Part shown: positions 1 through 46,613 of the stretch, one piece after another
Layout of the letters: each line of letters starts with the position of its first letter
Position numbering within the stretch: position 1 is the stretch's first letter
Assembly (NCBI GenBank): GCA_043750495.1
Contig: JAYVBM010000014.1
Coordinates: 1 to 46,613 of the forward strand
Direction of reading: 5' to 3'
Source of the DNA: Minisyncoccota bacterium
GTDB taxonomy: Bacteria; Patescibacteriota; Minisyncoccia; Phycocordibacterales; UBA918
Length of the DNA stretch: 46,613 nt
Made by a program: the position numbers and the translations under genes
Notes under the pieces: generated by a model
Told to the model about the DNA's origin: nothing
Database searches by the model: none
The model's input: the letters and a program-made list of their open reading frames with translations, nothing else

Positions 1-9
1 GCACACAAG

Positions 10-36
10 AAAAAAGCGCCTTATGGGGGCTTTTTT
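10..36 (+). terminator. hairpin plus T6, probably ending a gene that lies outside the window
   Basis: aaaaagcgcc-ttatg-ggggctttttt: short GC stem with one mismatch, followed by TTTTTT. Confidence 0.4.
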
Positions 37-81
37 CGTGTACCGTTATCGAAAAATAATGCGCGTTTTAAACTTAGTCTT

Positions 82-90
82 TGCTATAAT
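82..90 (+). promoter_or_regulatory. extended -10 element TGcTATAAT, 6 nt before ATG 97 (leaderless-type promoter)
   Basis: TGCTATAAT at 82-90, then caacac, then the ATG. No purine-rich SD in between. Confidence 0.5.
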
Positions 91-96
91 CAACAC

Positions 97-1002
97 ATGG
101 AATGGATTGTATTTGCCTTGATTGGTCCTTTGTTTTGGACTGTATCTAACTTCATTGATAAATACGCTATCGAGAAAATTACAAAAGGCATAGCGGACTA
201 TGCTTTTTTTGGAAGCATTGGACCAATTGTGGTTATCTCCATTCTCCCTATTTTCTTTACAATAAACAGCCCCAGTCTAATTTTATTGTTGACCACTATG
301 GTTGGAGGATTTTTTCTCAACTACACGTACATGCTGTACGGAGTGACCTTGTTTCATGCCGACGCTTCAAGAGTAATCCCGATACTGCAGCTAAAATCTT
401 TAGTGGTTTTATTGTTTGGAATTCTACTCTTTGGAGAATTCTTAACGGGTACACAATTCTTTGGTTTCCTAGTAACTATGTCTGGAGTTTTACTATTAAG
501 CCTAGACCTCACTGAAATTAAAGCCCCGAGACTAAACAAGTGGACCCTCCTAGCGCTCGCTGCAACATGTTCCTTCGCATTCGTATTCTTGTTAAACGAC
601 TTCTCAGTTGAAAACTTGGATGTTCCGTCTGTTATATTCTATTTCGATATCGGCTTCTTGGCCGCTTCTGCCTCTTATTTACTATTCCCAAAGTGGAGGG
701 CTCAGATACTAGAAGGTCTACGAACAGCCACCTGGAAAAAGGTCGGTTTATTTGCAGTCAATGATGCAGCTGACGAGATTGGTCAATTCTGCTCTAAGAT
801 GGCTCTCTCAACAGCGCCCGCTGCAGCACTAGTGTCGGTGGTGAACGGAATCCACTCTTTTTATGTTTTAATCGTTGGAATTGTTCTTACTATCTGGTTT
901 CCGTCTGTGACTAAAGAAGATATTTCTAAAAAAGCTTTGCTCCAAAAATCTTTAGGGGCGTTAATTGTCTTTCTTGGAGTTGCCCTCATCCAAATATTCT
1001 AG
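97..1002 (+). CDS. EamA/DMT-family membrane transporter
   Basis: 301-aa ORF that is almost entirely hydrophobic helices arranged in two similar halves, as in drug/metabolite transporter (EamA repeat) proteins. Confidence 0.7.
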   Translation: MEWIVFALIGPLFWTVSNFIDKYAIEKITKGIADYAFFGSIGPIVVISILPIFFTINSPSLILLLTTMVGGFFLNYTYMLYGVTLFHADASRVIPILQLKSLVVLLFGILLFGEFLTGTQFFGFLVTMSGVLLLSLDLTEIKAPRLNKWTLLALAATCSFAFVFLLNDFSVENLDVPSVIFYFDIGFLAASASYLLFPKWRAQILEGLRTATWKKVGLFAVNDAADEIGQFCSKMALSTAPAAALVSVVNGIHSFYVLIVGIVLTIWFPSVTKEDISKKALLQKSLGALIVFLGVALIQIF

Positions 1003-1102
1003 CCGGGATACTTAAGCAAGTTCGAACATCGTTGAACAGGGTGCACAATTCCGAGTCGGAGACAGCGCGTCTTGACGCTTATAAGTATAGTAGAATAATT
1101 AT

Positions 1103-1519
1103 ATGGAGATACCAGAATGTTTTTATCGTGTGAGTGTTAAGGCACTTGTCTTAAACGAGACTAGGGATAAATTTCTCATTTGCGAAGAAGAAAGTGGCTT
1201 TTGGGATTTGCCTGGTGGTGGACTCGACTTCGGTATGACGCCGCAAGAGGACTTGCCACGAGAGATCCAAGAGGAAATGGGTCTACCAGTAACAAGAATC
1301 GCTGAGTACCCGTCATATTTTGTGACAGAAAAGAAAACAACTAAGGACCAATGGAAGGCGTGTGTATTGTACGAAACAGAGCTGGCACACTTAGATTTCA
1401 CACCATCGGAAGAGTGTATTGGCATTCGCTTTGTAGACGAAAGTGATATCGAGAATATGAATGTATTTACGTGCGTAAAGAAAATCGCGAAGATGTTCAA
1501 ACCTGAGAACCATGCTTAG
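1103..1519 (+). CDS. NUDIX hydrolase
   Basis: Nudix box GGGLDFGMTPQEDLPREIQEEMGL (GX5EX7REUXEEXGU). TAGAAT lies 6 nt before the ATG. Confidence 0.85.
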   Translation: MEIPECFYRVSVKALVLNETRDKFLICEEESGFWDLPGGGLDFGMTPQEDLPREIQEEMGLPVTRIAEYPSYFVTEKKTTKDQWKACVLYETELAHLDFTPSEECIGIRFVDESDIENMNVFTCVKKIAKMFKPENHA

Positions 1520-1552
1520 AAAATGGCGGTTGCGTAGCAGCCGCCATTTTCT
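1518..1552. terminator. bidirectional hairpin terminator between convergent genes
   Basis: agaaaatggcgg / ccgccattttct 12-bp stem flanked by A/T runs. Confidence 0.7.
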
Positions 1553-2411
1553 ATTTCTTCTTGGTAACTTTTCTTTTTGTCTCAGAAATAATATGTATAT
1601 CTCTTTGCGGAACGGGAATGACTATCTTGGCTTTATCGAGGGCTTGCTTGCAGGTTTCGGTCAGCTGAAAGTAGTATTTTTGCTCAAACCCGGCATCCTT
1701 AACCCAGATTCGAACTAATAAGTTAACTCCCGAATCGCCAAGCTTATCTGCCACCACGGCCGGAGGAGGAGTCTTAAGAACACCCTTGATGCTAGAAACC
1801 GCTTCGATTAATGCCTTACGCGCTTTTTCAATTGGAACTCCAAAACCAATGGTTACCTTGGCGGTAATACGCAAAATACCCTCTTCAGAATAGTTAATCA
1901 CGGGAGAACTGGTGACCAGGGAGTTTGGCACACTAATGAAGGTGTTATCGAGCGTACGGATTTTTGTAGTCCGAAGTGAGATACTCACAACTTCGCCGTA
2001 ATTGTCAGCAATTCGTACCCAATCTCCGGCCGCATACAGCTTGTCTACAAAAATTCCAAATCCAGAAAAAATATTGGCGATGGTCTGTTGGGCAGCAAAC
2101 CCAATTGCTAAACCGAGCACACCGATACCCGCTACCGCTGCGGTAACATTTATACCAACCTGTCCCAGTACGACAACAAATCCTACGATGATGACAGCCC
2201 AACGATATAGCGAGCGGACCGTAATCTGCACAAGCGCCTCTTGCATAGCCGTCTTGCGTAGACCAGCTTCGAAGATACGGGCAGAGATTAAATAGAAAAC
2301 TACAATAGAAAATACCGCCACTGCCGCCGAAATAATGTCCGGGACAAACGACCATACGGTCTCCACCGCAGCCTGCCGATCGAAACTAATGTGTGACAGG
2401 AACCAATCCAT
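1551..2411 (-). CDS. mscS: small-conductance mechanosensitive channel (MscS family)
   Basis: N-terminal TM helices followed by the MscS beta-domain signature (AAGDWVRI..GEVVSISLRTTKIRTLDNTFISVPNS). Confidence 0.85.
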   Translation of the reverse strand: MDWFLSHISFDRQAAVETVWSFVPDIISAAVAVFSIVVFYLISARIFEAGLRKTAMQEALVQITVRSLYRWAVIIVGFVVVLGQVGINVTAAVAGIGVLGLAIGFAAQQTIANIFSGFGIFVDKLYAAGDWVRIADNYGEVVSISLRTTKIRTLDNTFISVPNSLVTSSPVINYSEEGILRITAKVTIGFGVPIEKARKALIEAVSSIKGVLKTPPPAVVADKLGDSGVNLLVRIWVKDAGFEQKYYFQLTETCKQALDKAKIVIPVPQRDIHIISETKRKVTKKK

Positions 2412-2421
2412 ATACGCACTA

Positions 2422-2451
2422 AGTATACCCCCATACTAACTTTACTGTCAC
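2422..2451 (-). promoter_or_regulatory. promoter-like GTGACA-N18-TATACT inside the 3' arm of the hairpin element, 10 nt before the mscS ATG
   Basis: minus strand reads GTGACAgtaaagttagtatgggggTATACTtagtgcgtatATG. Confidence 0.4.
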
Positions 2452-2562
2452 TCTGTTTTTCGTTAACTTTTCCACAAACATATAGACTATTATGCACGCG
2501 AACTTTGCACTTGGGTGAAATTTATCCGCAATACAACAGCAAAGTTAGTGCCGGGGGTATAC
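2423..2562 (-). repeat. hairpin element copy 1 (~140 bp, minus orientation)
   Basis: The reverse complement fits the family consensus GTATACCCC..CACTAACTTT..CTGT ... GAAAAACAgAGtGACAgtAAAGTTAGT..GGGGTATAC. The terminal ~26 nt are inverted repeats. Confidence 0.85.
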
Positions 2563-2629
2563 CGTACACAATGTACTAAATTTGCTTGCTTTGTTTAAAT
2601 CTCTACAGCTTACATTGCGCTTGTAGTGA

Positions 2630-2765
2630 TATACCCCCACACCAACTTTCCTGTTGTTTTTGCGACAAAGACAACAGATATCGACCCTGGTAGCGCAGAC
2701 AAAGATACCTGTTTATTAAATACTGAATAAAAGAGAGCGACAGGAAAGTTGGTGTCGGGGTATAC
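2630..2765 (+). repeat. hairpin element copy 2 (~136 bp)
   Basis: tatacccccacaccaactttcctgt...acaggaaagttggtgtcggggtatac. The arms pair with each other and carry compensated changes relative to the other copies. Confidence 0.85.
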
Positions 2766-2766
2766 T
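2737..2766 (+). promoter_or_regulatory. promoter-like GCGACA-N18-TATACT in the 3' arm of copy 2, 6 nt before ATG 2773
   Basis: GCGACAggaaagttggtgtcggggTATACTtggtctATG. Confidence 0.4.
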
Positions 2767-2772
2767 TGGTCT

Positions 2773-3858
2773 ATGAATATTTTTGTGGAAGGGCTGGTGT
2801 GGGTACTGGTTTCGTACCTATCACTCACGAACTCCCTTGCAACACACATTGAATCCTGGCTACCGGCTGAAGAAGTCGAGATAGAGACTGCTGTTGAAGA
2901 GGAGGTCTCTTTCTTAAACTTACCTACCATCTTTGGGCAATCCATCCCTGACATTCTTCTTCGTAGTAGCGAATATCAACAAGCTGCCCTCGGTGCAGCC
3001 GCCGGACTAACCGGCAGTACCACAGATGACCCGTTTGATGCTCTAGTAAATATTTTTTGCACCTTCAAGACAGATGATTACATTCGCACCACGACCGGTA
3101 CCGGCTTCTTTATTGACCCAGATGGCATCATCATGACCAACGCACACATAGCGCAATTCCTTCTACTGGAAAAAACCGACAGTTTTGGTGACGCTGACTG
3201 CATCGTCAGGAGCGGAAGCCCTGCGGCGCCACGCTATAAGGCTGACCTACTCTATATCCCCCCGACATGGATAAGTGAGAACGCTACTCTAATCAATGAC
3301 TCTGCCCCAATGGGTACAGGTGAACGTGACTACGCCCTCTTGTATGTGAGCGAGGATGTTGACAACAACCCCCTCCCCGCCAGATTCCCCGCATTGTCTT
3401 ATGATGACGAACTACTCCCAACTTCAGTTCGTGAAAGCGAAGTAGTGGCGGCCGGCTACCCAGCGCGAGACCTTATCAAAAACGGAGCCAGTACCGACTT
3501 ACTTGCTAAAAAGGCCACCACGTCTATTTCTGAGCTCTACACCTTTGGTTCAAACTACGCTGACGTCTTTTCCGTAAGAGGGAGTGTCGTGGGGGCGGAA
3601 GGTGCCTCTGGAGGTCCAATCATTGACGACAACGGTAACGTCATCGGAATGATAGCTACCCGAGGAGACGATGATGTTGATGGTGAAGGTAGTTTACGCG
3701 CCATTACACTCTCGCACATCAATCGCACAATTAAGGAAGAGACCGGCTTTACACTTACCGACAACCTCGCTGGCAATCTCCCCTACCGCGCAAAAATATT
3801 TGCAGATACTATGACGCCTTTCTTGATACAAACACTTGAGAAAGGTAAAGACGAATAA
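2773..3858 (+). CDS. membrane-anchored trypsin-like serine protease (S1 family)
   Basis: Hydrophobic N-terminus, then candidate triad motifs TNAHI, DYALLYV and GASGGPIID. I prefer the start at ATG 2773, because the TTG at 2749 lies inside the repeat element. Confidence 0.75.
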   Translation: MNIFVEGLVWVLVSYLSLTNSLATHIESWLPAEEVEIETAVEEEVSFLNLPTIFGQSIPDILLRSSEYQQAALGAAAGLTGSTTDDPFDALVNIFCTFKTDDYIRTTTGTGFFIDPDGIIMTNAHIAQFLLLEKTDSFGDADCIVRSGSPAAPRYKADLLYIPPTWISENATLINDSAPMGTGERDYALLYVSEDVDNNPLPARFPALSYDDELLPTSVRESEVVAAGYPARDLIKNGASTDLLAKKATTSISELYTFGSNYADVFSVRGSVVGAEGASGGPIIDDNGNVIGMIATRGDDDVDGEGSLRAITLSHINRTIKEETGFTLTDNLAGNLPYRAKIFADTMTPFLIQTLEKGKDE

Positions 3859-3860
3859 AG

Positions 3861-3890
3861 AAAAAGGCGCGCCGGATGGCGCGCCTTTTT
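3861..3890. terminator. bidirectional hairpin terminator
   Basis: aaaaaggcgcgcc-ggat-ggcgcgccttttt, a perfect 13-bp stem. Confidence 0.8.
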
Positions 3891-3904
3891 CTTTACATAA
3901 ATTT

Positions 3905-5281
3905 TTATTCAATCGCGCCTGCTTCAGTTGCGGCCTCTGACTCTCCAGGCAATGTCTCTGTTGAGGTGGTAGCGGACTCTTGAGGGAACGCCTGAGTCCC
4001 GACGGCGCTTGAAGTGTTGATGCCGGAAGCATTTACGAGAAGGAGCGCATCACTCAATATCGCATTACTTTCTTTAGCGAGCTTGAGCGCGCTAGCAACT
4101 TCAGTAGTGGAGGCGATTATATTTTTATTGGCAAGAGAAACCTCCAGTGAGTAGTCTACCTTTTCGGCTAACGCTAAAGAAAACTGCGGCATTAAAGTCT
4201 TAAGAATCTCTTGTTTTCGATACACTTCAGACGACACGCGTGAAAGTTCTTGTTTTTGTTCCTCTTCAGTCAAGATAATCGGCACAATCGTTTCAAGTGC
4301 AATCGCGCGATTGGCTTCTATGTCGCTCATGTACACTACTAATTTTTGCGTCTGTTGAAGTACCTCAACTAGTTGTTCACTGGCTGAAATTTCGTTTTCT
4401 CCGCGGAGACTTTTTGATTTTTCTATACTACGATTTACATCTTCAAGCCGCCGATTGAGATCTTGACGTAGCTGATCATCGGGTCCAATTGAAAGAGAGC
4501 TGAGCAATTCATACGCTCGGGTGGTGTTGATTTCTACCCGCGCCATGATTTTGTCGTAGGCTGGGATGCCAGCTGACTCGACCTGGGATTCGTTGGCCGA
4601 GAGCGACTCATTAATTACATCGACAACCATTTGAGCTGGATTGCCAGAAGCGACGTCGTTCATCGCGAGTGCCAAGGTCGTATTTCCCTCTTCTTGAAGT
4701 GACGCTGATTGTAGCTCCAAAGTAGTCGTGAGTTGGATTGAAGCAAGAGTGGCCTGATCAACGTCGCTTTCTCGCATGACATCAATCTCGTGCTGCACGA
4801 TTTCGGTGTGTTCTTTTACGGCAGCAGCAATTTCTGCTTCCACTTCGTTCGTGAGCTTACCTTCATTAGCCAAAAGACGGGCTTCAGAGATTCGGCGGTT
4901 AATGCGCTCGGTCTCCCATTCGACTTTTCCGTATGAAGTTAAAGTCAGAGTACTACGCACCTCTTCACTAAACCGAACTTTCACTGCGTATAGATTGTCG
5001 CCTGGCACGGCCTGCTCGGCCAAAACTGGCACCACGACGAGCAAAAATGCCGCTGCGGCCGCTGACCACTTTAATACTATTGAAAAAGGAATTTGGACGA
5101 TATTATAAGGAGAGAGGGCCGCCATTTGAATGGGACTCTTGACTGACTTCCTTAGTGCTGGGGTCTGCAGTGGGTGATATTCCATATACGAAACAACCCG
5201 CGCGCGCAGTTCACGTCGTTCAGCCGCCTGTAGCTTTACAGTAGTGGCTTTTGTATGAAGTTGTTCGCTAAAGCGTTTCAT
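3905..5281 (-). CDS. putative anti-sigma factor / membrane protein (DUF5667-like)
   Basis: Starts 2 nt after the ECF sigma stop. It has a single TM (AAAAAFLLVVVPVLA) and a long helical extracytoplasmic part. The role is inferred from position. Confidence 0.5.
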   Translation of the reverse strand: MKRFSEQLHTKATTVKLQAAERRELRARVVSYMEYHPLQTPALRKSVKSPIQMAALSPYNIVQIPFSIVLKWSAAAAAFLLVVVPVLAEQAVPGDNLYAVKVRFSEEVRSTLTLTSYGKVEWETERINRRISEARLLANEGKLTNEVEAEIAAAVKEHTEIVQHEIDVMRESDVDQATLASIQLTTTLELQSASLQEEGNTTLALAMNDVASGNPAQMVVDVINESLSANESQVESAGIPAYDKIMARVEINTTRAYELLSSLSIGPDDQLRQDLNRRLEDVNRSIEKSKSLRGENEISASEQLVEVLQQTQKLVVYMSDIEANRAIALETIVPIILTEEEQKQELSRVSSEVYRKQEILKTLMPQFSLALAEKVDYSLEVSLANKNIIASTTEVASALKLAKESNAILSDALLLVNASGINTSSAVGTQAFPQESATTSTETLPGESEAATEAGAIE

Positions 5282-5283
5282 GA

Positions 5284-5916
5284 TTATTTTTTCTTGGTGC
5301 GGTTCTTTTCTGCCTGGACATCTTGACCCTCTATTTTTTGCCGAAGCATTTTAAGGCCACGGTGGATTCGGACAGAAACCACATTCTCAGATTCCTCTAT
5401 AAGTTCACTGATTTCACGCGGACCGAGCTGGTCGACAAAGCGTAAAATGATCACTTCTTTGTACTGATCAGGTAGTTCATCAAGTAATTCAAAGGCCTTT
5501 TTGCCATCGATTGTCGCCGCCAGGGCCTCGGCTGTACTTTCTGACAACTCGTCAAATGAGCCCTCGTCCACTCCATCAAGCTCAAATAAGGCATCCAAGG
5601 ATGACTCTTTTCGGCGCCGATACTCGTCAATTATTAGATTGTTGAGTACTTTATATAAAAATGGCCGAAACGTGTCGATTTCATACCCATTTCGTAGGTA
5701 GGTCCAGACCTTGGTAAAAGTGTCATGGACCAAATCTACCGCTTTCTCTCTGTTACTAACGCGCAAAAACGCATGCCGAAACAAGGCGTCATTGAACTCA
5801 TCAAACGCTTTCAAAAAGCGCTCCTCCTGGTTTTCCTCTATGTCGTGTGTCTTCCTAACTCCCGGCATGTGGAAACCATTATACGCGAAGACGCTGGAAA
5901 AGCCGAAGTCTTTCAT
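5284..5916 (-). CDS. ECF-type RNA polymerase sigma-70 family factor
   Basis: Region 2 (AVDLVHDTFTKVWTYL..FRPFLYKVLNNLIIDEYRRR) and region 4 HTH (PREISELIEESENVVSVRIHRGLKMLR). The start could also be the internal Met at 5868. Confidence 0.85.
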   Translation of the reverse strand: MKDFGFSSVFAYNGFHMPGVRKTHDIEENQEERFLKAFDEFNDALFRHAFLRVSNREKAVDLVHDTFTKVWTYLRNGYEIDTFRPFLYKVLNNLIIDEYRRRKESSLDALFELDGVDEGSFDELSESTAEALAATIDGKKAFELLDELPDQYKEVIILRFVDQLGPREISELIEESENVVSVRIHRGLKMLRQKIEGQDVQAEKNRTKKK

Positions 5917-5987
5917 GCTTTTCCCCAGTCAGATGGGCCGGCGCTCCGCGCCGACCCACTTTTCCCTAAAAACACTTTATTTTAAGC

Positions 5988-6728
5988 CTATTCAGGCACC
6001 ATATCCCACATAAACAGAAAAAGCTCCTTGTAAGTACTAATTATCTCTTCGTCTTCAATAACGATAGCGGTCATGGGTGTAGATAGCTTCATAATAACCA
6101 TCAAACGTGGAGTGATAGTAATGTCCGAGCTTAGTTTCATGTGTTTTGGTAATACCTTCACCTGATTTCTTAGTAGAGTTTCTTTACTTTTATGCAGGTT
6201 GGCCCTAGCTGAATCTTGAAATATAAGTCGTGTATCAAGTGTAATCCTCTCCCGCCACTTGAGATATTTTTCCTGCAGTCGGGGATCGACATCATGCCAG
6301 CCTAAGTCTCCGCCAATACCGTAACGAAATTCGCCGGATTTGGTTTCGTCCATGAACCGGTCAATGATTGTCTGCATAGCTGGTAGGCCTTCGTAGGTCT
6401 TAATCAATTTTGATTTACCTGATTTTTTAAATAAAACTTCCAAGTCAGGAATGATATCCTGTACTTTTGAAACTTTTTCTTCGACCACTCGCAATAGCTG
6501 TTTAGGGTCTTCTGCGACAAAGACCTTTTTAAAACTAACTTCATCAATCCGAAAAAGTGCTTGCGTCACCAAGGAGTCGACAACGTCATATATGCTCGCC
6601 CGCTTTAAGTTTGTATACTGCGCCAACTTCAAAACAGTGGTTGGACCGAGCACAAGGCCAGCATGGTACACCAACGCTTCTTTCTCAGTTAGACCGCTTT
6701 CAATAAGTTTTTTAATAGTTTTGTTCAT
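5988..6728 (-). CDS. TrmB-family transcriptional regulator
   Basis: N-terminal winged HTH: LTEKEALVYHAGLVLGPTTVLKLAQYTNLKRASIYDVVDSLVTQAL. Confidence 0.7.
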   Translation of the reverse strand: MNKTIKKLIESGLTEKEALVYHAGLVLGPTTVLKLAQYTNLKRASIYDVVDSLVTQALFRIDEVSFKKVFVAEDPKQLLRVVEEKVSKVQDIIPDLEVLFKKSGKSKLIKTYEGLPAMQTIIDRFMDETKSGEFRYGIGGDLGWHDVDPRLQEKYLKWRERITLDTRLIFQDSARANLHKSKETLLRNQVKVLPKHMKLSSDITITPRLMVIMKLSTPMTAIVIEDEEIISTYKELFLFMWDMVPE

Positions 6729-6870
6729 TCTGTCGAGAAAAGTTTCAAAATAGTAGCTCTATTTTCCTTTATTTAATCATGATTTAACATTTCCGTCGAC
6801 ATTTTGGACAATCTAGCAAGTATTCTCTAAAGTATTACTAGATTAGCTCTTTGTTAGAAAGGAAACGCAG

Positions 6871-7332
6871 GTGACCACAATTACATTACCCCTAAAGATG
6901 TGCGGCGCTCTCATGAGAGTAGTTGACTCCGAAAAACGAGCTTTGGCATTCATGAAACATGAGTTATCTCTTAAACCAGAAGACGATTTCCCTGACCTCA
7001 TTGGGATTTCTTATCCTTGTCACAAAGACTACAACTTCATGATGGGCCCAGCGATGTGGCAGGACTGCAGCATCGAAGGAGAACACGGGCATCTCCTTCT
7101 TCAGTGCGACGACGGTACAGCTCTTTTGCCCCATACCATACGTTGCCAAGCTGATGTTGAACAAGTGATTGCTGATCTAGTTAAAGCAAAAACGCTTGGT
7201 TTTGGTAACGAGCCGCAAGCAAGTGCCCTGGCATTTGTTCTTGGAAACGACCCTGTTACCAAAAAATTACCTGTTGGGTCGGAATACCCTATCGAAGAGC
7301 ATGATTTAAGGCAACTTGGTTGGTGGTTGTAA
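6871..7332 (+). CDS. hypothetical protein
   Basis: 153-aa ORF with a GTG start after aggaaa. No recognisable motif. Confidence 0.4.
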   Translation: MTTITLPLKMCGALMRVVDSEKRALAFMKHELSLKPEDDFPDLIGISYPCHKDYNFMMGPAMWQDCSIEGEHGHLLLQCDDGTALLPHTIRCQADVEQVIADLVKAKTLGFGNEPQASALAFVLGNDPVTKKLPVGSEYPIEEHDLRQLGWWL

Positions 7333-7366
7333 AATCAAAGGCTCGCGCACCGCGCGGGCCTTATTT

Positions 7367-7984
7367 TTATCTATGCAAACTCTTTATTTTATCAAGTAAT
7401 TCAGGAAATTCTGGTATTAAAAAATGGTTTTTATCCTCAAAGGTAATTACGTATGCCTCCGGCAGAGCTTCTTTATATTTAAGTGCATGTTCATAGGGCA
7501 CCACAAAATCGTCTTTAGAATGCATAATAACTATGGTACTGACCTTTTCAGTCAAAACACTGAGATCATCTGTATCGAAAGTGAAATCTCCACAATCGTC
7601 ACTTTCACCATCGATTGGTTCAAAGGGTGGAGCTAAAAGTACCATTGCCTTTAAAGAAAATGGTAGTGTTTCTTCAATTAGATACTTAACGAAGAACATC
7701 GCCCCAAGCGACCAGCCGACTAAAATGACATCGCCATCTAAATATTCAAAGTGCCGTTCAAACCATATTTTCCAGTCTTCATACTTAGCGTTCTGACTGT
7801 TCGGCATCGACGGCATAAAGACTTCGTACCCTTCTCCAAGGTCGTCTTTGAAGGTGTCGGTCCATTTCTTAAGTCTGGGCAAGTTGGGCAAATCTCTTGG
7901 GATGCGGCTTCGCAAATCGTCCAAAAAAGCGTCATGGTCGCTATATGAATCACCGCCGTGAATATAAAATACCTGCTGTTTCAT
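7367..7984 (-). CDS. alpha/beta-fold serine hydrolase (YdeN/RBBP9-like)
   Basis: VFYIHGG, nucleophile elbow GWSLG, HSKDDFVVP. Start set at MKQQ (7984) to avoid overlapping corA. Confidence 0.7.
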   Translation of the reverse strand: MKQQVFYIHGGDSYSDHDAFLDDLRSRIPRDLPNLPRLKKWTDTFKDDLGEGYEVFMPSMPNSQNAKYEDWKIWFERHFEYLDGDVILVGWSLGAMFFVKYLIEETLPFSLKAMVLLAPPFEPIDGESDDCGDFTFDTDDLSVLTEKVSTIVIMHSKDDFVVPYEHALKYKEALPEAYVITFEDKNHFLIPEFPELLDKIKSLHR

Positions 7985-7994
7985 TGTCTGTTGA

Positions 7995-8936
7995 TTATAG
8001 CCATTCGTTCTTTCTAAAGTACCACACAACAAACCCTACACTCGCCAAAATAATACCCACAACCGCCCAAAAAGCATGCGGAGTATCTGCAAGCGGGAGT
8101 GGTACATTCATGCCAAAAAGAGATGCAACAATCGTCGGGATTGTGAGCAGAATAGTGAGGACCGTTAGGGTTTTTATGGTTGTGTTCAAATTGTTAGCCA
8201 AAATCGCTTCGGTCGCGCTGCGGACATTTTGAATTGTGTTTAAAACTGAACGCGCAGACTCAAAGAGTTGGGTATTATCAATAATTAAGTCCTCCATCAT
8301 CTCAACATCGTCGGAGTACATTTGAATATAGTTACCTTTTACGATCTTATTTAGAGCGGTATTTGTAGGCACTATCGCAGATATCATATCGTTCAACTTG
8401 TGTTCATACGTCACGAATTTTTCAATCTCGCGGTTTCCAATTCGACGCAATCTAGCTCTCTCCTTATGTACGCTTCGACGCAGCAATACCAACTGCTTTT
8501 CAAAAGAGCTGGTCACTTCTTGCATCATCTGAATAAACAACTTGGTTTTTTGGGTGGTATGAATCACTTCAGCACCAGTAAAAAAAGGCTTGAACTGGGG
8601 AATCTCTCGTTGCACTACCGTAAGCACAAATGACTCCCCCAACACGACTAAAAGAGGCGCTGTATCGGTATCTTCCTTCTTTTCATTAAAAGGATAGCGG
8701 GTAAAGAAGTACGTCACTCCTTCAGAACGTTCAAAACGCGGTACTTCGAAAAAGTCTTGGGCGTCTTCGATAATATCTTCATCCAAGGCAAGTTTCTTAA
8801 AGAGTTCTGATAACTCTTTTTCTGATGGCTCAACCGCATGAATCCAGACCCCGCTACGAAGATCAGTAATTTCCTTCAGGGCCTCATCTTTAATTGTCCG
8901 GAAGTAATATTTGATCATAAGAGAATTTTGATACAT
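7995..8936 (-). CDS. corA: CorA-family magnesium/cobalt transporter
   Basis: C-terminal two TM helices with the GMN motif (LFGMNVPLP). I prefer the start at ATG 8936 because the upstream GTG lies inside a hairpin. Confidence 0.85.
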   Translation of the reverse strand: MYQNSLMIKYYFRTIKDEALKEITDLRSGVWIHAVEPSEKELSELFKKLALDEDIIEDAQDFFEVPRFERSEGVTYFFTRYPFNEKKEDTDTAPLLVVLGESFVLTVVQREIPQFKPFFTGAEVIHTTQKTKLFIQMMQEVTSSFEKQLVLLRRSVHKERARLRRIGNREIEKFVTYEHKLNDMISAIVPTNTALNKIVKGNYIQMYSDDVEMMEDLIIDNTQLFESARSVLNTIQNVRSATEAILANNLNTTIKTLTVLTILLTIPTIVASLFGMNVPLPLADTPHAFWAVVGIILASVGFVVWYFRKNEWL

Positions 8937-8942
8937 GGTAAC

Positions 8943-8975
8943 ACAAAGGGTGTAGCCATAGGCCACACCCTTTGT
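8943..8975 (-). terminator. hairpin between tRNA-Pro and corA (terminator or processing signal)
   Basis: acaaagggtgt...acaccctttgt, a perfect 11-bp stem, with no clear U-tract. Confidence 0.4.
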
Positions 8976-8991
8976 CGTTTCTATACGTCTG

Positions 8992-9062
8992 TCGGGGAGC
9001 GGAGAATCGAACTCCGACCGCTCGGTCCCAAACCGAGTACACTACCACTATGCTACACCCCG
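8992..9062 (-). tRNA. tRNA-Pro (anticodon UGG), no encoded CCA
   Basis: Minus strand CGGGGTGTAGCATAGTGGTAGTGTACTCGGTTTGGGACCGAGCGGTCGGAGTTCGATTCTCCGCTCCCCGA folds as a cloverleaf with anticodon loop TTTGGGA. One T:T mismatch in the acceptor stem. Confidence 0.9.
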
Positions 9063-9090
9063 ATGAGCGAGAGACGTCATGTGTGAAGTG

Positions 9091-9152
9091 TATTAATCCT
9101 GAAATATAAGAAATAAAAGTGAACTTTAATTTCTTATATTTCAGGATTAATA
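9091..9152. repeat. perfect 23-24-bp inverted repeat with a 14-nt loop
   Basis: attaatcctgaaatataagaaat (9092-9114) and atttcttatatttcaggattaat (9129-9151). Confidence 0.9.
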
Positions 9153-9281
9153 TGCAAGCCCTGCTTGCCACACATAATGTCCGACCGAAGAGGGAATGTA
9201 TCGAAGATACACCCACGACTTCTACTTCGTTACCAAAGCCCGAAAAATATACCATCATTTAGTAAAAAATGCGAGCAAAGA

Positions 9282-9593
9282 TTACTGCCATTTAGCCACA
9301 ATCAAGTCGATCTCTTGTGCCATCGCAATATCATAACTAGTCACTTTATCACCAGCGCTGTGAGTACAAAGTGAAAAAGCCAACTGATCATAAGTATTAG
9401 TCAGTCTAGGGTGATGATTCATACTTGCTGCCACTTTGAAAGTCTCGTTCATGACAGCCACGGCTGTTGCAAAATCGGCTAACTTAAAAGACGACTTTAG
9501 ATGATTTTCTTCAAGTTGCCATTCTTGATGAGCCGTCAAAAAGTCCTGCGTCTCTTCTGCTGTAGATACTTTATATCCGTTGTCTTTTCCCAT
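9282..9593 (-). CDS. pterin-4a-carbinolamine dehydratase (PCD/DCoH family)
   Basis: FKLADFATAVAVMNETFKVAASMNHHPRLTNTYDQLAFSLCTHSAG, typical of the PCD family. Confidence 0.8.
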   Translation of the reverse strand: MGKDNGYKVSTAEETQDFLTAHQEWQLEENHLKSSFKLADFATAVAVMNETFKVAASMNHHPRLTNTYDQLAFSLCTHSAGDKVTSYDIAMAQEIDLIVAKWQ

Positions 9594-9663
9594 GTCTCAA
9601 TCATATCACAAAGTTGCGACAATATGTTTCACGTGGCACGTATTAAGCATGTTTCATATGGAA

Positions 9664-10113
9664 CTAGCTGATAATAATGTTTGGAATATACTTTACTGTA
9701 GCATATTTCTCACGTGGCACAATTCTGACCGCTATTACATCGATTTGCCAATCATCCTTGCAATTATGTTCCAAAAGCCAGCTTTCAAGGGTACGATTTA
9801 GTTTTAATATCTTGCTGGAGTGAACATTTTCTTCTGGTCGCCAAGTTCCATATGAAACGGCTTTCTCTAGATCAGTCTTAGTTTCATATGAAACTGTTTT
9901 TACCTCAACAAAGTGAATAATGACCTTATTTATAATAGTTTCACGTGACACTACATCAATTTCACCCCATTTTTTAAGGTAATTTTTGTCCAGGATGGTG
10001 TGGCCTAGCTTTTTCAGGTAATTGGCCGCGATTTCCTCACCATATCCACCAACTCTATTCTTAGCTCCTTTTTTATTAGCCTGTTTCATATGGCACGCTT
10101 CTGCGTGTTTCAT
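9664..10113 (-). CDS. yraN: YraN-family (UPF0102) endonuclease-like protein
   Basis: GEEIAANYLKKLGHTILDKNY..GEIDVV...VEVK signature. A second possible start is at 10089. Confidence 0.75.
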   Translation of the reverse strand: MKHAEACHMKQANKKGAKNRVGGYGEEIAANYLKKLGHTILDKNYLKKWGEIDVVSRETIINKVIIHFVEVKTVSYETKTDLEKAVSYGTWRPEENVHSSKILKLNRTLESWLLEHNCKDDWQIDVIAVRIVPREKYATVKYIPNIIIS

Positions 10114-10170
10114 GTGAAATTATAACAGTTAAGTTAGCCTTGCTGATTAAACCTTATAAACATGTCTATT

Positions 10171-10238
10171 ATAAAGGACATCAAGACTGAATGTCGCAAA
10201 ATTTGTCCTTTATCCACCTATCCACTCGGTTATCCCCA
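10171..10238 (+). promoter_or_regulatory. motif cluster: 10-bp inverted repeat ATAAAGGACA/TGTCCTTTAT followed by three DnaA-box-like 9-mers
   Basis: ATAAAGGACA 10171-10180; TGTCCTTTAT 10204-10213; TTATCCACC 10210-10218; CTATCCACT 10218-10226; TTATCCCCA 10230-10238. Confidence 0.5.
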
Positions 10239-10240
10239 AT

Positions 10241-10280
10241 TATAACAAGGCCCGCACATTTCCGTGCGGGCCTTGTTATA
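10241..10280 (-). terminator. perfect 17-bp hairpin after the 10289-10630 gene
   Basis: tataacaaggcccgcac-atttcc-gtgcgggccttgttata. Confidence 0.65.
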
Positions 10281-10288
10281 CTACAAAA

Positions 10289-10630
10289 TTAGTGGAGTAG
10301 TGCCACGTAAAACGTTGGGGGGAGTGGGTCAGCGAGCCAGTATTTCTCGGCTACGAGACGACTGGGACCTTCTCTGCGAAGTGCCATTACGTATTTATTT
10401 CCATTTTCGTGCTCAAGTACCTTGCCACAAAAAAGAAGTGCCACGCATTCCCCGTTGTCTGGTGGATCTGTGAGGATGGCTGGAGCTTTTTCGGGTCTGA
10501 CCAGCAAGCTGTTCATTTTTCGGTGACCGGCATGCCGTTTCGAAGCTGCTTTTCTAAGCATCTGCTCTACAGTTATTTGGGCGAACCTTTGAGGTTCGTC
10601 CTGATAAAGAACGATTTCCGTGGTGTTCAT
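10289..10630 (-). CDS. hypothetical protein
   Basis: 113-aa ORF followed by a strong hairpin. No recognisable motif. Confidence 0.4.
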   Translation of the reverse strand: MNTTEIVLYQDEPQRFAQITVEQMLRKAASKRHAGHRKMNSLLVRPEKAPAILTDPPDNGECVALLFCGKVLEHENGNKYVMALRREGPSRLVAEKYWLADPLPPTFYVALLH

Positions 10631-10979
10631 GTTAAAAACTCCTGAAAATGTATGATTTTGAGCGCTGAGACTCTCTGTTTCTGTATACGTTTGAAGTGAT
10701 ATTTTCTTACAAGGATGAGTAATTTGCCCGTTTCATGTGAAAGGGGAGTAGAAGCAAAGAGTCTGTCTGTCGCAGGTTAGGAAGTGTCCTCACTAGCTAC
10801 GATAGTTGCGAGCACTAAGTACCGATAACCTTACTGTTCAGTACACCTTTTGGACAGATTATTTCGTAAACTCACAATGTGACTCAAAAGCGCTTTCGAT
10901 TATCTCCGTACAGTTCACAGGCAATGTCCTCTGGCCGCAAGAACAAAAAAACACGCTTTCGCGTGGTTTTTTGTACTCG

Positions 10980-11050
10980 TGCGGCCAGGGGTAATCGAAA
11001 CCCCGACTGATCCTTGGCAAGGACCCGTTATACCACTTAACCATGGCCGC
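10980..11050 (-). tRNA. tRNA-Gly (anticodon GCC), no encoded CCA
   Basis: Minus strand GCGGCCATGGTTAAGTGGTATAACGGGTCCTTGCCAAGGATCAGTCGGGGTTTCGATTACCCCTGGCCGCA forms a clean cloverleaf with anticodon loop TTGCCAA. Confidence 0.92.
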
Positions 11051-11052
11051 AT

Positions 11053-11724
11053 TTATTGAACTGTCAGCTCTTTCTGCATCAGCTCAATCCAACGGATAAG
11101 CTTGTGCTTCAAAACTGTGCTGCCGATTATAGTATTTCCTACGCCATGATGCAATGTCTTATGTTTGGGTTTGCCTTTTATGATTTGATTCTTGTAAAAC
11201 TGAGCGTAGGGCAGGGTAGTGGACTTATGCCACTTTTTCATACAAGCCTCCTCGTTATGGTCAGTATAGAGAAACAGCCAAAATTTGATTTTATTCTTAG
11301 GCACCCCCAGATACTCCACTGCAAAGGAAATAAACGTCCTCTGGGCCGGTAGGCGGGCTGTAGTGAGACGTATAATGCGCTGGTCTGCCATATCGCCAAG
11401 CGAAGCATAAGTTATCAGTCCAGCAATAAACCGTGGGTTCGTTTTGTAGTGCTTGAACTCCACTTCAGCCGATCGTTTGATTTCTTGATACCGATGCGCC
11501 CGTTCTTTAGTCCGGGTTTTACTCATGAGCTTCAATCGCTTAGCGTTTTCTTGTCCAGCCCGGCGTTTGTTCTGTTTGGTAATTTCTGCCGAAATAGCAT
11601 TATTTTTCAACCACTTTGATACGGTGGACTTCGATACTTCGCATATCTTTGCTATCTCTTCCAGGGTAAAGCCGCGCGTGCGAAACTGCAACGCTTGCTT
11701 AAATTTCTCTTCATTTCGAACCAT
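11053..11724 (-). CDS. HTH-domain protein of unknown function
   Basis: N-terminal HTH (FTLEEIAKICEVSKSTVSKWLKN), then a basic helical region and an uncharacterised C-terminal domain. The stop is 2 nt from tRNA-Gly. Confidence 0.55.
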   Translation of the reverse strand: MVRNEEKFKQALQFRTRGFTLEEIAKICEVSKSTVSKWLKNNAISAEITKQNKRRAGQENAKRLKLMSKTRTKERAHRYQEIKRSAEVEFKHYKTNPRFIAGLITYASLGDMADQRIIRLTTARLPAQRTFISFAVEYLGVPKNKIKFWLFLYTDHNEEACMKKWHKSTTLPYAQFYKNQIIKGKPKHKTLHHGVGNTIIGSTVLKHKLIRWIELMQKELTVQ

Positions 11725-11837
11725 ATTATTTGTATATCATATACTACTTGTACATGTTTCTTTTTTGTTTTCAACAGCTACTTGGCGTGGACAAACAATA
11801 GTGGTACTTTTTAGTTAGTAGTTCTTTGGAGGAAACT

Positions 11838-12362
11838 ATGACTAATGAAGCAGACCTTATGGTTGCTGAACTTCGGGAGTTCGCCGGCTTCAGACCCAGT
11901 GAACAACGTTATATAAAGCGGTCTCTCGATATTGGGCTCAAACGAAAAGAGCCCTTAGCAACCTGGGCTCGAGGTAGGAGAGACGAGGAATACTCGATCA
12001 AAGCGCAAGTTCGAGTTTATGAAGGTCTCAAGTCAATTCGGACGCTCATGCTTGAACCTTTTGATACTGGTCAGCTAGTTCCTAAATTTTCGGACAAGCT
12101 GAAATACCTAACGGCGTTTGATTTGGGTCAGGGAGGTCTATATTCTTTTAGTGCCTACAGATTTCTTTACGAACGACTCCTGGGATCTAAAATCAGACCT
12201 TGGCTGCCGAGCTCTTTTTGTGGAGCCGCCGCACTGCCGCACCTATTACCTGAACGTCGGAAGAATCTACTTCAGTCGATAAGTGAGGCCGCTGCGACAG
12301 CACCCGGCTGGTCACCAAGACAACCTTTCTTCTTCCCAGAGTGGGTTGAAAAAGAAAAATGA
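11838..12362 (+). CDS. hypothetical protein
   Basis: ORF with GGAGG 5 nt upstream of ATG 11838. No recognisable motif. Confidence 0.4.
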   Translation: MTNEADLMVAELREFAGFRPSEQRYIKRSLDIGLKRKEPLATWARGRRDEEYSIKAQVRVYEGLKSIRTLMLEPFDTGQLVPKFSDKLKYLTAFDLGQGGLYSFSAYRFLYERLLGSKIRPWLPSSFCGAAALPHLLPERRKNLLQSISEAAATAPGWSPRQPFFFPEWVEKEK

Positions 12363-12364
12363 AC

Positions 12365-12393
12365 AAAGCCCCTCCAATCGGAGGGGCTTTTTT
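12365..12393. terminator. bidirectional hairpin terminator
   Basis: aaagcccctcc-aatc-ggaggggctttttt. Confidence 0.8.
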
Positions 12394-12404
12394 GTAAGAT
12401 ATTG

Positions 12405-12689
12405 TTATGAGTCGCCTTCGATTTCCTCTGCAATAATTCCAATCCATCCTTGAGGACCAACTATCGCCAGGTGAGGCTGACCAACTGGTACATCAAAACG
12501 TTCTCCAGCTTTTACCTCACGCTTCTCGCCTCCAAAATCAAAAGTAATCGAGCCGTCAGTAACAAAGAGTGAAGCCTTGCCTTTATGGGTATGTTCGGGG
12601 TAACTAGTGCCAGCAGGATCCTGCCATTCATACACACTCGCAAAGTTTTCCTCTTCAAACTTCTTAAGCCACCGTTCTGAGAGTTCCAT
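12405..12689 (-). CDS. cupin-domain protein
   Basis: Cupin motifs PEHTHKGKASLFVTDG and GERFDVPVGQPH. Confidence 0.75.
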   Translation of the reverse strand: MELSERWLKKFEEENFASVYEWQDPAGTSYPEHTHKGKASLFVTDGSITFDFGGEKREVKAGERFDVPVGQPHLAIVGPQGWIGIIAEEIEGDS

Positions 12690-12704
12690 ATAAAAAGTAT
12701 ACTG

Positions 12705-13454
12705 CTAGCCGCACATCTCCCACAAGGCGTCGAAGAAGTTTTGATAGCCGGCGGCGGTTTCTTGGCTGTATAGGTAGTAGGCGAGGACGGGGTTGGCGAA
12801 CGAGTTTATCGATACACTATTCGGGCGGATGAGGGTGTTGGTGTTGTTTTTGGTGTATCCTTTAATACTTCGGATGGAAAAGTCAGGGCGATGAGCGACT
12901 TCCTTGGGCAAGATGTCTTTGTTTGGTTCGGTACTAAGATATTGAATGTTAATTTGTTTCTTTTTTCGCATTTCATCGTACAACCCCAGCTCATGACCCA
13001 TGAGTTCCATAAAAATGTCACCGCTTCCACCGAGGATGCGCCACGTTTCTCCTTCGCTCGCTCGTTCAAGTTCGACAAATTCATTTGCAACAAACGCTTC
13101 CTGGCCCTGAAACACACAGAAGTCTTGTGTGTGTTCCTTGCCAGTGAGTGCAAGTAATTCTTGCTCAACGTCTTTGGCGACTTCATGTGTGCGCTTCACG
13201 AGGGCAGTGAGTCCCGATGGGGGATTGGCAGCAAATTTCTTGCGACCGCGCACGGTCGCAACGCGCACTAAACCACTAGCTTCAAGGCTCGCGAGTGCGT
13301 CGTAGACAAACTGGCCATGCAAACCTGTCTTTGTGATCACCTTGCCACTCCCAACCATGTCGCCAAGCTCCAAGAGCGCCACATACACAAACGCTTCTTT
13401 ACTAGTGAGGCCAGTCTGTTCCAATTTTTTATAAAGTGAGTTATTTATTTTCAT
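12705..13454 (-). CDS. TrmB-family transcriptional regulator (paralogue of 5988-6728)
   Basis: LTSKEAFVYVALLELGDMVGSGKVITKTGLHGQFVYDALASLEASGLV. I prefer the ATG at 13454 over the upstream TTG at 13496. Confidence 0.65.
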   Translation of the reverse strand: MKINNSLYKKLEQTGLTSKEAFVYVALLELGDMVGSGKVITKTGLHGQFVYDALASLEASGLVRVATVRGRKKFAANPPSGLTALVKRTHEVAKDVEQELLALTGKEHTQDFCVFQGQEAFVANEFVELERASEGETWRILGGSGDIFMELMGHELGLYDEMRKKKQINIQYLSTEPNKDILPKEVAHRPDFSIRSIKGYTKNNTNTLIRPNSVSINSFANPVLAYYLYSQETAAGYQNFFDALWEMCG

Positions 13455-13593
13455 CAAACTTTTTTGATATTTGTATAATTTATTATTACAAATCAATACT
13501 AAACTGTCAACTTTTTATCATCATAATTAATTGATATATAGTAACTTCTATGGTATAGTCTTATTAGTTTGAACATTACGGGAGTACATTGAA

Positions 13594-13989
13594 ATGGAAC
13601 AGCTTATTCTTACCCTAGGAGTGGCCGGCATGGACGTCCTGCACAGTTTTCTATTTGGAATATCGTGCGCAGCCATGATGTGGGGTGTCAGCTGCACATA
13701 TACGCGTCTCGGTTTTGAAGTTGCATTAATTTCTACGTTGGTTGGAGTTGTACTATGCGTATCAATTTTGGCAGTATTGGAAATAGAAGCAAACAACGCA
13801 AGTACCAACCTGAGTAACCGGGTAACACCGGCTGTTAACCACGAGACTGTAGAGAAGTTGACTGCAGTTGGTACGTGCCGTTACACGCGCGACACAACAC
13901 TGTGGATTATAGACGGAGTGATTGTGCGCAAGCTCGTTGTTGACGGTACGTATACTTGCGTCCCTGATAATAAGGAGCTAGCGATATGA
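13594..13989 (+). CDS. hypothetical membrane protein
   Basis: 131 aa with 2-3 N-terminal TM helices. GGGAG lies upstream and TGGTATAGT further upstream. Confidence 0.4.
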   Translation: MEQLILTLGVAGMDVLHSFLFGISCAAMMWGVSCTYTRLGFEVALISTLVGVVLCVSILAVLEIEANNASTNLSNRVTPAVNHETVEKLTAVGTCRYTRDTTLWIIDGVIVRKLVVDGTYTCVPDNKELAI

Positions 13990-14183
13990 TGTTTGATCGA
14001 AGGGAATTAGTGCTGCTGGTATCGGCGTTGCTAACCATCATTTTGTGTCTCAGTCCGCGATTCCGTCGCTCAATGATAGAAAAAGTTCCGCTACTGCGGC
14101 TGACGACCGCGGCGATACTCATCTACACCGCAGCGGGCGTTGTCGTTCAACTCTTGTTTCCACAGGAGATTACGTTATGGTAA
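13986..14183 (+). CDS. hypothetical small membrane protein
   Basis: 65 aa with two hydrophobic helices. ATGA start/stop overlap with the preceding ORF. Confidence 0.35.
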   Translation: MMFDRRELVLLVSALLTIILCLSPRFRRSMIEKVPLLRLTTAAILIYTAAGVVVQLLFPQEITLW

Positions 14184-14971
14184 GCAAGCCCACACTAACC
14201 ATTTCCGCTCGGGACATTATCCAGAAGACCTGGATTCCTGAAGGGTCGGTTGAGTACAACATTTTTAAGCTCAAGACACTTGAAAATGATGACTTGGTGC
14301 GAATCATCAAGAAGCATTTGTCCATCGGTCCAAACGACTACGTGCTTGATGTCGGGGGACGTGACGGTAATGTGGCGTTTCGGGTACAAAATGCCGACCA
14401 CGTTGATATCGTCGACCCCGACCCGTTTATCGAGCCGCTTCAAAAGCCCGACAACTTCTGGCGCGATAAGGTGCAGCATGTGCAGTTTCCTTCCGACCGG
14501 AAGTACAAGCTTATTATCTGCTGTCACGTCATGGGGTACTTGGGTTTGCAGCGGACACAGAAGGAGGTAGCCGAGAAACTGGTTGATTTACTCGAGAAAG
14601 ATGGCGTCTTGTTGCTCTTTTACAACACCAACCATGGCTACATGGCGGAGTTGCTGGAATATTCAAGACACATTCAATTCGGCCACTACGACTACTTCGA
14701 TGTTGATATCCTGGAGGAATACAAAACCCCAGACTACGCCATCAAACAGCTCGACCGCTCGTACACGCTCGACTACGGAGACTTTATGGCGCTGGCGCGT
14801 ATGTGCTGGTTCCTCTTTGGGGCGATGGAGATTGATGTCGACAAGGTAGCGGAGAAGTTCCTACCAAAGTTGACTTACGATCTCCTCGAACCAACCTTCG
14901 AAATCGACGAGCGAATGACACTGATTATCAAGCGTCAAAGCGAAATCTTGTTCCCGACGTTAACAAGGTAA
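14177..14971 (+). CDS. class I SAM-dependent methyltransferase
   Basis: Motif I VLDVGGRDGNVAF. AGGAG lies 8 nt before ATG 14177. Overlaps the preceding ORF by 7 nt. Confidence 0.7.
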   Translation: MVSKPTLTISARDIIQKTWIPEGSVEYNIFKLKTLENDDLVRIIKKHLSIGPNDYVLDVGGRDGNVAFRVQNADHVDIVDPDPFIEPLQKPDNFWRDKVQHVQFPSDRKYKLIICCHVMGYLGLQRTQKEVAEKLVDLLEKDGVLLLFYNTNHGYMAELLEYSRHIQFGHYDYFDVDILEEYKTPDYAIKQLDRSYTLDYGDFMALARMCWFLFGAMEIDVDKVAEKFLPKLTYDLLEPTFEIDERMTLIIKRQSEILFPTLTR

Positions 14972-14978
14972 AGCTCAA

Positions 14979-15014
14979 GGGCCGGTTTGTGTAAGCAAAC
15001 CGGCCCTTTCTTTG
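14979..15014 (+). terminator. rho-independent terminator
   Basis: gggccggtttg-tgtaag-caaaccggccc then tttctttg. Confidence 0.8.
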
Positions 15015-15166
15015 TGGTCACGAATCACTAAGTATATTTGTTCGTCTTCGACTCCAAATCTACTAAGTGTTCTCGACCCCGGCTCGACTGTTTTTCTCCC
15101 TAGGAAGGGGAGAAAAGCATGGCTGCGCCTTGCACAGAGACATAAAAGCAACGCAGGTTGCTTTCT

Positions 15167-15203
15167 AAAAGAAATGACTGCCTTAAAGCCAGTCATTTCT
15201 TTT
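15167..15203 (-). terminator. hairpin terminator downstream of tRNA-Arg
   Basis: aaaagaaatgactg...cagtcatttctttt. Confidence 0.65.
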
Positions 15204-15210
15204 ACCTCTG

Positions 15211-15282
15211 TGCACCCACCAGGACTCGAACCTAGGACGACTGTTCCGAAGACAGTAATGATATCCACTTCACCATGGGTGC
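15211..15282 (-). tRNA. tRNA-Arg (anticodon UCG), no encoded CCA
   Basis: Minus strand GCACCCATGGTGAAGTGGATATCATTACTGTCTTCGGAACAGTCGTCCTAGGTTCGAGTCCTGGTGGGTGCA forms a cloverleaf with anticodon loop CTTCGGA. Confidence 0.9.
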
Positions 15283-15325
15283 ATTGTGTGTGCCGAAGTG
15301 TACTACTGATTCTTATAAGATTCAA

Positions 15326-15613
15326 CTAAAACTGATTGGGCCAAAGGCGGGCTTGGTGGCGCACGGCCAGTACTTGAATCTCATTGTTTGAAATACGATA
15401 TACTACAACATACTGTGAACGAGGTACGATAAGTTCTCTTGTTCCATCAACACGGCCGGTGCGACCACTTAACGGGGCAGTCTGTAGTTGCTTAGTAGTG
15501 AAGTGAGCAATGTCTTTAACGACACTTGGGCCGGCGGGTGACTGTTGCTCTAGTAGATAGTGAAGAATGCCTTCGAAGTCTTTCTGGGCTTGTGTTTGCC
15601 AACGAATTATCAT
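15326..15613 (-). CDS. ParE/RelE-family type II toxin
   Basis: 95 aa, ...GRVDGTRELIVPRSQYVVVYRISNNEIQVLAVRHQAR, typical of ParE/RelE. Lies 11 nt downstream of an RHH gene. Confidence 0.8.
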   Translation of the reverse strand: MIIRWQTQAQKDFEGILHYLLEQQSPAGPSVVKDIAHFTTKQLQTAPLSGRTGRVDGTRELIVPRSQYVVVYRISNNEIQVLAVRHQARLWPNQF

Positions 15614-15624
15614 AAAGCTGGCTA

Positions 15625-15906
15625 CTAAGTAACTTTGGGCGAAGGTAATGGACTTTCAGTACCAAGGGAATTAGCCCAGGCCATCATATCTTCGTGAGAA
15701 ATAAGTTCGCCACGGTCGGCGGAAGCGATCGCCACTCTCACCATTTCGTCTTGCCGTTCAAGCATATGGAGATAATCAGCAACAACCTCCTGCACCAAAA
15801 ATGCCTTGGAACGCTTTGTACGTTTAGCCTCCTGCTCCAACTTTTCTTTTGTTTGTCTGTCGACGCGAAAGGTAAGTGTGGTTGTATTTGTGTCTGATTG
15901 TGACAT
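15625..15906 (-). CDS. ribbon-helix-helix (CopG/ParD-like) antitoxin
   Basis: TLTFRVDRQTKEKLEQEAKRTKRSKAFLVQEVV is an RHH motif. Start taken at ATG 15906, because the longer ORF to 16170 overlaps the cca promoter and start. Confidence 0.75.
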   Translation of the reverse strand: MSQSDTNTTTLTFRVDRQTKEKLEQEAKRTKRSKAFLVQEVVADYLHMLERQDEMVRVAIASADRGELISHEDMMAWANSLGTESPLPSPKVT

Positions 15907-15912
15907 ATGTAT

Positions 15913-15929
15913 ACAATGTAACACAATGT
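15913..15929 (-). promoter_or_regulatory. candidate RHH operator: two direct ACATTGT repeats spaced 10 bp apart
   Basis: The minus strand reads cACATTGTgttACATTGTatacatATG immediately upstream of the antitoxin start. Confidence 0.4.
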
Positions 15930-15978
15930 GCACAAATTTGGCAAGGAAGAAAAAGGGGTGAGTTTCTGCTAGAATATA

Positions 15979-17454
15979 GTGGTGAAAATTAGTAATGCTG
16001 ACATACCGCTCGTTGTACGGCAGACGGCTGAGACGCTGGAAAACGCTGGGTTTGAGGCGTATTTGGTGGGGGGTTGTGTTCGTGATTTGTTGCGGGGCAA
16101 GACTCCAAAGGACTGGGACCTGACTACCGACGCGCATCCTGAGCAAATACAGGAACTCTTTGTGGAACACTATGCTAACAACGACTTTGGAACAATTGGA
16201 GTCAAAACTGAGTCTGAAGACCCTACCCTAGCGGTCATAGAAATCACTCCCTACCGTAGTGAAAGCGGTTACACGGACCTGCGCCGGCCGGATACCGTTA
16301 CTTTTGGTGTTTCACTCGACGAGGACCTCAGTCGCCGAGATTTCACCATTAATGCTCTGGCCTATCGTCCAAAGACAGATACGTTGGTGGACCATTTTGG
16401 GGGCATGGAGGATTTGGCGGCAAAACGTCTCAAAACAGTAGGGGATGCTCATGAGCGATTCAACGAAGACGCCCTGCGCATGATGCGGGCGGTTCGTCTC
16501 GCAGCTGAGCTGGGTTTTGTGATTGAGTCGGCGACTATGACCGCCATCAGTGAAAATAGCTTGCTTTTAAAGCGTATTTCGATCGAACGAGTAGCTGCGG
16601 AGTTCATTCGTATCATCAATTCGGGCGAACCAATGCAAGGAGTTATGCTTCTAGAAAAGTTTGGTTTGTTAGAACACTTCATTCCAGAACTACAGGCTGG
16701 TATCGGCTGCGATCAAAGCGGGATCCACGCCTTTGATGTGTATGAACACAACCTACGCACTCTTCAGGCCGCAGCAGACAAAGACTTTCCCGAACACGTG
16801 CGGATTGCTGCGCTGTTTCATGACATTGGCAAACCCGCCACTAGACGAACTGGTGGTAAAAGTAAGCATTATACTTTCTTCGGACATGAAGTAGTGGGTG
16901 CCAGAATGACCAAGAGCATCCTTGAGCGCCTTAAATTACCGCGTGAAACTATTGATACTGTTGTAAATCTGGTCAGGTGGCACATGTTTTTCTCTGACCC
17001 TGAGCTTATTACACTGGCGGCTGTACGTAGGACTATAGTACGAATCGGGGAAGACCACATCGACGACCTCTTGAATCTTAGAGTCTGCGACCGCATTGGT
17101 ACTGGCCGACCCAAAGAACAACCGTTTCGCTTCCGCAAATACAAGGCGATGGTGGATGAAGCACTACGTGACCCGATTTCGGTAAAAATGCTTAAAATCA
17201 ACGGGGACCAGATCATGGCCAAGACCGACGAAAAGCCTGGAAGGCGGCTAGGCTATGTTTTAAACGCACTTCTAGAAGAAGCTTTAGAGGATAGTACTAA
17301 AAATACTGAGGAATATATGGGAAAAAGGGCCTTGGAACTACTCACTTTAGACGAAGCTGCACTCATAGAGCTATCAGAAGCGGGTAAGCGTAAGCAAGCT
17401 GAAGAGGAGGCTACAGCTCTAAGAGACATCGCAAGAGAGCATAAAGTGGGGTAG
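15979..17454 (+). CDS. cca: CCA-adding tRNA nucleotidyltransferase with HD domain
   Basis: GGCVRDLLRGKTPKDWDLTT plus RRDFTINA (PolyA_pol head) and HDIGKP (HD). TGcTAGAAT at 15967-15975 would fit a leaderless start at the second GTG (15982). Confidence 0.85.
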   Translation: MVKISNADIPLVVRQTAETLENAGFEAYLVGGCVRDLLRGKTPKDWDLTTDAHPEQIQELFVEHYANNDFGTIGVKTESEDPTLAVIEITPYRSESGYTDLRRPDTVTFGVSLDEDLSRRDFTINALAYRPKTDTLVDHFGGMEDLAAKRLKTVGDAHERFNEDALRMMRAVRLAAELGFVIESATMTAISENSLLLKRISIERVAAEFIRIINSGEPMQGVMLLEKFGLLEHFIPELQAGIGCDQSGIHAFDVYEHNLRTLQAAADKDFPEHVRIAALFHDIGKPATRRTGGKSKHYTFFGHEVVGARMTKSILERLKLPRETIDTVVNLVRWHMFFSDPELITLAAVRRTIVRIGEDHIDDLLNLRVCDRIGTGRPKEQPFRFRKYKAMVDEALRDPISVKMLKINGDQIMAKTDEKPGRRLGYVLNALLEEALEDSTKNTEEYMGKRALELLTLDEAALIELSEAGKRKQAEEEATALRDIAREHKVG

Positions 17455-18012
17455 TGTCCTTTAATACAAAAGGAGATCCAGTAAGACTGAATCTCCGAAA
17501 GGTGTCAGGCGATCAGGGTCGTGCCCTAATCAGCTGTACCTCAACACCATGGAATGCCTTGACTATCCTTCTTTCGTCAGATTTTATTGCCAAATACATT
17601 TACCCGCGCCATTGAGGACTTGACTCTCCTAACGGAGACCTGACCCTTGTTCCAGATGTCGACTCACGATCAGATTTGACTGCTCGAGTCCTTGTCGCTC
17701 AAAACCGGAGGTGCTACCCCAAGCCGGATATGGATTTTCAACCATCCCTGACGACTGTATGCGTGGAATTGTGTGTTCTGGAGACCACACTCATCGGTGC
17801 CGCAAGGCTTAATCGACAGCCACATGATAGCATATAGTGAAATAATGTCAAGGGGTCACTATTTAAGCCCCATCTTAGTCAAACAAATAAAATTGGCTGA
17901 CTGGATGAAATTCAAGGTATGCGAAGAAAATGCTCTGAGTGCTATGCCTATAGAGCGAAGAGCATTTTGCTGAAGCATAACGAAGAAGTTCGCCAGTCAG
18001 TCGGTTTTATAT

Positions 18013-18071
18013 AAAAAAGGCCTGAGGAGTCGTGCGACAAGTGTGCTTGTCATCCGACTTCTCAGGCCTTT
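18013..18071. terminator. long imperfect hairpin flanked by A6 and T runs (strongest as a minus-strand terminator)
   Basis: ggcctgaggagtcg..gacaag-tgtg-cttgtc..cgacttctcaggcc: 14-bp stem, internal loop, then a 6-bp stem. Confidence 0.65.
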
Positions 18072-18498
18072 GATTAAAGAGCTGTTTTTTGGAGGATTAT
18101 AGTAATCCAAGTGCGCGCCTATTTGGCTATGGCTAACGCTATCCGAAGCTCTACGTTGTTTGAAATCTTATAGTGATGAATCTTTGTAAGTTTCATCTGA
18201 CTTCTGGGGGTGGGTGTTATGTTTATGAACGTTAGATATTGGAGGTAATATCTTTGTTGGATTTTGGAAGATCTCTTTAAGGGGTACCCCCTGGGACTTG
18301 GTGAGAAATGTTTCTTCTCAAGTCTCAGGAGATTCCTGCTCGCCCTTTCTGGGCCTGCATAGATAATATGTCCTTTACAATATTTCGTAAAGGACAACGC
18401 AGGGGATAAGTGGGGATAACTTGTCCTTTAAAAAATTGACACTCTGGTTTTGACAAATTTAAGAATCGTGTGATTCTGTTTTTGTCTATTTAACCTTG

Positions 18499-19293
18499 CT
18501 AATCAAGGCCAATATCTATAGACACTGGGCAGTGATCGCTTCCGTAGACGTCTGCATGGATGCGTGCACTTTTGACAAGTGGTGCCAAATCTTTTGATAT
18601 CATCACGTAGTCAATCCGCCAACCAACATTGCGCTCGCGCGCATTACCAAAATGTGACCACCACGTGTAGCCTCCATTTTCCTGATTGAAGATACGAAAG
18701 CTATCGATAAAGTTTTTCTTTATCATGGCATCAAAGCCACTGCGCTCTTCGTCGGTGAATCCTTTCTTGCCACGATTCTCTTTGGGTCGGGCGAGGTCCA
18801 GTTCGGTGTGCGCGACATTGAAGTCACCACAGAAGATAACCGGCTTCTCTTGTTGAAGTCTATCCATGTATTCGAGAAAGGCAGGATCCCAGGCCTGACG
18901 CATCGGAATGCGAGAAAGGTCGTCTTTGGCGTTTGGGGTATAGACGGTCGCTACATAAAATCCCTCAAACTCCGCAACAAGGACTCGACCCTCTTTGGTA
19001 GTGTCGCCATGGCTGTCGGCCAGTTGGTACTTGGCGCAAATGTCTTCCGGTAAGCCATTTATAACTTCAAGTGGAGGTATTTTGGTGAAAATTGCCGTCC
19101 CAGAATAGCCTTTTTTCTCAGCGGAACACCAATATTCCTCATAATTAGGTAAATCAACGTCAATTTGGTCTTGACTGGCCTTAGTTTCTTGAATACAGAG
19201 GATATCCGGTTGGTGTTTTTCAATAAATGGCACCAAATCGCCCTTTCGAGCCACCGCACGAATCCCGTTCATATTCCAAGAATAGATTTTCAT
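18499..19293 (-). CDS. xth: exodeoxyribonuclease III (Xth/APE1 family)
   Basis: MKIYSWNMNGIRA..CIQETK..GDFNVAH..SDHCPV motifs. Start taken at ATG 19293. Confidence 0.85.
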   Translation of the reverse strand: MKIYSWNMNGIRAVARKGDLVPFIEKHQPDILCIQETKASQDQIDVDLPNYEEYWCSAEKKGYSGTAIFTKIPPLEVINGLPEDICAKYQLADSHGDTTKEGRVLVAEFEGFYVATVYTPNAKDDLSRIPMRQAWDPAFLEYMDRLQQEKPVIFCGDFNVAHTELDLARPKENRGKKGFTDEERSGFDAMIKKNFIDSFRIFNQENGGYTWWSHFGNARERNVGWRIDYVMISKDLAPLVKSARIHADVYGSDHCPVSIDIGLD

Positions 19294-19475
19294 CCCGCTG
19301 CACAGATTGATGCTGCTGGCACGCGGTGCCAGCGTGTCCATGTATTAAAACCCTTTTTCACAACGCTATAATATCACTTATATTTGACTTCAGCACTAAC
19401 ACAGGATCAATACTTGCTGAGGGATTCATGGCTCAAGTCTACCGCATTACTAAAAAAGTTCGAATTTTATAAATT

Positions 19476-19484
19476 TGGTATAAT
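19476..19484 (+). promoter_or_regulatory. extended -10 TGGTATAAT, 6 nt before ATG 19491 (leaderless-type)
   Basis: TGGTATAATtgtcaaATG. Confidence 0.5.
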
Positions 19485-19490
19485 TGTCAA

Positions 19491-20477
19491 ATGAAAATCT
19501 CTATTGAAGAGCTGGAGGACAAGGTGCTGGCGACGTTTGCAGAAAATGGGTTCTCGCTCGAAGATTCAAAGAGGATTTGGAAATATCTACTTTGGGCTGA
19601 GATGTCTGGAAATTCAACCCAGGGAATCATTAAAATGACTGGTACGGAGCCTCTTCAGAAGATAAAACCAAAGCATGAAATAAAGATAGAGCGGGACAAG
19701 AAAATTTCGCAACTTATTGATGGGGGAGCGAATCCGGCGCCACTTGTAAGTAGCCACGCAGCTGATGTGGCTATTCAAAAAGCAAAAGAGCATGGCTTTG
19801 GAATCGCAGGAGTTCGAAATACTTTCTCAAGCAACGGCGCTCAGGCGTACTACGCTGAGAAAATTGCCGCTGCGGACTTAATCGGAATTGTTTGCAGTCG
19901 TTCGCCGGCTTCAACGACTGGATTTGGAAGCATTGACTCACTCTTTGGCACCAACCCAATCGGGTTTGGTTTTCCAACTAGCGAAGGACCCTTTGTGTTT
20001 GATATGGCAACTTCTGCTATGACATTCTATGGTCTGGTGCTTGCTAAGTCACACGGAGAATCAATTCCAGAAAACATAGCAATAGATAGCGAAGGAAATC
20101 CAACAACAAACCCTAGAGCAGCGATGGATGGGGCTTTGCTATCTTTTGATAGAAGTTACAAGGGCGCGGGGCTTGGAATGATAGTTGAACTACTAGCAGG
20201 ACCACTTGTTAATTCAGCGTGGGTTGATAACAAAACGTTTACCGAAGAATGGGGTTCGCTGTTCATCGCGATTGACCCAGACTTACTTGTTGATGTTGAA
20301 ACTTTCAAAGCAAACGCTACTGACCTAATACAAAAAGTGAAAGCATCGAGGAAAGCACCTGGAATAAGTGAGATAAGAATACCTGGGGAGCAAGGGAGAA
20401 TGATGCGCGCCGAGGCCATGAAAACCCACCTTGTTGATGTTGATGAAACAATACTGAAAGAGTTGGGATATTTATAA
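19491..20477 (+). CDS. Ldh2-family (malate/L-lactate/sulfolactate) dehydrogenase
   Basis: Length and motifs (GIAGVRNT.S.NGA, LFGTNPIGFGFP, MATSAM) match the Ldh_2 family. Confidence 0.75.
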   Translation: MKISIEELEDKVLATFAENGFSLEDSKRIWKYLLWAEMSGNSTQGIIKMTGTEPLQKIKPKHEIKIERDKKISQLIDGGANPAPLVSSHAADVAIQKAKEHGFGIAGVRNTFSSNGAQAYYAEKIAAADLIGIVCSRSPASTTGFGSIDSLFGTNPIGFGFPTSEGPFVFDMATSAMTFYGLVLAKSHGESIPENIAIDSEGNPTTNPRAAMDGALLSFDRSYKGAGLGMIVELLAGPLVNSAWVDNKTFTEEWGSLFIAIDPDLLVDVETFKANATDLIQKVKASRKAPGISEIRIPGEQGRMMRAEAMKTHLVDVDETILKELGYL

Positions 20478-20571
20478 TACCCATGCAAACACAACGTTTT
20501 AAATATAGGAAAGCAGCTGAGCAGGATTAGGTATAAAAATAAGCCACCGGTGCAACAGGTGGCTTATTGAT

Positions 20572-21105
20572 TTATTGTGTACTCTCTGTCTCTTCAGCTA
20601 GGAAGGACTCAATCGAATCAAAGGACGTGATCTGGCCGGTAGATACGCCATAGAGAACTGGGTAGATCCGTTCGGCACTCTGACAAAGTCGAAACATGTT
20701 TCTAAGCAGGATGCTACTATGATCCATCTTGCGCATGGTTTCGACATCATCAACTGCAGTATCGATTGTGGAAGTCAGACAAATACCGATATTAGCTTCA
20801 CTATATTGAAAGGGAATAATCGCCCCCCAAAGAATTTCATACGAAAGAGTATTACACAGTAGTAACGCATCATCATATTCAATAGCAGCAAAATTCATGC
20901 GGCTGCTGTCTGGGTTACAAAACCACAGACATATTTTTACAGCCTGATTGTTGGGTTCCGGCTCGAAGGCCTGCATGATGATTTCAACACCAAACCCTGC
21001 TTCGATTGCCTGAAATGTGAGATGGTCTTCTGCAACTTGGGGTGAAGTACAGAAATTTCTTTCGATGGCTTTGGCAATAAGCTGATGGAACTCGAGCACA
21101 GACAT
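20572..21105 (-). CDS. hypothetical protein (possibly YbjN/secretion-chaperone-like fold)
   Basis: 177-aa acidic ORF followed by the hairpin aataagccacc...ggtggcttatt. The family call is weak. Confidence 0.35.
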   Translation of the reverse strand: MSVLEFHQLIAKAIERNFCTSPQVAEDHLTFQAIEAGFGVEIIMQAFEPEPNNQAVKICLWFCNPDSSRMNFAAIEYDDALLLCNTLSYEILWGAIIPFQYSEANIGICLTSTIDTAVDDVETMRKMDHSSILLRNMFRLCQSAERIYPVLYGVSTGQITSFDSIESFLAEETESTQ

Positions 21106-21209
21106 ATTCTCGCCTCCTCAAAGAACAAACTAATTTATGTTCATAGTGCTCTAGGACATTGTGTTTGTAAAGTCTGGCTGGTTAGGCTTGTTTGCTATAC
21201 TGCATATAT

Positions 21210-22334
21210 ATGTACACTCCACGATTTGAATATAGTCGGAAGTTAATTAATGAGCGGATTTCGGAACTAACATCTTTGTCAGCGCCGTTTGGGTGTACGG
21301 TGCGCTATGCGGTGAAGGCGAATCCGCATGCGGAGATTTTGAAGATAATGGATAGCGGGGGAGTGCACTTTGATGCGAGTTCGAGTTATGAGGCGGAAGG
21401 ACTTTTGCGGGCCGGCGTAGCCGGGCCGCACGTGTCGCTGTCTTCGCAGCAGAGTCCGCATAATCTGTCGGAACTTTTGGAAGCTGGGGTATTGTTTGTG
21501 GCGACTTCGTTTAAGCAACTTGAAATGTTTTTAAAAACGGCGAACAGACCCGACAAGATAGGAGTACGTATTAACCCAGCGATGGGCAGCGGGCACAACA
21601 ATCGCACCAACACCGGGGGAGTGAACTCGAGCTTTGGGATTTGGCATGAGTATGGAGAGCAGATCCGAGAAATGACTGCGGCGGCTCTTGTCACTATCGA
21701 CCGACTACACATTCATATTGGTTCTGGTGCCGACCCTTATGTGTGGGGGCAGGTGATGGATCAAGCGATTGATATTGCGCGCGAGTACCCGGACGTCGCT
21801 TCGCTCAACGTTGGCGGGGGATACAAAGTGCGCCGCATCGGCGCCGAAGTAGAAGCCAACATGACTGACATCTTCGCCACCTTCACCGAAAAGCTCGAAG
21901 CGTTTGCTGGGGAGACTGGTCGGAAACTTCATCTGGAAATTGAACCCGGGACATACTTCATCGCACACGCCGGCACGCTCGTGGCGACAGTGGATGATAT
22001 TGTCGATACGGGAAAGTACGGACACACCTTTCTTCGTCTCAATACCGGCATGAATGACTTCTTGCGCACGACTCTTTATGGCGCACAACACAAGATTGAA
22101 GTCATAAATAACGAAACTGAACTAAACCCATATATAGTGGTCGGTCACAACTGCGAGTCAGGCGACATCTTCACTACCGAAAAAGGCGACCCCGAAAGCG
22201 TTGAGCCAAGAATGCTGAAGAGAGCGAACATTGGCGACACCGTACATATATATGATGTCGGTGCCTACTGCGCGAGTATGCGCGCCAAAGGATACAACTC
22301 ATTTCCTGATGCAACTGAGCTAATGGTGGAGTAG
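21210..22334 (+). CDS. PLP-dependent decarboxylase, Orn/DAP/Arg decarboxylase family 2 (diaminopimelate-decarboxylase-like)
   Basis: YAVKAN (PLP lysine), HIHIGSG, NVGGG, CESGD. TGCTATACT lies 8 nt before ATG 21210. Confidence 0.8.
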   Translation: MYTPRFEYSRKLINERISELTSLSAPFGCTVRYAVKANPHAEILKIMDSGGVHFDASSSYEAEGLLRAGVAGPHVSLSSQQSPHNLSELLEAGVLFVATSFKQLEMFLKTANRPDKIGVRINPAMGSGHNNRTNTGGVNSSFGIWHEYGEQIREMTAAALVTIDRLHIHIGSGADPYVWGQVMDQAIDIAREYPDVASLNVGGGYKVRRIGAEVEANMTDIFATFTEKLEAFAGETGRKLHLEIEPGTYFIAHAGTLVATVDDIVDTGKYGHTFLRLNTGMNDFLRTTLYGAQHKIEVINNETELNPYIVVGHNCESGDIFTTEKGDPESVEPRMLKRANIGDTVHIYDVGAYCASMRAKGYNSFPDATELMVE

Positions 22335-22354
22335 TAAATGTTATAATCTAAAGT

Positions 22355-22732
22355 ATGGAAGGAGGTTGTCACTGTGGAGCAGTTAGATTTAAAACTTCTA
22401 CCAGTCCTTACTGGATTGGAGCTTGTTATTGTACTGATTGTCAAAAAATCAGTGGTGCGACGCATATTGTGTACGCTGGATTTAAAGAAGGACAAGTGGA
22501 TTTGTTAAACGGAACACTGAGAACCTATAAGTCTTCAGAAAAAGTGCAGCGGTCGTTCTGCTCAATTTGTAATTCACCGTTTTCCTTCACTTACAACGAA
22601 CATCCAAATGCGCATTTCATTCCAACTGGTGTCTTTGACGACCCAAGCACTTTGGCTCCCCAGAAACATATATTTGTTTCAAGTAAATTACCGTGGGTAC
22701 ACATAAATGACTCGTATCCTCAAGAACTCTAA
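22355..22732 (+). CDS. GFA/CENP-V-family zinc protein
   Basis: GGCHCGAVRF ... CYCTDCQKISGA ... FCSICNSP cysteine pattern. TGTTATAAT lies 7 nt before the ATG. Confidence 0.8.
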   Translation: MEGGCHCGAVRFKTSTSPYWIGACYCTDCQKISGATHIVYAGFKEGQVDLLNGTLRTYKSSEKVQRSFCSICNSPFSFTYNEHPNAHFIPTGVFDDPSTLAPQKHIFVSSKLPWVHINDSYPQEL

Positions 22733-22753
22733 GATAAGGATCGAATAAATGAT

Positions 22754-23107
22754 GTGGAAAAGCATCGGATTTATACAATGAGTTTTGGGAGCGTGTATCC
22801 GCTCTATATTAAGAAAGCAGAGAGAAAAGGGGGAACGAAAGAAGAGGTAGATGAAATCATCGCCTGGCTCACCGGCTACAAGGGAAGAGCGCTCGCTAGT
22901 GTACTCAGGAAGGAAATAGATTTTGAAACATTTTTTGCTGAAGCACCGAAGCTCAATCCCAAGCGAAAGCTGATTACCGGTGTGGTGTGCGGGGTACGTG
23001 TTGAAGAGATCAAGGAACCACTCATGCGTGAGATACGCTACTTGGATAAACTTGTTGATGAACTAGCTAAGGGTAAAGCGATGGAAAAGATTTTACGTAC
23101 AGAATAA
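22754..23107 (+). CDS. DUF2200-family protein
   Basis: [39 protein letters not shown] resembles DUF2200. GTG start. Confidence 0.6.
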
Positions 23108-23113
23108 TAGGAA

Positions 23114-23147
23114 GGCCTAGCAGACCAAAGTTCCGCTAGGCTTTTTT
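23114..23147 (+). terminator. rho-independent terminator
   Basis: gcctagc...gctaggc followed by tttttt. Confidence 0.6.
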
Positions 23148-23282
23148 GTTTATACATATATATGTATCCCGTTAGAGATTACGAAAGTTTGTAGCGGAGT
23201 GAAACTTTATATAGTAAGGTAGCTTTAATGACTTATCAGAACTCTATAACACGTCGGAAGGCAACTTCCGATTTCTAACGGG

Positions 23283-24530
23283 ATGAATACTAACAATGTG
23301 TGGGACGTAATCGTAATTGGTGGGGGGCCGGCAGGGATGATGGCGGCGGCCACTGCGGCCGGTCGTGGCAAGCGGGTGTTATTGCTGGAGAAAAATCCCC
23401 ACTTAGGGAAGAAGCTTCTAATTACCGGCGGTGGCCGCTGCAATGTCACCAATAACAAGCCAGTCGTACGCGACATGCTGTCGGAGTACAAAGGGGCGGG
23501 TAAGTTTCTTTTTTCTACTTTTACGCAGCATGGAGTTTTAGAATCAACTAAATGGTTCAAGGAGAGAGGGGTGCAGCTGAAAGAAGAAAATGAAGGACGC
23601 TTGTTTCCCGTCACCGACTCAGCCAAAACCATCTTCGACGCACTATCAAATGAACTCAAAAATACGACAGTCACGATCAAAAGCCGAGCTATTGTTAGAG
23701 CTCTTAACTTCAACAAGAAGAGCGAGGTGTTTTCTATCACGTTAGAGAGTGGCGAGATATTGCAGTCACGTTCTTGCGTCATTGCAACAGGTGGAACTTC
23801 CAGGCCTGAGACCGGCTCTACCGGCGATGCTTATATATGGATGAAAAAACTTGGGCATACTGTAGTACCAAACAACTTTGCGCTCGTACCACTCGTCCTC
23901 AAAAATACCTGGACCAATAAGCTCAGTGGCCTCACTCTCGCCGGCATCAAACTCACACTGTTTGCAGATAACAAAAAACAAAGTGTCCATACCGGAAAGC
24001 TACTTTTTACTCACGTTGGTATCACCGGGCCAACGGTACTTAACCTTAGTAAGACAGTGGGAGAGTTACTGGCACACAGTGAAGTGTCTTTAGTTGTTGA
24101 TTTATTTCCAGATAAAGACGCGGGGGAGTTCAAAGTATACCTACGCACACTTCTTACCAATAATTCGAATAAGAAACTGAAAAACGTGTTGGCGGAAATT
24201 GCACCTACAGGGCTGGTCACGGTTCTTTTAAAAGAAATTGGTATCGCTGCTGACACACCGTGTCACAGTGTCACCAGCGCTGACCGCACCACACTGACGC
24301 TGTTCCTCAAGGCGATTCCGCTACAAATAAAAGGACTTTTGGGAGAAGATAAGGCAGTAGTATCCTCCGGTGGTGTTGCCCTGACTGATATTAACTTCAA
24401 AACTATGGAGTCAAAAGTTGTTCCACGCTTATATCTCGTCGGAGATATACTCAACGTCGATCGGCCATCAGGTGGCTATAGTTTGCAGCTCTGTTGGAGT
24501 ACCGGATTTGTGGCAGGTAATAGCGTATAA
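23283..24530 (+). CDS. HI0933/YhiN (BaiN)-family NAD(P)/FAD-dependent oxidoreductase
   Basis: N-terminal VIVIGGGPAGMMAA, GGGRCN, and C-terminal SGGV..VGDILNVDRPSGGYSLQ. Confidence 0.85.
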   Translation: MNTNNVWDVIVIGGGPAGMMAAATAAGRGKRVLLLEKNPHLGKKLLITGGGRCNVTNNKPVVRDMLSEYKGAGKFLFSTFTQHGVLESTKWFKERGVQLKEENEGRLFPVTDSAKTIFDALSNELKNTTVTIKSRAIVRALNFNKKSEVFSITLESGEILQSRSCVIATGGTSRPETGSTGDAYIWMKKLGHTVVPNNFALVPLVLKNTWTNKLSGLTLAGIKLTLFADNKKQSVHTGKLLFTHVGITGPTVLNLSKTVGELLAHSEVSLVVDLFPDKDAGEFKVYLRTLLTNNSNKKLKNVLAEIAPTGLVTVLLKEIGIAADTPCHSVTSADRTTLTLFLKAIPLQIKGLLGEDKAVVSSGGVALTDINFKTMESKVVPRLYLVGDILNVDRPSGGYSLQLCWSTGFVAGNSV

Positions 24531-24576
24531 GAAATGAGGGCAATCAACAGTCCGGCTCTTTTTTCAAAATGGTAAT

Positions 24577-25227
24577 ATGAAACATATGACAATCACAAAG
24601 TTTGGACACTGTTGCATACTTATTGAGGTAAAAGAAAAACGAATTCTCGTTGATCCGGGGCGTTTTAGCACGGGACAAAACCAACTCACAGACATTGATA
24701 TTGTTCTCATTACCCACGAGCACGCGGACCACTGTCACACTGAGTCGGTGCTACAAATAGTAGCAAACAATCCTGATGTAATTATAGTTACCAATACCAG
24801 TGTCGCGACTTTATTGCAAAGCCTTGAAATCGAGGCCCACGTTATTGAAGGAAGAGACAGAGCCAATGTTGCCGATGTTTCTCTCGAAGCTTTTGACGGT
24901 GAGCATGTAGAAATTTTTGAGGAATTTGGTTTAGTGCAAAATACCGGCTACCTTGTTGAAGACCACTTCTTCTTTCCCGGTGACGCCTATACCGTTCCAA
25001 ACAAGCAAGTTAAGGTACTGGCGCTTCCGGTTAGTGGGCCTTGGTGCAAAATAGCTGACGCTATACGGTACGCGCTTGTGGTCAAACCCGCGGTCGCCTT
25101 TCCGGTACATGACGCTACTTTAAACGAAGCGGGTCAGGCCGTGACCTATCCGCACTTTGAAAGAGAGTTAAGTAAGGCAAGTATTGAGTTCTTGGTGTTG
25201 GAGAGTGGGGTAGCGAGAGAGTTTTAA
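24577..25227 (+). CDS. MBL-fold metallo-hydrolase
   Basis: HEHADH motif. TGGTAATAT at 24570-24578 lies 7 nt before a second ATG at 24586, which may be the true leaderless start. Confidence 0.75.
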   Translation: MKHMTITKFGHCCILIEVKEKRILVDPGRFSTGQNQLTDIDIVLITHEHADHCHTESVLQIVANNPDVIIVTNTSVATLLQSLEIEAHVIEGRDRANVADVSLEAFDGEHVEIFEEFGLVQNTGYLVEDHFFFPGDAYTVPNKQVKVLALPVSGPWCKIADAIRYALVVKPAVAFPVHDATLNEAGQAVTYPHFERELSKASIEFLVLESGVAREF

Positions 25228-25622
25228 ACTTGCGTCTTACTAGTACCGTAAATAGCCGTACGTACTTGGTTGATTATTTCCTTTATCGGGACCTGTGCCT
25301 TTACAATGTAATCTTCTGGTTTTTGCATAATTGCGTGAGCGACATTCTGGGCATCGCTGTGATTGGTAAGAAACATGATCCGAGCTGTTTTGCCCCACTC
25401 ATCTTGTCGAATTCTTTCAGCCGCTTGGTGCCCATTTAAGATGGGCATATCGATATCGAGCAAGATGAGGTCGGGATGACGCTCTAGCGCAAACTCCACA
25501 CCCTGCTTTCCATTCTCTGCCATCATGATGTTGAGTCCGGCCTTTATAAACGCCACAGCGTATAACTCACGAATACTCTGGTCGTCTTCCACTAGCAGCA
25601 CGGTCTTTTTTTCAGTATCCAT
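25224..25622 (-). CDS. stand-alone response-regulator receiver protein (CheY-like)
   Basis: VLLVEDD...DLILLDIDMP...K receiver signature, with no output domain. Confidence 0.85.
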   Translation of the reverse strand: MDTEKKTVLLVEDDQSIRELYAVAFIKAGLNIMMAENGKQGVEFALERHPDLILLDIDMPILNGHQAAERIRQDEWGKTARIMFLTNHSDAQNVAHAIMQKPEDYIVKAQVPIKEIINQVRTAIYGTSKTQV

Positions 25623-25772
25623 TGCTTTTATTGTACACCCAGAAAATGCTTATAGGGCCGCTTGTGTTTATAACAGAATGTGCTTTAATGCTTACAACGA
25701 AACCAGCTCCTCTTGAGGAAATTGATCAGGCGAAGTGAAGTTTTGTAGTTAAAAAGTTTAAGCAACGCAAAA

Positions 25773-25970
25773 ATGAAAGGTTCAATCGTACGAAAGCGAG
25801 ACGAAGGTTATGGATTTATCAAGCCAGAAGATGGTAGCAAGGATGTTTTCTTCCACGCTTCATCTCTAGTTGATGTAACATTCGACGAACTTAGTGAAAA
25901 CGACGTGGTGACATTTGAAGTAGAACAGGGTCCTAAGGGTCCTGCTGCTGCAAACGTTCAGCGCGCATAA
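25773..25970 (+). CDS. cold-shock protein (CspA family)
   Basis: GYGFIKP (RNP1) and VFFHAS (RNP2). Confidence 0.9.
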   Translation: MKGSIVRKRDEGYGFIKPEDGSKDVFFHASSLVDVTFDELSENDVVTFEVEQGPKGPAAANVQRA

Positions 25971-25978
25971 TCGCAAAG

Positions 25979-26018
25979 AAAAACGCGACGTGGGCTTAAG
26001 CCCACGTCGCGTTTTTTT
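25979..26018 (+). terminator. strong rho-independent terminator
   Basis: aaaaacgcgacgtgggc-ttaa-gcccacgtcgcgttttttt, a 17-bp stem. Confidence 0.85.
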
Positions 26019-26022
26019 GACC

Positions 26023-26442
26023 ATGTATAATATAAGTACTATGGTCTTTTCGTACGTCATCCGCGACTACTTCACCTGGCACTACATTCGAGCCTGGAAA
26101 GAGCTGTTTAACGTCTGGCTTAACTTTCTTTGGTTTACTATTCATTTCTTTTCTGTTCCGGAACTATTTCATTCACTCTTTGCCCCTTGGAAGCGAATGA
26201 CGGAAGAACGCAAACCAGGTTTTCAACTTGAAGACATCGTCTCATTTATTATCATCAATCTTCTATCTCGATTGATTGGTGCCTTCCTCAGGGCGATTAT
26301 TATCGTAGCTGGTCTGTTTGTGCTTACAATTGTGATTATTGTAGGCGCTTTGACTTATGTATTTTGGTTACTGGCTCCTTTTGTGATTATCGCTAGTTTT
26401 GTTTTTGGCATTAGTATGTTGTTCTCTTATATCACTGTATGA
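26023..26442 (+). CDS. hypothetical membrane protein, translationally coupled to the Clp-type ATPase
   Basis: About 4 TM helices. ATGA overlap with the next gene. Start taken at ATG 26023, downstream of the terminator. Confidence 0.45.
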   Translation: MYNISTMVFSYVIRDYFTWHYIRAWKELFNVWLNFLWFTIHFFSVPELFHSLFAPWKRMTEERKPGFQLEDIVSFIIINLLSRLIGAFLRAIIIVAGLFVLTIVIIVGALTYVFWLLAPFVIIASFVFGISMLFSYITV

Positions 26443-28874
26443 AAACCCTCTTTGACAGCGCCCAGAGTTTTGCTCCAGCCATCGCGTTGGAGCGGTTGCT
26501 GAGTCGAAACAGCATGTACTTTTTGCGGACTTTCTTTTTTATTGGAGCTGTCTTATCTGCCAGCACCAGTGTGGTCTTGGTTTACTTTATCGATAAACCA
26601 CACCTTGAAGCCGCTGCTTTTGGCCTTGCTGGTCTATTTGTCTCACTGTGGCTTGAGCAAATACTCTTGTTCTCTTATCATAATAGTTTTTTCTTCCGTG
26701 GACTCAACTCTATAGTCGGGATTGAAACCGGACCAGAGGAAGGTCCCACCTACGACGCGGCTAAGGTCATTCTTAAAAACCCTACCGATGTTACCGCGGC
26801 GTTCTTTGAATCGACTTTTGGTGCTGCAGTGCTACTTCGCTCTGCTATTCTGCCGAGTGCGGCGGCGGCATTTTTACAAACACCGCGTCCGCACATCCAC
26901 GCCAGCTCCATCATCCTCCCTGAAGATCGCGTCTTTACCATAATCGACCTTGGTACTCATCTGCTCTCACATGACCAGACGTTTGCCACGTTTCTTAAGC
27001 GCGAAGGGGTATCGTTTGAAACTTTTATAGGCTCACTTAAGTGGGTAATCCTTACCTACCACCAAGAAAAAAGGCAGCTACGCACCTGGAGCAAAGATAA
27101 CCTCTCTAAAACCAACGGCCTTGGTCGAGAATGGACCTATGGTGTGGCCTATCAACTTGAGCGATTTTCTAGGGATATAAAGACCAGTGCGATTTTCTCA
27201 ACCCTAACCGGTAACACTCCCTACGCCAGTGAAAAAGTACAAGAAATTGAAGCTATTTTATCGCAAGCCAAAACTGCTAACGTGCTCCTGGTAGGAGAAG
27301 CTGGGGTGGGAAAGATTGACCTCATCATGGAAGTAGAGAAGCGTATTAGAAATGGAACATCACTTGATGCGATCACCCAAAAGCACATTGTTGTACTCGA
27401 TACTAATCGACTACTCGCTACATTTGGAAGCAAGCAAGAACTAGAAGTCGCTCTCATCAATCTTTTTGACGAAGCTCTTCGCTCCGGCAACATCATTATA
27501 GTTATCGAAAACTTAAGTAAGGTGTTACGAGAAACCGAAGCGCTTGGTGTCTACATACCGGAACTACTTGATGAATATCTAGCCTCGCCATTGATACACG
27601 TTATTGCGACTGACACACCACAGGCATACCACTCGGTACTAGAATCACGCGGTGGGTTTGTGCGCCGGTTCAAAGAAGTGCTGATTGAAAGTGCTGACTT
27701 AAGCGCCACAGTACGGGTATTGCAGGGCATCGCACTGCAAAACGAACGTACCTATAATACTATCTTTACCTACAGTAGTCTGCAGGCGATAGCGACTGCG
27801 GCCGACCGCTATATCGTGGAGGGAGTGATGCCCGATAAAGCAGTTCAGCTATTGATTGAAATTGCTGGAAAGGCAGCCAGCAGTGGTGAAGACCTTATTG
27901 ATGCAAACTTTGTCTACGACACTGTCAGTGAAAAAACCGGTGTTCCAGCCGGACCAATCAAAGACGAAGAACGCGACCTCCTCTTGCACCTTGAAGACAA
28001 GCTACACCAACAAGTGGTCGGACAAGAACGAGCGCTAGATGCCATCGCGCGAACCATGCGCCGAGCGCGGGCTGGTATCCAATCAACCGACAAACCAATT
28101 GGTTCATTTCTCTTTTTGGGACCAACCGGTGTCGGAAAAACTGAAACAGCCAAGGCGCTGGCCAATATTTTCTTCGGAGGAGAACAGAAGTTACAACGTC
28201 TTGATATGTCTGAGTTCAGTGGAGGCGGCGCGCTCTTTACACTACTTGGTGACAATAACCAAAGTGGGGTACTCCCAGATATGCTTCGAGAGCATGCCTA
28301 TTGCGTGCTGCTACTAGATGAGTTTGAAAAAGCCGACCGATCGGTTCACGATCTCTTTCTGCAAATTCTGGATGAAGGAGTCTTTACTGATGGTCGAGGC
28401 ACTAAGGTAAATGCGCGCAATACGATCATCATCGCAACCTCAAATGCGGGAAGCCAGCTTATCATGCGCACTGTGCAGCAGAGAAAAGAACTGTCGCATC
28501 TGACGCAAGATATTATCGACGGCATCATCCGCGATGGGTTATTCCGACCTGAGCTTATCAATCGTTTTGACAGCACAATAATTTTTGAACCGCTGACAAT
28601 TACCGAACAAAGTAAGGTGGCTCAACTCATGCTGGGCGGACTGCACCACCGAGTATCCGAGAAGGGTTATGATCTAGCAGTCACCGACGACCTCATGAAT
28701 ATCTTAGTGCAAAAAGGCTACAGTCCAGAGTTTGGCGCGAGGCCAATGCAAAGAGTTTTGCAAGACGTAATCGAAGAAAAAATTGCTCAAAAAATTATTG
28801 TCGGCGAAGTTCAGATAGGCGACACTATCACTCTCTCCAGAACCGACTTCAGCGAAGCCGAGCTCGCGGTATAA
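26439..28874 (+). CDS. membrane-anchored Clp/Hsp100-family AAA+ ATPase (ClpB/ClpC-like)
   Basis: Two N-terminal TM helices, Clp-N-like repeats, NBD1 with an atypical P-loop GEAGVGKID, and NBD2 with GPTGVGKTETAKALA and LLLDEFEKA. Confidence 0.85.
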   Translation: MKTLFDSAQSFAPAIALERLLSRNSMYFLRTFFFIGAVLSASTSVVLVYFIDKPHLEAAAFGLAGLFVSLWLEQILLFSYHNSFFFRGLNSIVGIETGPEEGPTYDAAKVILKNPTDVTAAFFESTFGAAVLLRSAILPSAAAAFLQTPRPHIHASSIILPEDRVFTIIDLGTHLLSHDQTFATFLKREGVSFETFIGSLKWVILTYHQEKRQLRTWSKDNLSKTNGLGREWTYGVAYQLERFSRDIKTSAIFSTLTGNTPYASEKVQEIEAILSQAKTANVLLVGEAGVGKIDLIMEVEKRIRNGTSLDAITQKHIVVLDTNRLLATFGSKQELEVALINLFDEALRSGNIIIVIENLSKVLRETEALGVYIPELLDEYLASPLIHVIATDTPQAYHSVLESRGGFVRRFKEVLIESADLSATVRVLQGIALQNERTYNTIFTYSSLQAIATAADRYIVEGVMPDKAVQLLIEIAGKAASSGEDLIDANFVYDTVSEKTGVPAGPIKDEERDLLLHLEDKLHQQVVGQERALDAIARTMRRARAGIQSTDKPIGSFLFLGPTGVGKTETAKALANIFFGGEQKLQRLDMSEFSGGGALFTLLGDNNQSGVLPDMLREHAYCVLLLDEFEKADRSVHDLFLQILDEGVFTDGRGTKVNARNTIIIATSNAGSQLIMRTVQQRKELSHLTQDIIDGIIRDGLFRPELINRFDSTIIFEPLTITEQSKVAQLMLGGLHHRVSEKGYDLAVTDDLMNILVQKGYSPEFGARPMQRVLQDVIEEKIAQKIIVGEVQIGDTITLSRTDFSEAELAV

Positions 28875-28887
28875 AAGTAACTATAAT

Positions 28888-28915
28888 GAAAAAGCGGCAC
28901 CCTAGTGCCGCTTTT
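28888..28915. terminator. bidirectional hairpin terminator
   Basis: aaaaagcggcac-ccta-gtgccgcttttt. Confidence 0.8.
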
Positions 28916-29829
28916 TATTTCCCGTGGAATTTCTTGTGAACCTCCCGCAGGTGCTTGTCGGTGACGTGGGTGTACACCTGGGTCGTACCGATATGCGCAT
29001 GGCCCAGAAGTGCTTGCACAGAGCGAAGGTCGGCACCGTTACTCAAGAGGTCAATAGCGAAGCTGTGGCGCAAAACATGGGGAGTCACTTTGCGAGTAAT
29101 GCCGGCTGTCGCCGCGTAATGTTTCATAAGTCGCTGTACTGCTCGCGGTTGAAGACGCGCATCGCCACCATCATTAACTTTGCGTCCATGCCGGACAAAT
29201 AGCGCGTCGTCTAAGTCTTTACGATTTTTCAAATAGTCTCGCAAGCTGTCTTTGGCAATCTCAGACAAAAAAACTACTCGTACCTTATCGCCCTTGCCAC
29301 GAACTGAGAACTCGTCGCGAGTGAGATCAACGTCGTCGATAGATAGACCGCATAGTTCAGAAATACGGAGGCCAGTTGAGAAGAACAGCTCCAAAATTGC
29401 CTTGTCTCGTTTTCCTTCGAGTGTCTTTTGATCTGGTGCTTTAAGTAGACGTTTGAGTTCGGTGGGAGAAATCAGATCGAGCGACCGCTCGGGAACCTTC
29501 GCTAACTCGATACGCTCTGGAGACAGTGCTTCTATGCCACGCTTGCGTAAAAACTTAAGAAAAGCCCGCAAAGCAATCAAGTAGTAGTTCTGCGTCCGGC
29601 GCTTCATCGGTTCCACCCGGCCACCCATTTTTGTCCCCGCTTGCCGATTGAGATGGAGGCGAAATTCTCGGACCTGTTCCTCAGTGAGTTCCGTTACTGT
29701 CTTTACCTTAACAAAGGCAAAAAAACGCTCCAAGTAGCGGTCGTAGTTCTCGACTGTCTTGATACTTCGACCTCTCTCAATCTCAAGATACTCCAAGAAC
29801 TGCCGTTTCAAGGCCACCAAGTCTCTCAT
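28915..29829 (-). CDS. tyrosine site-specific recombinase (XerC/XerD family)
   Basis: SAM-like N-domain, then the R..HxxR..Y catalytic pattern (GLRISEL, HVLRHSFA, LGHAHIGTTQVYTHV). Confidence 0.85.
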   Translation of the reverse strand: MRDLVALKRQFLEYLEIERGRSIKTVENYDRYLERFFAFVKVKTVTELTEEQVREFRLHLNRQAGTKMGGRVEPMKRRTQNYYLIALRAFLKFLRKRGIEALSPERIELAKVPERSLDLISPTELKRLLKAPDQKTLEGKRDKAILELFFSTGLRISELCGLSIDDVDLTRDEFSVRGKGDKVRVVFLSEIAKDSLRDYLKNRKDLDDALFVRHGRKVNDGGDARLQPRAVQRLMKHYAATAGITRKVTPHVLRHSFAIDLLSNGADLRSVQALLGHAHIGTTQVYTHVTDKHLREVHKKFHGK

Positions 29830-29924
29830 GACACTAGTATAGCAAGGCCTAGGCGGTTTCTGTGGAACCTTGACTTAAGTAAAAAATATGACATACTTCC
29901 AGCCAGAAATACCGTGGAGGTTTC

Positions 29925-30302
29925 ATGACCCAACTAGTGATCTTTCAAGGACAACGTTTACATCGTCCCATCGGCGTCGATTGGTTTCGACAACTGGGAG
30001 AGGAGAAGCTGCTCAACCTGACAGTGGGAACTCTCATCTGGTACGTTGACGGCAAGTGGGTAGAGAGCGTGAAAGTCACCCAGCCCTCAGTGCGTCTGGA
30101 TATGCTGTCTGCACCGTCTTTGCATGGCATCCAAGTATTTTGTTCCAGTCGGCACAGAGTCTGGAGTCCCAAACTCATACGAGACGGGAAGCAAAGCCGG
30201 CTATATTTGATCAGCGACCGCGAAGCGGCCTACGAATACTACACGCGCGCGGAAGAAACAGTCGTCGGAGACCAGAAACTTCGACTTGTCGGTACGGGGT
30301 AG
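29925..30302 (+). CDS. hypothetical protein
   Basis: 125-aa ORF with GGAGG 5 nt upstream, followed by the hairpin ggggtagc..gctaccccgtttttt. Confidence 0.4.
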   Translation: MTQLVIFQGQRLHRPIGVDWFRQLGEEKLLNLTVGTLIWYVDGKWVESVKVTQPSVRLDMLSAPSLHGIQVFCSSRHRVWSPKLIRDGKQSRLYLISDREAAYEYYTRAEETVVGDQKLRLVGTG

Positions 30303-30598
30303 CAGCAATGCTACCCCGTTTTTTAATATTTTGAAGAAAAGAGTGAACTGTTCCCTAACCTTGCCATCGTGTTTGTTGCATCGGTCAATCTTGTAGTACT
30401 AATAAACTAAATGCGCTGTGGCCAAAGCTACACTTTTATAAAACACCTCTGCAACAATGGCAAAATGAGTGTATGGGCTTGCTTTTTTAAAAAAACCTGC
30501 TATAGTAGTTAAACCTTCGCAGGTAATCGACCGCACCACGTGGTAACTCTCATATTGAGTGGTATCTATACTACAGGCTGCGTAACTAATATAAACCT

Positions 30599-30865
30599 AT
30601 GCTATCAAAGCGAATTAAAGAAAACGTTTTAAAAGGAGTCCGCGTGCATGACACTGACACTGGTTCAGCGCAGGCACAAGTCGGACTTTTGACCCGCCAG
30701 ATTGAAGAATTGTCTAATCACTTGCGCAAGCATAAGAAAGACTTTCACTCACGTCGTGGTCTACTTCAGATGGTGGCAGACCGCCGCAAGCACCTAAAGT
30801 ATCTCGAGAAGCATGACGCCAAGGCCTATGCCGGACTCATCAAGAAACTCGGTCTAAAACGATAA
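30599..30865 (+). CDS. rpsO: 30S ribosomal protein S15
   Basis: GSAQAQVGLLTRQIEELSNHLRKHKKDFHSRRGLLQMVADRRKHLKYL. TAATAT lies 6 nt before the ATG. Confidence 0.95.
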   Translation: MLSKRIKENVLKGVRVHDTDTGSAQAQVGLLTRQIEELSNHLRKHKKDFHSRRGLLQMVADRRKHLKYLEKHDAKAYAGLIKKLGLKR

Positions 30866-31160
30866 GAACCTGCGCTCGCTTTGAGCGCATTTTCTTTTTT
30901 TGCGGTATAGTAAAGAACCCGTCTCACATATAACCGCATACTGTTACGGTGAGTCGGTAGCGGGAGTCTCGCTTGTCTACAAAAACAGCAAATACGCGGC
31001 TACAACACTTCGGTTCGCTCTCAGCGAACTCAAGTTCACTTCGAACTCCACCTCGTATTTCGCTCGCGTCTTTACAATTTTTGCTAGACATTCTATGTGA
31101 GAAGGGTTCTGTGAGAGTCTTTGTACATTTTATTTTAAACATTTTTAATATTAGAACTTT

Positions 31161-31745
31161 ATGGGAGTAATTAGACACCCGGAACAACGTGTCGCTATTT
31201 TAATCGACACCCAAAACCTTTATCACAGTGCCAAGAACTTATATCACGCCAAGGTAAATTTTGGTGCGGTAGTAAAAGCAGCGCTGGGAAATAGAAAACT
31301 CATTCGAGCAGTTTCTTATGTAGTAAACACAGAGAGTGGTGAAGAAGCACCTTTTTTTGAGGCCCTTGAAAAAGTCGGCATCGAAATCAAAACCAAGGAC
31401 TTGCAAATATTTTATGGCGGAGCAAAAAAGGCCGACTGGGACGTAGGTATGGCAGTTGATGCTATCAAGCTAGCGCATAAGGTTGACGCGATTGTCCTAG
31501 TCACTGGTGACGGCGACTTTATACCGCTCGTTGAGTACGTAAAAAGTCAGGGCTGCCAAGTAGAGGCGATTACTTTTGGCCGCTCTGCTTCTGGCAAGCT
31601 GCGTGAAACGGTCGATGACTTTATCGATATGGACGACAACCCCAACGCCTACCTCATTGGCTACAAACCAATGAAACGCGGCAGTCAACAAAACCAAAAG
31701 AAGAACGTTCGAAAAGTGGTCGGAACAGATACCGACAACCTCTAA
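31161..31745 (+). CDS. NYN-domain (LabA/DUF88-like) protein
   Basis: VAILIDTQNLYHSAK ... VLVTGDGDFIPLVEYVKSQG signature. Confidence 0.8.
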   Translation: MGVIRHPEQRVAILIDTQNLYHSAKNLYHAKVNFGAVVKAALGNRKLIRAVSYVVNTESGEEAPFFEALEKVGIEIKTKDLQIFYGGAKKADWDVGMAVDAIKLAHKVDAIVLVTGDGDFIPLVEYVKSQGCQVEAITFGRSASGKLRETVDDFIDMDDNPNAYLIGYKPMKRGSQQNQKKNVRKVVGTDTDNL

Positions 31746-31779
31746 CAAAACCGGCGGCGCTCGCAAGCGCCGCCGGTTT
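31746..31779 (+). terminator. rho-independent terminator of the NYN gene
   Basis: aaaaccggcggcgct-cgca-agcgccgccggtttt. Confidence 0.8.
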
Positions 31780-31786
31780 TGCAATA

Positions 31787-31812
31787 AGGGCCGCCTCAAA
31801 CTAGAGGCGGCC
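31787..31812 (-). terminator. hairpin after the convergent 31825-32502 gene
   Basis: gggccgcctc-aaacta-gaggcggccc. Confidence 0.6.
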
Positions 31813-31824
31813 CTAAACTTTTCT

Positions 31825-32502
31825 TCAACCCCGAAGTGCAAACACCCACTCCGAGTCAGGGTCGTACTTGAAGTCATCTTCTCCGTAGCAACCATCAAGC
31901 CAAAGTTTGTTGTAGCGCGTTTCATCAAAGTCTTTCATGTTTTGATTCGACAGTCTAAACAAGGAATACTCTCCGTCACCGATATCAACAGGATCAGTCG
32001 AAATATAGAGCATTTCATTAAGTGGCTGATCCTTGTAACGAAGACGGTAATGATAGACCACAAAGAGCGGGCAGGTACCGAGACCAAACTCGTAAGCGCG
32101 CTTTCTCATAGTACGTTGTGTACAACTCTCTGTGAGACCAAGCTGATGCAACTTGACACGCACCGTGCTAACTTTGCCAACATGCATAGGCACTATTGCA
32201 AACGCGGCTTCAAATGCGCGCGCTCCATAGCGTGCGAGATATATGTCCCTACGGACTTGGCCGAGCAGGCTCTCTTCACGATGCTGTGAAGAGCACTCAA
32301 ACGTCAGTATTTCTTGATTGTGCCAGGGATGCCAGAGTGGCAGAGCTCGTCTGATTATTCCTGGATGTTTCATCAAGCCATACATTACGGCTGGAGGTAG
32401 GTCTGAAGCAAGTTTTTGCACTTCAGCCATGAAATCTACCATCAAGTCATCGTGGGTCTTTAGCATTGTATTTCTCCTGTCTTTGAAGGAACTGTTTCTC
32501 AC
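31825..32502 (-). CDS. hypothetical protein
   Basis: 225-aa ORF with no recognisable motif. The start could be the Met at 32466. Confidence 0.4.
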   Translation of the reverse strand: MRNSSFKDRRNTMLKTHDDLMVDFMAEVQKLASDLPPAVMYGLMKHPGIIRRALPLWHPWHNQEILTFECSSQHREESLLGQVRRDIYLARYGARAFEAAFAIVPMHVGKVSTVRVKLHQLGLTESCTQRTMRKRAYEFGLGTCPLFVVYHYRLRYKDQPLNEMLYISTDPVDIGDGEYSLFRLSNQNMKDFDETRYNKLWLDGCYGEDDFKYDPDSEWVFALRG

Positions 32503-32678
32503 ATATAACTACAGTATTCACGAAATTGCAACGTTGGCAGGGGCGGCCTTCTGCCGCCCCTTACTTTTTACTTATCTAATTTTTTTGTTATGCTTTGCCT
32601 ATTACTACACGAGCTTCGTACGTAGGTAGGTTTCAAGATTTGAAATCTAAAACGTACGCGGCTCTTAAGAAACAAGAA

Positions 32679-34799
32679 ATGCAATCAAAATCGTATTCGA
32701 TGGAACTCGGAGGCAAGGCCCTCACTGCAGAATTTAACGACTTAACCGCTCACACCAATGGTTCGGTCATGCTTCGCTACGGCGAGACAGTGATTTTAGT
32801 AACTGCAGTGATGAGTGACCGAGAAAGTAGTGCTAACTACTTTCCGCTTTCGGTAGAGTTTGAAGAAAAATTTTACGCTGTTGGACAAATCTTAGGAAGT
32901 CGCTTTAGGCGGCGTGAAGGGAAGCCAAGTGACGAAGCGGTCCTTTCCGCCCGAATTGTTGACCGAACTATCCGGCCACTCTTTAATCAATCAACTCGCA
33001 ACGACATTCAAGTCGTGGTTACGGTACTCGCAGTCGGCGCGGACGATCCTGATGTACTGGCCGTTATAGGCGCATCGTTGGCACTAGCAATTTCTGACAT
33101 CCCCTGGAATGGACCGGTTGGAGCAGTTCGGATTGCCCGCTCTGCCGACACCGGCGGACTCGTCGTGAACCCGACATACACGCAACGTAGTGAAGGAAAA
33201 CTTGATGTGGAATTGTACGCGTGCGGAAAAGAGGAAACAATCAATATGATTGAAACCGGTGCGTATGAAGTGAGCGAATCTGAGATTATAAAAATGCTCA
33301 CAGCTGCCACCAAAGAACACTTGAATATTGAAGCCTGGCAAAAAAAGATTGTGTCAGAAATTGGAAAGGAGAAACGTGAAGTTAAAGAACTCGAAATTCC
33401 CGAAGCCCTCATACATATATATGAGAGTGAATACGCCGCCAAGCTACGCAGTGAGATGTTTAGCAAGCGGGCTGGCAAGGATCATATCTATGCGGTGAAA
33501 AAAGAATTCCTAGCTGCAGTCAAAGCAGCTGAACTTTCTGAATCAGTTGCTAGCCACTTCTTCGAAGACAAGATTGACGAAGAACTTCACCAGGGAGCAT
33601 TGGAGCGGAATGAACGCGCTGATGGGCGAACGATGGATGAGGTACGCGAACTGTACGCCCAAGCCGGAGGTATATCGCCCGTGCTTCATGGCAGTGGTAT
33701 TTTCTACCGCGGCGGTACTCACATTTTTTCTGCTCTTACGCTTGGTGGTCCAGAAGCAGCACAACTAATCGACACTATTGAAGAACAAGAAGGTAAGAAG
33801 CGCTTCATGCACCACTACAACTTTCCGCCATTCTCAGTCGGAGAGACGGGTCGCGTCGGCGGATTTAACCGTCGCATGATTGGACATGGTGCGCTGGCTG
33901 AAAAAGCAATTATCCCAGTTATTCCAGAGCAAACTGATTTTCCTTACACAATAAGGCTAGTCTCAGAAACACTTTCAAGTAACGGGTCGAGTTCAATGGG
34001 TTCGGTGTGTGCGTCGGTGCTTGCACTGATGGACGGTGGCGTACCTATCAAGCGACCCGTGGCCGGCATTGCTTCAGGTGTCATGATTGATGGCGACAAG
34101 TATGTACTTTTAACGGATATCCAAGGACCGGAAGATGAATTTGGTGATATGGACTTTAAGGTGGCGGGGACAACTGAAGGAGTCACTGCTATTCAAATGG
34201 ACGTCAAAGTAGGCGGGGTGAGTTTGGAAATTCTAACTGGCGCACTAGAAAAGGCGCGATTGGCTCGACTGCACATTCTTGAAACTATGCTCGCTGCCAT
34301 AAGCGAACCTCGTCAAAATATTTCACAGCGAGCGCCGGAGATTGTGGTTGTGAAAATTAAGCCAGAACAAATTGGTCTGGTGATTGGAGGGGGAGGCAAG
34401 ACTGTTAACGGCATCAAAGACACAACTGGCGTACAAGAAATCACTATTGAAGAAGACGGCACTGTATTTATAACCGGCAAGAACGGTACAGCGCAGCTGG
34501 CCGCCGACCGTATCCGAAGTCTTACCAAGATTTATGTGGTTGGAGAAAAACTGGACGTCACCGTGACGAAAGTCACGACCTTTGGCGCCTTTGCCAAAAT
34601 TGACGCTTACAATGAAGGTTTGATTCACATTTCGGAGATTGTGCCGTTTCGTCTTGAGACGATGGACGGTGTACTGGCTGAAGGAGATATCGTGCCGGTA
34701 GTCGTAGCCAAAGTCGAAGACGGTAAAATCGGACTATCCATCAAGCAAGCTGACCCCAATTTTGCTGAAAGAAAAGGTCTGAAACCGCTTCAGAAATAA
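32679..34799 (+). CDS. pnp: polyribonucleotide nucleotidyltransferase (PNPase)
   Basis: Two RNase PH domains (GRTMDEVR, FNRRMIGHGALAE, SSNGSSSMGSVCA) plus KH and S1 domains. Start taken at ATG 32679. Confidence 0.95.
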   Translation: MQSKSYSMELGGKALTAEFNDLTAHTNGSVMLRYGETVILVTAVMSDRESSANYFPLSVEFEEKFYAVGQILGSRFRRREGKPSDEAVLSARIVDRTIRPLFNQSTRNDIQVVVTVLAVGADDPDVLAVIGASLALAISDIPWNGPVGAVRIARSADTGGLVVNPTYTQRSEGKLDVELYACGKEETINMIETGAYEVSESEIIKMLTAATKEHLNIEAWQKKIVSEIGKEKREVKELEIPEALIHIYESEYAAKLRSEMFSKRAGKDHIYAVKKEFLAAVKAAELSESVASHFFEDKIDEELHQGALERNERADGRTMDEVRELYAQAGGISPVLHGSGIFYRGGTHIFSALTLGGPEAAQLIDTIEEQEGKKRFMHHYNFPPFSVGETGRVGGFNRRMIGHGALAEKAIIPVIPEQTDFPYTIRLVSETLSSNGSSSMGSVCASVLALMDGGVPIKRPVAGIASGVMIDGDKYVLLTDIQGPEDEFGDMDFKVAGTTEGVTAIQMDVKVGGVSLEILTGALEKARLARLHILETMLAAISEPRQNISQRAPEIVVVKIKPEQIGLVIGGGGKTVNGIKDTTGVQEITIEEDGTVFITGKNGTAQLAADRIRSLTKIYVVGEKLDVTVTKVTTFGAFAKIDAYNEGLIHISEIVPFRLETMDGVLAEGDIVPVVVAKVEDGKIGLSIKQADPNFAERKGLKPLQK

Positions 34800-34811
34800 A
34801 GTTTGTTAGGG

Positions 34812-34837
34812 AAAAACTCCCCCTTAGGGGAGTTTTT
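34812..34837 (+). terminator. rho-independent terminator of pnp
   Basis: aaaaactcccc-ctta-ggggagttttt. Confidence 0.8.
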
Positions 34838-34855
34838 CGTGAGATACTATACGTA

Positions 34856-36505
34856 ATGAGTGACGAACTCAAAAAAACACTGCCCCGTATTCGAACGTTT
34901 GCGGATGACTTTGAACATGACAGAAAAGAGAGTGGTTTACCTCTACCGCCTGGTGTTTCTGCGCCTCAAGCAGTCGAACCAACACCCATGGCAGCGTCAC
35001 CACAAATTGTGATCCTAACAGACACTGCAAAAAGTGAGGGCGACGCTATGGTTAACACACCGGTCCCCGCATTCCATGAGCTGAAGAAGCGAAGTTCGTC
35101 TGACAACATAGCCGCACCAGAAAAGGCAGCTGCGATCCAAACAAGACCGATACGTCAGGTCGCGCCGATTGAGGAATCAGGAGCAAAAACGGTAGTTGTC
35201 AGACGTACAAAAACAGCTACCTCGCCAAAACCAGTATCGAGCGCCGGTGCCACAATAATTACTGACAACAAACGTAACAAACAAGGTCTCGTACCTGCTC
35301 TAATTGAAGCCGTGCGTGGCTGGTTCAAAAAAATGTCGGCTGACGCGAAGCAAAAGCCTACCCCGAAATACACAGTTGTTGATACCGAAAGAAGAAAGGG
35401 TGTTATTCAAAAAGCCACAACCAAAACTGGCACTATCTTCACGGCAGACAATGAAACTCTGAAAGAAGAAATACGTCGACGCAACTGGAAAAAACAAGCG
35501 ACAGACAGCGACGAGCCAGATATAACGTGGTCTCCAAACATAGAGGTTGGCTATCCGCTCCTTGATTCAGGCCTACCTAAGCCTAACAATGTAAATGTAG
35601 AATTTAAACGACGAGTTGAGCCAACCCCAGTTGTGCCGCCGGCACCCACAGTTATTGTACCGCCACATGTATTTGTTGAACCAACAATACCAGAGCCAGT
35701 AGTAGTCCCCGAACCAGCTATAGTGACACCTCCACCAGAAGCTCCGACTGAGCCTATAGTCTCTTATGTAGAGGAACCTGAGCCAGAGCCTGAACCCGAA
35801 TACGCACTCACTACACCTGAAGCGCACTATCGTATCAGAAGTATTGGAGATGTCACAAAACTAAATACTAACCTACTTTCAATTGGAGTGGTCGGTATTG
35901 TTGCCGGGATTATTATTGTGATACTAGTTGGGAGATTACTTGTGGGATTTATACTTGCAGACGATCCTTTGGGGGACGTTCTCCCGGCCACACCAATAGC
36001 CCTTGGCACCTCGGTTACTGACCTGGCACTTGACGCCCCTACTCAAGAAGCTTTACTCATTGCGCTACAACAAATACCAGACGATGTGCGTGCCCAGCAT
36101 GAATTTAGAATCGTAGATAGAAAAGGCCTTCCGTTGCAAAAGTCTGTCCTGCTGCCACTACTTGGATTTACTAACTCTGGTAGCCTAAGTCAAACAATCG
36201 TTGACCTACACATTCTTTACACACAAGACACCCGAGGCATTGTCTTTACAGTTACCGATGCCACTACTGCGTTTGGTTCGCTGCTGGCTTGGGAAGTGTA
36301 CATGGTAGACAGTTTGGGACCAATACTAAATATAATACCGCCAACTGAAACTATCGTTGTGTCTGATCGTACTATCGCAAATACTGACGTCCGTATCTTT
36401 ACCGCTGGCGATCAAGAGATACTGGTATATGGATTTGTCGGGGCTAACAAAGTCCTGATTACCAAAGACTTCCCGTCATTTACGGCGACTCTAGGCAGTC
36501 AGTAG
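34856..36505 (+). CDS. hypothetical single-pass membrane protein with a Pro/Glu-rich linker
   Basis: 549-aa ORF with a low-complexity PEP-rich stretch, then a TM helix (LLSIGVVGIVAGIIIVILVG) and a C-terminal domain. Confidence 0.5.
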   Translation: MSDELKKTLPRIRTFADDFEHDRKESGLPLPPGVSAPQAVEPTPMAASPQIVILTDTAKSEGDAMVNTPVPAFHELKKRSSSDNIAAPEKAAAIQTRPIRQVAPIEESGAKTVVVRRTKTATSPKPVSSAGATIITDNKRNKQGLVPALIEAVRGWFKKMSADAKQKPTPKYTVVDTERRKGVIQKATTKTGTIFTADNETLKEEIRRRNWKKQATDSDEPDITWSPNIEVGYPLLDSGLPKPNNVNVEFKRRVEPTPVVPPAPTVIVPPHVFVEPTIPEPVVVPEPAIVTPPPEAPTEPIVSYVEEPEPEPEPEYALTTPEAHYRIRSIGDVTKLNTNLLSIGVVGIVAGIIIVILVGRLLVGFILADDPLGDVLPATPIALGTSVTDLALDAPTQEALLIALQQIPDDVRAQHEFRIVDRKGLPLQKSVLLPLLGFTNSGSLSQTIVDLHILYTQDTRGIVFTVTDATTAFGSLLAWEVYMVDSLGPILNIIPPTETIVVSDRTIANTDVRIFTAGDQEILVYGFVGANKVLITKDFPSFTATLGSQ

Positions 36506-36514
36506 CCGGATGCG

Positions 36515-36651
36515 GTATATCCCGACACTAACTTTAGTGTAGTTTTTGCTAGCGCCCATCATTCTTGTTCCAAACAACTCAGACGAAAAGCGGACTAGGT
36601 AGTGAAAAGAGTGAAAAACACTAGCGACACGAAAGTTAGTGTGGGGTATAC
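36515..36651 (+). repeat. hairpin element copy 3 (~137 bp)
   Basis: gtatatcccgacactaactttagtgtagtttttgctagc ... gaaaaacactagcgacacgaaagttagtgtggggtatac. Confidence 0.85.
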
Positions 36652-36652
36652 T
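36624..36652 (+). promoter_or_regulatory. promoter-like GCGACA-N17-TATACT in the 3' arm of copy 3, 8 nt before ATG 36661
   Basis: GCGACAcgaaagttagtgtggggTATACTcaccctatATG. Confidence 0.4.
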
Positions 36653-36660
36653 CACCCTAT

Positions 36661-37035
36661 ATGATTGATACCAATACCCTAAAAGCTAAACTGGACACTG
36701 AGCTAGCGCAGGTAATAAATGACCTCAGCGCTATTGCCAACTTCAACGAACTGACCGGGGACTGGGTAGCGGTACCTGATGCGCAAGAACTGCAAGAAGC
36801 TGACATGAACTCAGAAGCTGATGCAGTGGAAGAATGGAACGAAAGACGGGCAACTCTATCGCAGCTTGAAACAACCTATCAAAATACGAAACGAGCCTTA
36901 GAAAAAATCGAATCTACTACCTTTGGTACATGTGAGATATGCCAAGCGTTGATTGAAGAAGATAGGATTTCTTTCCTCCCTACCGCGCGCACCTGCAAGG
37001 AACATCGGGACGACGAACGTACCCTTCCTCTGTAA
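36661..37035 (+). CDS. DksA/TraR-family C4 zinc-finger protein
   Basis: Coiled-coil N-terminus, then CEICQALIEEDRISFLPTARTCKEH (CxxC..C..H/C finger). Confidence 0.7.
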   Translation: MIDTNTLKAKLDTELAQVINDLSAIANFNELTGDWVAVPDAQELQEADMNSEADAVEEWNERRATLSQLETTYQNTKRALEKIESTTFGTCEICQALIEEDRISFLPTARTCKEHRDDERTLPL

Positions 37036-37045
37036 TAACCACATT

Positions 37046-38556
37046 ATGCCCATTGCCAGTGTCACCACGGTTCAGCCTCAAGTCCTTACCGGAACAATCG
37101 TGACTATTGAAGCAGATATTTCGCGTGGTCTCCACGCTTTTTCTATTGTTGGTTTGGCAGGTAAGGCCATCGACGAATCGAAGGACCGTGTTTCAAGTGC
37201 CATCAAACACTCTGGTTTTGACTCTCCTAAAACAAAAAATCACAAAATTGTTATCTCTCTATCGCCCGCTGATCTAAAAAAAGAAGGTCCTCTTTTTGAT
37301 CTACCAATTGCTATTGCCTACCTCATTGCTGCAGAAGAAATAGTGACTGATAGTAAAGAGCGTATTCTCATCGGCGAACTTGGCCTTGACGGTACACTAC
37401 GAAAAGTGCGTGGTGTCCTCAACTGTATTATGGCAGCGAAAAATGCGGGGTTTTCTGAAGTAGTGGTTCCAATTGAAAATGCTGAGGAAGCGGCGCTCGT
37501 GGAAGACATCACTATTTTTCCGGCCGGTACGTTACGTGAGGTGATTGACCATATTAGTAGTAGCCAAGAAAACACTAAACTAATGCCACAACCTCCGACA
37601 CATATATCCGAAGAATGGTATGAGAGTACGGTTACTTTGGAAGATATTAAAGGGCAGGAAAGTGCCAAGCGTGGACTAATAATTGCGGCCGCTGGACGGC
37701 ACAACGTAATGTTTGTGGGGCCGCCTGGAACCGGCAAGACTATGCTCGCTCGCGCGCTGCGCGGATTATTGCCACCACTATCGCGCAAGGAAGCGCTGGC
37801 TGTTACGGCTATTCATTCACTAACGTCTGGCGAAACTTTAATTAGCACCAGACCGCCATTTCGAGCACCTCACCACACCGCCTCACACACTGCCTTAGTC
37901 GGTGGTGGAACCAACCCCAAACCTGGCGAGGTTACTCTCGCCCACCACGGCGTGCTTTTTATGGACGAGTTTCCTGAGTTTGATCGGCGTTCAATTGATG
38001 CGTTGCGACAACCGCTTGAAGACCGGGTAGTGAGTATTTCACGCGTACAAGGCACGGCAGAGTTTCCCGCCGACTTTGTGCTCGTCGCCGCCCTCAATCC
38101 CTATCGTGGAAGCTTTGATGAACCACCGATCTCGCTCGAGCCATGCAGGAGACCTATAAGAATAAAGTATCTGGACCAATCCTTGATCGTATTGATCTTT
38201 GGCTTGAAGTACCACACGTTGACTACGATACTCTGACGGGTCTCAAGGTGGAAACAGATGAGACTGAAAAAGCCCGGGGGCAGGTGCTAAAGGCACGCGA
38301 GCAGATGCTAGCGCGCCACGCCGGACGGGCCGCTGCCACCAACTCCAGTCTCTCAGCCCGTGATATCGAAGAGATTATCCATATTACTGATGAAGTAAAG
38401 GATCTGCTAAAAGTTTCTAGCCTCAAACTAAGCCTTTCTCCCCGAGGCTACCATCGACTAATAAAAGTAGCGCGGACAATTGCCGACCTAGATCAGAGCG
38501 AACATATCGGTATCCCACACGTCCTTGAAGCACTTCAGTACCGTGTACCATTATAA
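37046..38556 (+). pseudogene. comM: Mg-chelatase-like ATPase ComM/YifB, interrupted by a frameshift near 38120-38142
   Basis: N-terminal Lon-protease-like domain (SLSPADLKKEGPLFDLPIAIAYL), Walker A GPPGTGKTM, Walker B LFMDEF. The C-terminal part (KVSGPILDRIDLWLEVP...) continues in the -1 frame, in the ORF starting at 38143. Confidence 0.75.
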
Positions 38557-38591
38557 AAGAAACCCCTCCAAAAAGTTTGAAGGGGTTTTGT

Positions 38592-39629
38592 TTAAGTTGA
38601 GCTAAAACATTCGTGCGGTACCTTGTCGCTCCGACGACGCAGTATTCGGGCTGATAGCAGTCGCTTATTTGGGGTTCTTGATTCGAACTTAATCTCAAAC
38701 ACCATGGGGTAGAGAGAGTCGTCAGCATAGAGCGCTCGCTCCTTGGCGGAAAGCCCAGTTCCAACCTTGCCCCAGTGCACCAGCTCACCAGTGAGTGGAT
38801 CACGCTGGGCGATCAACAGGTCTCGCACCAGTCCCTTGAACTTCTTGGATGAAGAAGGTTTCCAACCGGTGGCGATAAAGTCGCCCTCCAGATAGTCCTT
38901 CCACTTCCAGCAGCCATACGGCCGCGGCGGCTGATCACTCTTGCCGTTTAGATTAAATTCGGTCGACGCATCTGAGTCGTAGAAGACCAAGCCTTCCCAT
39001 TTTTCTCTGAGGCTTTGTTCTTTCGCTTCCGACGAGGTACAGTCGAGTACTTCAACCAAATCGACAAATGGTTGCGGTCGTCTGGCACACAATTCACGAA
39101 CGATATCCAGTCGATCGCGATACGGGAGGTGAACGACAGATCTGCCCTTGTGCACCAAAACGTTGAACAAGGAAAATGTAGGAACACCTAACTCGTCTTG
39201 CAACGCGATAGCTCGCGCACTACCCGAACCGGCAAAGCGCGTGATAGCTCCCGGTCGCTCGATCCCGCTCTCACTAAACGTACATTCGCCTTGCAATAGG
39301 GTATCGCTTGGAATGTCCATGGCCCGCAAGGATTCCACATGATGAGGAAGGTTTTCGGTAAGAGATCTAATGCCACGAGAATACATCCCGACGGGTTGCT
39401 CGCTGCACCGTGTGATGGCCGCCAGGGTAGCGTGGCCATTTCGCTTGCGCTCAATGATCAAGGCACCGTTAGCCTCCAACTCATCGATAGTGGTAGTGGG
39501 GGCTTCTTCAATCGGCTTGGCTATCACCAAGTTAGGGTCCAGAGGGTTTAATTGAAGCAGTGTCACGCTTCTTCCTTTCACTTTAAAAGAACAGTCCCGA
39601 ACCATACTACAAAATAAAGTGACAGTCAA
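38592..39629 (-). CDS. ATP-dependent DNA ligase-family nucleotidyltransferase
   Basis: Motif I-like ERKRNGH, III QGECTF, IIIa FSLFNVL, IV WEGLVFYD, V CWKWKDY, then an OB-fold region (GKVGTGLS). The exact start is uncertain. Confidence 0.65.
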   Translation of the reverse strand: MTVTLFCSMVRDCSFKVKGRSVTLLQLNPLDPNLVIAKPIEEAPTTTIDELEANGALIIERKRNGHATLAAITRCSEQPVGMYSRGIRSLTENLPHHVESLRAMDIPSDTLLQGECTFSESGIERPGAITRFAGSGSARAIALQDELGVPTFSLFNVLVHKGRSVVHLPYRDRLDIVRELCARRPQPFVDLVEVLDCTSSEAKEQSLREKWEGLVFYDSDASTEFNLNGKSDQPPRPYGCWKWKDYLEGDFIATGWKPSSSKKFKGLVRDLLIAQRDPLTGELVHWGKVGTGLSAKERALYADDSLYPMVFEIKFESRTPNKRLLSARILRRRSDKVPHECFSST

Positions 39630-39662
39630 AAAACACCTACCGAGTGCGGTAGGTGTTTGGAT

Positions 39663-40031
39663 TTAGCTAAAAATAAGCGGGCGGGTAGTTGGATACTTTT
39701 CAAGCAGCTCCAACGCCGGAAGATAGAGCGCACTTAGCTCTTCCGTGGAATACGCGTGTTGTGCGCTTGCCAAGTCAAACTCCCATGCCCGTTTCAGCAG
39801 CATGGATACGGCTGTTTCCTGGTCTTCGCCCCGCAAGTGTTTAGCCCCCACAAGGATGAACCCTTTGACTGTTTCACCGTCAACCATGTGTTGAATACAG
39901 ACGAGCCCGTGCCATTTGGTTACCAAAGACACGTCCTCGGTCATAACGACAATTTGGTCCATTTCTGTGAACTCAGCGGCGTGGGGCTTAAACGTCCCAA
40001 GCACCACTCCTTCTGGAAGCAATCCACTCAT
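39663..40031 (-). CDS. hypothetical protein
   Basis: 122-aa ORF with GAGGAG 7 nt upstream and TATAAT further upstream. Followed by the hairpin aaacacctacc...ggtaggtgttt. Confidence 0.45.
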   Translation of the reverse strand: MSGLLPEGVVLGTFKPHAAEFTEMDQIVVMTEDVSLVTKWHGLVCIQHMVDGETVKGFILVGAKHLRGEDQETAVSMLLKRAWEFDLASAQHAYSTEELSALYLPALELLEKYPTTRPLIFS

Positions 40032-40371
40032 ATCACGTCTCCTCTTTCTACTCTAGGAACTCTTCTAAAAATCCATTATACACGAAAAACCGCAGGGTGT
40101 AACTCTACGGTTTTTTGTATGAATAGACTCCTACCATTAAATAATATTGTAGCAATATAAGATTCTTAAACGAAATACACCACTAGAGCACTTCCGTTTT
40201 TCTAACTCACTCCGTTCGTAAGTAAAACTGGTCGAGGTCGAGGCGGGCAAGCACCACGGGAGTATTTCCATTTTTATACTCCTTACAGTCGTTAAAAATT
40301 AGGTCAAAAAAATCCAAGTGGGACAAGAGTCCAGCGAGGATCTTTTTTCACAGTCCAACAAAGCAGATCGC

Positions 40372-41352
40372 CTAGAATGGGTTTCTTGCGCCGCGCACCT
40401 CAAAGTGTAGGTGATTGCCTGTCGACTTCCCAGTATTGCCCATACCACCAATAGTCTGACCTTGATCGACAAACTCACCGACTCCGACAGACAGACTAGA
40501 GAGGTGGGCGTAAAGTGTCTGGGTACCATTACTGTGTCGTACCACTATATAGTTGCCATAACCTCCGTTCCAACCAGAACCCTTAGCAATAATGATTTCA
40601 CCGTCAGCGGCCGCGCGCACGGTCGATCCAGAACTACCAGCTAGGTCAACGGCGTTATAGCCGTGAATACCTTGGGTTTTGACTGAACCGGGAGCTGGGT
40701 TAATAAATCCTGCTCCAGCAGAGCCGCCACCAGTCACCCGAGTTGGGGTTGCGCCTTTAGTATTTTTTGTTGAAGCATTTGAATGCATGGCGCCACCCGG
40801 AATAATAATTGTGTCGCCAGCGGCAATGTCACTGTCCGAGTCAAGCTGGTTGTATGACAGAATTTCGTCGACATTGCCCTCATACTTTTTGGCAATAGTA
40901 CTAATAGTGTCGCCTTTTTTGACCACGTGACTGACGCCAGCAATCGGAAGGATGACGAGAGTGTCACCAGGTTGGATTTCGGTACCTTTGGCTAGATCAT
41001 TAGCCCATTTAATAGTATTGCCGGTGACGCCAAACATCTCTGCAATTTGTGAAAGTGAGTCTCCCTGCCGCACGGTGTAGACGGTAATCTCTCCATCGTC
41101 ACTACCAAGAGCCGCCATTTCGTCTTCGCCAACCGGGCCGGTAGAGACCAGGGCGTTTTCATCAACAATCAGTTCCGCTCCACCGCGTCCTAGTGCACTA
41201 GGGTTTTGGGTAGAAGATAGTAGTTCCACGTCAGCGGGGCCGTCCATGATGGTTGCTTCAACCGGAAGCTGCTGCGCGCCTTCCTCGGTAAGCCACTCAG
41301 AAAAAATTCCCGCCTGTACAGAAAACGGGAGTGTCACAATAATAAGTGCCAA
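40372..41352 (-). CDS. LysM-repeat M23-family peptidoglycan endopeptidase
   Basis: Two LysM repeats (YTVRQGDSLSQIAEMFGV, HVVKKGDTISTIAKKY) and the M23 motif GNTGKSTGNHLHFEVR. The start codon is uncertain (see findings). Confidence 0.85.
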   Translation of the reverse strand: MALIIVTLPFSVQAGIFSEWLTEEGAQQLPVEATIMDGPADVELLSSTQNPSALGRGGAELIVDENALVSTGPVGEDEMAALGSDDGEITVYTVRQGDSLSQIAEMFGVTGNTIKWANDLAKGTEIQPGDTLVILPIAGVSHVVKKGDTISTIAKKYEGNVDEILSYNQLDSDSDIAAGDTIIIPGGAMHSNASTKNTKGATPTRVTGGGSAGAGFINPAPGSVKTQGIHGYNAVDLAGSSGSTVRAAADGEIIIAKGSGWNGGYGNYIVVRHSNGTQTLYAHLSSLSVGVGEFVDQGQTIGGMGNTGKSTGNHLHFEVRGARNPF

Positions 41353-41927
41353 GACTGACTCGAGTACAATTTGTACACGAGTCTTTATGGTTGGGATATG
41401 AAATTGACTGCGCTTACTTGGTTCGCCGTCTTTGCTTTGGGTTGAAGATTGAATGGTTGTGTTGTTAGGACTCGCCGCCGTGCACTCGTTACGCCTGTGC
41501 CAGAAATGAAAAAGAGCATCACTGCTCCGGTACCCCTTTTTGGATACTGGAGTATTTTACTAGACCTAAGGGCAATAGCAATTGACGTAGTACACTTTTT
41601 ACTGAAAGCTCCTTATCTCCCAAAGATGCCATTAAAGCAGGCCCTTAAAAAGGGCATTGACATTACATTTAAATAATGTTATATTTAAACCAATGCGACC
41701 AAACACCCACATTCTTATGATTGCGAAAACCGCTCCCAAGCGTACTTTTTCTGCAATCTTCTACGCTGGTGCACAACCAGTAGTACTCCAAGAAATGTGG
41801 CCTGTTGGTTTGATGACGTAAACTCCTTTTATTTCATCTAAGCAGCGGGTCTATACCCGTTGTCATTATATTGTGTATCAATAATCCCGTTGATCACTTT
41901 GTCTGTTCTTTAAAAACGGAGGTCTTT

Positions 41928-42983
41928 ATGAAGACACTACTACAGATCTGGCGCGCCGCGTCGGATAGTGCCGTGGAAACATTTAAGGGTTGTGCGTGGG
42001 TATTTACTGAGCTCGTCTCACCCTACGCTAAGCGCCAAGTGGCCTTTGCACTAACGTTTTTGTTTCTGTCGACGGTCGGACTGATGGCGGTACCCTACCT
42101 CATGAAGTTCGTCATTGACGCATACACAGAGGGGGACACGTCCTTTGCGCTCGTGATACTTGGTGTGGCAGTACTGGTCGGGTTGTTTCAAACTACCTCT
42201 AACAGTCTGCATGACCACTTTCGTGAGCGTGCCTGGAACCGCAACTTTTACACTATTCACACCACCTTGGTGCGAAAGATGTACAGTCGCACCCTCGACG
42301 AGATTGTCGCTGAAGACAGCGAGGTCGGTGCCGAACAAATCGAATCACTCAAAGATAAGGTGCAAAATATTCTCTACCTGTTTCTCTTTGAGTCCTCGAT
42401 TGTGATGACGACCGTTATCACCGCCACCGGCTTCCTCTACCTTGTAGATGTCAAAGCGGGTGTGTTTGCCACACTACTTACGGTGTTCAACTTGTTGTGG
42501 TTTTTCATCCTCAACACTTCACTCGACGAAAAGATGGATCCAGTTGATCACGCCTTCAGGCGAGCGACGCGGCGGATTGTTGAAAAACTCAATCTCGTCG
42601 CATCGGTCAAGGCAGCGGGAGTGGAGGAAAAGATGGTTGCCGAAATCGGTGACGAACTTCTGCCTCCGCTTCAAGCTGACTTTAAGGTGTGGGGGATTTG
42701 GTTTATCAGGGTTGATAGTGGGCGGCGAGTAGTAAATATGCTCGCGCCGATTCTGCTCTTGATGTACGGTGTTGTGTCTCACACCTGGACTCCAGGTACC
42801 CTCGCCGCTGTATCGAGTTGGGCGTTTTTGATCTCGCGTGAGTATGGCTTTATTGGTCATCTCATGCGTCACTTGGCCAGCCAAGTGGCCCGCATCAAAG
42901 CCACGCGCGAAGCGCTAAGCAAACCGCCAGGATTTGAGTACCACACGGGCATCACTTATGAAAGGAATCGAACATGCGTGTAG
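41928..42983 (+). CDS. ABC exporter transmembrane (permease) subunit
   Basis: Six-helix ABC_membrane-like domain. GGAGG lies 6 nt before ATG 41928. Overlaps the ATPase gene by 10 nt. Confidence 0.7.
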   Translation: MKTLLQIWRAASDSAVETFKGCAWVFTELVSPYAKRQVAFALTFLFLSTVGLMAVPYLMKFVIDAYTEGDTSFALVILGVAVLVGLFQTTSNSLHDHFRERAWNRNFYTIHTTLVRKMYSRTLDEIVAEDSEVGAEQIESLKDKVQNILYLFLFESSIVMTTVITATGFLYLVDVKAGVFATLLTVFNLLWFFILNTSLDEKMDPVDHAFRRATRRIVEKLNLVASVKAAGVEEKMVAEIGDELLPPLQADFKVWGIWFIRVDSGRRVVNMLAPILLLMYGVVSHTWTPGTLAAVSSWAFLISREYGFIGHLMRHLASQVARIKATREALSKPPGFEYHTGITYERNRTCV

Positions 42984-43744
42984 CATTTGATCGAGTCTCG
43001 CTGCAGTATGGCAACACGCCAATCCTGCGCGACATTTCATTTACACTTGAACCCGGTACGAGGCTTGCTGTAGTAGGCAGTAGCGGTGCCGGAAAGAGTT
43101 CGCTATCGCGACTACTCATGCGAGCAACGGACCCTACAAGCGGCACGATATGCATCAACGAAGTAGCGTACCCGAAATATCAACTCCAGTCGGTACTGCG
43201 ACACATCGGTGTCGTACTACAAAAGACCGAGATGATTAGTGGAACCGTGCGTGAGAACATCACGTTCGGCATTCACCTTACAGATATCCTTGGTGTAACC
43301 GACGCAGACATATGGGACGTACTTGATGCGATCTCACCGTCGTTTCGGCGTCGTTTCGGCGAACGCGGTCTTGATACCCTAGTGGGAAAACAAGGCATGC
43401 AACTCTCTGGCGGCGAACAGCAACGATTGTGTGTGGCTAGGGCGCTCCTCAAAAAACCCGAGATGTTGATTATTGACGAAGCGACGGCATCGCTCGATTC
43501 GCAGACCGAACAAATTGTTCAACGTGGTATCGATATGGCGCTGGCGCAAGATATTTCAGCACTCGTGGTAGCCCACCGTTTTTCAACACTGCGCAACTGT
43601 AATAAGTTTGTGGTGCTGAAGCGGCTAGTTGATTGTCGCCAAGACGAGTCTCAGATAGAACTTATTTGTGACTCGGCGACTGAAGCTTATGATCGTTCTT
43701 TGATCTTTCGGACTCTCTCAGACTTGCAAGGGTTTCGACCTTAG
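42974..43744 (+). CDS. ABC transporter ATP-binding subunit
   Basis: Walker A GSSGAGKSS, signature LSGGEQQR, Walker B LIIDEATASLD. Confidence 0.9.
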   Translation: MRVAFDRVSLQYGNTPILRDISFTLEPGTRLAVVGSSGAGKSSLSRLLMRATDPTSGTICINEVAYPKYQLQSVLRHIGVVLQKTEMISGTVRENITFGIHLTDILGVTDADIWDVLDAISPSFRRRFGERGLDTLVGKQGMQLSGGEQQRLCVARALLKKPEMLIIDEATASLDSQTEQIVQRGIDMALAQDISALVVAHRFSTLRNCNKFVVLKRLVDCRQDESQIELICDSATEAYDRSLIFRTLSDLQGFRP

Positions 43745-43753
43745 TTCTTTTTA

Positions 43754-43787
43754 AAAAGGGCCGGCACATACGTGTGTCGGCCCTTTT
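43754..43787 (+). terminator. rho-independent terminator
   Basis: aaaagggccggcaca-tacg-tgtgtcggcccttttc. Confidence 0.75.
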
Positions 43788-43808
43788 CTCGTGCCAAAAT
43801 TCTCTATG

Positions 43809-43947
43809 GTATACCCCGACACTAACTTTCATGTAGTTTTTGCGAGCATTCATCATTGTGACCGATAGGTGGAACTATAAGTAGCATGTTGAACTGTTTT
43901 AATGTGGAGAAAAACTTGAGCGACAAGAAAGTTAGTGCGGGGTATAC
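43809..43947 (+). repeat. hairpin element copy 4 (~139 bp)
   Basis: gtataccccgacactaactttcatgtagtttttgcgagc ... gaaaaacttgagcgacaagaaagttagtgcggggtatac. Confidence 0.85.
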
Positions 43948-44079
43948 CCCGACACTAACTTTCTTGTAGTTTTTGCTAGCCTCTAGTGTTAATCCTACAA
44001 ACAGACTTTCGCAACATGCTGACTAGGCAATGAATAGCGTGTAAAACACTAGCGACAAGAAAGTTAGTGCGGGGTATAG
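43942..44079 (+). repeat. hairpin element copy 5 (~138 bp), sharing GTATAC with copy 4
   Basis: gtataccccgacactaactttcttgtagtttttgctagc ... taaaacactagcgacaagaaagttagtgcggggtatag. Confidence 0.85.
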
Positions 44080-44080
44080 T
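44052..44080 (+). promoter_or_regulatory. promoter-like GCGACA-N17-TATAGT in the 3' arm of copy 5, 8 nt before ATG 44089
   Basis: GCGACAagaaagttagtgcggggTATAGTgtccgcacATG. Confidence 0.4.
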
Positions 44081-44088
44081 GTCCGCAC

Positions 44089-46047
44089 ATGCAGGAAACA
44101 ACTCCTTACTTGGTAGGCTTAAACGACCAACAAAAGGCCGCCGTACTTCACATCGACGGACCACTGATGGTCTTAGCGGGAGCTGGTTCTGGCAAGACCC
44201 GCGTCATCACCCACCGTATCGTCCACATCATTCACCAAGGCGTAGTGCCACACAACATTCTAGCCGTAACCTTTACCAATAAAGCCGCCAAAGAAATGCG
44301 CGAACGAGTTGGCGCGCTGGTACATAAATACCCACCCTCAGACCGAGCAGTAGTTGATAGTTTGCCACTGGTTACCACGTTCCATTCACTTGGAGTACGC
44401 TTATTGCGAGAGTTTCACGACGCCATGGGACTCAGGCGGCACTTCACTATTTATGACCGCGCCGATAGTATCCGCGCAGTGAAGCAAGCAATTGTTAAAG
44501 CCGACTACGATCCAAAAGAGTTTGAACCAAAGCGTATTCTAGGCATGATTTCGCGGGCCAAGGGTGACGCCATGACACAACTCGCTTACCTAGACGCCGC
44601 TGGCTCATACCCCGAGCAAGTCGCCGCCGCGGTGTGGGACAAATACGAAGCGATTTTGCAAGCAGAACAAGCGCTTGATTTTGACGACCTTCTCGCCAAG
44701 ACACTGCGGCTCCTTGAAAACAATCAGAACATCCGCGATACCCTCCAAAACCGGTTTAAATATATTCACGTTGACGAATATCAAGACACCAACCGCGTAC
44801 AGTTTTCTATTGTGGAGCTTTTGTGTGGCGAGGCTCAGAACATCTGTGTGGTAGGAGATATCGACCAAAACATTTACTCCTGGCGCGGAGCCGACATTAA
44901 AAATGTCTTGCAGTTTGAGCGACACTTCCCCCGTTCGACTACAGTGCTCCTTGAGGAAAATTACCGCTCTACCCAGACCATCATCGCTGCTTCAAACGAC
45001 ATAATCAAAAAAAACCAAAACCGGGTTGAAAAAAATGTTTTCACCAACAACCAAGAAGGCGAGAAGATTACTCTTTACGCCGCCATGACGGGTTACGACG
45101 AAGCGGAGTACATTGCCCTGACCGCCAAATCACTTATCGAGGGTGGCGCTGACCCAACATCTATCGCTGTGCTTTACCGCACCAACTTTCAGTCACGCTC
45201 GCTCGAAGAAGCCTTTCTTAATTTCGAAGTACCGTACCAGCTACTTGGAACCAAATTCTTTGAACGCAAGGAAGTCAAAGACGTGCTTTCGTATTTGCGT
45301 CTGGCCCTCAACCCAGGCAGCAACGCCGACCTTGCCCGCGTCATCAACGAACCAGCTCGTGGCATTGGCAAAGTTACTCTGCTCAAAATCATTGAAGGCA
45401 AGCGCGCTGACTTAAACAAAGGTGCGCAAGAAAAACTCGCTTCGTTTGACGCCATCATGACAGATATCGAAAAATGCGCAGCCGAAAAACCTTTATCGGA
45501 AACAATAAAATACATCATGGCTCGCAGTGGTATCGAAGGTATGTACCGTGAAGAAAAAACTGAAGAAGCCCTGGAGCGTCTGGAGAACCTGCGCGAATTG
45601 GTAACACTAGCCTCACGATACAACGAACTGCCGCCGCTTGAGGCAGTCGAACAACTGCTAGAGAGTGCCGCCCTACAAAGTGACCAGGATGAAATCAAAG
45701 ATAAGGAGGAGCTCAATGCAGTTCGGTTGATGACGGTGCACGCAGCCAAAGGTCTGGAGTTTGCGTATGTCTTCATCGCGGGACTGGAAGAAGGCCTCTT
45801 CCCGCACGAACGACTGGATGACGGCAAGACAGATAAAGAGGAAGAACGTCGTCTCTTCTATGTGGCTCTTACCCGCGCTGAGAAAAAAATCTTCCTCACC
45901 TACGCTCACATGCGCACTATCTTTGGCAGCCAACGCATAAATATACCTTCTTCGTTCCTAAACGATATCAGTAAAGAACACGTTGAGACCGGCAACCCTA
46001 TAGGTGGCCACGACTCCAGCTACGAAACCACCATCTACCTAGATTAA
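44089..46047 (+). CDS. pcrA: UvrD/PcrA-family ATP-dependent DNA helicase
   Basis: Motif I AGAGSGKT, Ia TFTNKAA, II VDEYQDTN, III GDIDQNIYSWRGA, V/VI TVHAAKGLEF ... YVALTRA. Confidence 0.9.
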   Translation: MQETTPYLVGLNDQQKAAVLHIDGPLMVLAGAGSGKTRVITHRIVHIIHQGVVPHNILAVTFTNKAAKEMRERVGALVHKYPPSDRAVVDSLPLVTTFHSLGVRLLREFHDAMGLRRHFTIYDRADSIRAVKQAIVKADYDPKEFEPKRILGMISRAKGDAMTQLAYLDAAGSYPEQVAAAVWDKYEAILQAEQALDFDDLLAKTLRLLENNQNIRDTLQNRFKYIHVDEYQDTNRVQFSIVELLCGEAQNICVVGDIDQNIYSWRGADIKNVLQFERHFPRSTTVLLEENYRSTQTIIAASNDIIKKNQNRVEKNVFTNNQEGEKITLYAAMTGYDEAEYIALTAKSLIEGGADPTSIAVLYRTNFQSRSLEEAFLNFEVPYQLLGTKFFERKEVKDVLSYLRLALNPGSNADLARVINEPARGIGKVTLLKIIEGKRADLNKGAQEKLASFDAIMTDIEKCAAEKPLSETIKYIMARSGIEGMYREEKTEEALERLENLRELVTLASRYNELPPLEAVEQLLESAALQSDQDEIKDKEELNAVRLMTVHAAKGLEFAYVFIAGLEEGLFPHERLDDGKTDKEEERRLFYVALTRAEKKIFLTYAHMRTIFGSQRINIPSSFLNDISKEHVETGNPIGGHDSSYETTIYLD

Positions 46048-46058
46048 CCAAAACTATT

Positions 46059-46082
46059 CTACCTATCATACATGATAGGTAG
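46059..46082. promoter_or_regulatory. 24-bp palindrome, candidate operator 1
   Basis: CTACCTATCATacATGATAGGTAG. Confidence 0.55.
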
Positions 46083-46108
46083 ACTCCCCATCATCCCACT
46101 CAAAACTT

Positions 46109-46130
46109 TACCTATCATGTATGATAGGTA
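46109..46130. promoter_or_regulatory. 22-bp palindrome, candidate operator 2, overlapping a -10-like TATGAT 8 nt before ATG 46134
   Basis: TACCTATCATgtATGATAGGTA. Confidence 0.55.
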
Positions 46131-46133
46131 GAT

Positions 46134-46574
46134 ATGAAAAGAGAAATTAGTAAAATTAAAGAGAAAGAAAAGAAGGCCACACTTGAAGCCCTATACGAAT
46201 CGGCTAGTCGTATCAAAGGTGACGACGCAGTTCGCATATTTATCAGCGACATACTAACGGAAAGTGAACGAATCATTGTTGGTCGCAGGTTGTTAATTGC
46301 GAATCTAATTTTGACTGGTCAGACTTACTCAGAAGTTCACAATCAACTTGGTGTGAGTCCAAACACTTTCAGTCGGATCAGACAATGGTTGACTGGCCGA
46401 TTTCCGGACTATGACAAAACTCTTAAAGAAACCGCACCGACTCCCAAAAAGACCAAAGTTATCTACACCAGGGTGGCGCCTTTTTCATTTGCCCATCTAA
46501 AAAAGAAGTACCCCATGCACTACTTACTTTTTACTCTTTCCGAAAAAACGATCGCCAACTTGAAATCGAAGTAA
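46134..46574 (+). CDS. TrpR-like (YerC/YecD-family) DNA-binding protein
   Basis: ILTESERIIVGRRLLIANLILTGQTYSEVHNQLGVSPNTFSRIRQWL resembles the Trp-repressor-like YerC/YecD fold. Confidence 0.65.
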   Translation: MKREISKIKEKEKKATLEALYESASRIKGDDAVRIFISDILTESERIIVGRRLLIANLILTGQTYSEVHNQLGVSPNTFSRIRQWLTGRFPDYDKTLKETAPTPKKTKVIYTRVAPFSFAHLKKKYPMHYLLFTLSEKTIANLKSK

Positions 46575-46579
46575 TACTT

Positions 46580-46601
46580 TACCTATCACGTATGATAGGT
46601 A
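46580..46601. promoter_or_regulatory. 22-bp palindrome copy 3 (one arm mismatch), 5 nt after the stop codon
   Basis: TACCTATCACgtATGATAGGTA. Confidence 0.5.
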
Positions 46602-46613
46602 AGCAGTCTAGAC

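Follow-up and report, generated by a model that had tools for sequence, protein, structure and literature searches.

A putative MITE family at the TATA of predicted -10 hexamers upstream of start codons in a Minisyncoccota contig

Correia elements (CREE/NEMIS) of Neisseria are small, non-autonomous elements with terminal inverted repeats that are mostly located just 5' of genes (PMC2649163, PMC10969869). At their gene-proximal end, they can form the so-called Black promoter, for which the -35 and part of the -10 come from the element and the rest of the -10 from the native sequence (PMC2649163; PMC10969869). Here, we analyzed a stretch of 46,613 nucleotides from a Minisyncoccota bacterium (GCA_043750495.1, contig JAYVBM010000014.1; from here on, the window) that carries five copies (c1 to c5) of a repeat. 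Judged by its structure, this repeat is a small non-coding transposon, i.e., a class II non-autonomous MITE. Correia elements and the window MITE are alike in being small and non-autonomous, in having terminal inverted repeats, in lying 5' of genes, and in forming long hairpins. Both also have an AT-rich target, which is TA for Correia elements, the termini of which read TATA, and TATA for the window MITE. However, the Correia terminus TATAG[CT]GGATTAAC (TATAG[CT]GGATTAA...) has no sequence similarity to the window MITE, in which TATA is followed by CCCCGACACTAACTTT, and the target duplication is TA in the former and 4 bp (TATA) in the latter. Based on the different terminus and the TATA duplication, we rejected membership in the Correia/CREE family; the similarity is confined to the way of working. 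Also unlike in the Correia system, the -10 hexamer in the window was there before the insertion and is restored by the duplication, the promoter is a predicted one only, the downstream genes appear leaderless with the ATG 6-10 nt after the hexamer, and the host is a CPR bacterium.

Hybrid promoters are also formed by IS1, IS2, and the IS257/IS26 family, which have an outward -35-like hexamer near the end that is combined with a resident -10 at a spacing of ~17 nt. The window MITE similarly has an outward -35-like hexamer near its end joined to a resident -10. However, these insertion sequences are autonomous and usually activate silent or weak genes, whereas the window MITE is non-autonomous and lies inside a promoter that would already be functional. 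In a full-text literature search, no paper evidently describing MITEs in Patescibacteria was found, as far as the titles and abstracts of the matches tell. The window MITE is an undescribed family in a CPR bacterium with a behavior resembling that of Correia elements, and it shows that an active MITE family exists in CPR bacteria.

Copies of the element and their relatives

A reading based on the sequence only (from here on, the sequence-only reading) had reported that two copies in opposite orientation fill the divergent intergenic region at 2423-2765. We found both copies there, as repeats of ~135 bp including flanks, and three more elsewhere in the window. Together with the part of the mscS/protease spacer left between c1 and c2, they are as follows:

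2424..2561, minus strand: c1, with TATA at 2424-2427, a 130-bp body at 2428-2557, and TATA at 2558-2561; right arm toward mscS
2630..2764, plus strand: c2, with a 127-bp body at 2634-2760 between two TATA; right arm toward the gene for a trypsin-like protease
36516..36650, plus strand: c3, body at 36520-36646; between the stop of a gene for a 549-aa protein and the gene for a DksA/TraR-like protein
43810..43946, plus strand: c4, body at 43814-43942; its right TATA at 43943-43946 is the left TATA of c5
43943..44078, plus strand: c5, body at 43947-44074; right arm toward uvrD/pcrA
2562..2629, no strand: remnant of the ancestral ~95-nt mscS/protease spacer, from the alignment with orthologous spacers; contains CTTTGTTTAAATCTCT at 2589-2604

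The body of the copies (CCCC...GGGG) has a length of 127-130 bp and is bordered by terminal inverted repeats of ~26 nt that are up to 96% complementary, while the sub-terminal sequence is asymmetric. The left end reads CCCCGACACTAACTTTC... and the right end ...GAAAGTTAGTGYGGGG; inward of the repeats, the left side goes on as TGTAGTTTTTGC, and the right side is preceded by GAAAAAC..AGCGACA. The two arms are near-identical over the first ~26 nt and almost so to about -36, and their main difference is a hexamer, which is GCGACA in the right arm and ACTACA/ACAACA in the left arm. All ten flanks are TATA, of which c4 and c5 have one in common, in line with the earlier description of c4 as abutting c5. 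The terminal-inverted-repeat pattern has seven matches in the window versus 0.00 expected from shuffles. Because stops break all six-frame translations and none of the frames stays open in all copies, they have no coding capacity, and a search of protein databases with element-encoded peptides was dropped for this reason. REP/BIME or IS200/IS605-derived elements are imperfect, short palindromes that lack terminal repeats and cause no target duplication; we rejected this classification since the copies are ~130 bp long and have terminal repeats and a 4-bp duplication.

The orientation of c1, which had been said to fit the consensus only as a reverse complement, was reproduced using nhmmer with a five-copy model (95 bits in the chosen and 25 bits in the other orientation). 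The scores in forward versus reverse orientation were 97 versus 42 bits for c2, 113 versus 37 for c3, 114 versus 31 for c4, and 106 versus 39 for c5. With one orientation favored by ~55-83 bits per copy, the orientation calls are secure.

The repeats fold into long, very stable hairpins (z = -5.8 to -8.4), and a facing position pair in the arms of c2 orthologues reads T-A, then C.A, then C-G, i.e., one compensatory change. Both observations would fit the possibility that the MITE is a transcribed 5' leader or cis-regulatory RNA (riboswitch, attenuator, or small RNA) or provides a ribosome-binding site by its GGGG end. However, Rfam models identified three tRNAs only in the window and no family at the gathering score on the MITE copies; at 2350-2850, the only matches were to plant miRNA precursor models with 21-25 bits compared to gathering scores of 85-100. 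The copy centers are unrelated in sequence, with that of c2 evolving neutrally, and the best promoter signal is at the gene-side end, which would place the MITE upstream of the transcript. Together with the presence/absence differences and the target duplication described below, which are those of a mobile element, these findings make a leader RNA very improbable. The GGGG end as a Shine-Dalgarno site was rejected because it is 12-16 nt from the ATG and, thus, too far away. A search for intrinsic terminators inside the copies gave a single weak call, in c1.

Searches for further copies gave few relatives. The exact terminal-repeat pattern had no match in 185,579 species-representative genomes and none in viral contigs, and in JGI metagenomes it identified one degenerate MITE-sized copy (L004) upstream of rplI. 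A looser pattern based on a sister family (see below) gave 10 single matches lacking an inverted partner, which we take as chance matches. In the 12.6 kb beyond the window (L001, L010), there was no further copy; contig ends had no partial copies except in L012, and ~90 kb from related lineages contained only orthologous copies of c2 and c3. Neither a full-length element nor a transposase with these ends was found in the representative genomes, JGI metagenomes, viral contigs, or related loci. An IS481-like transposase in L006 was considered as the partner and rejected, as there are no matching repeats around it. Families known for 4-bp duplications, such as IS1380, IS5, or IS701, may be candidates for the partner. 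Separately, L107 (GCA_043727615.1) has at 12797-15829 a block, absent from the window, with genes for an HTH protein, a RepSA/REP-like protein, and a large serine recombinase beside NUDIX genes, and this block is probably an integrative element.

When the nhmmer model was run on 80 uvrD loci of other genomes, only a sister family in L016 was recovered, with E > 1:

L016 11975-12206 and 16207-16437: sister MITE family, in JBAZWZ010000003.1 of the Candidatus Paceibacterota MAG SO_2017_GW1_44

The terminus of this family, TATA followed by CCCCCACACCTACTTTT, is related to that of c2 (CCCCCACACCAACTTTC). The sister elements are ~105 bp long. Arranged in tandem or nested, they are found on the downstream side of uvrD and between a pair of divergent genes; the sequence at the end of one copy is GGGGGTATACTgtcactATG, with a 6-nt gap. 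They differ from the window MITE in the interior sequence, in that both arm types point toward genes, and in that some flanks have decayed (TGTA/TACA). The L004 copy and the sister family lie 21-46 nt from starts (21 and 46 nt in L016).

Filled and empty orthologous sites

The closest named relatives of the MscS, DksA-like, and UvrD proteins are encoded by MAGs labelled Candidatus Paceibacterota, Parcubacteria, or Patescibacteria, and contigs near-identical to the window occur among ENA and Logan metagenome assemblies. Sibling populations are represented in ENA (ERZ27315236, ERZ28573544, and ERZ28573510) and Logan (SRR23617142 and SRR23617227). The mscS/protease spacer compares as follows:

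Window: 361 nt, with c1 and c2
L005 (MscS 88% identity): 224 nt, with c2 and without c1
L006 (MscS 78%): 95 nt, element-free
L007 (MscS 76%): 95 nt, element-free

At the orthologous site of c1, L005, L006, and L007 have a single cggTATACT instead of the element. c2 is present at the same site in L005, L106, L107, and L108 and is absent from L006 and L007, in which the empty protease-side site reads TGaTATACTgtgtctATG. L094, which is syntenic and encodes a DksA-like protein with 81% identity, lacks c4 and c5; its uvrD site reads TGgTATAGTgtccgcacATG, exactly as predicted when each of the two elements is taken out of the window together with one TATA. More distant uvrD orthologues (L013, 73%; L014, 65%) are also element-free and have TGnTATAGT. 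Thus, filled sites have the structure TATA-element-TATA, while empty sites have a single TATA (c1, c2, and c4/c5), and because filled and empty orthologous sites differ by exactly that, the net insertion is the body plus one TATA. The simplest reading, given the near-symmetric repeats and the TATA common to c4 and c5, would be a 4-bp TATA target duplication; an asymmetric boundary with a 2-bp duplication is formally possible. The presence/absence differences together with the target duplication identify a mobile element.

Within the remnant of the mscS/protease spacer, the 16-nt block CTTTGTTTAAATCTCT (2589-2604) is invariant in four lineages, while the spacer around it has diverged; this block may be a shared regulatory site.

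The copies appear to differ in age. c3 has orthologous copies in L093, L094, and L095 and is present in the 88% and the 76-81% lineages, whereas c1 was seen in the window lineage alone, as were c4 and c5 when the lineages other than the 88% one were compared. The order of insertion would be c3 as the oldest copy, c2 next, and then c1, c4, and c5. Before the insertion of c3, there were ~25 nt between the stop of the upstream gene and the ATG of the dksA-like gene (region 36503-36660), with a -10 box directly after the stop; the 549-aa protein encoded upstream of c3 has no Pfam match.

The oldest copies are also conserved. Between the window and L094, c3 has an identity of 93.3%, compared to 74-79% for the flanking genes and 48-53% for third codon positions. 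For c2, the numbers of variable columns in four lineages are:

Left arm: 9 of 40
Center: 26 of 41
Gene-proximal (right) part: 6 of 56

The right part differs significantly from the center (p = 5e-8), as does the left arm (p = 3e-4), while the right and left parts do not differ significantly from each other (p = 0.16). Because the arms are far more conserved than the centers or neighboring synonymous sites, the old copies c2 and c3 are under constraint. Based on these alignments, we infer that both arms of fixed copies are under purifying selection, which is not specific to the gene-facing arm and would fit a role in the promoter region as well as a need for arm pairing. Gene conversion among copies is an unlikely cause of this conservation, as variants specific to c2 (TGTTGT, GACAGG, and AATAAAAG) are kept in all four lineages.

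Target site and distance to the start codon

The distances between arm end and ATG given in the sequence-only reading turned out to be exact when the arm end is taken as ..GGGGTATAC or ..GTATAC, i.e., 11 nt from c1 to the mscS ATG (2411, minus strand), 7 nt from c2 to the protease ATG (2773), and 9 nt each from c3 to the DksA-like ATG (36661) and from c5 to the uvrD ATG (44089). The start codons on which these distances depend are backed by the lengths of MscS homologues (284-294 aa, full coverage) and of DksA-like homologues (124 aa in nearly all), and by conservation between lineages that starts at the ATG.

The MITE has consequences for annotation and assembly. Metagenome gene callers start the protease ORF 7 codons too early, at a TTG/GTG within the MITE arm (368 versus 361 aa; window 2749-2772, L001 3813-4919, and L107 8691-9797), and in L106 they give MscS 8 codons in excess (294 aa). 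Assemblies break at the MITE, with L012 beginning at the CCCC of c5 and L112 beginning inside c3.

In the element-free orthologous intergenic regions, the single TATA is part of a -10 hexamer at the same distance to the ATG as in the window, i.e., TGaTATACT-N6-ATG for the protease gene, cggTATACT-N10-ATG for mscS, and TGgTATAGT-N8-ATG for uvrD. In every independent case in the window, the target TATA makes up positions 1-4 of a -10 hexamer (TATACT/TATAGT), and the four insertion-site hexamers are located 6, 8, 8, and 10 nt before their ATGs.

This layout is common in the window. After removal of the elements, a hexamer that agrees with TATAAT at 5 or more of 6 positions is present 5-10 nt ahead of 16 of the 49 first-ATG starts, most often at 6 nt, compared to 4 of the 227 internal ATGs used as the control (Fisher p = 2.8e-10). 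In 12 of the 16, TGn, or at least a G at -14, comes before the hexamer. A minority of the window genes have GGAGG-type ribosome-binding sites instead. TGnTATAAT-like boxes that lack a Shine-Dalgarno sequence are found, for example, at 85-96, 9594-9607 (minus strand), 19214-19490, 22077-22354, and 29830-29843 (minus strand). These counts suggest that the organism commonly uses extended -10 promoters giving leaderless mRNAs that would start at or next to the ATG. With about one-third of the genes in a Paceibacterota contig having an (extended) -10 box 5-10 nt before the ATG, widespread leaderless mRNAs are implied. Literature searches on leaderless mRNAs in Patescibacteria returned passing mentions only and nothing evidently relevant.

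The non-coding sequence of the window minus the elements contains TATA at 69 sites, 13 of which belong to a hexamer at 4-11 nt from a downstream start. The four independent insertions all fall into this class, an outcome with a probability of (13/69)^4 = 1.3e-3; the earlier suggestion that the arrangement is unlikely for randomly inserted repeats is, thus, borne out. For the more specific motif GnTATA[CG]T, there are 15 sites, of which 6 adjoin a start, and the four occupied sites are all among the 6 (p = 0.011). Of the six GGTATA[CG]T sites in the element-free window, three are occupied.

After insertion, the gene-side TATA is again completed to a hexamer by the native CT or GT, at an unchanged distance from the ATG. 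The G at -14 is restored by the GGGG at the end of the MITE, while the native T of the TGn extended -10 was removed at c2 and c4/c5. The rule of 7-11 nt between arm end and ATG follows from the choice of target and the duplication that rebuilds the -10 box. Because the constant distance derives from the choice of target, it is not evidence that the MITE brings the signal. The proposal that the element supplies or captures a 5' regulatory function, therefore, holds in its second half, since element-free orthologues already have the -10 hexamer, while supply of a function is an inferred possibility. The broader idea of a tie to the 5' control region agrees with a position inside the -10 hexamer before the ATG.

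We consider it highly likely, from the comparison of filled and empty sites, that a MITE, a TATA duplication, and a -10 hexamer as the target together explain the distance rule. In this model, the MITE integrates at the TATA of a -10 hexamer 6-10 nt upstream of an ATG and duplicates those four bases; the duplication leaves a complete hexamer on the gene side such that the promoter core keeps its distance to the start codon. Insertions at a -10 TATA would be tolerated, and those at most other TATA sites of the compact genome would not. The uniform orientation would arise either because the right arm is a usable upstream promoter half or because the transposase reads GnTATA[CG]T, and old copies would by now be constrained parts of promoter regions. 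A promoter's TATA that serves as the target and is rebuilt by duplication offers a simple mechanical reason for a repeat at a fixed distance from start codons.

Orientation of the copies relative to genes

The statement that the element is asymmetric and points the same arm toward a start codon or the next copy is true of all five window copies. To the extent that the degenerate L004 copy can be scored, its GCGACA arm likewise faces the gene. The agreement in orientation has a p of 0.06 for the 4 gene-adjacent events, 0.03 for 5 events, and 0.016 with L004 included. We conclude that the orientation rule is real but statistically weak, resting on five or six independent events. The gene-facing junctions contain the following predicted promoters:

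2422..2451, minus strand: predicted mscS junction promoter, GTGACA-N18-TATACT; ATG 10 nt after the hexamer; the -10 consists of the duplicated TATA and the native CT
2737..2766, plus strand: predicted protease junction promoter, GCGACA-N18-TATACT; ATG 2773, 6 nt after the hexamer
36624..36652, plus strand: predicted junction promoter of the gene for the DksA-like protein, GCGACA-N17-TATACT; ATG 36661, 8 nt after the hexamer
44052..44080, plus strand: predicted uvrD junction promoter, GCGACA-N17-TATAGT; ATG 44089, 8 nt after the hexamer

One explanation for the orientation, which we put forward tentatively, is that the right arm (A-tract, GCGACA/GTGACA, and the 17-18 nt spacer) and the duplicated TATA form a portable hybrid promoter, in which the arm replaces the upstream half of the disrupted native promoter and only this orientation survives selection. 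In line with this explanation, a scan with a sigma-70-like consensus called sites precisely at the four gene-facing junctions (c1, c2, c3, and c5), each matching 9-10 of 12 positions, and none at left arms, and the arms differ mainly in the GCGACA versus ACTACA/ACAACA hexamer described above. At c2 and c4/c5, where TGn has lost its T, compensation would be useful; almost no variation is seen in the right arm of c3, and little in the gene-proximal part of c2 (6 of 56 columns in four lineages); and the Black promoter of Correia elements represents a precedent (PMC2649163). Against it, GCGACA matches the -35 at 4 of 6 positions, a level met by ~12% of random positions, and the native leaderless promoters have no -35 signal (mean best match of 2.06 of 6 compared to 2.46 at random positions); for the latter reason, we downgraded supply of a -35 by the arm as the main explanation. 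Moreover, the left arm is conserved as well, the arms are near-identical to about -36 such that either orientation gives nearly the same proximal promoter, the sample comprises 5-6 events, and in the L016 sister family the other arm type abuts a start at TATACT-N6-ATG. Overall, it is plausible that the MITE supplies promoter function.

Alternatively, the transposition machinery could set the orientation by recognizing the asymmetric target GnTATA[CG]T, with the left end placed by Gn and the right end by [CG]T; as this motif is a promoter -10 region, the element would appear to point at genes. The four sites all fit the motif in the same sense relative to the element, and half of the six GGTATA[CG]T sites are occupied. 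However, near-symmetrical terminal repeats usually allow an element to insert either way round, and the motif and the promoter are the same sequence, which makes this mechanism inseparable from selection in these data. We regard it as doubtful when taken by itself, while an asymmetric target motif and selection for a hybrid promoter fit the orientation equally well.

It is rather unlikely that the agreement in orientation is a chance outcome and that only the rule on position, i.e., TATA in the -10 hexamer, is real. The modest p values of 0.016-0.06 with 4-6 events would allow for it, the similarity of the arms over 26 nt gives no strong functional reason for a bias, and the sister family follows no uniform rule. 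On the other side, all five window copies and the L004 copy agree.

A more far-reaching and, in our view, improbable scenario is that the MITE targets active promoters as such, i.e., the melted or RNA-polymerase-bound -10 of leaderless genes, in a fixed sense relative to transcription, and that fixed copies have been domesticated as upstream promoter halves in CPR bacteria. Such a domestication would explain the long-lasting conservation of both arms.

Other inverted repeats are present in the window besides the MITE copies. An AT-rich inverted repeat of 30 nt (97% complementary, 2-nt loop) is located at 9091-9152 beside a tRNA gene (8992-9062). A 22-nt palindrome, TACCTATCAT..ATGATAGGTA, occurs three times (46060-46081, 46109-46130, and 46580-46601) around a TrpR/YerC-like gene (46134-46574), and its second copy (46109-46130) overlaps the -10 box of this gene (TATGAT, 8 nt before the ATG). 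These three palindromes look like operators for autoregulation.

What the first reader, a model, noticed from the sequence alone, without database searches (positions are those of the whole stretch)
17455..18498. A ~1-kb gene-free gap between convergent cca and xth, with a strong central hairpin and locally structured segments
Typical intergenic spacers in this window are 10-150 nt, but this one is 1044 nt. The only ORFs of at least 60 aa here (17773-17973 plus, GTG start; 18119-18397 minus, TTG start) have no RBS or recognisable motif. A long hairpin (18019-18068), flanked by A6 on one side and T-runs on the other, splits the gap. It could terminate a ~560-nt plus-strand RNA coming from the cca side and a ~430-nt minus-strand RNA coming from the xth side. 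Just upstream of it, nested long-range pairings are visible on the plus strand: GGCTGACTGG 17894-17903 with CCAGTCAGTC 17993-18002, and AAAATGCTC 17927-35 with GAGCATTTT 17960-68. The right part carries a 10-bp inverted repeat (TGTCCTTTAC/GTAAAGGACA, 18369-18397) and two DnaA-box-like 9-mers. Candidate explanations are one or two large or small ncRNAs, a decayed gene, or a replication- or recombination-related locus.
Basis: partly seen in the sequence, partly recalled or inferred. Interest (0 to 1): 0.6.

Follow-up and report, generated by a model that had tools for sequence, protein, structure and literature searches.

The report
Conserved structured RNA gene beside xth
The right half of this "empty" 1-kb gap holds a roughly 345-base structured non-coding RNA gene that matches no Rfam family, has its own promoter and terminator, and sits at the same spot in every related tiny-genome (Paceibacteria/CPR) bacterium examined; the left half is a strain-specific insertion of unknown meaning.

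Summary
It has three parts.

1. **18356→~18012, minus strand: an independent ncRNA gene.**
   - Over 140 homologues the promoter is invariant: TGTCCTTTAC (-35 = TTTACn), a 17-nt spacer, and T-A-n-n-n-T.
   - RNA conservation starts exactly at the predicted +1.
   - It ends at hairpin 18071-18016 plus a U-run.
   - I found 145 distinct full-length copies, always xth→RNA→←cca.
   - Helices covary strongly (0/500 shuffles reach the observed values).
   - Rfam gives nothing, even at E≤10.
   - Metatranscriptome contigs from eight runs cover its core at about 3-30× depth; xth has about 0-6.
   - Two tandem DnaA boxes and a palindromic operator (half-site TGTCCTTTA) lie upstream.
   - An invariant loop, UACCUCCAA, resembles the 16S anti-Shine-Dalgarno sequence.
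   - Function is unknown. My best guess is a replication-coupled regulatory or decoy RNA that acts through exposed C-rich segments.
2. **17886-18010:** a 125-nt hairpin shared only with the closest relative.
3. **17464-17887:** a strain-level indel with no homologue anywhere searched.

Caveat: wobble statistics do not identify the strand. The strand call rests on promoter and terminator anatomy.

The parts
18012..18356 (-). ncRNA gene, about 345 nt. Predicted +1 is A18356; the 3' end falls in the U-run after the terminator hairpin.
   Evidence: Conservation begins exactly at the predicted +1: AGGCCCAGARAGGGCGAGC is invariant in 138-140 of 140 sequences. nhmmer profile hits in all 65 cca-xth spacers extracted from the species loci (58 near full length) and in 108 of 120 metagenome loci. 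z = -8.3. Covariation. RNA contigs.
18363..18368 (-). -10 hexamer TATTAT
   Evidence: Promoter scan. Over 140 homologues positions 1, 2 and 6 are T, A, T in 139/140 while the middle positions vary.
18386..18391 (-). -35 hexamer TTTACG, inside the invariant TGTCCTTTAC (18396-18387). The spacer to the -10 is 17 nt.
   Evidence: TGTCCTTTAC is present in 139-140 of 140.
18369..18396 (.). Inverted repeat TGTCCTTTAC-N8-GTAAAGGACA, spanning the -35 and the spacer. Candidate operator of an unknown DNA-binding protein.
   Evidence: I9. In some relatives the second half-site is a direct repeat rather than an inverted one, which fits protein binding to DNA and not an RNA hairpin.
18401..18419 (-). Two tandem DnaA-box-like 9-mers, TTATCCCCA and TTATCCCCT, at -63 to -45, starts 10 bp apart.
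   Evidence: The family consensus at this place is AGTTATnCACAGTTATnCACA.
18422..18430 (.). Upstream copy of the TGTCCTTTA half-site. In most relatives this is the full palindrome TGTCCTTTATAAAGGACA, at about -100 to -80.
18342..18354 (-). 5' hairpin: stem GCCC/GGGC with pentaloop AGAAA.
   Evidence: Invariant in alignment A1. The stem changes to GGCC/GGCU in divergent lineages.
18280..18340 (-). Long hairpin with a variable tip. It is shortened or lost in some lineages.
   Evidence: 23 of 24 pairs show a change on both sides. The top MI-APC pair is 18335-18284.
18254..18279 (-). Conserved single-stranded linker, UAAAGAGAUCUUCCAAAA...
   Evidence: Conserved block.
18234..18253 (-). Hairpin presenting the invariant loop UACCUCCA(A) (18247-18240), which resembles the anti-Shine-Dalgarno sequence.
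   Evidence: UACCUCC is present in 140-144 of 144 sequences. An enclosing stem is found in 137/144 by local folding, with 39 distinct closing stems.
18206..18233 (-). Linker AACGUUCAUAAAC ... CCCACCCCC (C-rich block at 18214-18206).
   Evidence: Conserved blocks. CC[ACU]CC motifs occur 3.0 times per RNA against 1.0 in shuffles.
18162..18204 (-). Variable hairpin region. Length and sequence vary between species.
   Evidence: By eye, the basal stem covaries (GAAGUC/GAUUUC, GGGAGUC/GACUCCC) in the alignment. This is the weakest-supported helix.
18079..18151 (-). Three-way junction: closing helix 18151-18146/18084-18079, hairpin 18139-18131/18119-18113, hairpin 18108-18103/18099-18094.
   Evidence: closing helix 92% paired with CG/UA and UA/CG/AU/GC exchanges; second helix 87% paired; pair 18107-18095 is 100% canonical with 3 pair types.
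18013..18071 (-). Intrinsic terminator: hairpin 18071-18016 followed by U-run 18018-18013.
   Evidence: lower stem 86% paired, 13 of 17 pairs with double changes. U content in the 8 nt after the stem is 6.6 on the minus strand against 4.6 on the plus strand.
17886..18010 (.). 125-nt imperfect long hairpin, shared only with the closest relative L001 (92% identical) and short pieces in two others. Role unknown.
17464..17887 (.). Strain-specific segment. It contains a minus-strand promoter-like site (17851-17824, TTGACA-16-TGcTATCAT) and a terminator-like hairpin (17496-17472). Not conserved anywhere.
   Evidence: In run X3 a contig joins the L001-type flank directly to position 17888.
17455..17463 (+). 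Single TGTCCTTTA copy directly abutting the cca stop codon. L001 has the inverse, TAAAGGACA, at the same place.

Best explanation
**What it is.** Window 18356→~18012 (minus strand) is an independently transcribed, structured non-coding RNA gene. It belongs to a family that is not in Rfam 15 and that I did not find in the paper library.

**Shown:**
- A sigma-70-type promoter lies inside an invariant TGTCCTTTAC element.
- Sequence conservation starts at the predicted +1.
- The RNA has about seven helices, five of them supported by covariation, and ends at an intrinsic terminator.
- The gene order xth→RNA→←cca holds in every testable locus, across 145 distinct copies from Paceibacteria-type CPR bacteria.
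- Relatives' copies appear in metatranscriptome assemblies.

**Inferred, about 0.5:** transcription is controlled by DnaA, through two tandem boxes at -63 to -45. It is also controlled by an unknown dimeric DNA-binding protein whose half-site is TGTCCTTTA. That protein would bind an operator over the -35 and spacer, plus an upstream palindrome. The same two site types recur together at a second conserved locus about 8 kb away, beside parS-like sites and the GC-skew minimum. This suggests expression tied to the replication origin.

**Inferred, about 0.25:** the A/C-rich RNA works through its exposed C-rich segments. These are the invariant UACCUCCAA loop, which resembles the 16S anti-Shine-Dalgarno sequence, together with CCCACCCC and UCUUCCAAAA. 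They would pair with or titrate G-rich partners such as Shine-Dalgarno regions of mRNAs or a protein that binds the 16S 3' end. On this reading the RNA is a global regulator or decoy rather than a catalyst.

**The rest of the gap is not part of this gene.** 17464-17887 is a strain-specific indel. 17886-18010 is a lineage-specific long hairpin.
For: **Conservation and synteny**
- blastn of the gap against 80 related species loci hits window positions ~18011-18484 in nearly all of them. The left half matches only L001.
- The cca-xth spacer is 372-2052 nt in all 65 spacers extracted, and all 65 give a profile hit.
- 108 of 120 metagenome loci fetched with the 19-mer from the RNA's 5' end carry the element. 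In 77 of 77 loci with room on both sides, xth lies upstream on the same strand and cca lies downstream on the opposite strand.
- In L052, xth and the element are inverted together relative to cca.

**Promoter and +1**
- Over 140 copies, TGTCCTTTAC, a 17-nt spacer and T-A-n-n-n-T are invariant at the diagnostic positions.
- The six bases before +1 vary; the RNA is invariant from A(+1) onward.

**Terminator**
- The hairpin covaries and is followed by 6.6 U in 8 nt on this strand, against 4.6 on the other.

**Structure**

| Measure | 5' domain | 3' domain |
|---|---|---|
| Cells paired | 88.7% | 78.7% |
| Double-change cells, observed | 451 | 449 |
| Double-change cells, shuffled | 113±10 | 164±12 |
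| Shuffles reaching observed | 0/500 | 0/500 |
| Covariation score | 0.45 | 0.29 |
| Covariation score, slid controls | 0.04-0.12 | 0.06-0.14 |

- RNAalifold predicts the same 5' helices independently.
- The top MI-APC column pairs fall in these helices.
- z = -8.3 for the window's own sequence.

**Not coding**
- The longest ORF has a median of 45 aa and a minimum of 21 aa, at no conserved position. Indels are frequent.

**Not a known family**
- Nothing in the element reaches any family's gathering score, in the window or in 11 relatives.
- At E≤10 there are only scattered weak chance-level hits (miRNA, snoRNA, sRNA models). No RNase P, tmRNA, SRP or 6S hit appears in the window or in 12 relatives.

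**Transcription**
- Contigs from 8 metatranscriptome runs, about 90% identical to the window, cover 18061/18100 to 18264/18295.
- Their depth is 3-31; xth is at 0-6 in the first four runs.

**Control sites**
-.

**C-rich motifs**
-.
Against: - **The wobble test does not pick the strand.**
  - Read as minus-strand RNA, the helices hold about as many A·C as G·U cells: 116 G·U against 170 A·C in the 5' domain, and 272 against 256 in the 3' domain.
  - Several positions are conserved as A·C, which would be G·U on the plus strand.
  - The plus strand folds more stably in 137 of 145 copies, by 19.7 kcal/mol on average. Part of this is composition, since the minus strand is A/C-rich.
  - The strand assignment therefore rests on promoter, +1 and terminator anatomy.
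- **The RNA-seq evidence is limited.** It comes from assembled contigs without direction and from relatives, not this strain. The contigs stop at the bases of the two terminal hairpins (about 18282 and about 18065). So the first ~70 nt and the terminator are not directly seen as RNA. A processed ~220-nt species is possible.
- **No experiment supports any function.** The DnaA and operator roles are read from sequence motifs only. In the window itself both DnaA boxes carry a mismatch to TTATnCACA.
- **The whole genome could not be searched.** I could not confirm that bona fide RNase P, tmRNA, SRP and 6S genes lie elsewhere.
Confidence: 0.8

Rival explanations
1. The conserved element is a diverged copy of a universal RNA (RNase P RNA, tmRNA, SRP RNA or 6S RNA) that Rfam models miss in CPR bacteria.
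For: - The size (~345 nt) and the position among tRNA genes and next to cca would suit RNase P RNA.
- Lui et al. 2021 (PMC8172020) report that 10 of 35 circular CPR genomes lacked RNase P RNA at Rfam thresholds and carry diverged forms.
Against: - The same paper recovered those RNase P RNAs with RF00010 at lowered thresholds. Here no RF00010, tmRNA, SRP or 6S hit appears at E≤10 in a 361-nt search, nor at E≤5 in 12 relatives.
- The covariation-supported structure has no P1 helix joining the 5' and 3' ends and no P4-type long-range helix with the GAGGAAAGUCC / ACAGNA...GGCUUA consensus.
- It has no tRNA-like end, and ARAGORN finds no tmRNA.
- It is not one long hairpin with a central bubble, as 6S RNA is.
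Confidence: 0.04
2. The element acts as DNA, not RNA. It would be part of a (bipartite) replication origin or another protein-bound locus, with hairpins that matter on both strands. Any transcription would be incidental or would serve origin activation.
For: - Conserved tandem DnaA boxes and TGTCCTTTA sites lie next to it. The same module recurs about 8 kb away beside parS-like sites, the GC-skew minimum and a switch in gene orientation.
- G·U and A·C cells are about equally frequent, as expected if neither RNA strand is favoured.
Against: - The DnaA boxes and the palindromes lie upstream of +1. The 345 nt downstream show helix-preserving double substitutions and invariant loop sequences. Those are features of an RNA, not of a known origin element.
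- The promoter, +1 and terminator pattern is textbook.
- RNA contigs sit well above the depth of the neighbouring gene.
- The flanking genes converge here, which is not the usual arrangement at an origin.
Confidence: 0.07
3. The functional transcript is the plus strand: an antisense RNA, or a long 3' UTR of cca.
For: - The plus strand folds more stably in 137 of 145 copies.
- Several conserved A·C positions become G·U on the plus strand.
- cca lies upstream on the plus strand in almost all loci.
Against: - No conserved promoter lies on the plus side. Conservation begins at the hairpin, and the cca-to-element distance varies from about 20 to more than 1100 nt with unrelated sequence.
- L001 has a terminator-like hairpin right after cca.
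- In L052 the element stays with xth, not with cca.
- On the plus strand the hairpin is followed by fewer U.
- The base of the terminator stem has 21 G·U and 0 A·C cells when read on the minus strand.
Confidence: 0.05
4. The element is the structured 3' UTR of xth, co-transcribed and perhaps processed from the xth mRNA, rather than an independent gene.
For: - It always lies directly downstream of xth on the same strand.
- No conserved terminator sits between xth and the element.
- One low-depth RNA-run contig runs from xth into the DnaA-box region.
Against: - An invariant -35/-10 pair lies between xth and the conserved RNA, and conservation starts at the predicted +1.
- RNA contigs of the core have depth 3-31 against 0-6 for xth.
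- The spacing between xth and the element varies from about 100 to more than 1100 nt.
Confidence: 0.04
5. The gap, or at least its left half, is a decayed gene or the remnant of a mobile element.
For: - 17464-17887 is present in this strain and absent from a co-occurring L001-type strain. It has promoter-like and terminator-like signals and a 53-aa ORF.
Against: - No Pfam match in ten reading frames.
- No homologue in 200 related loci, elsewhere in the window, or in the plasmid and phage collections.
- No terminal repeats or other copy in the window.
- Fold z is only -2.2.
- For the right half this rival is excluded by the RNA evidence.
Confidence: 0.3

Closest known systems
Orphan structured bacterial ncRNAs known only from comparative genomics (raiA motif RNA, OLE, ROOL, GOLLD)
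   Same: A stand-alone gene with promoter and terminator. Several covarying helices are joined by highly conserved single-stranded stretches. It is restricted to one bacterial lineage, and no function is evident from sequence.
   Different: No sequence or structure match to any of them in Rfam 15. It is mid-sized at about 345 nt. It is found in CPR/Paceibacteria, is A/C-rich, sits in a fixed genomic position (xth→RNA→←cca), and has DnaA boxes plus a palindromic operator in its promoter.
CcnA of Caulobacter crescentus (PMC8959179)
   Same: CcnA is an ncRNA whose gene lies at the replication origin among DnaA and CtrA boxes. It is controlled by a cell-cycle regulator and acts through a C-rich loop (CCCC) that pairs with GGGG near the ribosome-binding sites of target mRNAs. 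Here DnaA boxes and a second regulator's sites sit in the promoter, and C-rich loops are exposed.
   Different: There is no sequence relation. This RNA is much more elaborately structured. It lies about 8 kb from the candidate origin rather than inside it. Pairing with mRNAs is only inferred.
C-rich regulatory sRNAs of Firmicutes (RsaE/RoxS, RNAIII) that target Shine-Dalgarno regions
   Same: They have unpaired C-rich motifs in loops and a Rho-independent terminator. This comparison rests on my own knowledge, not on a test here.
   Different: Those sRNAs are shorter (RsaE/RoxS) or unrelated in architecture (RNAIII), and their motif is UCCC/CCCC. Here the invariant loop UACCUCCAA copies six bases (ACCUCC) of the 16S 3' end itself.
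Bacterial RNase P RNA (type A)
   Same: Similar length. It lies in a neighbourhood of tRNA genes and the CCA-adding enzyme, and it has a variable hairpin followed by a conserved purine-rich stretch (UAAAGAG).
   Different: No P1 or P4 helix, no conserved CR-I or CR-V sequences, and no RF00010 score even at E≤10.

Membership tests
Bacterial RNase P RNA (RF00010/RF00011) | Scores against the family covariance model. Diverged CPR forms are still found at lowered thresholds (PMC8172020). | tested here: not met
   No hit at E≤10 on 361 nt or on 1351 nt, and none at E≤5 in 12 relatives.
Bacterial RNase P RNA (RF00010/RF00011) | A P1 helix pairing the 5' and 3' ends, and the P4 long-range helix formed by the conserved CR-I and CR-V sequences. 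| tested here: not met
   The 5' end is a local hairpin and the 3' end is a terminator. MI-APC and pair counts show only local helices plus one three-way junction.
tmRNA | A tRNA-like domain (acceptor stem and T-arm) and a tag reading frame. | tested here: not met
   ARAGORN finds no tmRNA in the window. No Rfam tmRNA hit.
SRP RNA (small or large bacterial) | The helix 8 motif inside a closed hairpin, scoring against RF00169 or RF01854. | tested here: not met
   No hit at E≤10. The 5' hairpin AGGCCCAGAAAGGGCGAGCAGG looks superficially like GGUCCGGAAGGAAGCAGC (my own comparison from memory). But it lies at the very 5' end with no closing helix.
6S RNA | A single long irregular hairpin with a large central bubble, about 180-200 nt. 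| tested here: not met
   The architecture has several domains, and there is no RF00013 hit.
Any curated Rfam 15 family (including OLE, ROOL, GOLLD, raiA, HEARO) | Reaches the family's gathering score. | tested here: not met
   Only tRNAs reach gathering score, in the window and in 11 relatives.
Sigma-70-type promoter | -35 and -10 hexamers 17±1 nt apart. The T1, A2 and T6 positions of the -10 are conserved while the middle varies. The transcript starts about 7 nt downstream. | tested here: met
   TTTACn, 17 nt, T-A-n-n-n-T in 139/140 copies. Invariance of the RNA begins 7 nt after the -10. Activity was not tested.
Intrinsic (Rho-independent) terminator | A G+C-rich hairpin followed directly by a U-run on the transcribed strand. 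| tested here: met
   GGCC-clamped covarying stem plus 6-7 U in 128 of 137 copies.
DnaA box (TTATNCACA) | A 9-mer matching the consensus, conserved in position, and bound by DnaA. | tested here: inconclusive
   The family consensus is two perfect boxes with starts 10 bp apart at -65 to -45. The window's own copies each have one mismatch, and such 9-mers are not enriched in the window as a whole. Binding is not testable here.
Chromosomal replication origin (oriC) | A cluster of DnaA boxes with an AT-rich unwinding element at the GC-skew switch. | tested here: not met
   There are only two boxes here, the genes converge, and the skew minimum lies at about 10-13 kb, not at 18.4 kb. The module at 10.17-10.24 kb is the better candidate.
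Protein-coding gene (small protein) | An ORF conserved in position and frame. | tested here: not met
   The longest ORF has median 45 aa and minimum 21 aa, with strand and position varying. Indels are not in multiples of three. The 92-aa and 66-aa ORFs have no Pfam match.

The most novel reading that the evidence does not exclude
Paceibacteria-type CPR bacteria carry a lineage-wide, strongly expressed structured RNA whose promoter is wired to the replication machinery. It has DnaA boxes plus the same palindromic regulator sites that mark the candidate oriC 8 kb away. The RNA displays a mimic of the 16S anti-Shine-Dalgarno tail. On this reading it is a replication- or cell-cycle-coupled global translation regulator or ribosome-factor decoy: a new functional class of core RNA in these minimal genomes.
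Probability: 0.2. Interest if true: 0.85.

Novelty: new variant of a known kind. Interest (0 to 1): 0.7.

Why it matters
CPR/Patescibacteria have genomes of about 0.5-1 Mb with almost no spare DNA. Yet every relative examined keeps 370-2000 nt of non-coding sequence at this spot.

Several features argue for an important function that has not been described:
- The RNA's first 19 nt are essentially invariant (138-140 of 140 copies).
- The loop mimicking the anti-Shine-Dalgarno sequence is also invariant.
- The promoter carries DnaA boxes and a dedicated operator.
- The RNA is much more abundant in metatranscriptome assemblies than the neighbouring mRNA.

It offers a concrete handle on gene regulation or replication control in a huge, uncultured branch of bacteria. 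It is also a candidate new family for Rfam.

There is a practical lesson too. The long "gene-free" cca-xth spacers flagged repeatedly in these genomes are explained by this one RNA gene.

Tried and rejected
- **Whole-genome search.** I could not search the genome for rnpB, ssrA, ffs or dnaA, or do whole-genome GC skew.
- **Rfam.** Five searches (gathering score and E≤10) on the window and 23 relatives found nothing relevant.
- **Strand by wobble pairs and folding energy.** The result was ambiguous or contrary. I did not use it for the strand call.
- **Strand from RNA-seq.** Only assembled contigs were available, and they carry no direction. In one run an adapter junction after 18281 marks a discrete cDNA end but cannot tell the strands apart. 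Runs X43 and X44 look like DNA.
- **Long-range pairing AACGUU/AACGU** (linker 2 with the stretch before the junction). Rejected, because changes are not compensated in L002, L041 and L012 (by eye, alignment).
- **Pairing of the 5' GAGC with the 3' GCUC**, as in the single-sequence MFE. Not favoured. GCUC covaries with the GAGCUU block instead, while the 5' GAGC stays fixed.
- **A tiny ORF after the GGAGG on the plus strand.** It is not conserved (alignment).
- **Search for mRNA targets** complementary to the loops within the window. No pattern at gene starts.
- **Q-INS-i structural alignment.** Not installed.
- **Left half.** Pfam, tblastx against the loci, self-blast, and blastn against plasmids and phages were all negative for 17455-17887; the only loci matches fall in 17888-18015, chiefly L001's copy.
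- **Viral contigs.** No match to the 19-mer from the RNA's 5' end.
Full report
**Observation.** The window comes from an uncultured Paceibacterota/Parcubacteria (CPR) bacterium. The best matches of its cca gene are MAGs with those labels.
- cca (15979-17454, +) and xth (18499-19341, -) converge on a 1044-nt gap.
- The two ORFs of at least 60 aa have no Pfam match.
- Rfam finds only three tRNAs in the window. Nothing in the gap rises above chance, even at E≤10.

**The gap is not uniform.** I compared it by blastn with 80 loci fetched through the cca protein, one species each, with cca 61-93% identical.
- Window ~18011-18484 is conserved at the DNA level in nearly all loci. The core 18331-18396 is 75-98% identical.
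- Of 17455-18010, only 17888-18010 matches, and only the closest relative L001.
- Wherever both genes are on the contig, the cca-xth spacer is long (372-2052 nt). A profile built from the right half hits all 65 such spacers, 58 of them over nearly the full ~435 nt.
108 of them carry the element.
- In 77 of 77 loci with room on both sides, xth is upstream on the same strand and cca is downstream on the opposite strand.
- In L052, xth and the element are inverted together relative to cca.
- In all I collected 164 full-length copies, 145 of them distinct.
- No copy was found in viral contigs.

**Anatomy on the minus strand.** I aligned 140 upstream regions on the conserved 5' block. Positions -40 to -31 are TGTCCTTTAC in 139-140 of 140, and the -35 hexamer TTTACn lies inside it. 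After a 17-nt spacer comes T-A-n-n-n-T, with T, A and T each present in 139/140 while the middle positions vary freely. The next six bases vary. Then, from the A seven bases after the -10, the sequence AGGCCCAGARAGGGCGAGC is invariant.

This is the signature of a sigma-70-type promoter, and it sets +1 at window A18356. In the window the -10 is TATTAT (18368-18363) and the -35 is TTTACG (18391-18386), as the promoter scan also found.

The spacer usually contains GTAAAGGACA. In some species the second copy is a direct repeat instead. That fits a DNA site for a protein and not an RNA hairpin.

Further upstream lie two tandem DnaA boxes. The consensus is AGTTATnCACAGTTATnCACA; the window has TTATCCCCA and TTATCCCCT at 18419-18401. 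Beyond them is a palindrome, TGTCCTTTATAAAGGACA, of which the window keeps one half at 18430-18422.

At the other end, hairpin 18071-18016 is conserved and covaries. On the minus strand it is followed by 6-7 U in 128 of 137 copies, a mean of 6.6 of 8. On the plus strand the mean is 4.6. The RNA is therefore about 345 nt, from 18356 to about 18012.

**Structure.** A mutual-information scan with APC correction on an E-INS-i alignment of the 145 copies puts the following helices at the top of the list, with 85-100% canonical pairs and 3-6 pair types:
- the long 5' hairpin (for example 18335-18284),
- the terminator,
- the closing helix of a three-way junction (18148-18082, 18147-18083),
- and its two hairpins (18131-18119, 18107-18095).

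On tool-held alignments the named structure gives these counts:

| Measure | 5' domain (A1, 102 distinct rows) | 3' domain (A2) |
|---|---|---|
| Cells paired | 88.7% | 78.7% |
| Double-change cells, observed | 451 | 449 |
| Double-change cells in shuffles | 113±10 | 164±12 |
| Shuffles reaching observed | 0/500 | 0/500 |
| Covariation score | 0.45 | 0.29 |
| Covariation score, shuffled | 0.15 | 0.17 |
| Covariation score, slid partners | 0.04-0.12 | 0.06-0.14 |

- RNAalifold predicts the same 5' helices on its own.
- The window's sequence folds with z = -8.3.
- The 5' hairpin GCCC-AGARA-GGGC never varies in the main group. It becomes GGCC/GGCU in divergent lineages.
- A hairpin whose stem takes 39 different forms presents the loop UACCUCCAA, invariant in 140-144 of 144 copies.
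- Conserved linkers (CCCUUAAAGAG..UCUUCCAAAA; AACGUUCAUAACA..CCCACCCC) join the domains.
- The RNA is A/C-rich: A 35%, C 24%, U 23%, G 19%. CC[ACU]CC motifs are threefold enriched over shuffles.
- No ORF is conserved. The longest has median 45 aa and minimum 21 aa.

**Transcription.** Eight metatranscriptome runs from several studies hold contigs of 184-232 nt, about 90% identical to the window. They cover 18061/18100 to 18264/18295 at word depth 3-31. Contigs over xth in the first four runs have depth 0-6. In one run an adapter sequence follows position 18281, so many cDNAs end there. Both contig ends coincide with the bases of the two large terminal hairpins. Either reverse transcription stops there, or a ~220-nt core is the stable species. 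Contigs carry no direction, and no raw-read runs were offered.

**Strand caveat.** Read as minus-strand RNA, the helices contain about as many A·C as G·U cells. Several positions are conserved A·C, for example 67 of 102 at A1 columns 41-79. The plus strand folds more stably in 137 of 145 copies.

Some stretches clearly favour the minus strand: the base of the terminator stem has 21 G·U and 0 A·C. Others favour the plus strand. I therefore rest the strand call on four points:
- the promoter and +1 pattern,
- the U-run,
- the absence of any conserved plus-strand promoter,
- the element's linkage to xth rather than cca in L052.

This unexplained symmetry is the main weakness of the strand call.

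**What it is not.**
- No RNase P, tmRNA, SRP or 6S model scores even at E≤10, and ARAGORN finds no tmRNA.
- Lui et al. 2021 show that diverged CPR RNase P RNAs are still found by RF00010 at lowered thresholds.
- The structure lacks P1, P4, a tRNA-like end and a 6S-type bubble.
- Five searches of the paper library found no description of this RNA.
- An earlier agent of this scan described the same family in another genome. My results agree and add several items: the +1, the operator, the synteny statistics, the RNA-seq contigs, the loop motif and the strand caveat.

**Likely mechanism (inferred).** The promoter combines DnaA boxes with sites for an unknown regulator. The same pair of site types recurs at one other conserved place, window 10172-10238: TAAAGGACA, about 23 nt, then TGTCCTTTATCCACCTATCCAC..TTATCCCCA. 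Syntenic copies in relatives carry 2-4 DnaA-like boxes against a background of 0.54 per 450 nt.

That place lies beside parS-like sites, at the minimum of the window's cumulative GC skew, and at a switch in gene orientation. It is therefore a candidate oriC about 8 kb away. The RNA is thus probably expressed in step with replication initiation.

Its invariant unpaired C-rich segments, above all UACCUCCAA (compare the 16S 3' end, GAUCACCUCCUUA), suggest pairing with G-rich partners. These could be Shine-Dalgarno regions, or a factor that binds the 16S 3' end and is titrated by the RNA. The nearest described analogue is CcnA of Caulobacter: an origin-located ncRNA that acts through a CCCC loop on GGGG near ribosome-binding sites. 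I put about 0.25 on this class of mechanism. Nothing here tests it.

**The rest of the gap.**
- *17886-18010* is a 125-nt imperfect hairpin, more stable on the plus strand (-55.5 against -35.5 kcal/mol). It is shared at 92% identity with L001 only. Two sequences are too few for a covariation test.
- *17464-17887* has no homologue in 200 loci, in the window, or in the plasmid and phage collections, and no Pfam match.
  - In DNA run X3 a contig joins the L001-type flank directly to 17888, and in X1 contigs branch at that base. So the segment is a strain-level indel.
  - It carries a good minus-strand promoter-like site (TTGACA-16-TGcTATCAT, 17851-17824) and a terminator-like hairpin (17496-17472). 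It could be a recently acquired small transcription unit, but its fold z is only -2.2.
- One TGTCCTTTA copy abuts the cca stop codon. L001 has the inverse copy at the same place.

**Verdict.** The finding is a member of an undescribed, lineage-wide structured RNA family with an unusual, replication-linked promoter.

Noticed in passing
window 9625-10260: Candidate replication origin. Several features coincide here:
- parS-like sites (TGTTTCACGTGGCACG at 9625, AGTTTCACGTGACACT at 9937, TGTTTCATGTGAAATT at 10106; 3 matches against 0.35 expected).
- A module TAAAGGACA-N23-TGTCCTTTATCCACCTATCCAC..TTATCCCCA at 10172-10238.
- The minimum of the window's cumulative GC skew at about 10-13 kb.
- A switch from minus-strand to plus-strand genes at about 11.8 kb.

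The module is syntenic in many relatives.
   Followed up: partly
window 17455-17463; L001 1847-1855: The 9-mer TGTCCTTTA directly abuts the cca stop codon. The closest relative has the inverse copy, TAAAGGACA, at the same place. The sequence between this copy and position 17888 differs completely between strains and relatives.
   Followed up: partly
L052 8012-9134: In this relative, xth and the RNA gene are inverted as one block relative to cca. It is the only break in the otherwise universal order.
   Followed up: no
window 17824-17851 and 17472-17496 (minus strand): A near-consensus extended -10 promoter (TTGACA, 16 nt, TGcTATCAT) and a terminator-like hairpin with a U-run bracket about 350 nt of strain-specific sequence. 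This could be a recently acquired small transcription unit.
   Followed up: partly
window 3905-5916 (minus strand): An ECF-type sigma factor (Sigma70_r2/r4, 210 aa) is followed by a 458-aa DUF5667 protein, a likely sigma/anti-sigma pair.
   Followed up: no
several loci, just after the RNA terminator (e.g. L007, L044, L056, L015): Many relatives share AAATGAGCAAATGCCC immediately after the terminator U-run. It looks like the start of a small minus-strand ORF (MSKCP...) lying between the RNA gene and cca. The window lacks it.
   Followed up: no
A1 columns 41/79, A2 columns 168/197 and 156-159/206-209 (window 18325/18294, about 18051/18036, 18062-18059/18025-18028): Some positions inside otherwise well-paired helices are conserved as A·C (A on the 5' strand, C on the 3' strand) in half or more of the sequences. 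They would be G·U on the opposite strand. I have no explanation for this.
   Followed up: partly

Follow-up and report, generated by a model that had tools for sequence, protein, structure and literature searches.

A probable hairpin transposon in the −10 box of a DksA-like gene of a Paceibacteria genome

With their tiny and gene-dense genomes, the CPR/Patescibacteria are organisms in which, to our knowledge, almost nothing has been reported on promoters or mobile DNA. Why a single hairpin should occupy virtually all of the space between two genes of such a genome is the question raised by a stretch of 46,613 nucleotides (hereafter the window), which represents one contig (C14) of a 0.9-Mb Paceibacteria genome distributed over 94 contigs and 86% complete. 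This placement rests on the PNPase encoded there, whose nearest matches are from MAGs of 'Candidatus Kaiserbacteria/Nomurabacteria', members of the Paceibacteria. The preliminary description of this DNA offered a functional answer, viewing the hairpin as a combined cassette whose stem could stop or insulate the transcription of the upstream gene and whose 3' arm could provide the restart signal for the downstream gene.

The upstream gene (34856–36505, plus strand, stop codon TAG at 36503–36505) encodes a fast-evolving protein of 549 aa without Pfam domain, and is found between the genes for PNPase and for a DksA-like protein in all relatives. The downstream gene (36661–37035, plus strand) encodes a DksA/TraR-like zinc-finger protein of 124 aa, with a weak similarity to Pfam PF01258 (22.3 bits for a cut-off of 24.9) and 47–52% identity to its orthologues in the genus; these align from residue 1, which confirms the ATG at 36661. 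Between the two genes is a gap of 155 nt, nearly all of which is filled by an imperfect palindrome of 138 nt (36514–36651, plus strand) that begins with GGTATATCCC and ends with GGGGTATAC. Its 5' arm (GGTATATCCCGACACTAACTTTAGTGTAGTTTTTGCTAGC, 36514–36553), in which one extra G forms a bulge, and its 3' arm (CACTAGCGACACGAAAGTTAGTGTGGGGTATAC, 36619–36651) pair over about 28–38 bp and enclose an interior or loop of about 55–60 nt. The whole gap is predicted to fold as one long hairpin, with a minimum free energy of −54.6 kcal/mol (shuffled sequences: −33.5 ± 4, n = 200, z = −5.3) that none of the 200 shuffles equalled, and the opposite strand folds about equally well (−54.0 kcal/mol). The palindrome is a true repeat (see below), and the view of a single element copy spanning the interval from stop to start codon is thus upheld. 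The flanks of 9 nt on either side given for this copy are correct with position 36515 as the first of the element; with a start at 36514, they become 8 nt and 9 nt.

Searches with BLAST, an nhmmer profile and a covariance model revealed about 27 full-length copies of this element, 135–143 nt in size, which were dispersed over 17 contigs and of which five are found in the window. The main subfamily comprises 13 copies with 72–81% identity to that at 36514–36651, while the other subfamilies have only the arms in common. Tandem copies overlap by GGTATAC, and head-to-tail arrays share a TATAC. The distribution of related elements is patchy, with occurrences in 5 of 40 related genomes (3 of the 24 others in the genus and 2 of the 16 from other families of the order), where size classes range from about 70 to about 320 nt. 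Across 25 copies, in which the arms pair over 24–28 positions, 93% of the arm cells are paired, and 8 of the 24 pairs have changed on both sides (34 cells), a level of covariation that was matched by none of 500 shuffles; slid controls drop to 35–52% paired. The pairing of the arms is thus maintained, most simply at the DNA level, where it would reflect a folded intermediate or the recognition of a hairpin. Compensatory changes of this kind are not required of a plain cut-and-paste relic. In contrast to the arms, the centre displayed neither a consensus structure nor pairing across paralogues, and no compensatory change was found in the centre of the 36514–36651 copy across its orthologues.

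The history of the junction between the 549-aa and the DksA-like genes can be read from relatives in which the order of the PNPase, 549-aa and DksA-like genes is conserved throughout the genus. A search of the genome contigs with the 549-aa protein revealed no related loci, and the exact DNA pattern of the empty site had no match in metagenome contigs; closer relatives were found through homologues of the 549-aa protein. Five of these lineages (L152, L161, L163, L165 and L167) have an empty junction of exactly 24 nt, with the layout TAG, 8 nt, GGTATACT, 8 nt and ATG. The filled gap of 155 nt occurs in the window, in L150/L151 (a 97% strain) and in L153, whose 549-aa protein is about 65% identical. 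When aligned, the empty allele of L152 reads cagtcagTAG GTTGGTGC GGTATAC TCACCCTAT ATG and the filled allele of the window reads cagtcagTAG CCGGATGC GGTATA[TCCC...GGGG]TATAC TCACCCTAT ATG. The difference of 131 nt (155 minus 24) corresponds to an inserted core of 127 nt (36520–36646, TCCCGACAC...GTGTGGGG), composed in the family alignment of the 5' arm, the non-conserved centre and the 3' arm, together with a second TATA. Directly 3' of the TAG, the filled allele retains the native spacer of 8 nt (CCGGATGC, 36506–36513) which, with the following GG (36506–36515), is the 5' half of the former promoter, lies 131 nt farther from the start codon than before and aligns with GTTGGTGC-GG in L152. This half is followed by the left duplicate of the target, TATA (36516–36519), as defined by the alignment of filled and empty alleles. 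Because the element ends in runs of C and G, the length duplicated at the target is ambiguous and may be anything from 2 to 7 nt of GGTATAC. In more distant members of the genus, the gap ranges from 1 to 22 nt (93 nt in one of them), and several have a TATACT 6–8 nt before the ATG.

The GGTATACT motif is invariant in seven lineages, the five empty ones and the filled L150 and L153, while the 8-nt spacer that precedes it and the 8 nt that follow it vary among lineages. This pattern of an invariant motif between variable flanks points to GGTATACT as a functional −10 box. In the window, the hexamer TATACT (36647–36652) combines the right TATA duplicate with the native CT (T at 36652), and is separated from the ATG by an 8-nt discriminator (CACCCTAT, 36653–36660) that has no Shine-Dalgarno sequence and is the same in the empty site of L152. 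Its position 8 nt before the ATG is the geometry of the leaderless genes of this genome, so that the DksA-like gene is probably translated from a leaderless mRNA. As judged from these alignments, TATACT would be the ancestral −10 of the DksA-like gene, regenerated by target duplication. On the other side of the element, the left duplicate reads TATATC in the window and TATACC in L153, both lacking the T in last position. This final T is needed for −10 recognition of the sigma-70 type, and what was displaced of the old promoter is probably inactive.

The choice of such a target is a property of the whole family. Counting arrays once, 18 of the 22 element loci have an edge 6–13 nt away from where an ORF of 60 codons or more starts, a situation met by 9.7% of random intergenic points taken as the null (binomial P = 2.6e-15). 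The gene-proximal hexamer is TATACT in 20 cases and TATAGT in one, while the distal hexamers (TATACC, TATAGC, TATATC or TATAAC) all end in C and adjoin no gene start. The distal flanks often have TGn before the TATA, an extended −10 motif left behind by the insertion. All 9 gene-adjacent copies of the main subfamily have their 3' arm on the side of the gene. That these sites belong to leaderless promoters is suggested by the genome itself, in which Shine-Dalgarno-like words are scarce and TANNNT is enriched 6–9 nt before start codons (76, 46, 40 and 43 occurrences for a background of about 22). A survey of 309 candidate TANNNT sites away from elements identified TATAAT (41 sites) and TATACT (37 sites) as the commonest native boxes; TGn precedes 33% of the boxes, and no −35 signal was detected at these 309 sites. 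Elements were never found at TATAAT boxes, despite this hexamer being the commonest native one. The target thus includes the C, since elements sit at boxes of the TATAC type and never at TATAAT. Sites of the TATACT type number about 50 per genome, and roughly 30% of them are occupied.

The proposal of a restart signal in the 3' arm is largely correct in placing a promoter here, but its mechanism has to be revised in the light of these data. The geometry of a TATACT promoter is indeed present, but the box is native and invariant in five element-free lineages, and what the arm adds is upstream DNA only. A promoter scan selected the combination GCGACA-17-TATACT (36624–36652), with GCGACA (36624–36629, 17 nt upstream of TATACT) matching at 4 of 6 positions and the pair at 9 of 12, which is at chance level for a single hit; there is no TGn at the 36647–36652 box. 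At the corresponding position, most copies have GCGACA, GCAACA or GTGACA. As the native promoters of this genome have no −35 signal, a role of this hexamer is doubtful, and the arm may help the putative promoter.

Based on these observations, we propose that the sequence at 36514–36651 is a copy of a non-autonomous, MITE-like hairpin transposon that was inserted in a −10 box, and not a stop-and-restart cassette, a reading to which we assign a probability of about 0.8. Members of the family would insert in the TATA(C) of −10 boxes of the TATACT type, 6–9 nt upstream of leaderless start codons. Here, the insertion would have taken place in an ancestral 24-nt junction, TAG-N8-GGTATACT-N8-ATG, and the duplication of TATA would have left an intact TATACT at its original distance of 8 nt from the ATG. 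Because the box is restored at this distance, the DksA-like gene would have kept both its −10 and its leaderless start. What had been the 5' part of the promoter would have been pushed 131 nt away, ending in a crippled TATATC, and its place upstream of the box would now be taken by the 3' arm, which offers the weak −35-like GCGACA. The element would thus fill the whole gap because the native gap is only 24 nt long, with no need to suppose a purpose-built cassette. Any effect on read-through transcripts, such as pausing at the hairpin or cleavage by RNase III, would be a by-product.

Filled and empty alleles with target duplication were also identified at the UvrD, MscS and peptidase loci. At the ABC-transporter/UvrD junction, the window has two tandem copies, while the site is empty in L154 and, with a junction of 78 nt that has GGTATAGTGTCCGCAC at its end, in the L153 lineage. 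In the divergent region between the MscS and peptidase genes, both sides are empty in L156 and L159 (95 nt), and L160, with an MscS 88% identical, has the peptidase-side copy only. As the copies at these three loci are insertion-polymorphic, the family has been transposing during the divergence of the lineages. The element is small and non-coding, has terminal inverted repeats, is found in many dispersed copies and has filled and empty alleles with target duplication, all of which are characteristic of MITEs; a non-exhaustive search of six genomes did not reveal an autonomous insertion sequence with the same ends.

The copy at 36514–36651 is much better conserved than neutral sites, which hints at something beyond passive insertion. 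Between the window and L153, this element is identical at 129 of 138 positions (93.5%) without indels, with 7 differences in the 58 nt of the centre and 2 in the 80 nt of the arms, while the flanking genes agree at only 44–47% of their fourfold-degenerate sites, close to saturation, and the 8-nt spacer has retained 4 of its 8 nucleotides. Between the window and L150, only 2 of the 138 nt differ for a fourfold divergence of 5–7%. Such a conservation is not the default of the family, since the peptidase-side copy has decayed to 79% identity, with several indels, between the window and L160, at a smaller host divergence (fourfold identity of 57%).

Two histories may account for this conservation. 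According to the first, which has somewhat less than an even chance of being correct, a single insertion in the common ancestor of the window and L153 was followed by purifying selection along the whole length of the element, which may now contribute to the control of the DksA-like gene, or of a transcript spanning the 549-aa and DksA-like genes, as a promoter upstream region, a protein-binding site or an RNA processing site. This scenario concerns the present role of the copy and is compatible with its transposon origin. It is favoured by the contrast between the near-identity of the orthologous elements and the divergence of the fourfold sites, by the decay of the peptidase-side copy, and by the unrooted ingroup tree, in which the window, L150 and L153 are set apart from the five empty lineages with 79–89% support, as expected from one insertion. 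Yet, rooting with distant members of the genus gave a support of only 48%, at which the tree does not decide between one gain and two, and the constraint on the centre is explained neither by a conserved ORF nor by compensatory changes. The neutral yardstick is itself uncertain, as many intergenic regions are 81–96% identical between lineages, and with both filled lineages coming from the same metagenome set, a lateral spread is conceivable. In its fullest form, namely a promoter-targeting element that was domesticated here after one insertion before a deep CPR split and now belongs to the regulatory DNA under selection at the DksA-like gene (as an insulator, a processing site or an element upstream of the promoter), this history can only be advanced tentatively.

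The second history, which we regard as possible though rather unlikely, is that of a recent parallel insertion, in which one active variant spread laterally among co-occurring lineages and hit GGTATACT independently in each of them, the identity of the copies being then a mark of their youth. All lineages have kept the target, for which the element shows a high specificity of both site and orientation, the lineage-specific copies at the UvrD, MscS and peptidase loci indicate transposition after the split, and the 12% divergence of the centre, if neutral, is only 2–3 times that of the window/L150 pair. On the other hand, no other copy in the window genome exceeds 81% identity to this one, which gives no sign that a master of this variant was recently active, the younger insertions in the window stem from other variants, and the ingroup tree unites the filled lineages.

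The chemistry of the insertion itself can be viewed in two ways, because the filled and empty pairs fit both a cut-and-paste transposition with duplication of TATA and an insertion 3' of TATAC. The latter would correspond to a single-strand mobilisation of the IS200/IS605 type, as known for PATEs, with no true duplication and a right end finishing in TATAC, and we consider this route unlikely. It would suit the strict orientation of the element with respect to an asymmetric target, as illustrated by the constant gene-proximal position of the 3' arm in the main subfamily, the constant C after TATA at the right end, and the sharing of TATAC in head-to-tail arrays. The covariation of the arms and the folding bias towards one strand would also suit a folded single-stranded intermediate: mismatches in the stem comprise 18 A.C and 4 G.U on the sense strand, and in 22 of 27 copies the lower energy is that of the complementary strand (mean of −52.4 versus −47.8 kcal/mol, Wilcoxon P = 2e-4), the 36514–36651 copy being one of the five exceptions (+1.8). 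Three Y1_Tnp-like ORFs are present in the genome, but they are not located beside elements, and similar ORFs are present in 26 of 41 relatives, many of them element-free, while one relative (G029) has elements and no Y1_Tnp-like ORF. Moreover, the element folds back on itself as a single long hairpin instead of having two separate subterminal ones. A RAYT/IS200-like partner was thus discarded, the Y1_Tnp ORFs being widespread, unlinked to the elements and uncorrelated with their presence. The search for an autonomous element had the same outcome, as the widely spaced pairs of the terminal repeat that occur in G029 and G037 have genes for pilins, FKBP and a LOG-like protein between them, but no transposase.

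That the hairpin was placed here to stop one gene and restart the next is, in our opinion, improbable. The preliminary description rightly noted that no separate terminator hairpin is present, as there is no intrinsic-terminator-like site on the plus strand between 36480 and 36680, while terminators are common at other gene ends. Strong hairpins with a T-tract are found elsewhere in the window, for instance at 1517–1553, 3855–3896, 7338–7362, 14977–15008, 30294–30319, 31787–31814, 32539–32561 and 38560–38588, and two terminator scans of the window returned 34 sites for 20.5 expected and 32 for 19.9 expected. A very stable hairpin straight after the 549-aa gene, with no other terminator, is what such a cassette would look like, and at six co-directional loci the distal edge of the element lies 2–13 nt from the upstream stop codon. 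At the five other loci of this kind, this placement can be attributed to short native gaps, as at the 24-nt junction of the DksA-like gene. Stems of 25–38 bp are typical substrates of RNase III, an enzyme encoded in this genome that could cut the stem in read-through RNA, and incidental insulation by this route is possible. Comparable repeats, the Correia elements of Neisseria, can carry promoters and be substrates of RNase III (PMC2649163).

Several observations nevertheless speak against a terminator or insulator as the reason for this position. The stem is followed by UCACCCUAU, with 3 U in 9 nt and therefore no U-tract, whereas canonical terminators of the host genome do carry one. The ancestral junction is free of terminators in the five empty lineages and in genus relatives, which argues that no terminator is needed there and that read-through into the DksA-like gene is ancestral. 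The family keeps to the starts of genes, not to their ends: six loci are in divergent intergenic regions, with nothing to terminate, and none of the 22 was found in the 136 convergent regions that make up 17% of all regions (P about 0.02). The distribution of stem mismatches and the better folding of the opposite strand in most copies (see above) are also at odds with a stem acting in the transcript, and the −10 box expected to restart transcription is native and not borne by the element. A terminator hidden in the 5' arm (an ACACTA/TAGTGT stem followed by TTTTT) was examined and rejected, having 2 G-C pairs, being absent from most paralogues and not being flagged by the scan.

That the DksA-like gene has a structured non-coding RNA or riboregulator as its leader is highly improbable since, despite a stable fold (z = −5.3), covarying arms and the conservation of this copy, there is no Rfam match at gathering score (three tRNAs only in the window), the centre has neither consensus structure nor conservation across paralogues, both strands of this copy fold equally well, copies are insertion-polymorphic, and transcription of the gene is predicted to start downstream of the element. 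Other identities were also discarded. The only ORF across the element, on the minus strand, would encode a small protein of 54 aa, and is open in three lineages with changes that are non-synonymous; an integron attC site does not fit, as CACTAAC/GTTAGTG are unlike the RYYYAAC/GTTRRRY cores and the neighbours are housekeeping genes; and comparison with a phage collection gave only short spurious matches.

Among known systems, the closest analogue of this family is the Correia element (CREE/NEMIS) of Neisseria, to which the resemblance is one of function and not of membership. Correia elements are inverted repeats of 70–155 bp with a TA-type duplication and several size classes, often located 5' of genes; in the so-called Black promoter, the element gives the −35 and part of the −10, which native DNA completes, and their RNA hairpins are bound or cut by RNase III (PMC2649163; PMC10969869). 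The hairpin family shares with them its nature as a non-coding inverted-repeat element, the TA-type duplication, the size classes and the location 5' of genes. It differs in targeting the TATAC of an existing −10 box, apparently of leaderless genes, which is restored and not created, so that the fixed distance of 6–9 nt to the ATG is a consequence of target choice. The CPR host, the covarying arms and the lack of sequence similarity by inspection are further differences, and the IHF site and RNase III cleavage are Correia features with no known counterpart in the hairpin family.

Other short repeats are more distant. ERIC/IRU, RUP, BOX and REP/BIME are likewise short, multi-copy intergenic repeats that form hairpins; these sequences are co-transcribed with their neighbours and can alter mRNA stability. 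Unlike the hairpin family, they are mostly found in 3' untranslated or intercistronic positions and have no fixed relation to a −10 box, and REPs are mobilised by RAYT without target duplications. PATEs and MITEs of the IS200/IS605 group are similar in their sequence- and orientation-specific insertion by a short motif, in their folded single strands and in the presence of Y1 transposase-like genes in the genome, but the hairpin family lacks distinct hairpins at its left and right ends as well as a linked TnpA or TnpB gene. With intrinsic terminators, the hairpin at 36514–36651 has in common a stable stem directly after a stop codon, from which it differs by a stem 5–6 times longer than usual, an interior of about 55–60 nt and the absence of a U-tract, the typical form being a G+C-rich stem of 5–20 bp with a short loop and an immediately adjoining U-tract.

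What is new here is a MITE- or Correia-like element with target specificity for −10 boxes in a CPR genome. Filled and empty alleles provide a base-exact view of how a transposon persists in such a genome, its landing site being a putatively leaderless −10 box, the one place where target duplication would repair the damage caused by insertion. They also bring independent comparative evidence that a TATACT 6–9 nt before the ATG is a real and conserved promoter box in these organisms. For annotation, this case is a warning not to take long intergenic hairpins in these genomes for terminators or RNA genes. If selection explains the conservation of the copy upstream of the DksA-like gene, these data would illustrate the recruitment of a mobile element into gene control in a streamlined, minimal genome.

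Besides the 138-nt imperfect-palindrome hairpin found between the genes for the 549-aa protein and the DksA/TraR-like protein, other copies of the element occupy several genomic settings. A copy of the main subfamily was located on contig C24 (positions 3162-3299), 21 nt past the RNase III gene (2424-3140), with its 3' end 8 nt before another ATG. Two divergent copies with GTTTTACCCCCACACC... ends (contig C51, 1800-1941 and 2585-2725) lie within long open frames rather than in intergenic DNA, and represent either intragenic insertions or copies overlapped by spurious ORFs. Across all copies of the genome, hairpin mismatches on the defined sense strand are mostly A.C (18, versus 4 G.U), with the result that 22 of the 27 copies form a more stable hairpin on the complementary strand. 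This asymmetry points to the bottom strand as the one forming the hairpin in vivo.

Judged by their termini, the hairpin elements belong to a wider superfamily comprising several size classes. The terminal motif TACCCCCACACC...GGTGTGGGGGTA is common to elements in four related genomes (G004, G005, G011 and G037; e.g., loci L030 and L042), and the elements it bounds fall into classes of about 70, 85, 140, 210 and 290-320 nt, as illustrated by G005 contig C4 27564-27632 and G004 contig C2 226147-226468. Their inner stems are fully different in sequence, yet complementary. Many genomes of the order (26/41, this one and 25 relatives) encode 220-300-aa ORFs that carry a Y1_Tnp (IS200/RAYT-like) domain; this genome has three (C9, 19118-19423; C28, 4318-4560; C52, 1016-1252). 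The Y1_Tnp ORFs do not adjoin the hairpin elements.

Comparison with the related L154 lineage revealed further indels of ca. 120-200 nt inside otherwise highly conserved intergenic DNA (window 32503-32649 versus L154 7400-7830; window 30303-30559 and 30831-31160), including some 190 extra bases upstream of the PNPase gene in L154 that contain a called 33-aa ORF. By BLAST, these indel segments had no relation to the hairpin family. The 518-nt divergent intergenic region at 41353-41870 retains 91% identity to L154 despite saturated synonymous sites and carries a near-consensus promoter (TTGACA-17-TATATT with TG, 41657-41685); it had no Rfam match, and may encode an RNA missing from the annotation or be densely packed with control elements. 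Downstream of the DksA-like gene, the ComM/YifB-like Mg-chelatase gene (37046-38556) is broken into two frames that overlap each other (36953/37046-38236 and 38143-38556); every relative (L150-L155, L161-L167) carries it intact, at 503 aa. The break comes from a frameshift within the overlap, which is due to an assembly error or marks the gene as a pseudogene.

The spacer between the PNPase and 549-aa genes (34800-34855) is 93-95% identical across three deeply diverged lineages. It is made up of a hairpin of the terminator type (AAAAACTCCCC-CTTA-GGGGAGTTTTT) and, immediately after it, GATACT placed 7 nt upstream of the ATG, an arrangement predicted from sequence to form a compact junction in which a terminator precedes a leaderless promoter (a -10 box 6-9 nt before the start codon, without a Shine-Dalgarno sequence). 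This putative junction is the genome's native version of the combined terminator-promoter cassette that the preliminary description had proposed for the element.

Follow-up and report, generated by a model that had tools for sequence, protein, structure and literature searches.

Five hairpin-forming units in a 46,613-nt contig of a Minisyncoccota bacterium (the window, by which we mean this whole stretch of DNA) are probably copies of a non-autonomous, foldback mobile element of the MITE type that sits in the TATA of -10 boxes and rebuilds the promoters that it enters. The units are present at orthologous sites in some strains and absent from others, are flanked by TATA, end just before start codons and carry promoter-like hexamers. 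If this reading is right, they would be the first MITE-like family to be described from the Candidate Phyla Radiation (CPR) and an unusually clean case of a transposable element that targets the -10 hexamer and repairs the promoter that it splits. They would also lend sequence-level support to sigma-70-type -10 boxes at leaderless positions in many genes of these uncultured bacteria, supply strain-level insertion markers for the population genomics of Patescibacteria, and explain why, immediately 5' of genes, assemblies break and annotation meets odd palindromes of 130 bp and ORFs extended at the N terminus. The question that they raise is which enzyme moves a hairpin with near-identical arms in several lineages.

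In the mechanism we propose, the element would integrate into a TATA tetranucleotide belonging to the -10 box of a presumably leaderless gene, leaving TATA on either side, either as a 4-bp target duplication or, if a single-strand mechanism operates, as the target plus an identical right-end cleavage site. The insertion would rebuild the -10 hexamer from the right-hand TATA and two bases of the original flank, and the gene-facing arm would provide a new spacer and a -35-like G[C/T]GACA at the optimal distance of 17-18 bp; a sigma-70-type promoter would thus be retained, with the gene's former upstream region displaced by about 131 bp. The tandem pair formed by copies 4 and 5 would have arisen when a second element entered a TATA that the first had left behind. 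We propose that the arms are conserved because they are recognised by a putative mobilising enzyme, the right arm serving also as promoter, and that the centres drift freely.

Copies, boundaries and orthologous empty sites

The five units lie where the original prediction, made from the DNA alone, had placed them (2423-2562 on the minus strand, 2629/2630-2765, 36515-36651, 43809-43947 and 43942-44079), and a covariance model built from the copies, a check that it had asked for, matches just these five in the window. Also borne out are its consensus arms, the one base that stays unpaired in the left arm, and the tandem junction CGGGGTATACCCCG. The termini had to be redrawn: GTATAC had been taken as the end of the unit, but its outer G and C are flanking sequence (copy 2 has ATATAC on the left and copy 5 TATAG on the right), and the true unit is a core of 127-130 bp, CCCC...GGGG, flanked by TATA (Table 1).

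A repeat finder groups all five units, each with its own inverted arms (for example, 25 nt and 96% complementary in I3). The outer arms are 26 nt long, 92-96% complementary and accompanied by conserved inner segments, the full inverted arms measuring 26-39 nt. An alignment of the five copies upholds the claim that the arms are much better conserved than the centres of about 60 nt. The description of these centres as unrelated does not stand: copies 3 and 5 are still 71-81% alike there, and the centres are therefore diverged homologues. All five copies are intergenic and have no coding capacity, containing just spurious overlapping ORFs. Small size, absence of coding capacity, terminal inverted repeats (TIRs), a TATA duplication relative to the empty site and dispersed, polymorphic copies are the features that they share with MITEs.

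Table 1 Element cores, predicted promoters, adjoining genes and a terminator-like hairpin in the window
Feature	Position	Strand	Details
Copy 1 core, 130 bp, CCCC...GGGG	2428..2557	minus	Flanking TATA 2424-2427 and 2558-2561
Copy 2 core, 127 bp	2634..2760	plus	Flanking TATA 2630-2633 and 2761-2764
Copy 3 core, 127 bp	36520..36646	plus	Flanking TATA 36516-36519 and 36647-36650
Copy 4 core, 129 bp	43814..43942	plus	Left TATA 43810-43813; right TATA 43943-43946, in common with copy 5
Copy 5 core, 128 bp	43947..44074	plus	Right TATA 44075-44078
Predicted MscS-like promoter	2422..2451	minus	GTGACA (2451-2446), 18 bp, TATACT (2427-2422), 10 nt to ATG 2411
MscS-like gene	1551-2411	minus	Pfam MscS
Predicted trypsin-like protease promoter	2737..2766	plus	GCGACA, 18 bp, TATACT, 6 nt to ATG 2773
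Trypsin-like protease gene	ATG 2773	plus	Pfam Trypsin_2
Predicted DksA/TraR-like promoter	36624..36652	plus	GCGACA, 17 bp, TATACT, 8 nt to ATG 36661
DksA/TraR-like gene, then ComM-type Mg-chelatase-like ATPase	ATG 36661	plus	Pfam/NCBIfam
Predicted uvrD/pcrA promoter	44052..44080	plus	GCGACA, 17 bp, TATAGT, 8 nt to ATG 44089
Terminator-like GC hairpin and T run	43758..43789	plus	Ends the upstream ABC-transporter gene; outside the elements; read directly from the sequence

We compared the orthologous intergenic regions of relatives in which synteny with the window is conserved and the flanking genes share 81-95% protein identity. At all four loci, relatives carry an empty site with a single TATA, where the window has TATA on both sides of the core. 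At uvrD, the site is empty in L112, L134 and L110 (UvrD identity 95, 94 and 89%), reading ..TATAGTGTCCGCACATG, and in L135 (93%), reading ..TATAGTGGTCCGCACATG; the window reads ..TATA[copy 4]TATA[copy 5]TATAGTGTCCGCACATG. The G that follows copy 5 and its right TATA was already the fifth base of the uvrD -10 box TATAGT before insertion; the final 'GT' of this box is original flank and is identical in the empty sites. The original prediction had described the tandem pair as fused through a shared GTATAC; the junction is there, but instead of a fusion it is two insertions with one duplicated TATA in common.

The spacer between the MscS and protease genes holds two such sites. In L121, L123 and L125 it is 90-95 nt long, with two -10 boxes and no element. 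On the MscS side all three relatives read ..AAG TATA CCG.., which on the minus strand gives TATACT, 10 nt ahead of the ATG of MscS; on the protease side L121 and L123 read ..TGA TATA CTGTG(A/T)CT ATG and L125 reads ..GT TATA ATCGTCGT ATG. Copies 1 and 2 of the window lie exactly within these two TATAs, with TATA on each side. The DksA-like site is filled in the window and in its sister strain L112 and is empty in L134, L135, L110 and L113, in which the two genes are 16-24 nt apart and TATACT or TATAAT stands 7-10 nt before the ATG. Roughly 160 kb of relatives (81-94% flanking-gene protein identity) yielded no copy, by regular expression in all of them and by covariance model in five loci, and about 32 kb of the sister strain contain a single copy. 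Contigs identical or nearly identical to the window are present in ENA and Logan metagenome assemblies.

Judging from the aligned sites, each copy is an insertion of the CCCC...GGGG core into TATA that left a 4-bp TATA duplication. As several outgroups are empty at each site, gain in the lineage of the window is the parsimonious direction. The empty sites could in principle have arisen by precise, hairpin-stimulated deletion between the TATA repeats, against which phylogenetic parsimony argues. We also considered and rejected a duplication of TA only, with TIRs that end in TA; the joints would then have to read TATATA, and TATA/CCCC...GGGG/TATA is therefore the only symmetric solution.

Predicted promoters and gene starts at the occupied sites

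A strong positional bias relative to start codons, set beforehand as a test, is present at all four loci. The gene-facing ('right') end of the element lies 7-11 nt before the ATG of a long same-strand ORF at each of them, with no Shine-Dalgarno sequence between element end and ATG, and the occupied TATA is in every case part of a -10 hexamer (TATACT, TATAGT or TATAAT) located 6-10 nt before the ATG. An independent sigma-70 promoter scan found G[C/T]GACA, a spacer of 17/18 bp and TATA[C/G]T in all four gene-facing arms; it reported no promoter at the junction of copies 4 and 5, where the hexamer is TATACC. The arm that bears the -35 faces the gene in 4/4 gene-proximal copies, minus-strand copy 1 included, and the -35-like hexamer of the opposite arm is poorer (ACTACA/ACAACA). 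From the spacing, transcription from the rebuilt promoter would use the element's -35 and start at the ATG. Against our reading, the left arm drives no gene at three sites and is still conserved to the same degree as the right arm with its promoter. The closest homologues of UvrD and the protease are labelled Patescibacteria group, Candidatus Pacebacteria, Parcubacteria, Nomurabacteria or Kaiserbacteria, which places the window in the genome of an ultra-small bacterium of the Patescibacteria (CPR).

How much of this bias reflects targeting depends on the available sites. By rough counts, the reconstructed pre-insertion window holds some 177 TATAs, of which about 74 lie outside gene calls and about 14 occupy a -10 position, and the chance that four of four sites fall at -10 is, from these rough counts, about 4e-5 over all TATAs and about 1e-3 over intergenic ones. 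The bias may stem from true targeting, from the survival of harmless insertions only, or from both, and part of it may come from where intergenic TATAs occur.

TAnnnT stands 4-11 nt before the first ATG in about 21 of 47 likely window genes, compared to 12.8% for all ATGs; -10 boxes directly before starts, as leaderless mRNAs expect, are thus common in this genome. In around 40% of the likely window genes, a TATAAT/TATACT-type hexamer precedes the ATG by 5-9 nt and a Shine-Dalgarno sequence is absent (for example, the starts at 97, 1103, 7984(-), 9593(-), 10113(-), 19491, 21210, 22355 and 28915-29829(-)), and others have GGAGG, a pattern that suggests a mixed set of leaderless and Shine-Dalgarno-led genes in this Patescibacteria genome.

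There is no need for the elements to act as terminators: upstream of copy 4 stands a terminator-like hairpin that is separate from them, and the element stems have no T run. The separate hairpin is also present at the empty L112 site; the terminator scan did not flag it.

Related hairpins in other Patescibacteria and the proposed mode of movement

We scanned a degenerate arm pattern over one genome per species and used only loci with paired arms. Among the matches listed, arms paired a few bases apart occur in Saccharibacteria and in Nomura-, Kaiser-, Taylor- and Paceibacteria/Parcubacteria MAGs, and single-arm matches in unrelated phyla are at about chance level (roughly 200 expected, by a rough estimate). 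Metagenome contigs gave no match to window-type arm patterns, and viral contigs gave seven single-arm matches, none with a partner arm, which we judged to be chance.

The 38 hairpins analysed among the matches listed have cores of 29-44 bp in 31 cases and of 68-135 bp in 7, the usual form being a short-loop hairpin of 35-44 bp with TATA at its flanks, so the form of about 130 bp in the window is a long version of a mostly short-loop family; similar long forms occur in other lineages (L074 and L104). In 24 of these 38 an ORF's ATG follows one of the ends at a distance of 6-12 nt (mode 6-7), and gene-facing hexamers end in T in 24 of 25 cases, compared to 22 of 51 other ends (Fisher p = 3.7e-6). 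An orthologous pair in Nomurabacteria (L001/L089) is filled in one genome and empty in the other at ..TTTTG TATA ATAAAA... The genes downstream elsewhere include those for tRNA synthetases, S2, release factors and NusA/B, and when 150 ORFs near 40 hairpins were classified with Pfam, neither a recurrent family nor a common functional theme emerged.

At one orthologous site (L037 857-932 and L046 6087-6155, the latter from Kaiserbacteria), unrelated arms are joined to the same TATA/CCCC...GGGG/TATA ends: one genome has the common hairpin and the other a 61-bp hairpin with arms CCCCATGAGATAA.../...TTATCTCACGGGG, which suggests that two families of arms have these termini and this target in common. 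A MAG labelled Candidatus Azotimanducaceae (Gammaproteobacteria) has a Patescibacteria-type hairpin (TATACCCCGCACTAACTTT...) on three contigs (L044, L055 and L101), which may be mis-binned CPR DNA or carry a wrong label. At orthologous Patescibacteria loci, L057 (4681-4836) has, relative to L035 (position 236), an extra insert of about 155 nt that adjoins the common hairpin at ..TTATA/G.. and may be another small mobile element in the same neighbourhood.

Near-identical arms across Saccharibacteria and Nomura-, Kaiser-, Taylor- and Paceibacteria, among the matches listed, are unusual for a selfish MITE, and hint at a conserved host factor or function. They also favour the alternative that survives best, unlikely as we consider it, which is REPIN/RAYT-like or IS200/IS605-like: a hairpin folded in single-stranded DNA would be recognised by an HUH (Y1) enzyme, conserved and inherited vertically, which would cut at the TATA beside the hairpin and insert the element 3' of a TATA, possibly in melted -10 open complexes. 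Rather than a MITE in decay that stems from a DDE insertion sequence, the element would be semi-domesticated and have resided in Patescibacteria genomes for a long time. The TATA on each side is consistent with one tetranucleotide serving as target and an identical one as the cleavage site at the right end, and the unrelated arms with the same ends at L037/L046 fit recognition of structure plus termini. A conserved unpaired base marks one arm in both the window type and the Nomurabacteria type (AAGTCTGG), and the stems stay paired through two-sided changes between genomes (CCCCCGCACC/GGTGCGGGGG, CCCCAGCACC/GGTGCTGGGG and ACATT/AATGT). Four cores fold as single-stranded DNA with z = -3.8 to -6.1, core 5 equally well on both strands (z about -5.1).

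Several observations weigh against it. No Y1/HUH gene was seen in the window or in the surroundings of 40 hairpins. A single arm does not fold by itself (DNA fold z = 0.56 and -0.99), and the unit is therefore not a REP doublet; we agree here with the original prediction that it is neither a REP/BIME nor a CRISPR unit. Orientation tracks the gene and no evident replication direction, copies 1 and 2 being opposite to each other and 70 bp apart. TIR subfamilies would produce matched arm changes just as well, and covariation therefore cannot tell DDE from HUH/Y1 chemistry.

For the MITE-like element that we prefer, the mobilising enzyme could be either a DDE transposase whose cut at TATA is staggered by 4 bp or an HUH/Y1 enzyme that acts on a folded single strand. 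Searched against Pfam and NCBIfam, about 38 window ORFs yielded a Xer-type tyrosine recombinase and proteins with an HTH only, but neither a DDE nor an HUH enzyme. A search for long elements bounded by the same termini found none in the window or the loci examined, and neither these nor the 150 ORFs near 40 hairpins gave an autonomous partner or a transposase with matching ends. The window encodes, at 11053-11724 (-), a 223-aa protein that is kept in relatives and whose only recognisable part is an N-terminal HTH, with no catalytic domain detected. This HTH weakly resembles those of transposases and excisionases (IS630, IS21 and IS3, all below threshold); as the protein is present in relatives that have no elements, it is probably unrelated to them.

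The arm substitutions that the original prediction had named as compensated are present in the alignment. Pair 27/123 is C:G in copies 1 and 2, G:C in copy 3, U:A in copy 5 and an A/A mismatch in copy 4; pair 19/131 is U:A, except for C:G in copy 2. Such matched changes are expected for TIR subfamilies and are therefore no proof of selection on a hairpin. Between the orthologous copies 3 of the window and L112, the arms differ at 2 positions and the centre at 7, and this excess of centre changes could reflect selection on the hairpin in place. The proposal that a hairpin, as RNA or as a cruciform, is the selected functional unit is nevertheless not the best supported one, given the TATA-duplicating insertions that the empty sites reveal.

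A fixed regulatory palindrome, serving as an operator or bidirectional promoter module for a conserved Patescibacteria transcription or sigma factor with a large regulon, appears to us very unlikely. It would suit the conservation of the motif in several lineages, its fixed distance from start codons and the position of an arm in the predicted promoter, where it fills the spacer from -13 to -29. It does not suit presence and absence at orthologous sites with exact TATA boundaries, half-site spacing that varies from about 4 to about 90 nt across the wider family, full two-armed copies where there is a gene on one side only and as a tandem pair, or close relatives that have the same genes behind plain -10 boxes without the motif. 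The idea of a regulon was rejected because the downstream genes share no function (MscS, protease, DksA-like and UvrD in the window, others elsewhere).

Most improbable is the structured RNA of the original prediction, a cis-regulatory 5' element or small RNA selected for its long hairpin: each unit folds strongly as RNA relative to dinucleotide shuffles (z = -6.1 to -9.6) and two-sided changes occur at three pairs among six sequences, but DNA folds equally well on both strands, loops in the wider family can be as short as about 4 nt or as long as about 90 nt, the copies are recent insertions with target duplications that are missing from relatives having the same genes, the promoter predicted at the 3' outer edge would leave the hairpin upstream of the transcription start and thus outside the mRNA of the downstream gene, and Rfam gives no match for the unit, which the prediction had been unable to place in any RNA or repeat family known to it (in Rfam 15 just three tRNAs reach the gathering score in the window, and over the tandem pair the best matches at E<1 score 18-23 bits against thresholds of 50-90 and were judged to be chance hairpins).

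Relation to described elements and other palindromes in the window

By analogy, the closest described behaviour to that of the window elements is that of the Correia elements of Neisseria. Correia repeat-enclosed elements (CREE/NEMIS) are non-coding, about 100-155 bp long and bounded by TIRs of about 26 bp; they duplicate TA, often lie 5' of genes, have sigma-70-like promoters at one or both ends and show insertion polymorphism between strains, and no transposase is known to mobilise them (PMC2649163; review PMC10969869). The window elements are likewise small and non-coding, with TIRs of about 26 nt and a duplicated target that contains TA, and they too are polymorphic, placed 5' of genes and equipped with predicted sigma-70-like promoters. 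Unlike Correia elements, they duplicate TATA instead of TA, occupy pre-existing -10 hexamers 6-10 nt before starts (leaderless-type promoters) and have a poorly conserved centre with no evident IHF site, and the Correia TIR consensus TATAG[CT]GGATTAA... has no match in the window at up to three mismatches. Whereas Correia elements belong to one genus, window-type arms are common to several Patescibacteria lineages.

MITEAba12, BrickBuilt, QMITE1 and SonMITE_1 are also small TIR elements, with sigma-70-like promoters able to drive neighbouring genes (PMC10969869). By their description these promoters are incidental and read outward, whereas the window elements would have their -10 rebuilt from the target, and each window copy examined, unlike those MITEs, occupies a -10 box. 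REP and REPIN sequences share with the window elements the abundant intergenic palindromes, hairpins of about 100 nt, conserved ends around a less conserved middle and a conserved flanking tetranucleotide. They differ in that the window arms are not palindromic REPs, the tetranucleotide is TATA on both sides instead of a 5' GTAG, and no gene for a RAYT (an IS200/IS605-type Y1 transposase) was seen in the window or sampled loci. A REPIN is made up of two inverted REPs, each of them a short imperfect palindrome, and the RAYT gene is typically flanked by the repeats. Bertels and Rainey reportedly proposed in 2011 that an enzyme resident in the host, with its gene in single copy, mobilises REPINs in trans.

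Literature on the motif sequence, on CPR promoters and leaderless mRNAs, and on MITEs in Patescibacteria gave no description of the element. A promoter-bearing MITE is of a known kind; the host phylum, the self-repairing TATA/-10 target in leaderless-type genes and the arms common to several lineages appear to be new. A bolder version, which strikes us as unlikely, is that the elements form an ancient Patescibacteria family of hairpin transposons, present in several lineages, recognised through structure plus CCCC/GGGG termini, integrated by a conserved enzyme specifically into the -10 TATA, perhaps into the single-stranded DNA of open promoter complexes, and semi-domesticated as portable promoters. 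Were this so, they would not be junk but would rewire or insulate leaderless genes in tiny genomes.

The window contains other palindromes of separate interest. A segment of about 870 bp between uvrD and rsmA (46053-46613, continuing in L107 12046-12990) is missing from L112 and L110. It includes a TrpR/YerC-like HTH gene (46134-46574) and five copies of a 22-bp perfect palindrome, CTACCTATCAT(A/G)(C/T)ATGATAGGTAG, one of which overlaps the TATGAT -10 box of the HTH gene; by its layout, the segment looks like a small acquired cassette with operators for its own repressor. Beside tRNA-Pro (8991-9062), an AT-rich palindrome of 30+30 nt at 9091-9152, 97% complementary, could be the remnant of an attachment site or a terminator. 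Finally, a perfect 19+19-nt palindrome at 25979-26016 (AAAAACGCGACGTGGGCTT/AAGCCCACGTCGCGTTTTT), located between a divergent response-regulator gene (25224-25622, minus) and a gene that begins at 26023, looks like a bidirectional terminator or an operator.

Follow-up and report, generated by a model that had tools for sequence, protein, structure and literature searches.

The DNA at 44052-44091 of the analysed stretch (46,613 nucleotides, hereafter the window) forms the gene-proximal end of a copy of an inverted-repeat-ended element of about 136 nt, which occurs there five times. We read it as a MITE-like element that inserts into the TATA of -10 boxes and rebuilds a hybrid promoter there, and give this explanation as a whole a probability of about 0.8. 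The initial annotation had offered two models, an arm that acts as an outward promoter for leaderless mRNAs and a MITE that targets TATA. The two are not mutually exclusive, and the reading preferred here combines them: a MITE that targets TATA and in doing so rebuilds a hybrid promoter. Small size, inverted-repeat ends, TATA duplication, dispersed copies and presence/absence polymorphism are all observed, and the element is probably a bacterial MITE. The copies and the gene that follows the last of them are as follows.

2424..2561, - strand: c1, 138 nt from TATA to TATA, GTGACA arm toward an MscS-like gene (ATG 2411)
2630..2764, + strand: c2, 135 nt, GCGACA arm toward a trypsin-like (HtrA-like) peptidase gene (ATG 2773)
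36516..36650, + strand: c3, 135 nt, precedes a DksA/TraR-type zinc-finger gene (ATG 36661)
43810..43946, + strand: c4, 137 nt, upstream partner in a tandem pair with c5
43943..44078, + strand: c5, 136 nt, gene-proximal partner in the tandem pair, upstream of a UvrD/PcrA-type helicase gene
44089..46047, + strand: UvrD/PcrA-type helicase gene, 652 aa, Pfam UvrD-helicase and UvrD_C, ATG 8 nt after the -10 hexamer

Re-reading the sequence reproduced the arrangement GCGACA, 17 nt, TATAGT, 8 nt, ATG at 44052-44091. All five copies are bracketed by TATA on both sides, and c4 and c5 have one TATA in common (43943-43946), just as the initial annotation had it; tandem copies in another contig (L047) likewise have exactly one TATA in common. 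The element has the form TATA-CCCCGACACTAACTTTC...GAAAGTTAGTGYGGGG-TATA. Its ends read TATACCCC(C/G)ACAC(T/C)AACTTT, and the core arms of the family span 20 nt, CCCC(C/G)ACAC(T/C)AACTTT, and lengthen to about 40 nt in the window's long form. The arm pattern matches ten times in the window, against 0.26 matches expected from shuffled sequence. An inverted-repeat search gave arm lengths of 20-42 nt with 83-96% complementarity, and the predicted fold has a terminal stem of 24-25 bp. Elements range from 135 to 138 nt in the window and from 43 to 143 nt elsewhere; in the short form, of 44-50 nt, the arms make up one perfect 20-bp hairpin. The five window copies have kept their length, but their interiors are unrelated, and a recent MITE burst would not usually look like this. 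Copies c1 and c2 lie between divergent genes. The gene downstream of c3 is followed in turn by ComM/YifB. Orthologues of the UvrD/PcrA-type helicase are 80-95% identical and mostly 650-653 aa long, the closest annotated ones having 652 aa.

The search for empty sites that the initial annotation had proposed found orthologous empty sites for all four insertion sites of the window, with one simple TATAnT box at each insertion point, and thereby supports its MITE alternative, with CCCC... inverted-repeat ends, a TATA target-site duplication and a location in -10 boxes. The empty sites come from the closest relatives, whose proteins are 81-95% identical, and each holds one TGnTATA[C/G]T box located 6-10 nt before the same ATG as in the filled allele. 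At the helicase site the window reads ctatggTATA-c4-TATA-c5-TATAgtgtccgcacATG, and the relative with a 95% identical UvrD (L154) is empty, ctatggTATAgtgtccgcacATG, with ccctatggTATAgtgtccgcacATG at the c5 position. The tggTATA flank at 43807..43813 is identical to the empty allele ctatggTATAgt. The same site is also empty in L155/L156 (93%) and L157 (89%), and c4 is missing from all four of these relatives. The DksA-like site (c3) is filled in the window and in L154, where the copy is 93% identical, and empty in L155/L156 (gtgaggTATActcattgtgtATG) and L157. At the MscS/peptidase site both c1 and c2 are missing in L159 (91%), L160 (87%) and L161 (81%); the c1 empty site in L159 reads ...AAGTATACCG..., and the c2 empty sites read gtgaTATACTgtgactATG in L159 and atgaTATACTgtgtctATG in L160, with TATAAT at this place in L161. 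Pairs of empty and filled short-form alleles with the same boundaries occur in distant genomes as well (L057 vs window 28915-29829; L038 vs L014; L029/L069 vs L120; L045/L063 vs L074; L119 vs L026). Throughout the four window sites and these five short-form comparisons, empty alleles have a single TATA and filled ones have two.

As judged from these paired alleles, the element is shown to go into the tetranucleotide TATA and to leave TATA duplicated at both sides. Because TATA is its own reverse complement, a true 4-bp duplication looks the same in sequence as the joining of an element with a terminal TATA to the 3' side of a resident TATA. Two other modes of insertion were rejected. For an IS630/Tc1-mariner-derived MITE with a TA-only duplication, symmetric ends predict the empty site ..ggTAgt.., and ..ggTATAgt.. 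is observed; the tandem junction GGGGTATACCCC fits a 4-bp duplication only. Cutting and ligation at a restriction site (GTATAC) disagrees with the flanks, in which G precedes TATA in only 51% of elements and C follows it in 80%. The presence and absence of copies in the relatives implies by parsimony that the insertions were gained in the lineage of the window. By this reckoning the element has been active recently in one lineage at least, where four insertions were gained since a relative with 91-95% identical orthologous proteins. Copy density differs accordingly among close relatives: five in 46.6 kb in the window, one in 32 kb in L154 and L159 together, and none in about 110 kb of L155-L161.

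The promoter-like hexamers named in the initial annotation are exactly those flagged by a consensus scan of the four gene-proximal copies, where the sigma70-type hexamers match the consensus at 9-10 of 12 positions with spacers of 17-18 nt.

44052-44080, + strand: promoter of c5, GCGACA-17-TATAGT
44052..44057, + strand: -35-like hexamer GCGACA in the right arm of c5, with the A-tract GTAAAAC upstream of it at 44041-44047
44075..44080, + strand: -10 hexamer TATAGT, composed of the duplicated target TATA (44075-44078) and the host bases GT
43807..43813, + strand: tggTATA, displaced upstream half of the original extended -10, composed of TGn and the left copy of the target TATA
2451-2422, - strand: promoter of c1, GTGACA-18-TATACT
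2737-2766, + strand: promoter of c2, GCGACA-18-TATACT
36624-36652, + strand: promoter of c3, GCGACA-17-TATACT

The gene-proximal arm carries xxGACA in five of five copies, and the distal arm, read as its reverse complement, has AACA or TACA at this place. An A-tract is present as had been annotated, although its exact form GAAAAAC is found in c3 and c4 only, the variants being GTAAAAC in c5, CGAAAAAC in c1 and AATAAAAG in c2. We count the A-tract as a part of the extended inverted repeat because it is mirrored by a T-tract in the opposite arm. The gaps from the -10 hexamer to the start codon also stand as annotated, 8 nt before ATG 44089, 10 nt before ATG 2411 (- strand), 6 nt before ATG 2773 and 8 nt before ATG 36661, and so does the absence of a Shine-Dalgarno sequence, for which a gap of only 6-10 nt leaves no space. 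From this distance the helicase mRNA is a putative leaderless transcript. Leaderless geometry is not peculiar to the element: in the window, many genes that lack it have TGnTATAAT or TATACT 5-8 nt before ATG, with element-free promoters reading TGnTATAAT-N6-7-ATG, and the geometry is a genome-wide feature of the host.

The claim that the 3' arm is itself the promoter thus survives in part. The upstream part of a promoter may come from the element, but the TATA, the following nT and the 6-10-nt gap to ATG all pre-exist in the empty alleles, and are for this reason host features that the duplication regenerates. A stricter version, in which the element is a self-contained portable promoter that brings a full outward sigma70-type -35 and -10 and makes genes leaderless, agrees with the -35/-10 pairs that the scan finds at the terminus of each of the four gene-proximal copies, with the xxGACA arm facing the gene in every case. 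It is contradicted by the empty alleles, in which TGnTATA[C/G]T is already in place, equally far from the same ATG (TATAGT itself occurs in the empty alleles of L154, L155 and L157), by the location of the final two bases of the hexamer outside the element, by the genome-wide occurrence of the geometry, and by c4, which has the same arm but adjoins another element rather than a gene. We regard a self-contained promoter as very improbable.

The TATA-targeting MITE accounts for the same arrangement by a sequence of steps. In these CPR/Patescibacteria genomes, the TATAs open to it are those that form the -10 box of a promoter of the extended -10, putatively leaderless type, TGnTATAnT-N6-8-ATG. 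Such a promoter is split by integration into TGnTATA, the element, and TATAnT-N6-8-ATG, and the duplication restores the -10 hexamer at its original distance from ATG. TGn and any upstream promoter signals would be displaced by 45-137 bp. In their place the element would offer its terminal G-run (with G at -14), xxGACA 17-18 nt upstream and the A-tract, or, in short forms, a TTG in the loop. The resulting hybrid promoter, with the upstream half from the element and the -10 from the host, would then drive the gene. Such a promoter would explain the tolerance and retention of insertions at these places. The element probably supplies only the upstream half (G at -14, the -35-like xxGACA and the A-tract), a contribution that we infer from the consensus match and from the xxGACA arm facing the gene at four of four sites.

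The same 20-nt arms are found in many CPR metagenome contigs, mostly as the 44-50-nt hairpin. Among orientable elements from CPR contigs outside the window, an ATG follows TATAnT at 5-10 nt on one side in 45/60 and on the other in 4/60 (Fisher p = 4e-15), and the side opposite the ATG-facing flank reads TGnTATA, the displaced extended -10. The flanks of these 60 elements have T at -3 in 53% and G at -2 in 86%, then G or C, TATA, the element CCCC...GGGG, TATA, C (80%) or G (15%), and T. TATAnT flanks at least one side of 68 out of 73 elements. In the loops of the short form, TTG occupies the -35 position in 26/43 when read in the promoter direction versus 13/43 in reverse (p = 0.009). A scan of a genome collection (596 Gb) returned 30 loci, where a few dozen chance matches are estimated for the arm pattern; scan matches were counted as real only if they had a paired arm or came from a CPR context. 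Many single-arm matches in the metagenome scan are likewise chance, and the four single-arm matches in the viral-contig scan are consistent with chance. Full-text literature searches for the arm sequence found no description of it, a single 13-mer occurring in one unrelated paper, and among the papers listed for CPR together with MITE none has the MITE phrase.

The symmetry of the element might be thought to act at the level of RNA, as a terminator or a 3' stabiliser of the upstream transcript. The predicted stems are indeed very stable (z = -4 to -11). However, the stem is not followed by a T-run and a terminator scan called no terminator at the elements; a GC-rich inverted repeat with a T-run, which we read as an intrinsic terminator and which the scan left uncalled, already precedes c4 at about 43752-43790; and the location of c1 and c2 between divergent genes is at odds with such a role. 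In a strand-specific wobble test the arm mismatches divide 47:47 into G.T and A.C, leaving no strand-specific bias toward G.U pairing. At the gathering threshold Rfam 15 matched only three tRNAs in the window and no family for the element, and in 43700-44200 the best match had E = 0.03, all matches falling far under gathering scores. Coding capacity is absent too, no ORF fitting within the element. The lack of a strand bias, of coding capacity and of an Rfam match points to a palindrome that matters at the level of DNA and not as an RNA structure, and we consider an RNA hairpin extremely unlikely.

The short form, a single perfect hairpin, would also suit a REP/REPIN-like or IS200/IS605-type element that a tyrosine HUH enzyme (RAYT/TnpA) mobilises in single-stranded form and inserts 3' of TATA with no true duplication; its target might be the melted -10 of open promoter complexes or the lagging-strand template. 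Conservation of the arms across lineages is expected if a conserved host-encoded enzyme recognises them, and the window and the fetched loci yielded no transposase flanked by the ends. The preference for -10 boxes also exceeds mere avoidance of genes: all four insertion sites of the window fall in -10 boxes, while the window without its elements has 177 TATA sites, of which 61 are intergenic and about 15 of these in -10 geometry. Yet neither the window nor the surroundings of copies showed a Y1/HUH gene, two traits of REPs (a position mostly downstream of genes and a 5' GTAG) are both missing here, IS200/IS605 ends are not mutual inverted repeats, and the loop occurs in both orientations (L061 vs L105/L133). 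We hold movement as a single-stranded hairpin to be improbable.

The arms are almost identical across lineages with proteins only 44-65% identical, a hint that the arms are under selection for more than selfish spread. A further rival reading is an operator of a conserved CPR DNA-binding regulator (of a stress/DNA-repair regulon) whose spread is secondary. The targets in the window are MscS, the HtrA-like peptidase, the DksA-like protein and UvrD; HtrA-like peptidase orthologues carry the element both in the window and in L014 (46% identity), as do the UvrD-like helicases of L029 and L069 (50% identity), to which the UvrD-family helicase of the window is only 28-29% identical; and the neighbouring proteins are much less conserved than the arms. 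Shared orthologues are, however, biased upward, the loci having been picked for carrying the element. The distance between half-sites ranges from 2 to 103 nt, the downstream genes are very diverse, and presence or absence varies among strains with 89-95% identical proteins. An operator is in our view decidedly improbable, and for an SOS/LexA operator in particular the variable arm spacing speaks against it. A bolder extension of the TATA-targeting MITE, which we rate as unlikely, is a CPR-wide promoter-homing repeat, bound by a conserved enzyme or DNA-binding protein, perhaps of HUH type acting on the melted -10, whose insertions the cell uses to rewire promoters. If so, promoters would pass from TGnTATAAT, independent of a -35, to dependence on GGGG-TATAcT plus xxGACA or TTG, and genes for stress and repair, among them UvrD, HtrA-like, DksA-like and MscS, could fall under a different sigma factor or regulator; a sigmaB/SigF-like GGGTAT would be a speculative form of this extension.

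The initial annotation had noticed no transposase in the window, and Pfam searches of about 49 ORFs bear this out; they found no HUH domain among these ORFs either. Neither an autonomous copy nor a transposase with matching ends was found in about 1.4 Mb from 165 loci or in viral contigs. Arm pairs 300-4000 nt apart comprise only separate elements, weak chance matches and a contig that looks eukaryotic by its ORF translations (L049, L056). The window also encodes a 223-aa HTH protein with a sub-threshold IS630-HTH match, which is present in element-free relatives too, and a Xer-type recombinase is among the Pfam matches.

The genomes of CPR/Patescibacteria are tiny and streamlined, experimental genetics hardly exists for these bacteria, and their promoters and mobile DNA are little known. 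The family shows a very wide use of extended -10, putatively leaderless promoters in these genomes, and represents a miniature element specialised in a promoter-defining tetranucleotide that insertion regenerates. Its natural pairs of filled and empty promoters offer a way to ask what a CPR promoter needs, the 20-nt arms are a sequence tag for recognising CPR contigs in bins, and the element could serve as a defined substrate in the search for a transposition or DNA-binding activity. Insertions that alter regulation, if they do, would constitute a mechanism of promoter turnover in reduced genomes.

Several known systems resemble the element in part. Among small repeats, CREE duplicate TA, not TATA; they contain IHF and RNase III sites, also interrupt coding sequences and are not restricted to the -10 box of leaderless promoters. 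The CREE/NEMIS of Neisseria are MITE-like, about 100-155 bp long, with inverted-repeat ends that start with TATA, a target duplication, many copies 5' of genes, possible promoters at either end and no known mobilising enzyme (PMC2649163). The window element is alike in size class, TATA-starting inverted repeats, target duplication, copies 5' of genes, potential promoter sequences at its ends and the lack of a known mobilising enzyme. CREE ends, however, read TATAG[CT]GGATTAAC(A/T)... and enclose a conserved core in Neisseria (PMC2649163), whereas the ends of the window element read TATACCCCCACAC..., and the unrelated end sequence and the other taxon rule out a Correia repeat-enclosed element. 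REP/BIME/REPIN sequences share the short extragenic palindrome, the many copies, the lack of a transposase inside the repeat and a hairpin conserved within a lineage. REPs lie mainly at 3' ends or between convergent genes, contain a conserved GTAG and border their RAYT gene; the present element sits at the -10 box between TATA flanks and lacks GTAG, and Pfam showed no RAYT among the window ORFs.

IS1380 elements have CC ends and a 4-5-bp duplication. Two papers describe IS1380 transposases as distant prokaryotic relatives of piggyBac (PMC10140906; PMC7351741), which has the 4-bp A/T palindromic duplication TTAA and CCC...GGG termini (PMC10140906). The arrangement TATA, CCCC...GGGG, TATA has the same structure of a 4-bp A/T palindrome and CC(C)...GG(G) ends, with TATA instead of TTAA as the target. 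No piggyBac/IS1380-type DDE/DDD transposase was seen in the fetched DNA, and we offer the resemblance as a lead, not as a claim of membership. A further parallel lies in the hybrid promoters formed by insertion sequences such as IS1, IS2, IS10, IS256, ISAba1 and ISEcp1, where an outward -35 in the IS end is joined to a resident -10. Here, too, the element end gives a -35-like hexamer 17-18 bp from a -10 at or just past the junction. The window family differs in being non-coding and only 45-137 bp long, and in that its -10 is the duplicated target and no chance neighbour, so that the box is rebuilt by every insertion.

At the right end of copy c5, window positions 44052-44091 read GCGACA, 17 nt of spacer, TATAGT, the octamer gtccgcac and then the ATG of a gene for a UvrD/PcrA-type helicase of 652 aa. 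c5 is one of five copies of a repeat, and the pattern of the arm, the 20-nt core of the inverted-repeat end, has 10 matches in the window against 0.26 expected.

c1: 2424-2561, inverted copy of the repeat
c2: 2630-2764, copy of the repeat
c3: 36516-36650, copy of the repeat
c4: 43810-43946, copy of the repeat, in tandem with c5
c5: 43943-44078, 136-nt copy of the repeat, in tandem with c4

Each copy is laid out as TATA-CCCC(C/G)ACAC(T/C)AACTTT...AAAGTT(A/G)GTG(Y)(C/G)GGGG-TATA, with a single TATA common to c4 and c5. The initial annotation read the gene-proximal end as an outward sigma70-type promoter for leaderless mRNAs, and its description of a -35-like hexamer, spacing and ATG distances was accurate: in a consensus scan, each of the four gene-proximal copies has a -35/-10 pair ending at the terminus of the element (spacers of 17-18 nt, 9-10 of 12 matches), followed by the start codon after 6, 8, 8 and 10 nt. 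The total length of the copies is kept at 135-138 nt and their ends are 66-93% identical, while their interiors are unrelated (44-61% identity). Since this holds for c4 and c5 as well, the tandem comprises two independent insertions rather than a duplication, and the pool of source elements for c1-c5 is heterogeneous.

The alternative proposal, a MITE targeting the TATA of -10 boxes, is borne out by empty orthologous sites: the search recovered a single TATAnT box at the insertion point for all four window sites. We fetched contigs for UvrD and peptidase orthologues at graded protein identity. The UvrD site reads ctatggTATA[c4]TATA[c5]TATAgtgtccgcacATG in the window and is empty (ccctatggTATAgtgtccgcacATG) in the relative L154, whose protein is 95% identical, as well as in L155/L156 (93%) and L157 (89%). 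The DksA-like site is filled in the window and L154, where the two orthologous copies are 93% identical, and empty in L155/L156 (gtgaggTATActcattgtgtATG) and L157. At the MscS/peptidase divergent pair, neither c1 nor c2 is present in L159 (91%), L160 (87%) or L161 (81%). At the c1 site, the empty alleles of L159/L160 have ...AAGTATACCG... or ...tagTATACCG..., and at the c2 site they have ...tgaTATACTgtg(a/t)ctATG; the corresponding boxes of the more distant L161 are tagTATACag and tgtTATAATcgtcgtATG. Every empty allele has one TATA within a TGnTATAnT box, its distance to the same ATG unchanged or nearly so, which makes the element plus one TATA a precise insertion. The box is TATACT or TATAGT, except for TATAAT in L161. 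A TA-only duplication with symmetric ends is excluded, because it predicts ..ggTAgt.. in the empty allele. Judged from their distribution over relatives, the insertions are gains, c3 in an ancestor that the window shares with L154, and c1, c2, c4 and c5 later, within the lineage of the window. Copy density fits such gains: five copies in 46.6 kb of the window, one in 32 kb of L154 and L159, and none in ~110 kb of L155-L161.

Genome and metagenome collections were scanned with one arm and the arms were then paired into elements, some single-arm matches being due to chance. Among the matches listed, pairing yields at least 73 non-redundant elements, most of them perfect hairpins of 44-50 nt, TATACCCCCACAC(C/T)AACTTT-loop-AAAGTT(G/A)GTGTGGGGGTATA, from MAGs named Saccharibacteria, Kaiserbacteria, Nomurabacteria and Patescibacteria; the remaining elements measure 75-143 nt. 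Asymmetry is confined to the flanks. Among the same listed matches, the promoter-side flank (n=60) is TATAcT in 48, TATAgT in 9 and TATAaT in 3, and ATG lies 5-10 nt past the flank in 45/60 on the promoter side versus 4/60 on the other (p = 4e-15). The far flank of these matches, read on the promoter strand, is T (53%), G (86%), [G/C] and then TATA, where T-G-[G/C] is the displaced TGn of an extended -10 box. Five further filled/empty orthologue comparisons among outside loci show boundaries identical to the window's, for example L038 atatttgtTATA[...]TATACTttctctcATG versus L014 aactttgtTATACTagccacATG.

Three element-bearing contigs (L012, L014 and L024; JBLHGD010000010, ...006, ...053) come from one MAG titled 'Candidatus Azotimanducaceae' (Gammaproteobacteria). 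Their hairpin element is CPR-type, and one of them encodes a peptidase 46% identical to the window's, with a weaker MscS-like match (30%) ~0.3 kb past the peptidase 3' end; they are probably mis-binned CPR DNA. Another locus, L083, has at 3510-3760 a 62-aa N-terminal UvrD-like fragment that shares 73-77% identity with L029 and L069. The sequence in front of it, ...gcttgctGGGGTATACTctccgcATG, seems to be a right arm of the element in decay, a sign that arms erode once the gene is lost.

The stems are very stable at the DNA level. No Rfam family matches the element. G.T mismatches between the arms do not outnumber A.C mismatches in a strand-specific way (47:47), so nothing points to an RNA hairpin. 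Upstream of c4, a GC-rich hairpin with a T-run, not called by the terminator scan, resembles an ordinary intrinsic terminator. The element is unlikely to be primarily an operator for a conserved regulator: half-site spacing ranges over 2-103 nt, and the element is polymorphic among close relatives. In favor of use by the cell, arm conservation is far above that of proteins, and distant genomes carry the element at orthologous genes (HtrA-like peptidase, 46% identity; UvrD-like helicases), in a comparison biased by the selection of every locus for carrying an element. Given these shared targets and conserved arms, the cell may make secondary use of the element.

The window has gene content typical of CPR, and its closest protein matches are in MAGs labelled Patescibacteria, Parcubacteria, Pacebacteria, Nomurabacteria and Kaiserbacteria. 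Many of its element-free genes have TGnTATAAT or TGnTATACT 5-8 nt before ATG, without a Shine-Dalgarno sequence.

Element-free genes with an extended -10 box near ATG:
97
9282-9593 (-)
9664-10113 (-)
12405 (-)
19491
22355
25224 (-)
28915-29829 (-)
Minority of genes with ordinary GGAGG leaders:
10289-10630 (-)
20572-21105 (-)
29925

As element-free genes share it, leaderless geometry with an extended -10 box is how promoters of this genome are normally built, and is not a property of the element. Such boxes imply that leaderless mRNAs are widespread in this lineage of CPR.

Among the matches listed, C or G follows TATA in 95% of elements, and G or C precedes it in 79%, which suggests a palindromic target preference, S-TATA-S. 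Such a preference would account for insertion into TATACT and TATAGT boxes when the commoner TATAAT boxes are mostly spared. With the elements removed, the window holds 177 TATA sites, 61 of them intergenic and ~15 in -10 geometry, and 4/4 independent insertions fall among these ~15. Selection against intragenic insertions accounts for part of this bias. Insertion at other intergenic TATAs ought to do no more harm, yet all four insertions lie at -10 boxes; two readings fit, a target that extends beyond TATA (S-TATA-S, perhaps with promoter context) or the survival of only those insertions that leave the gene expressed.

Insertion moves the host TGn and all upstream sequence 45-137 bp away. The left junction, TGnTATACC, lacks the essential final T and should be dead, while the right junction keeps a G at -14, supplied by the terminal G-run, and in the long form also xxGACA 17-18 nt upstream and an A-tract farther up. 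GACA occurs in the gene-proximal arm of 5/5 window copies and is replaced by AACA or TACA in the distal arm read outward, so the element is polar, with the better arm toward the gene at 4/4 sites (probability ~1/16 for that direction). Among the matches listed, short forms have TTG at the loop's -35 position in 26/43 cases in the promoter direction versus 13/43 in reverse (p = 0.009). We infer that the element supplies the upstream half of a hybrid promoter, the same scheme as the classical hybrid promoter of insertion sequences.

A perfect 22-24-nt palindrome, TACCTATCATGTATGATAGGTA, occurs three times in the window (46053-46132; 46573-46601), twice just upstream and once just downstream of a TrpR/HTH_23-like gene (46134-46574), an arrangement suggestive of operators for that regulator. 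An ECF-type sigma factor (5284-5916) and a DUF5667 protein, possibly an anti-sigma factor (3905-5281), form a pair at 3905-5916 (-) that adjoins and converges on the HtrA-like peptidase gene (2773-3858); L159, L160 and L161 share this arrangement, which may constitute an envelope-stress module. Relative to the syntenic L159, the window has extra segments at 5988-7332 (TrmB-like regulator and 153-aa ORF) and 14045-15613 (methyltransferase and ParE toxin beside tRNA-Arg), which are small strain-specific islands. A type IV secretion-like cluster (TrbL_3, PrgI, TraC-like, TraG P-loop) lies a few kb downstream of UvrD in L154-L157 (e.g. L156 9632-15396); the window stops short of the matching region. 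Near-perfect intergenic palindromes are found at five positions:

9091-9152
3856-3895
15166-15204
18016-18071
25979-26016

One has AT-rich 30-nt arms next to tRNA-Pro; several are 18-26-nt GC-cored hairpins between A- and T-runs, which look like bidirectional terminators.

No transposase with these ends was found in window ORFs, fetched loci or viral contigs. A 223-aa helix-turn-helix protein at 11053-11724 (-) has a sub-threshold match to the IS630 transposase HTH (20.4 bits, cut-off 21.3) and no catalytic domain; it is an unlikely mobilizer, because orthologues occur in element-free relatives (L159 9311-9979, L161 16600-17268). Full-text literature searches returned no description of the arm sequence, apart from one 13-mer in an unrelated paper, and none of the papers listed for CPR and MITEs uses the MITE phrase. 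We regard the element as a bacterial MITE, widespread among CPR bacteria, whose choice of target is unusual in that it regenerates the promoter. Its layout, CCCC...GGGG termini flanked by a 4-bp palindromic A/T duplication, is like that of piggyBac (TTAA, CCC...GGG; PMC10140906) and resembles that of the IS1380 family, bacterial relatives of piggyBac (PMC10140906); an HUH enzyme recognizing the hairpin and inserting 3' of TATA would give identical junctions. The closest functional analogue is the Neisseria Correia element, a MITE whose ends begin with TATA and give rise to promoters, and whose mobilizing enzyme is still to be found (PMC2649163), although the ends, duplication, host and strict -10 location of the element described here all differ.
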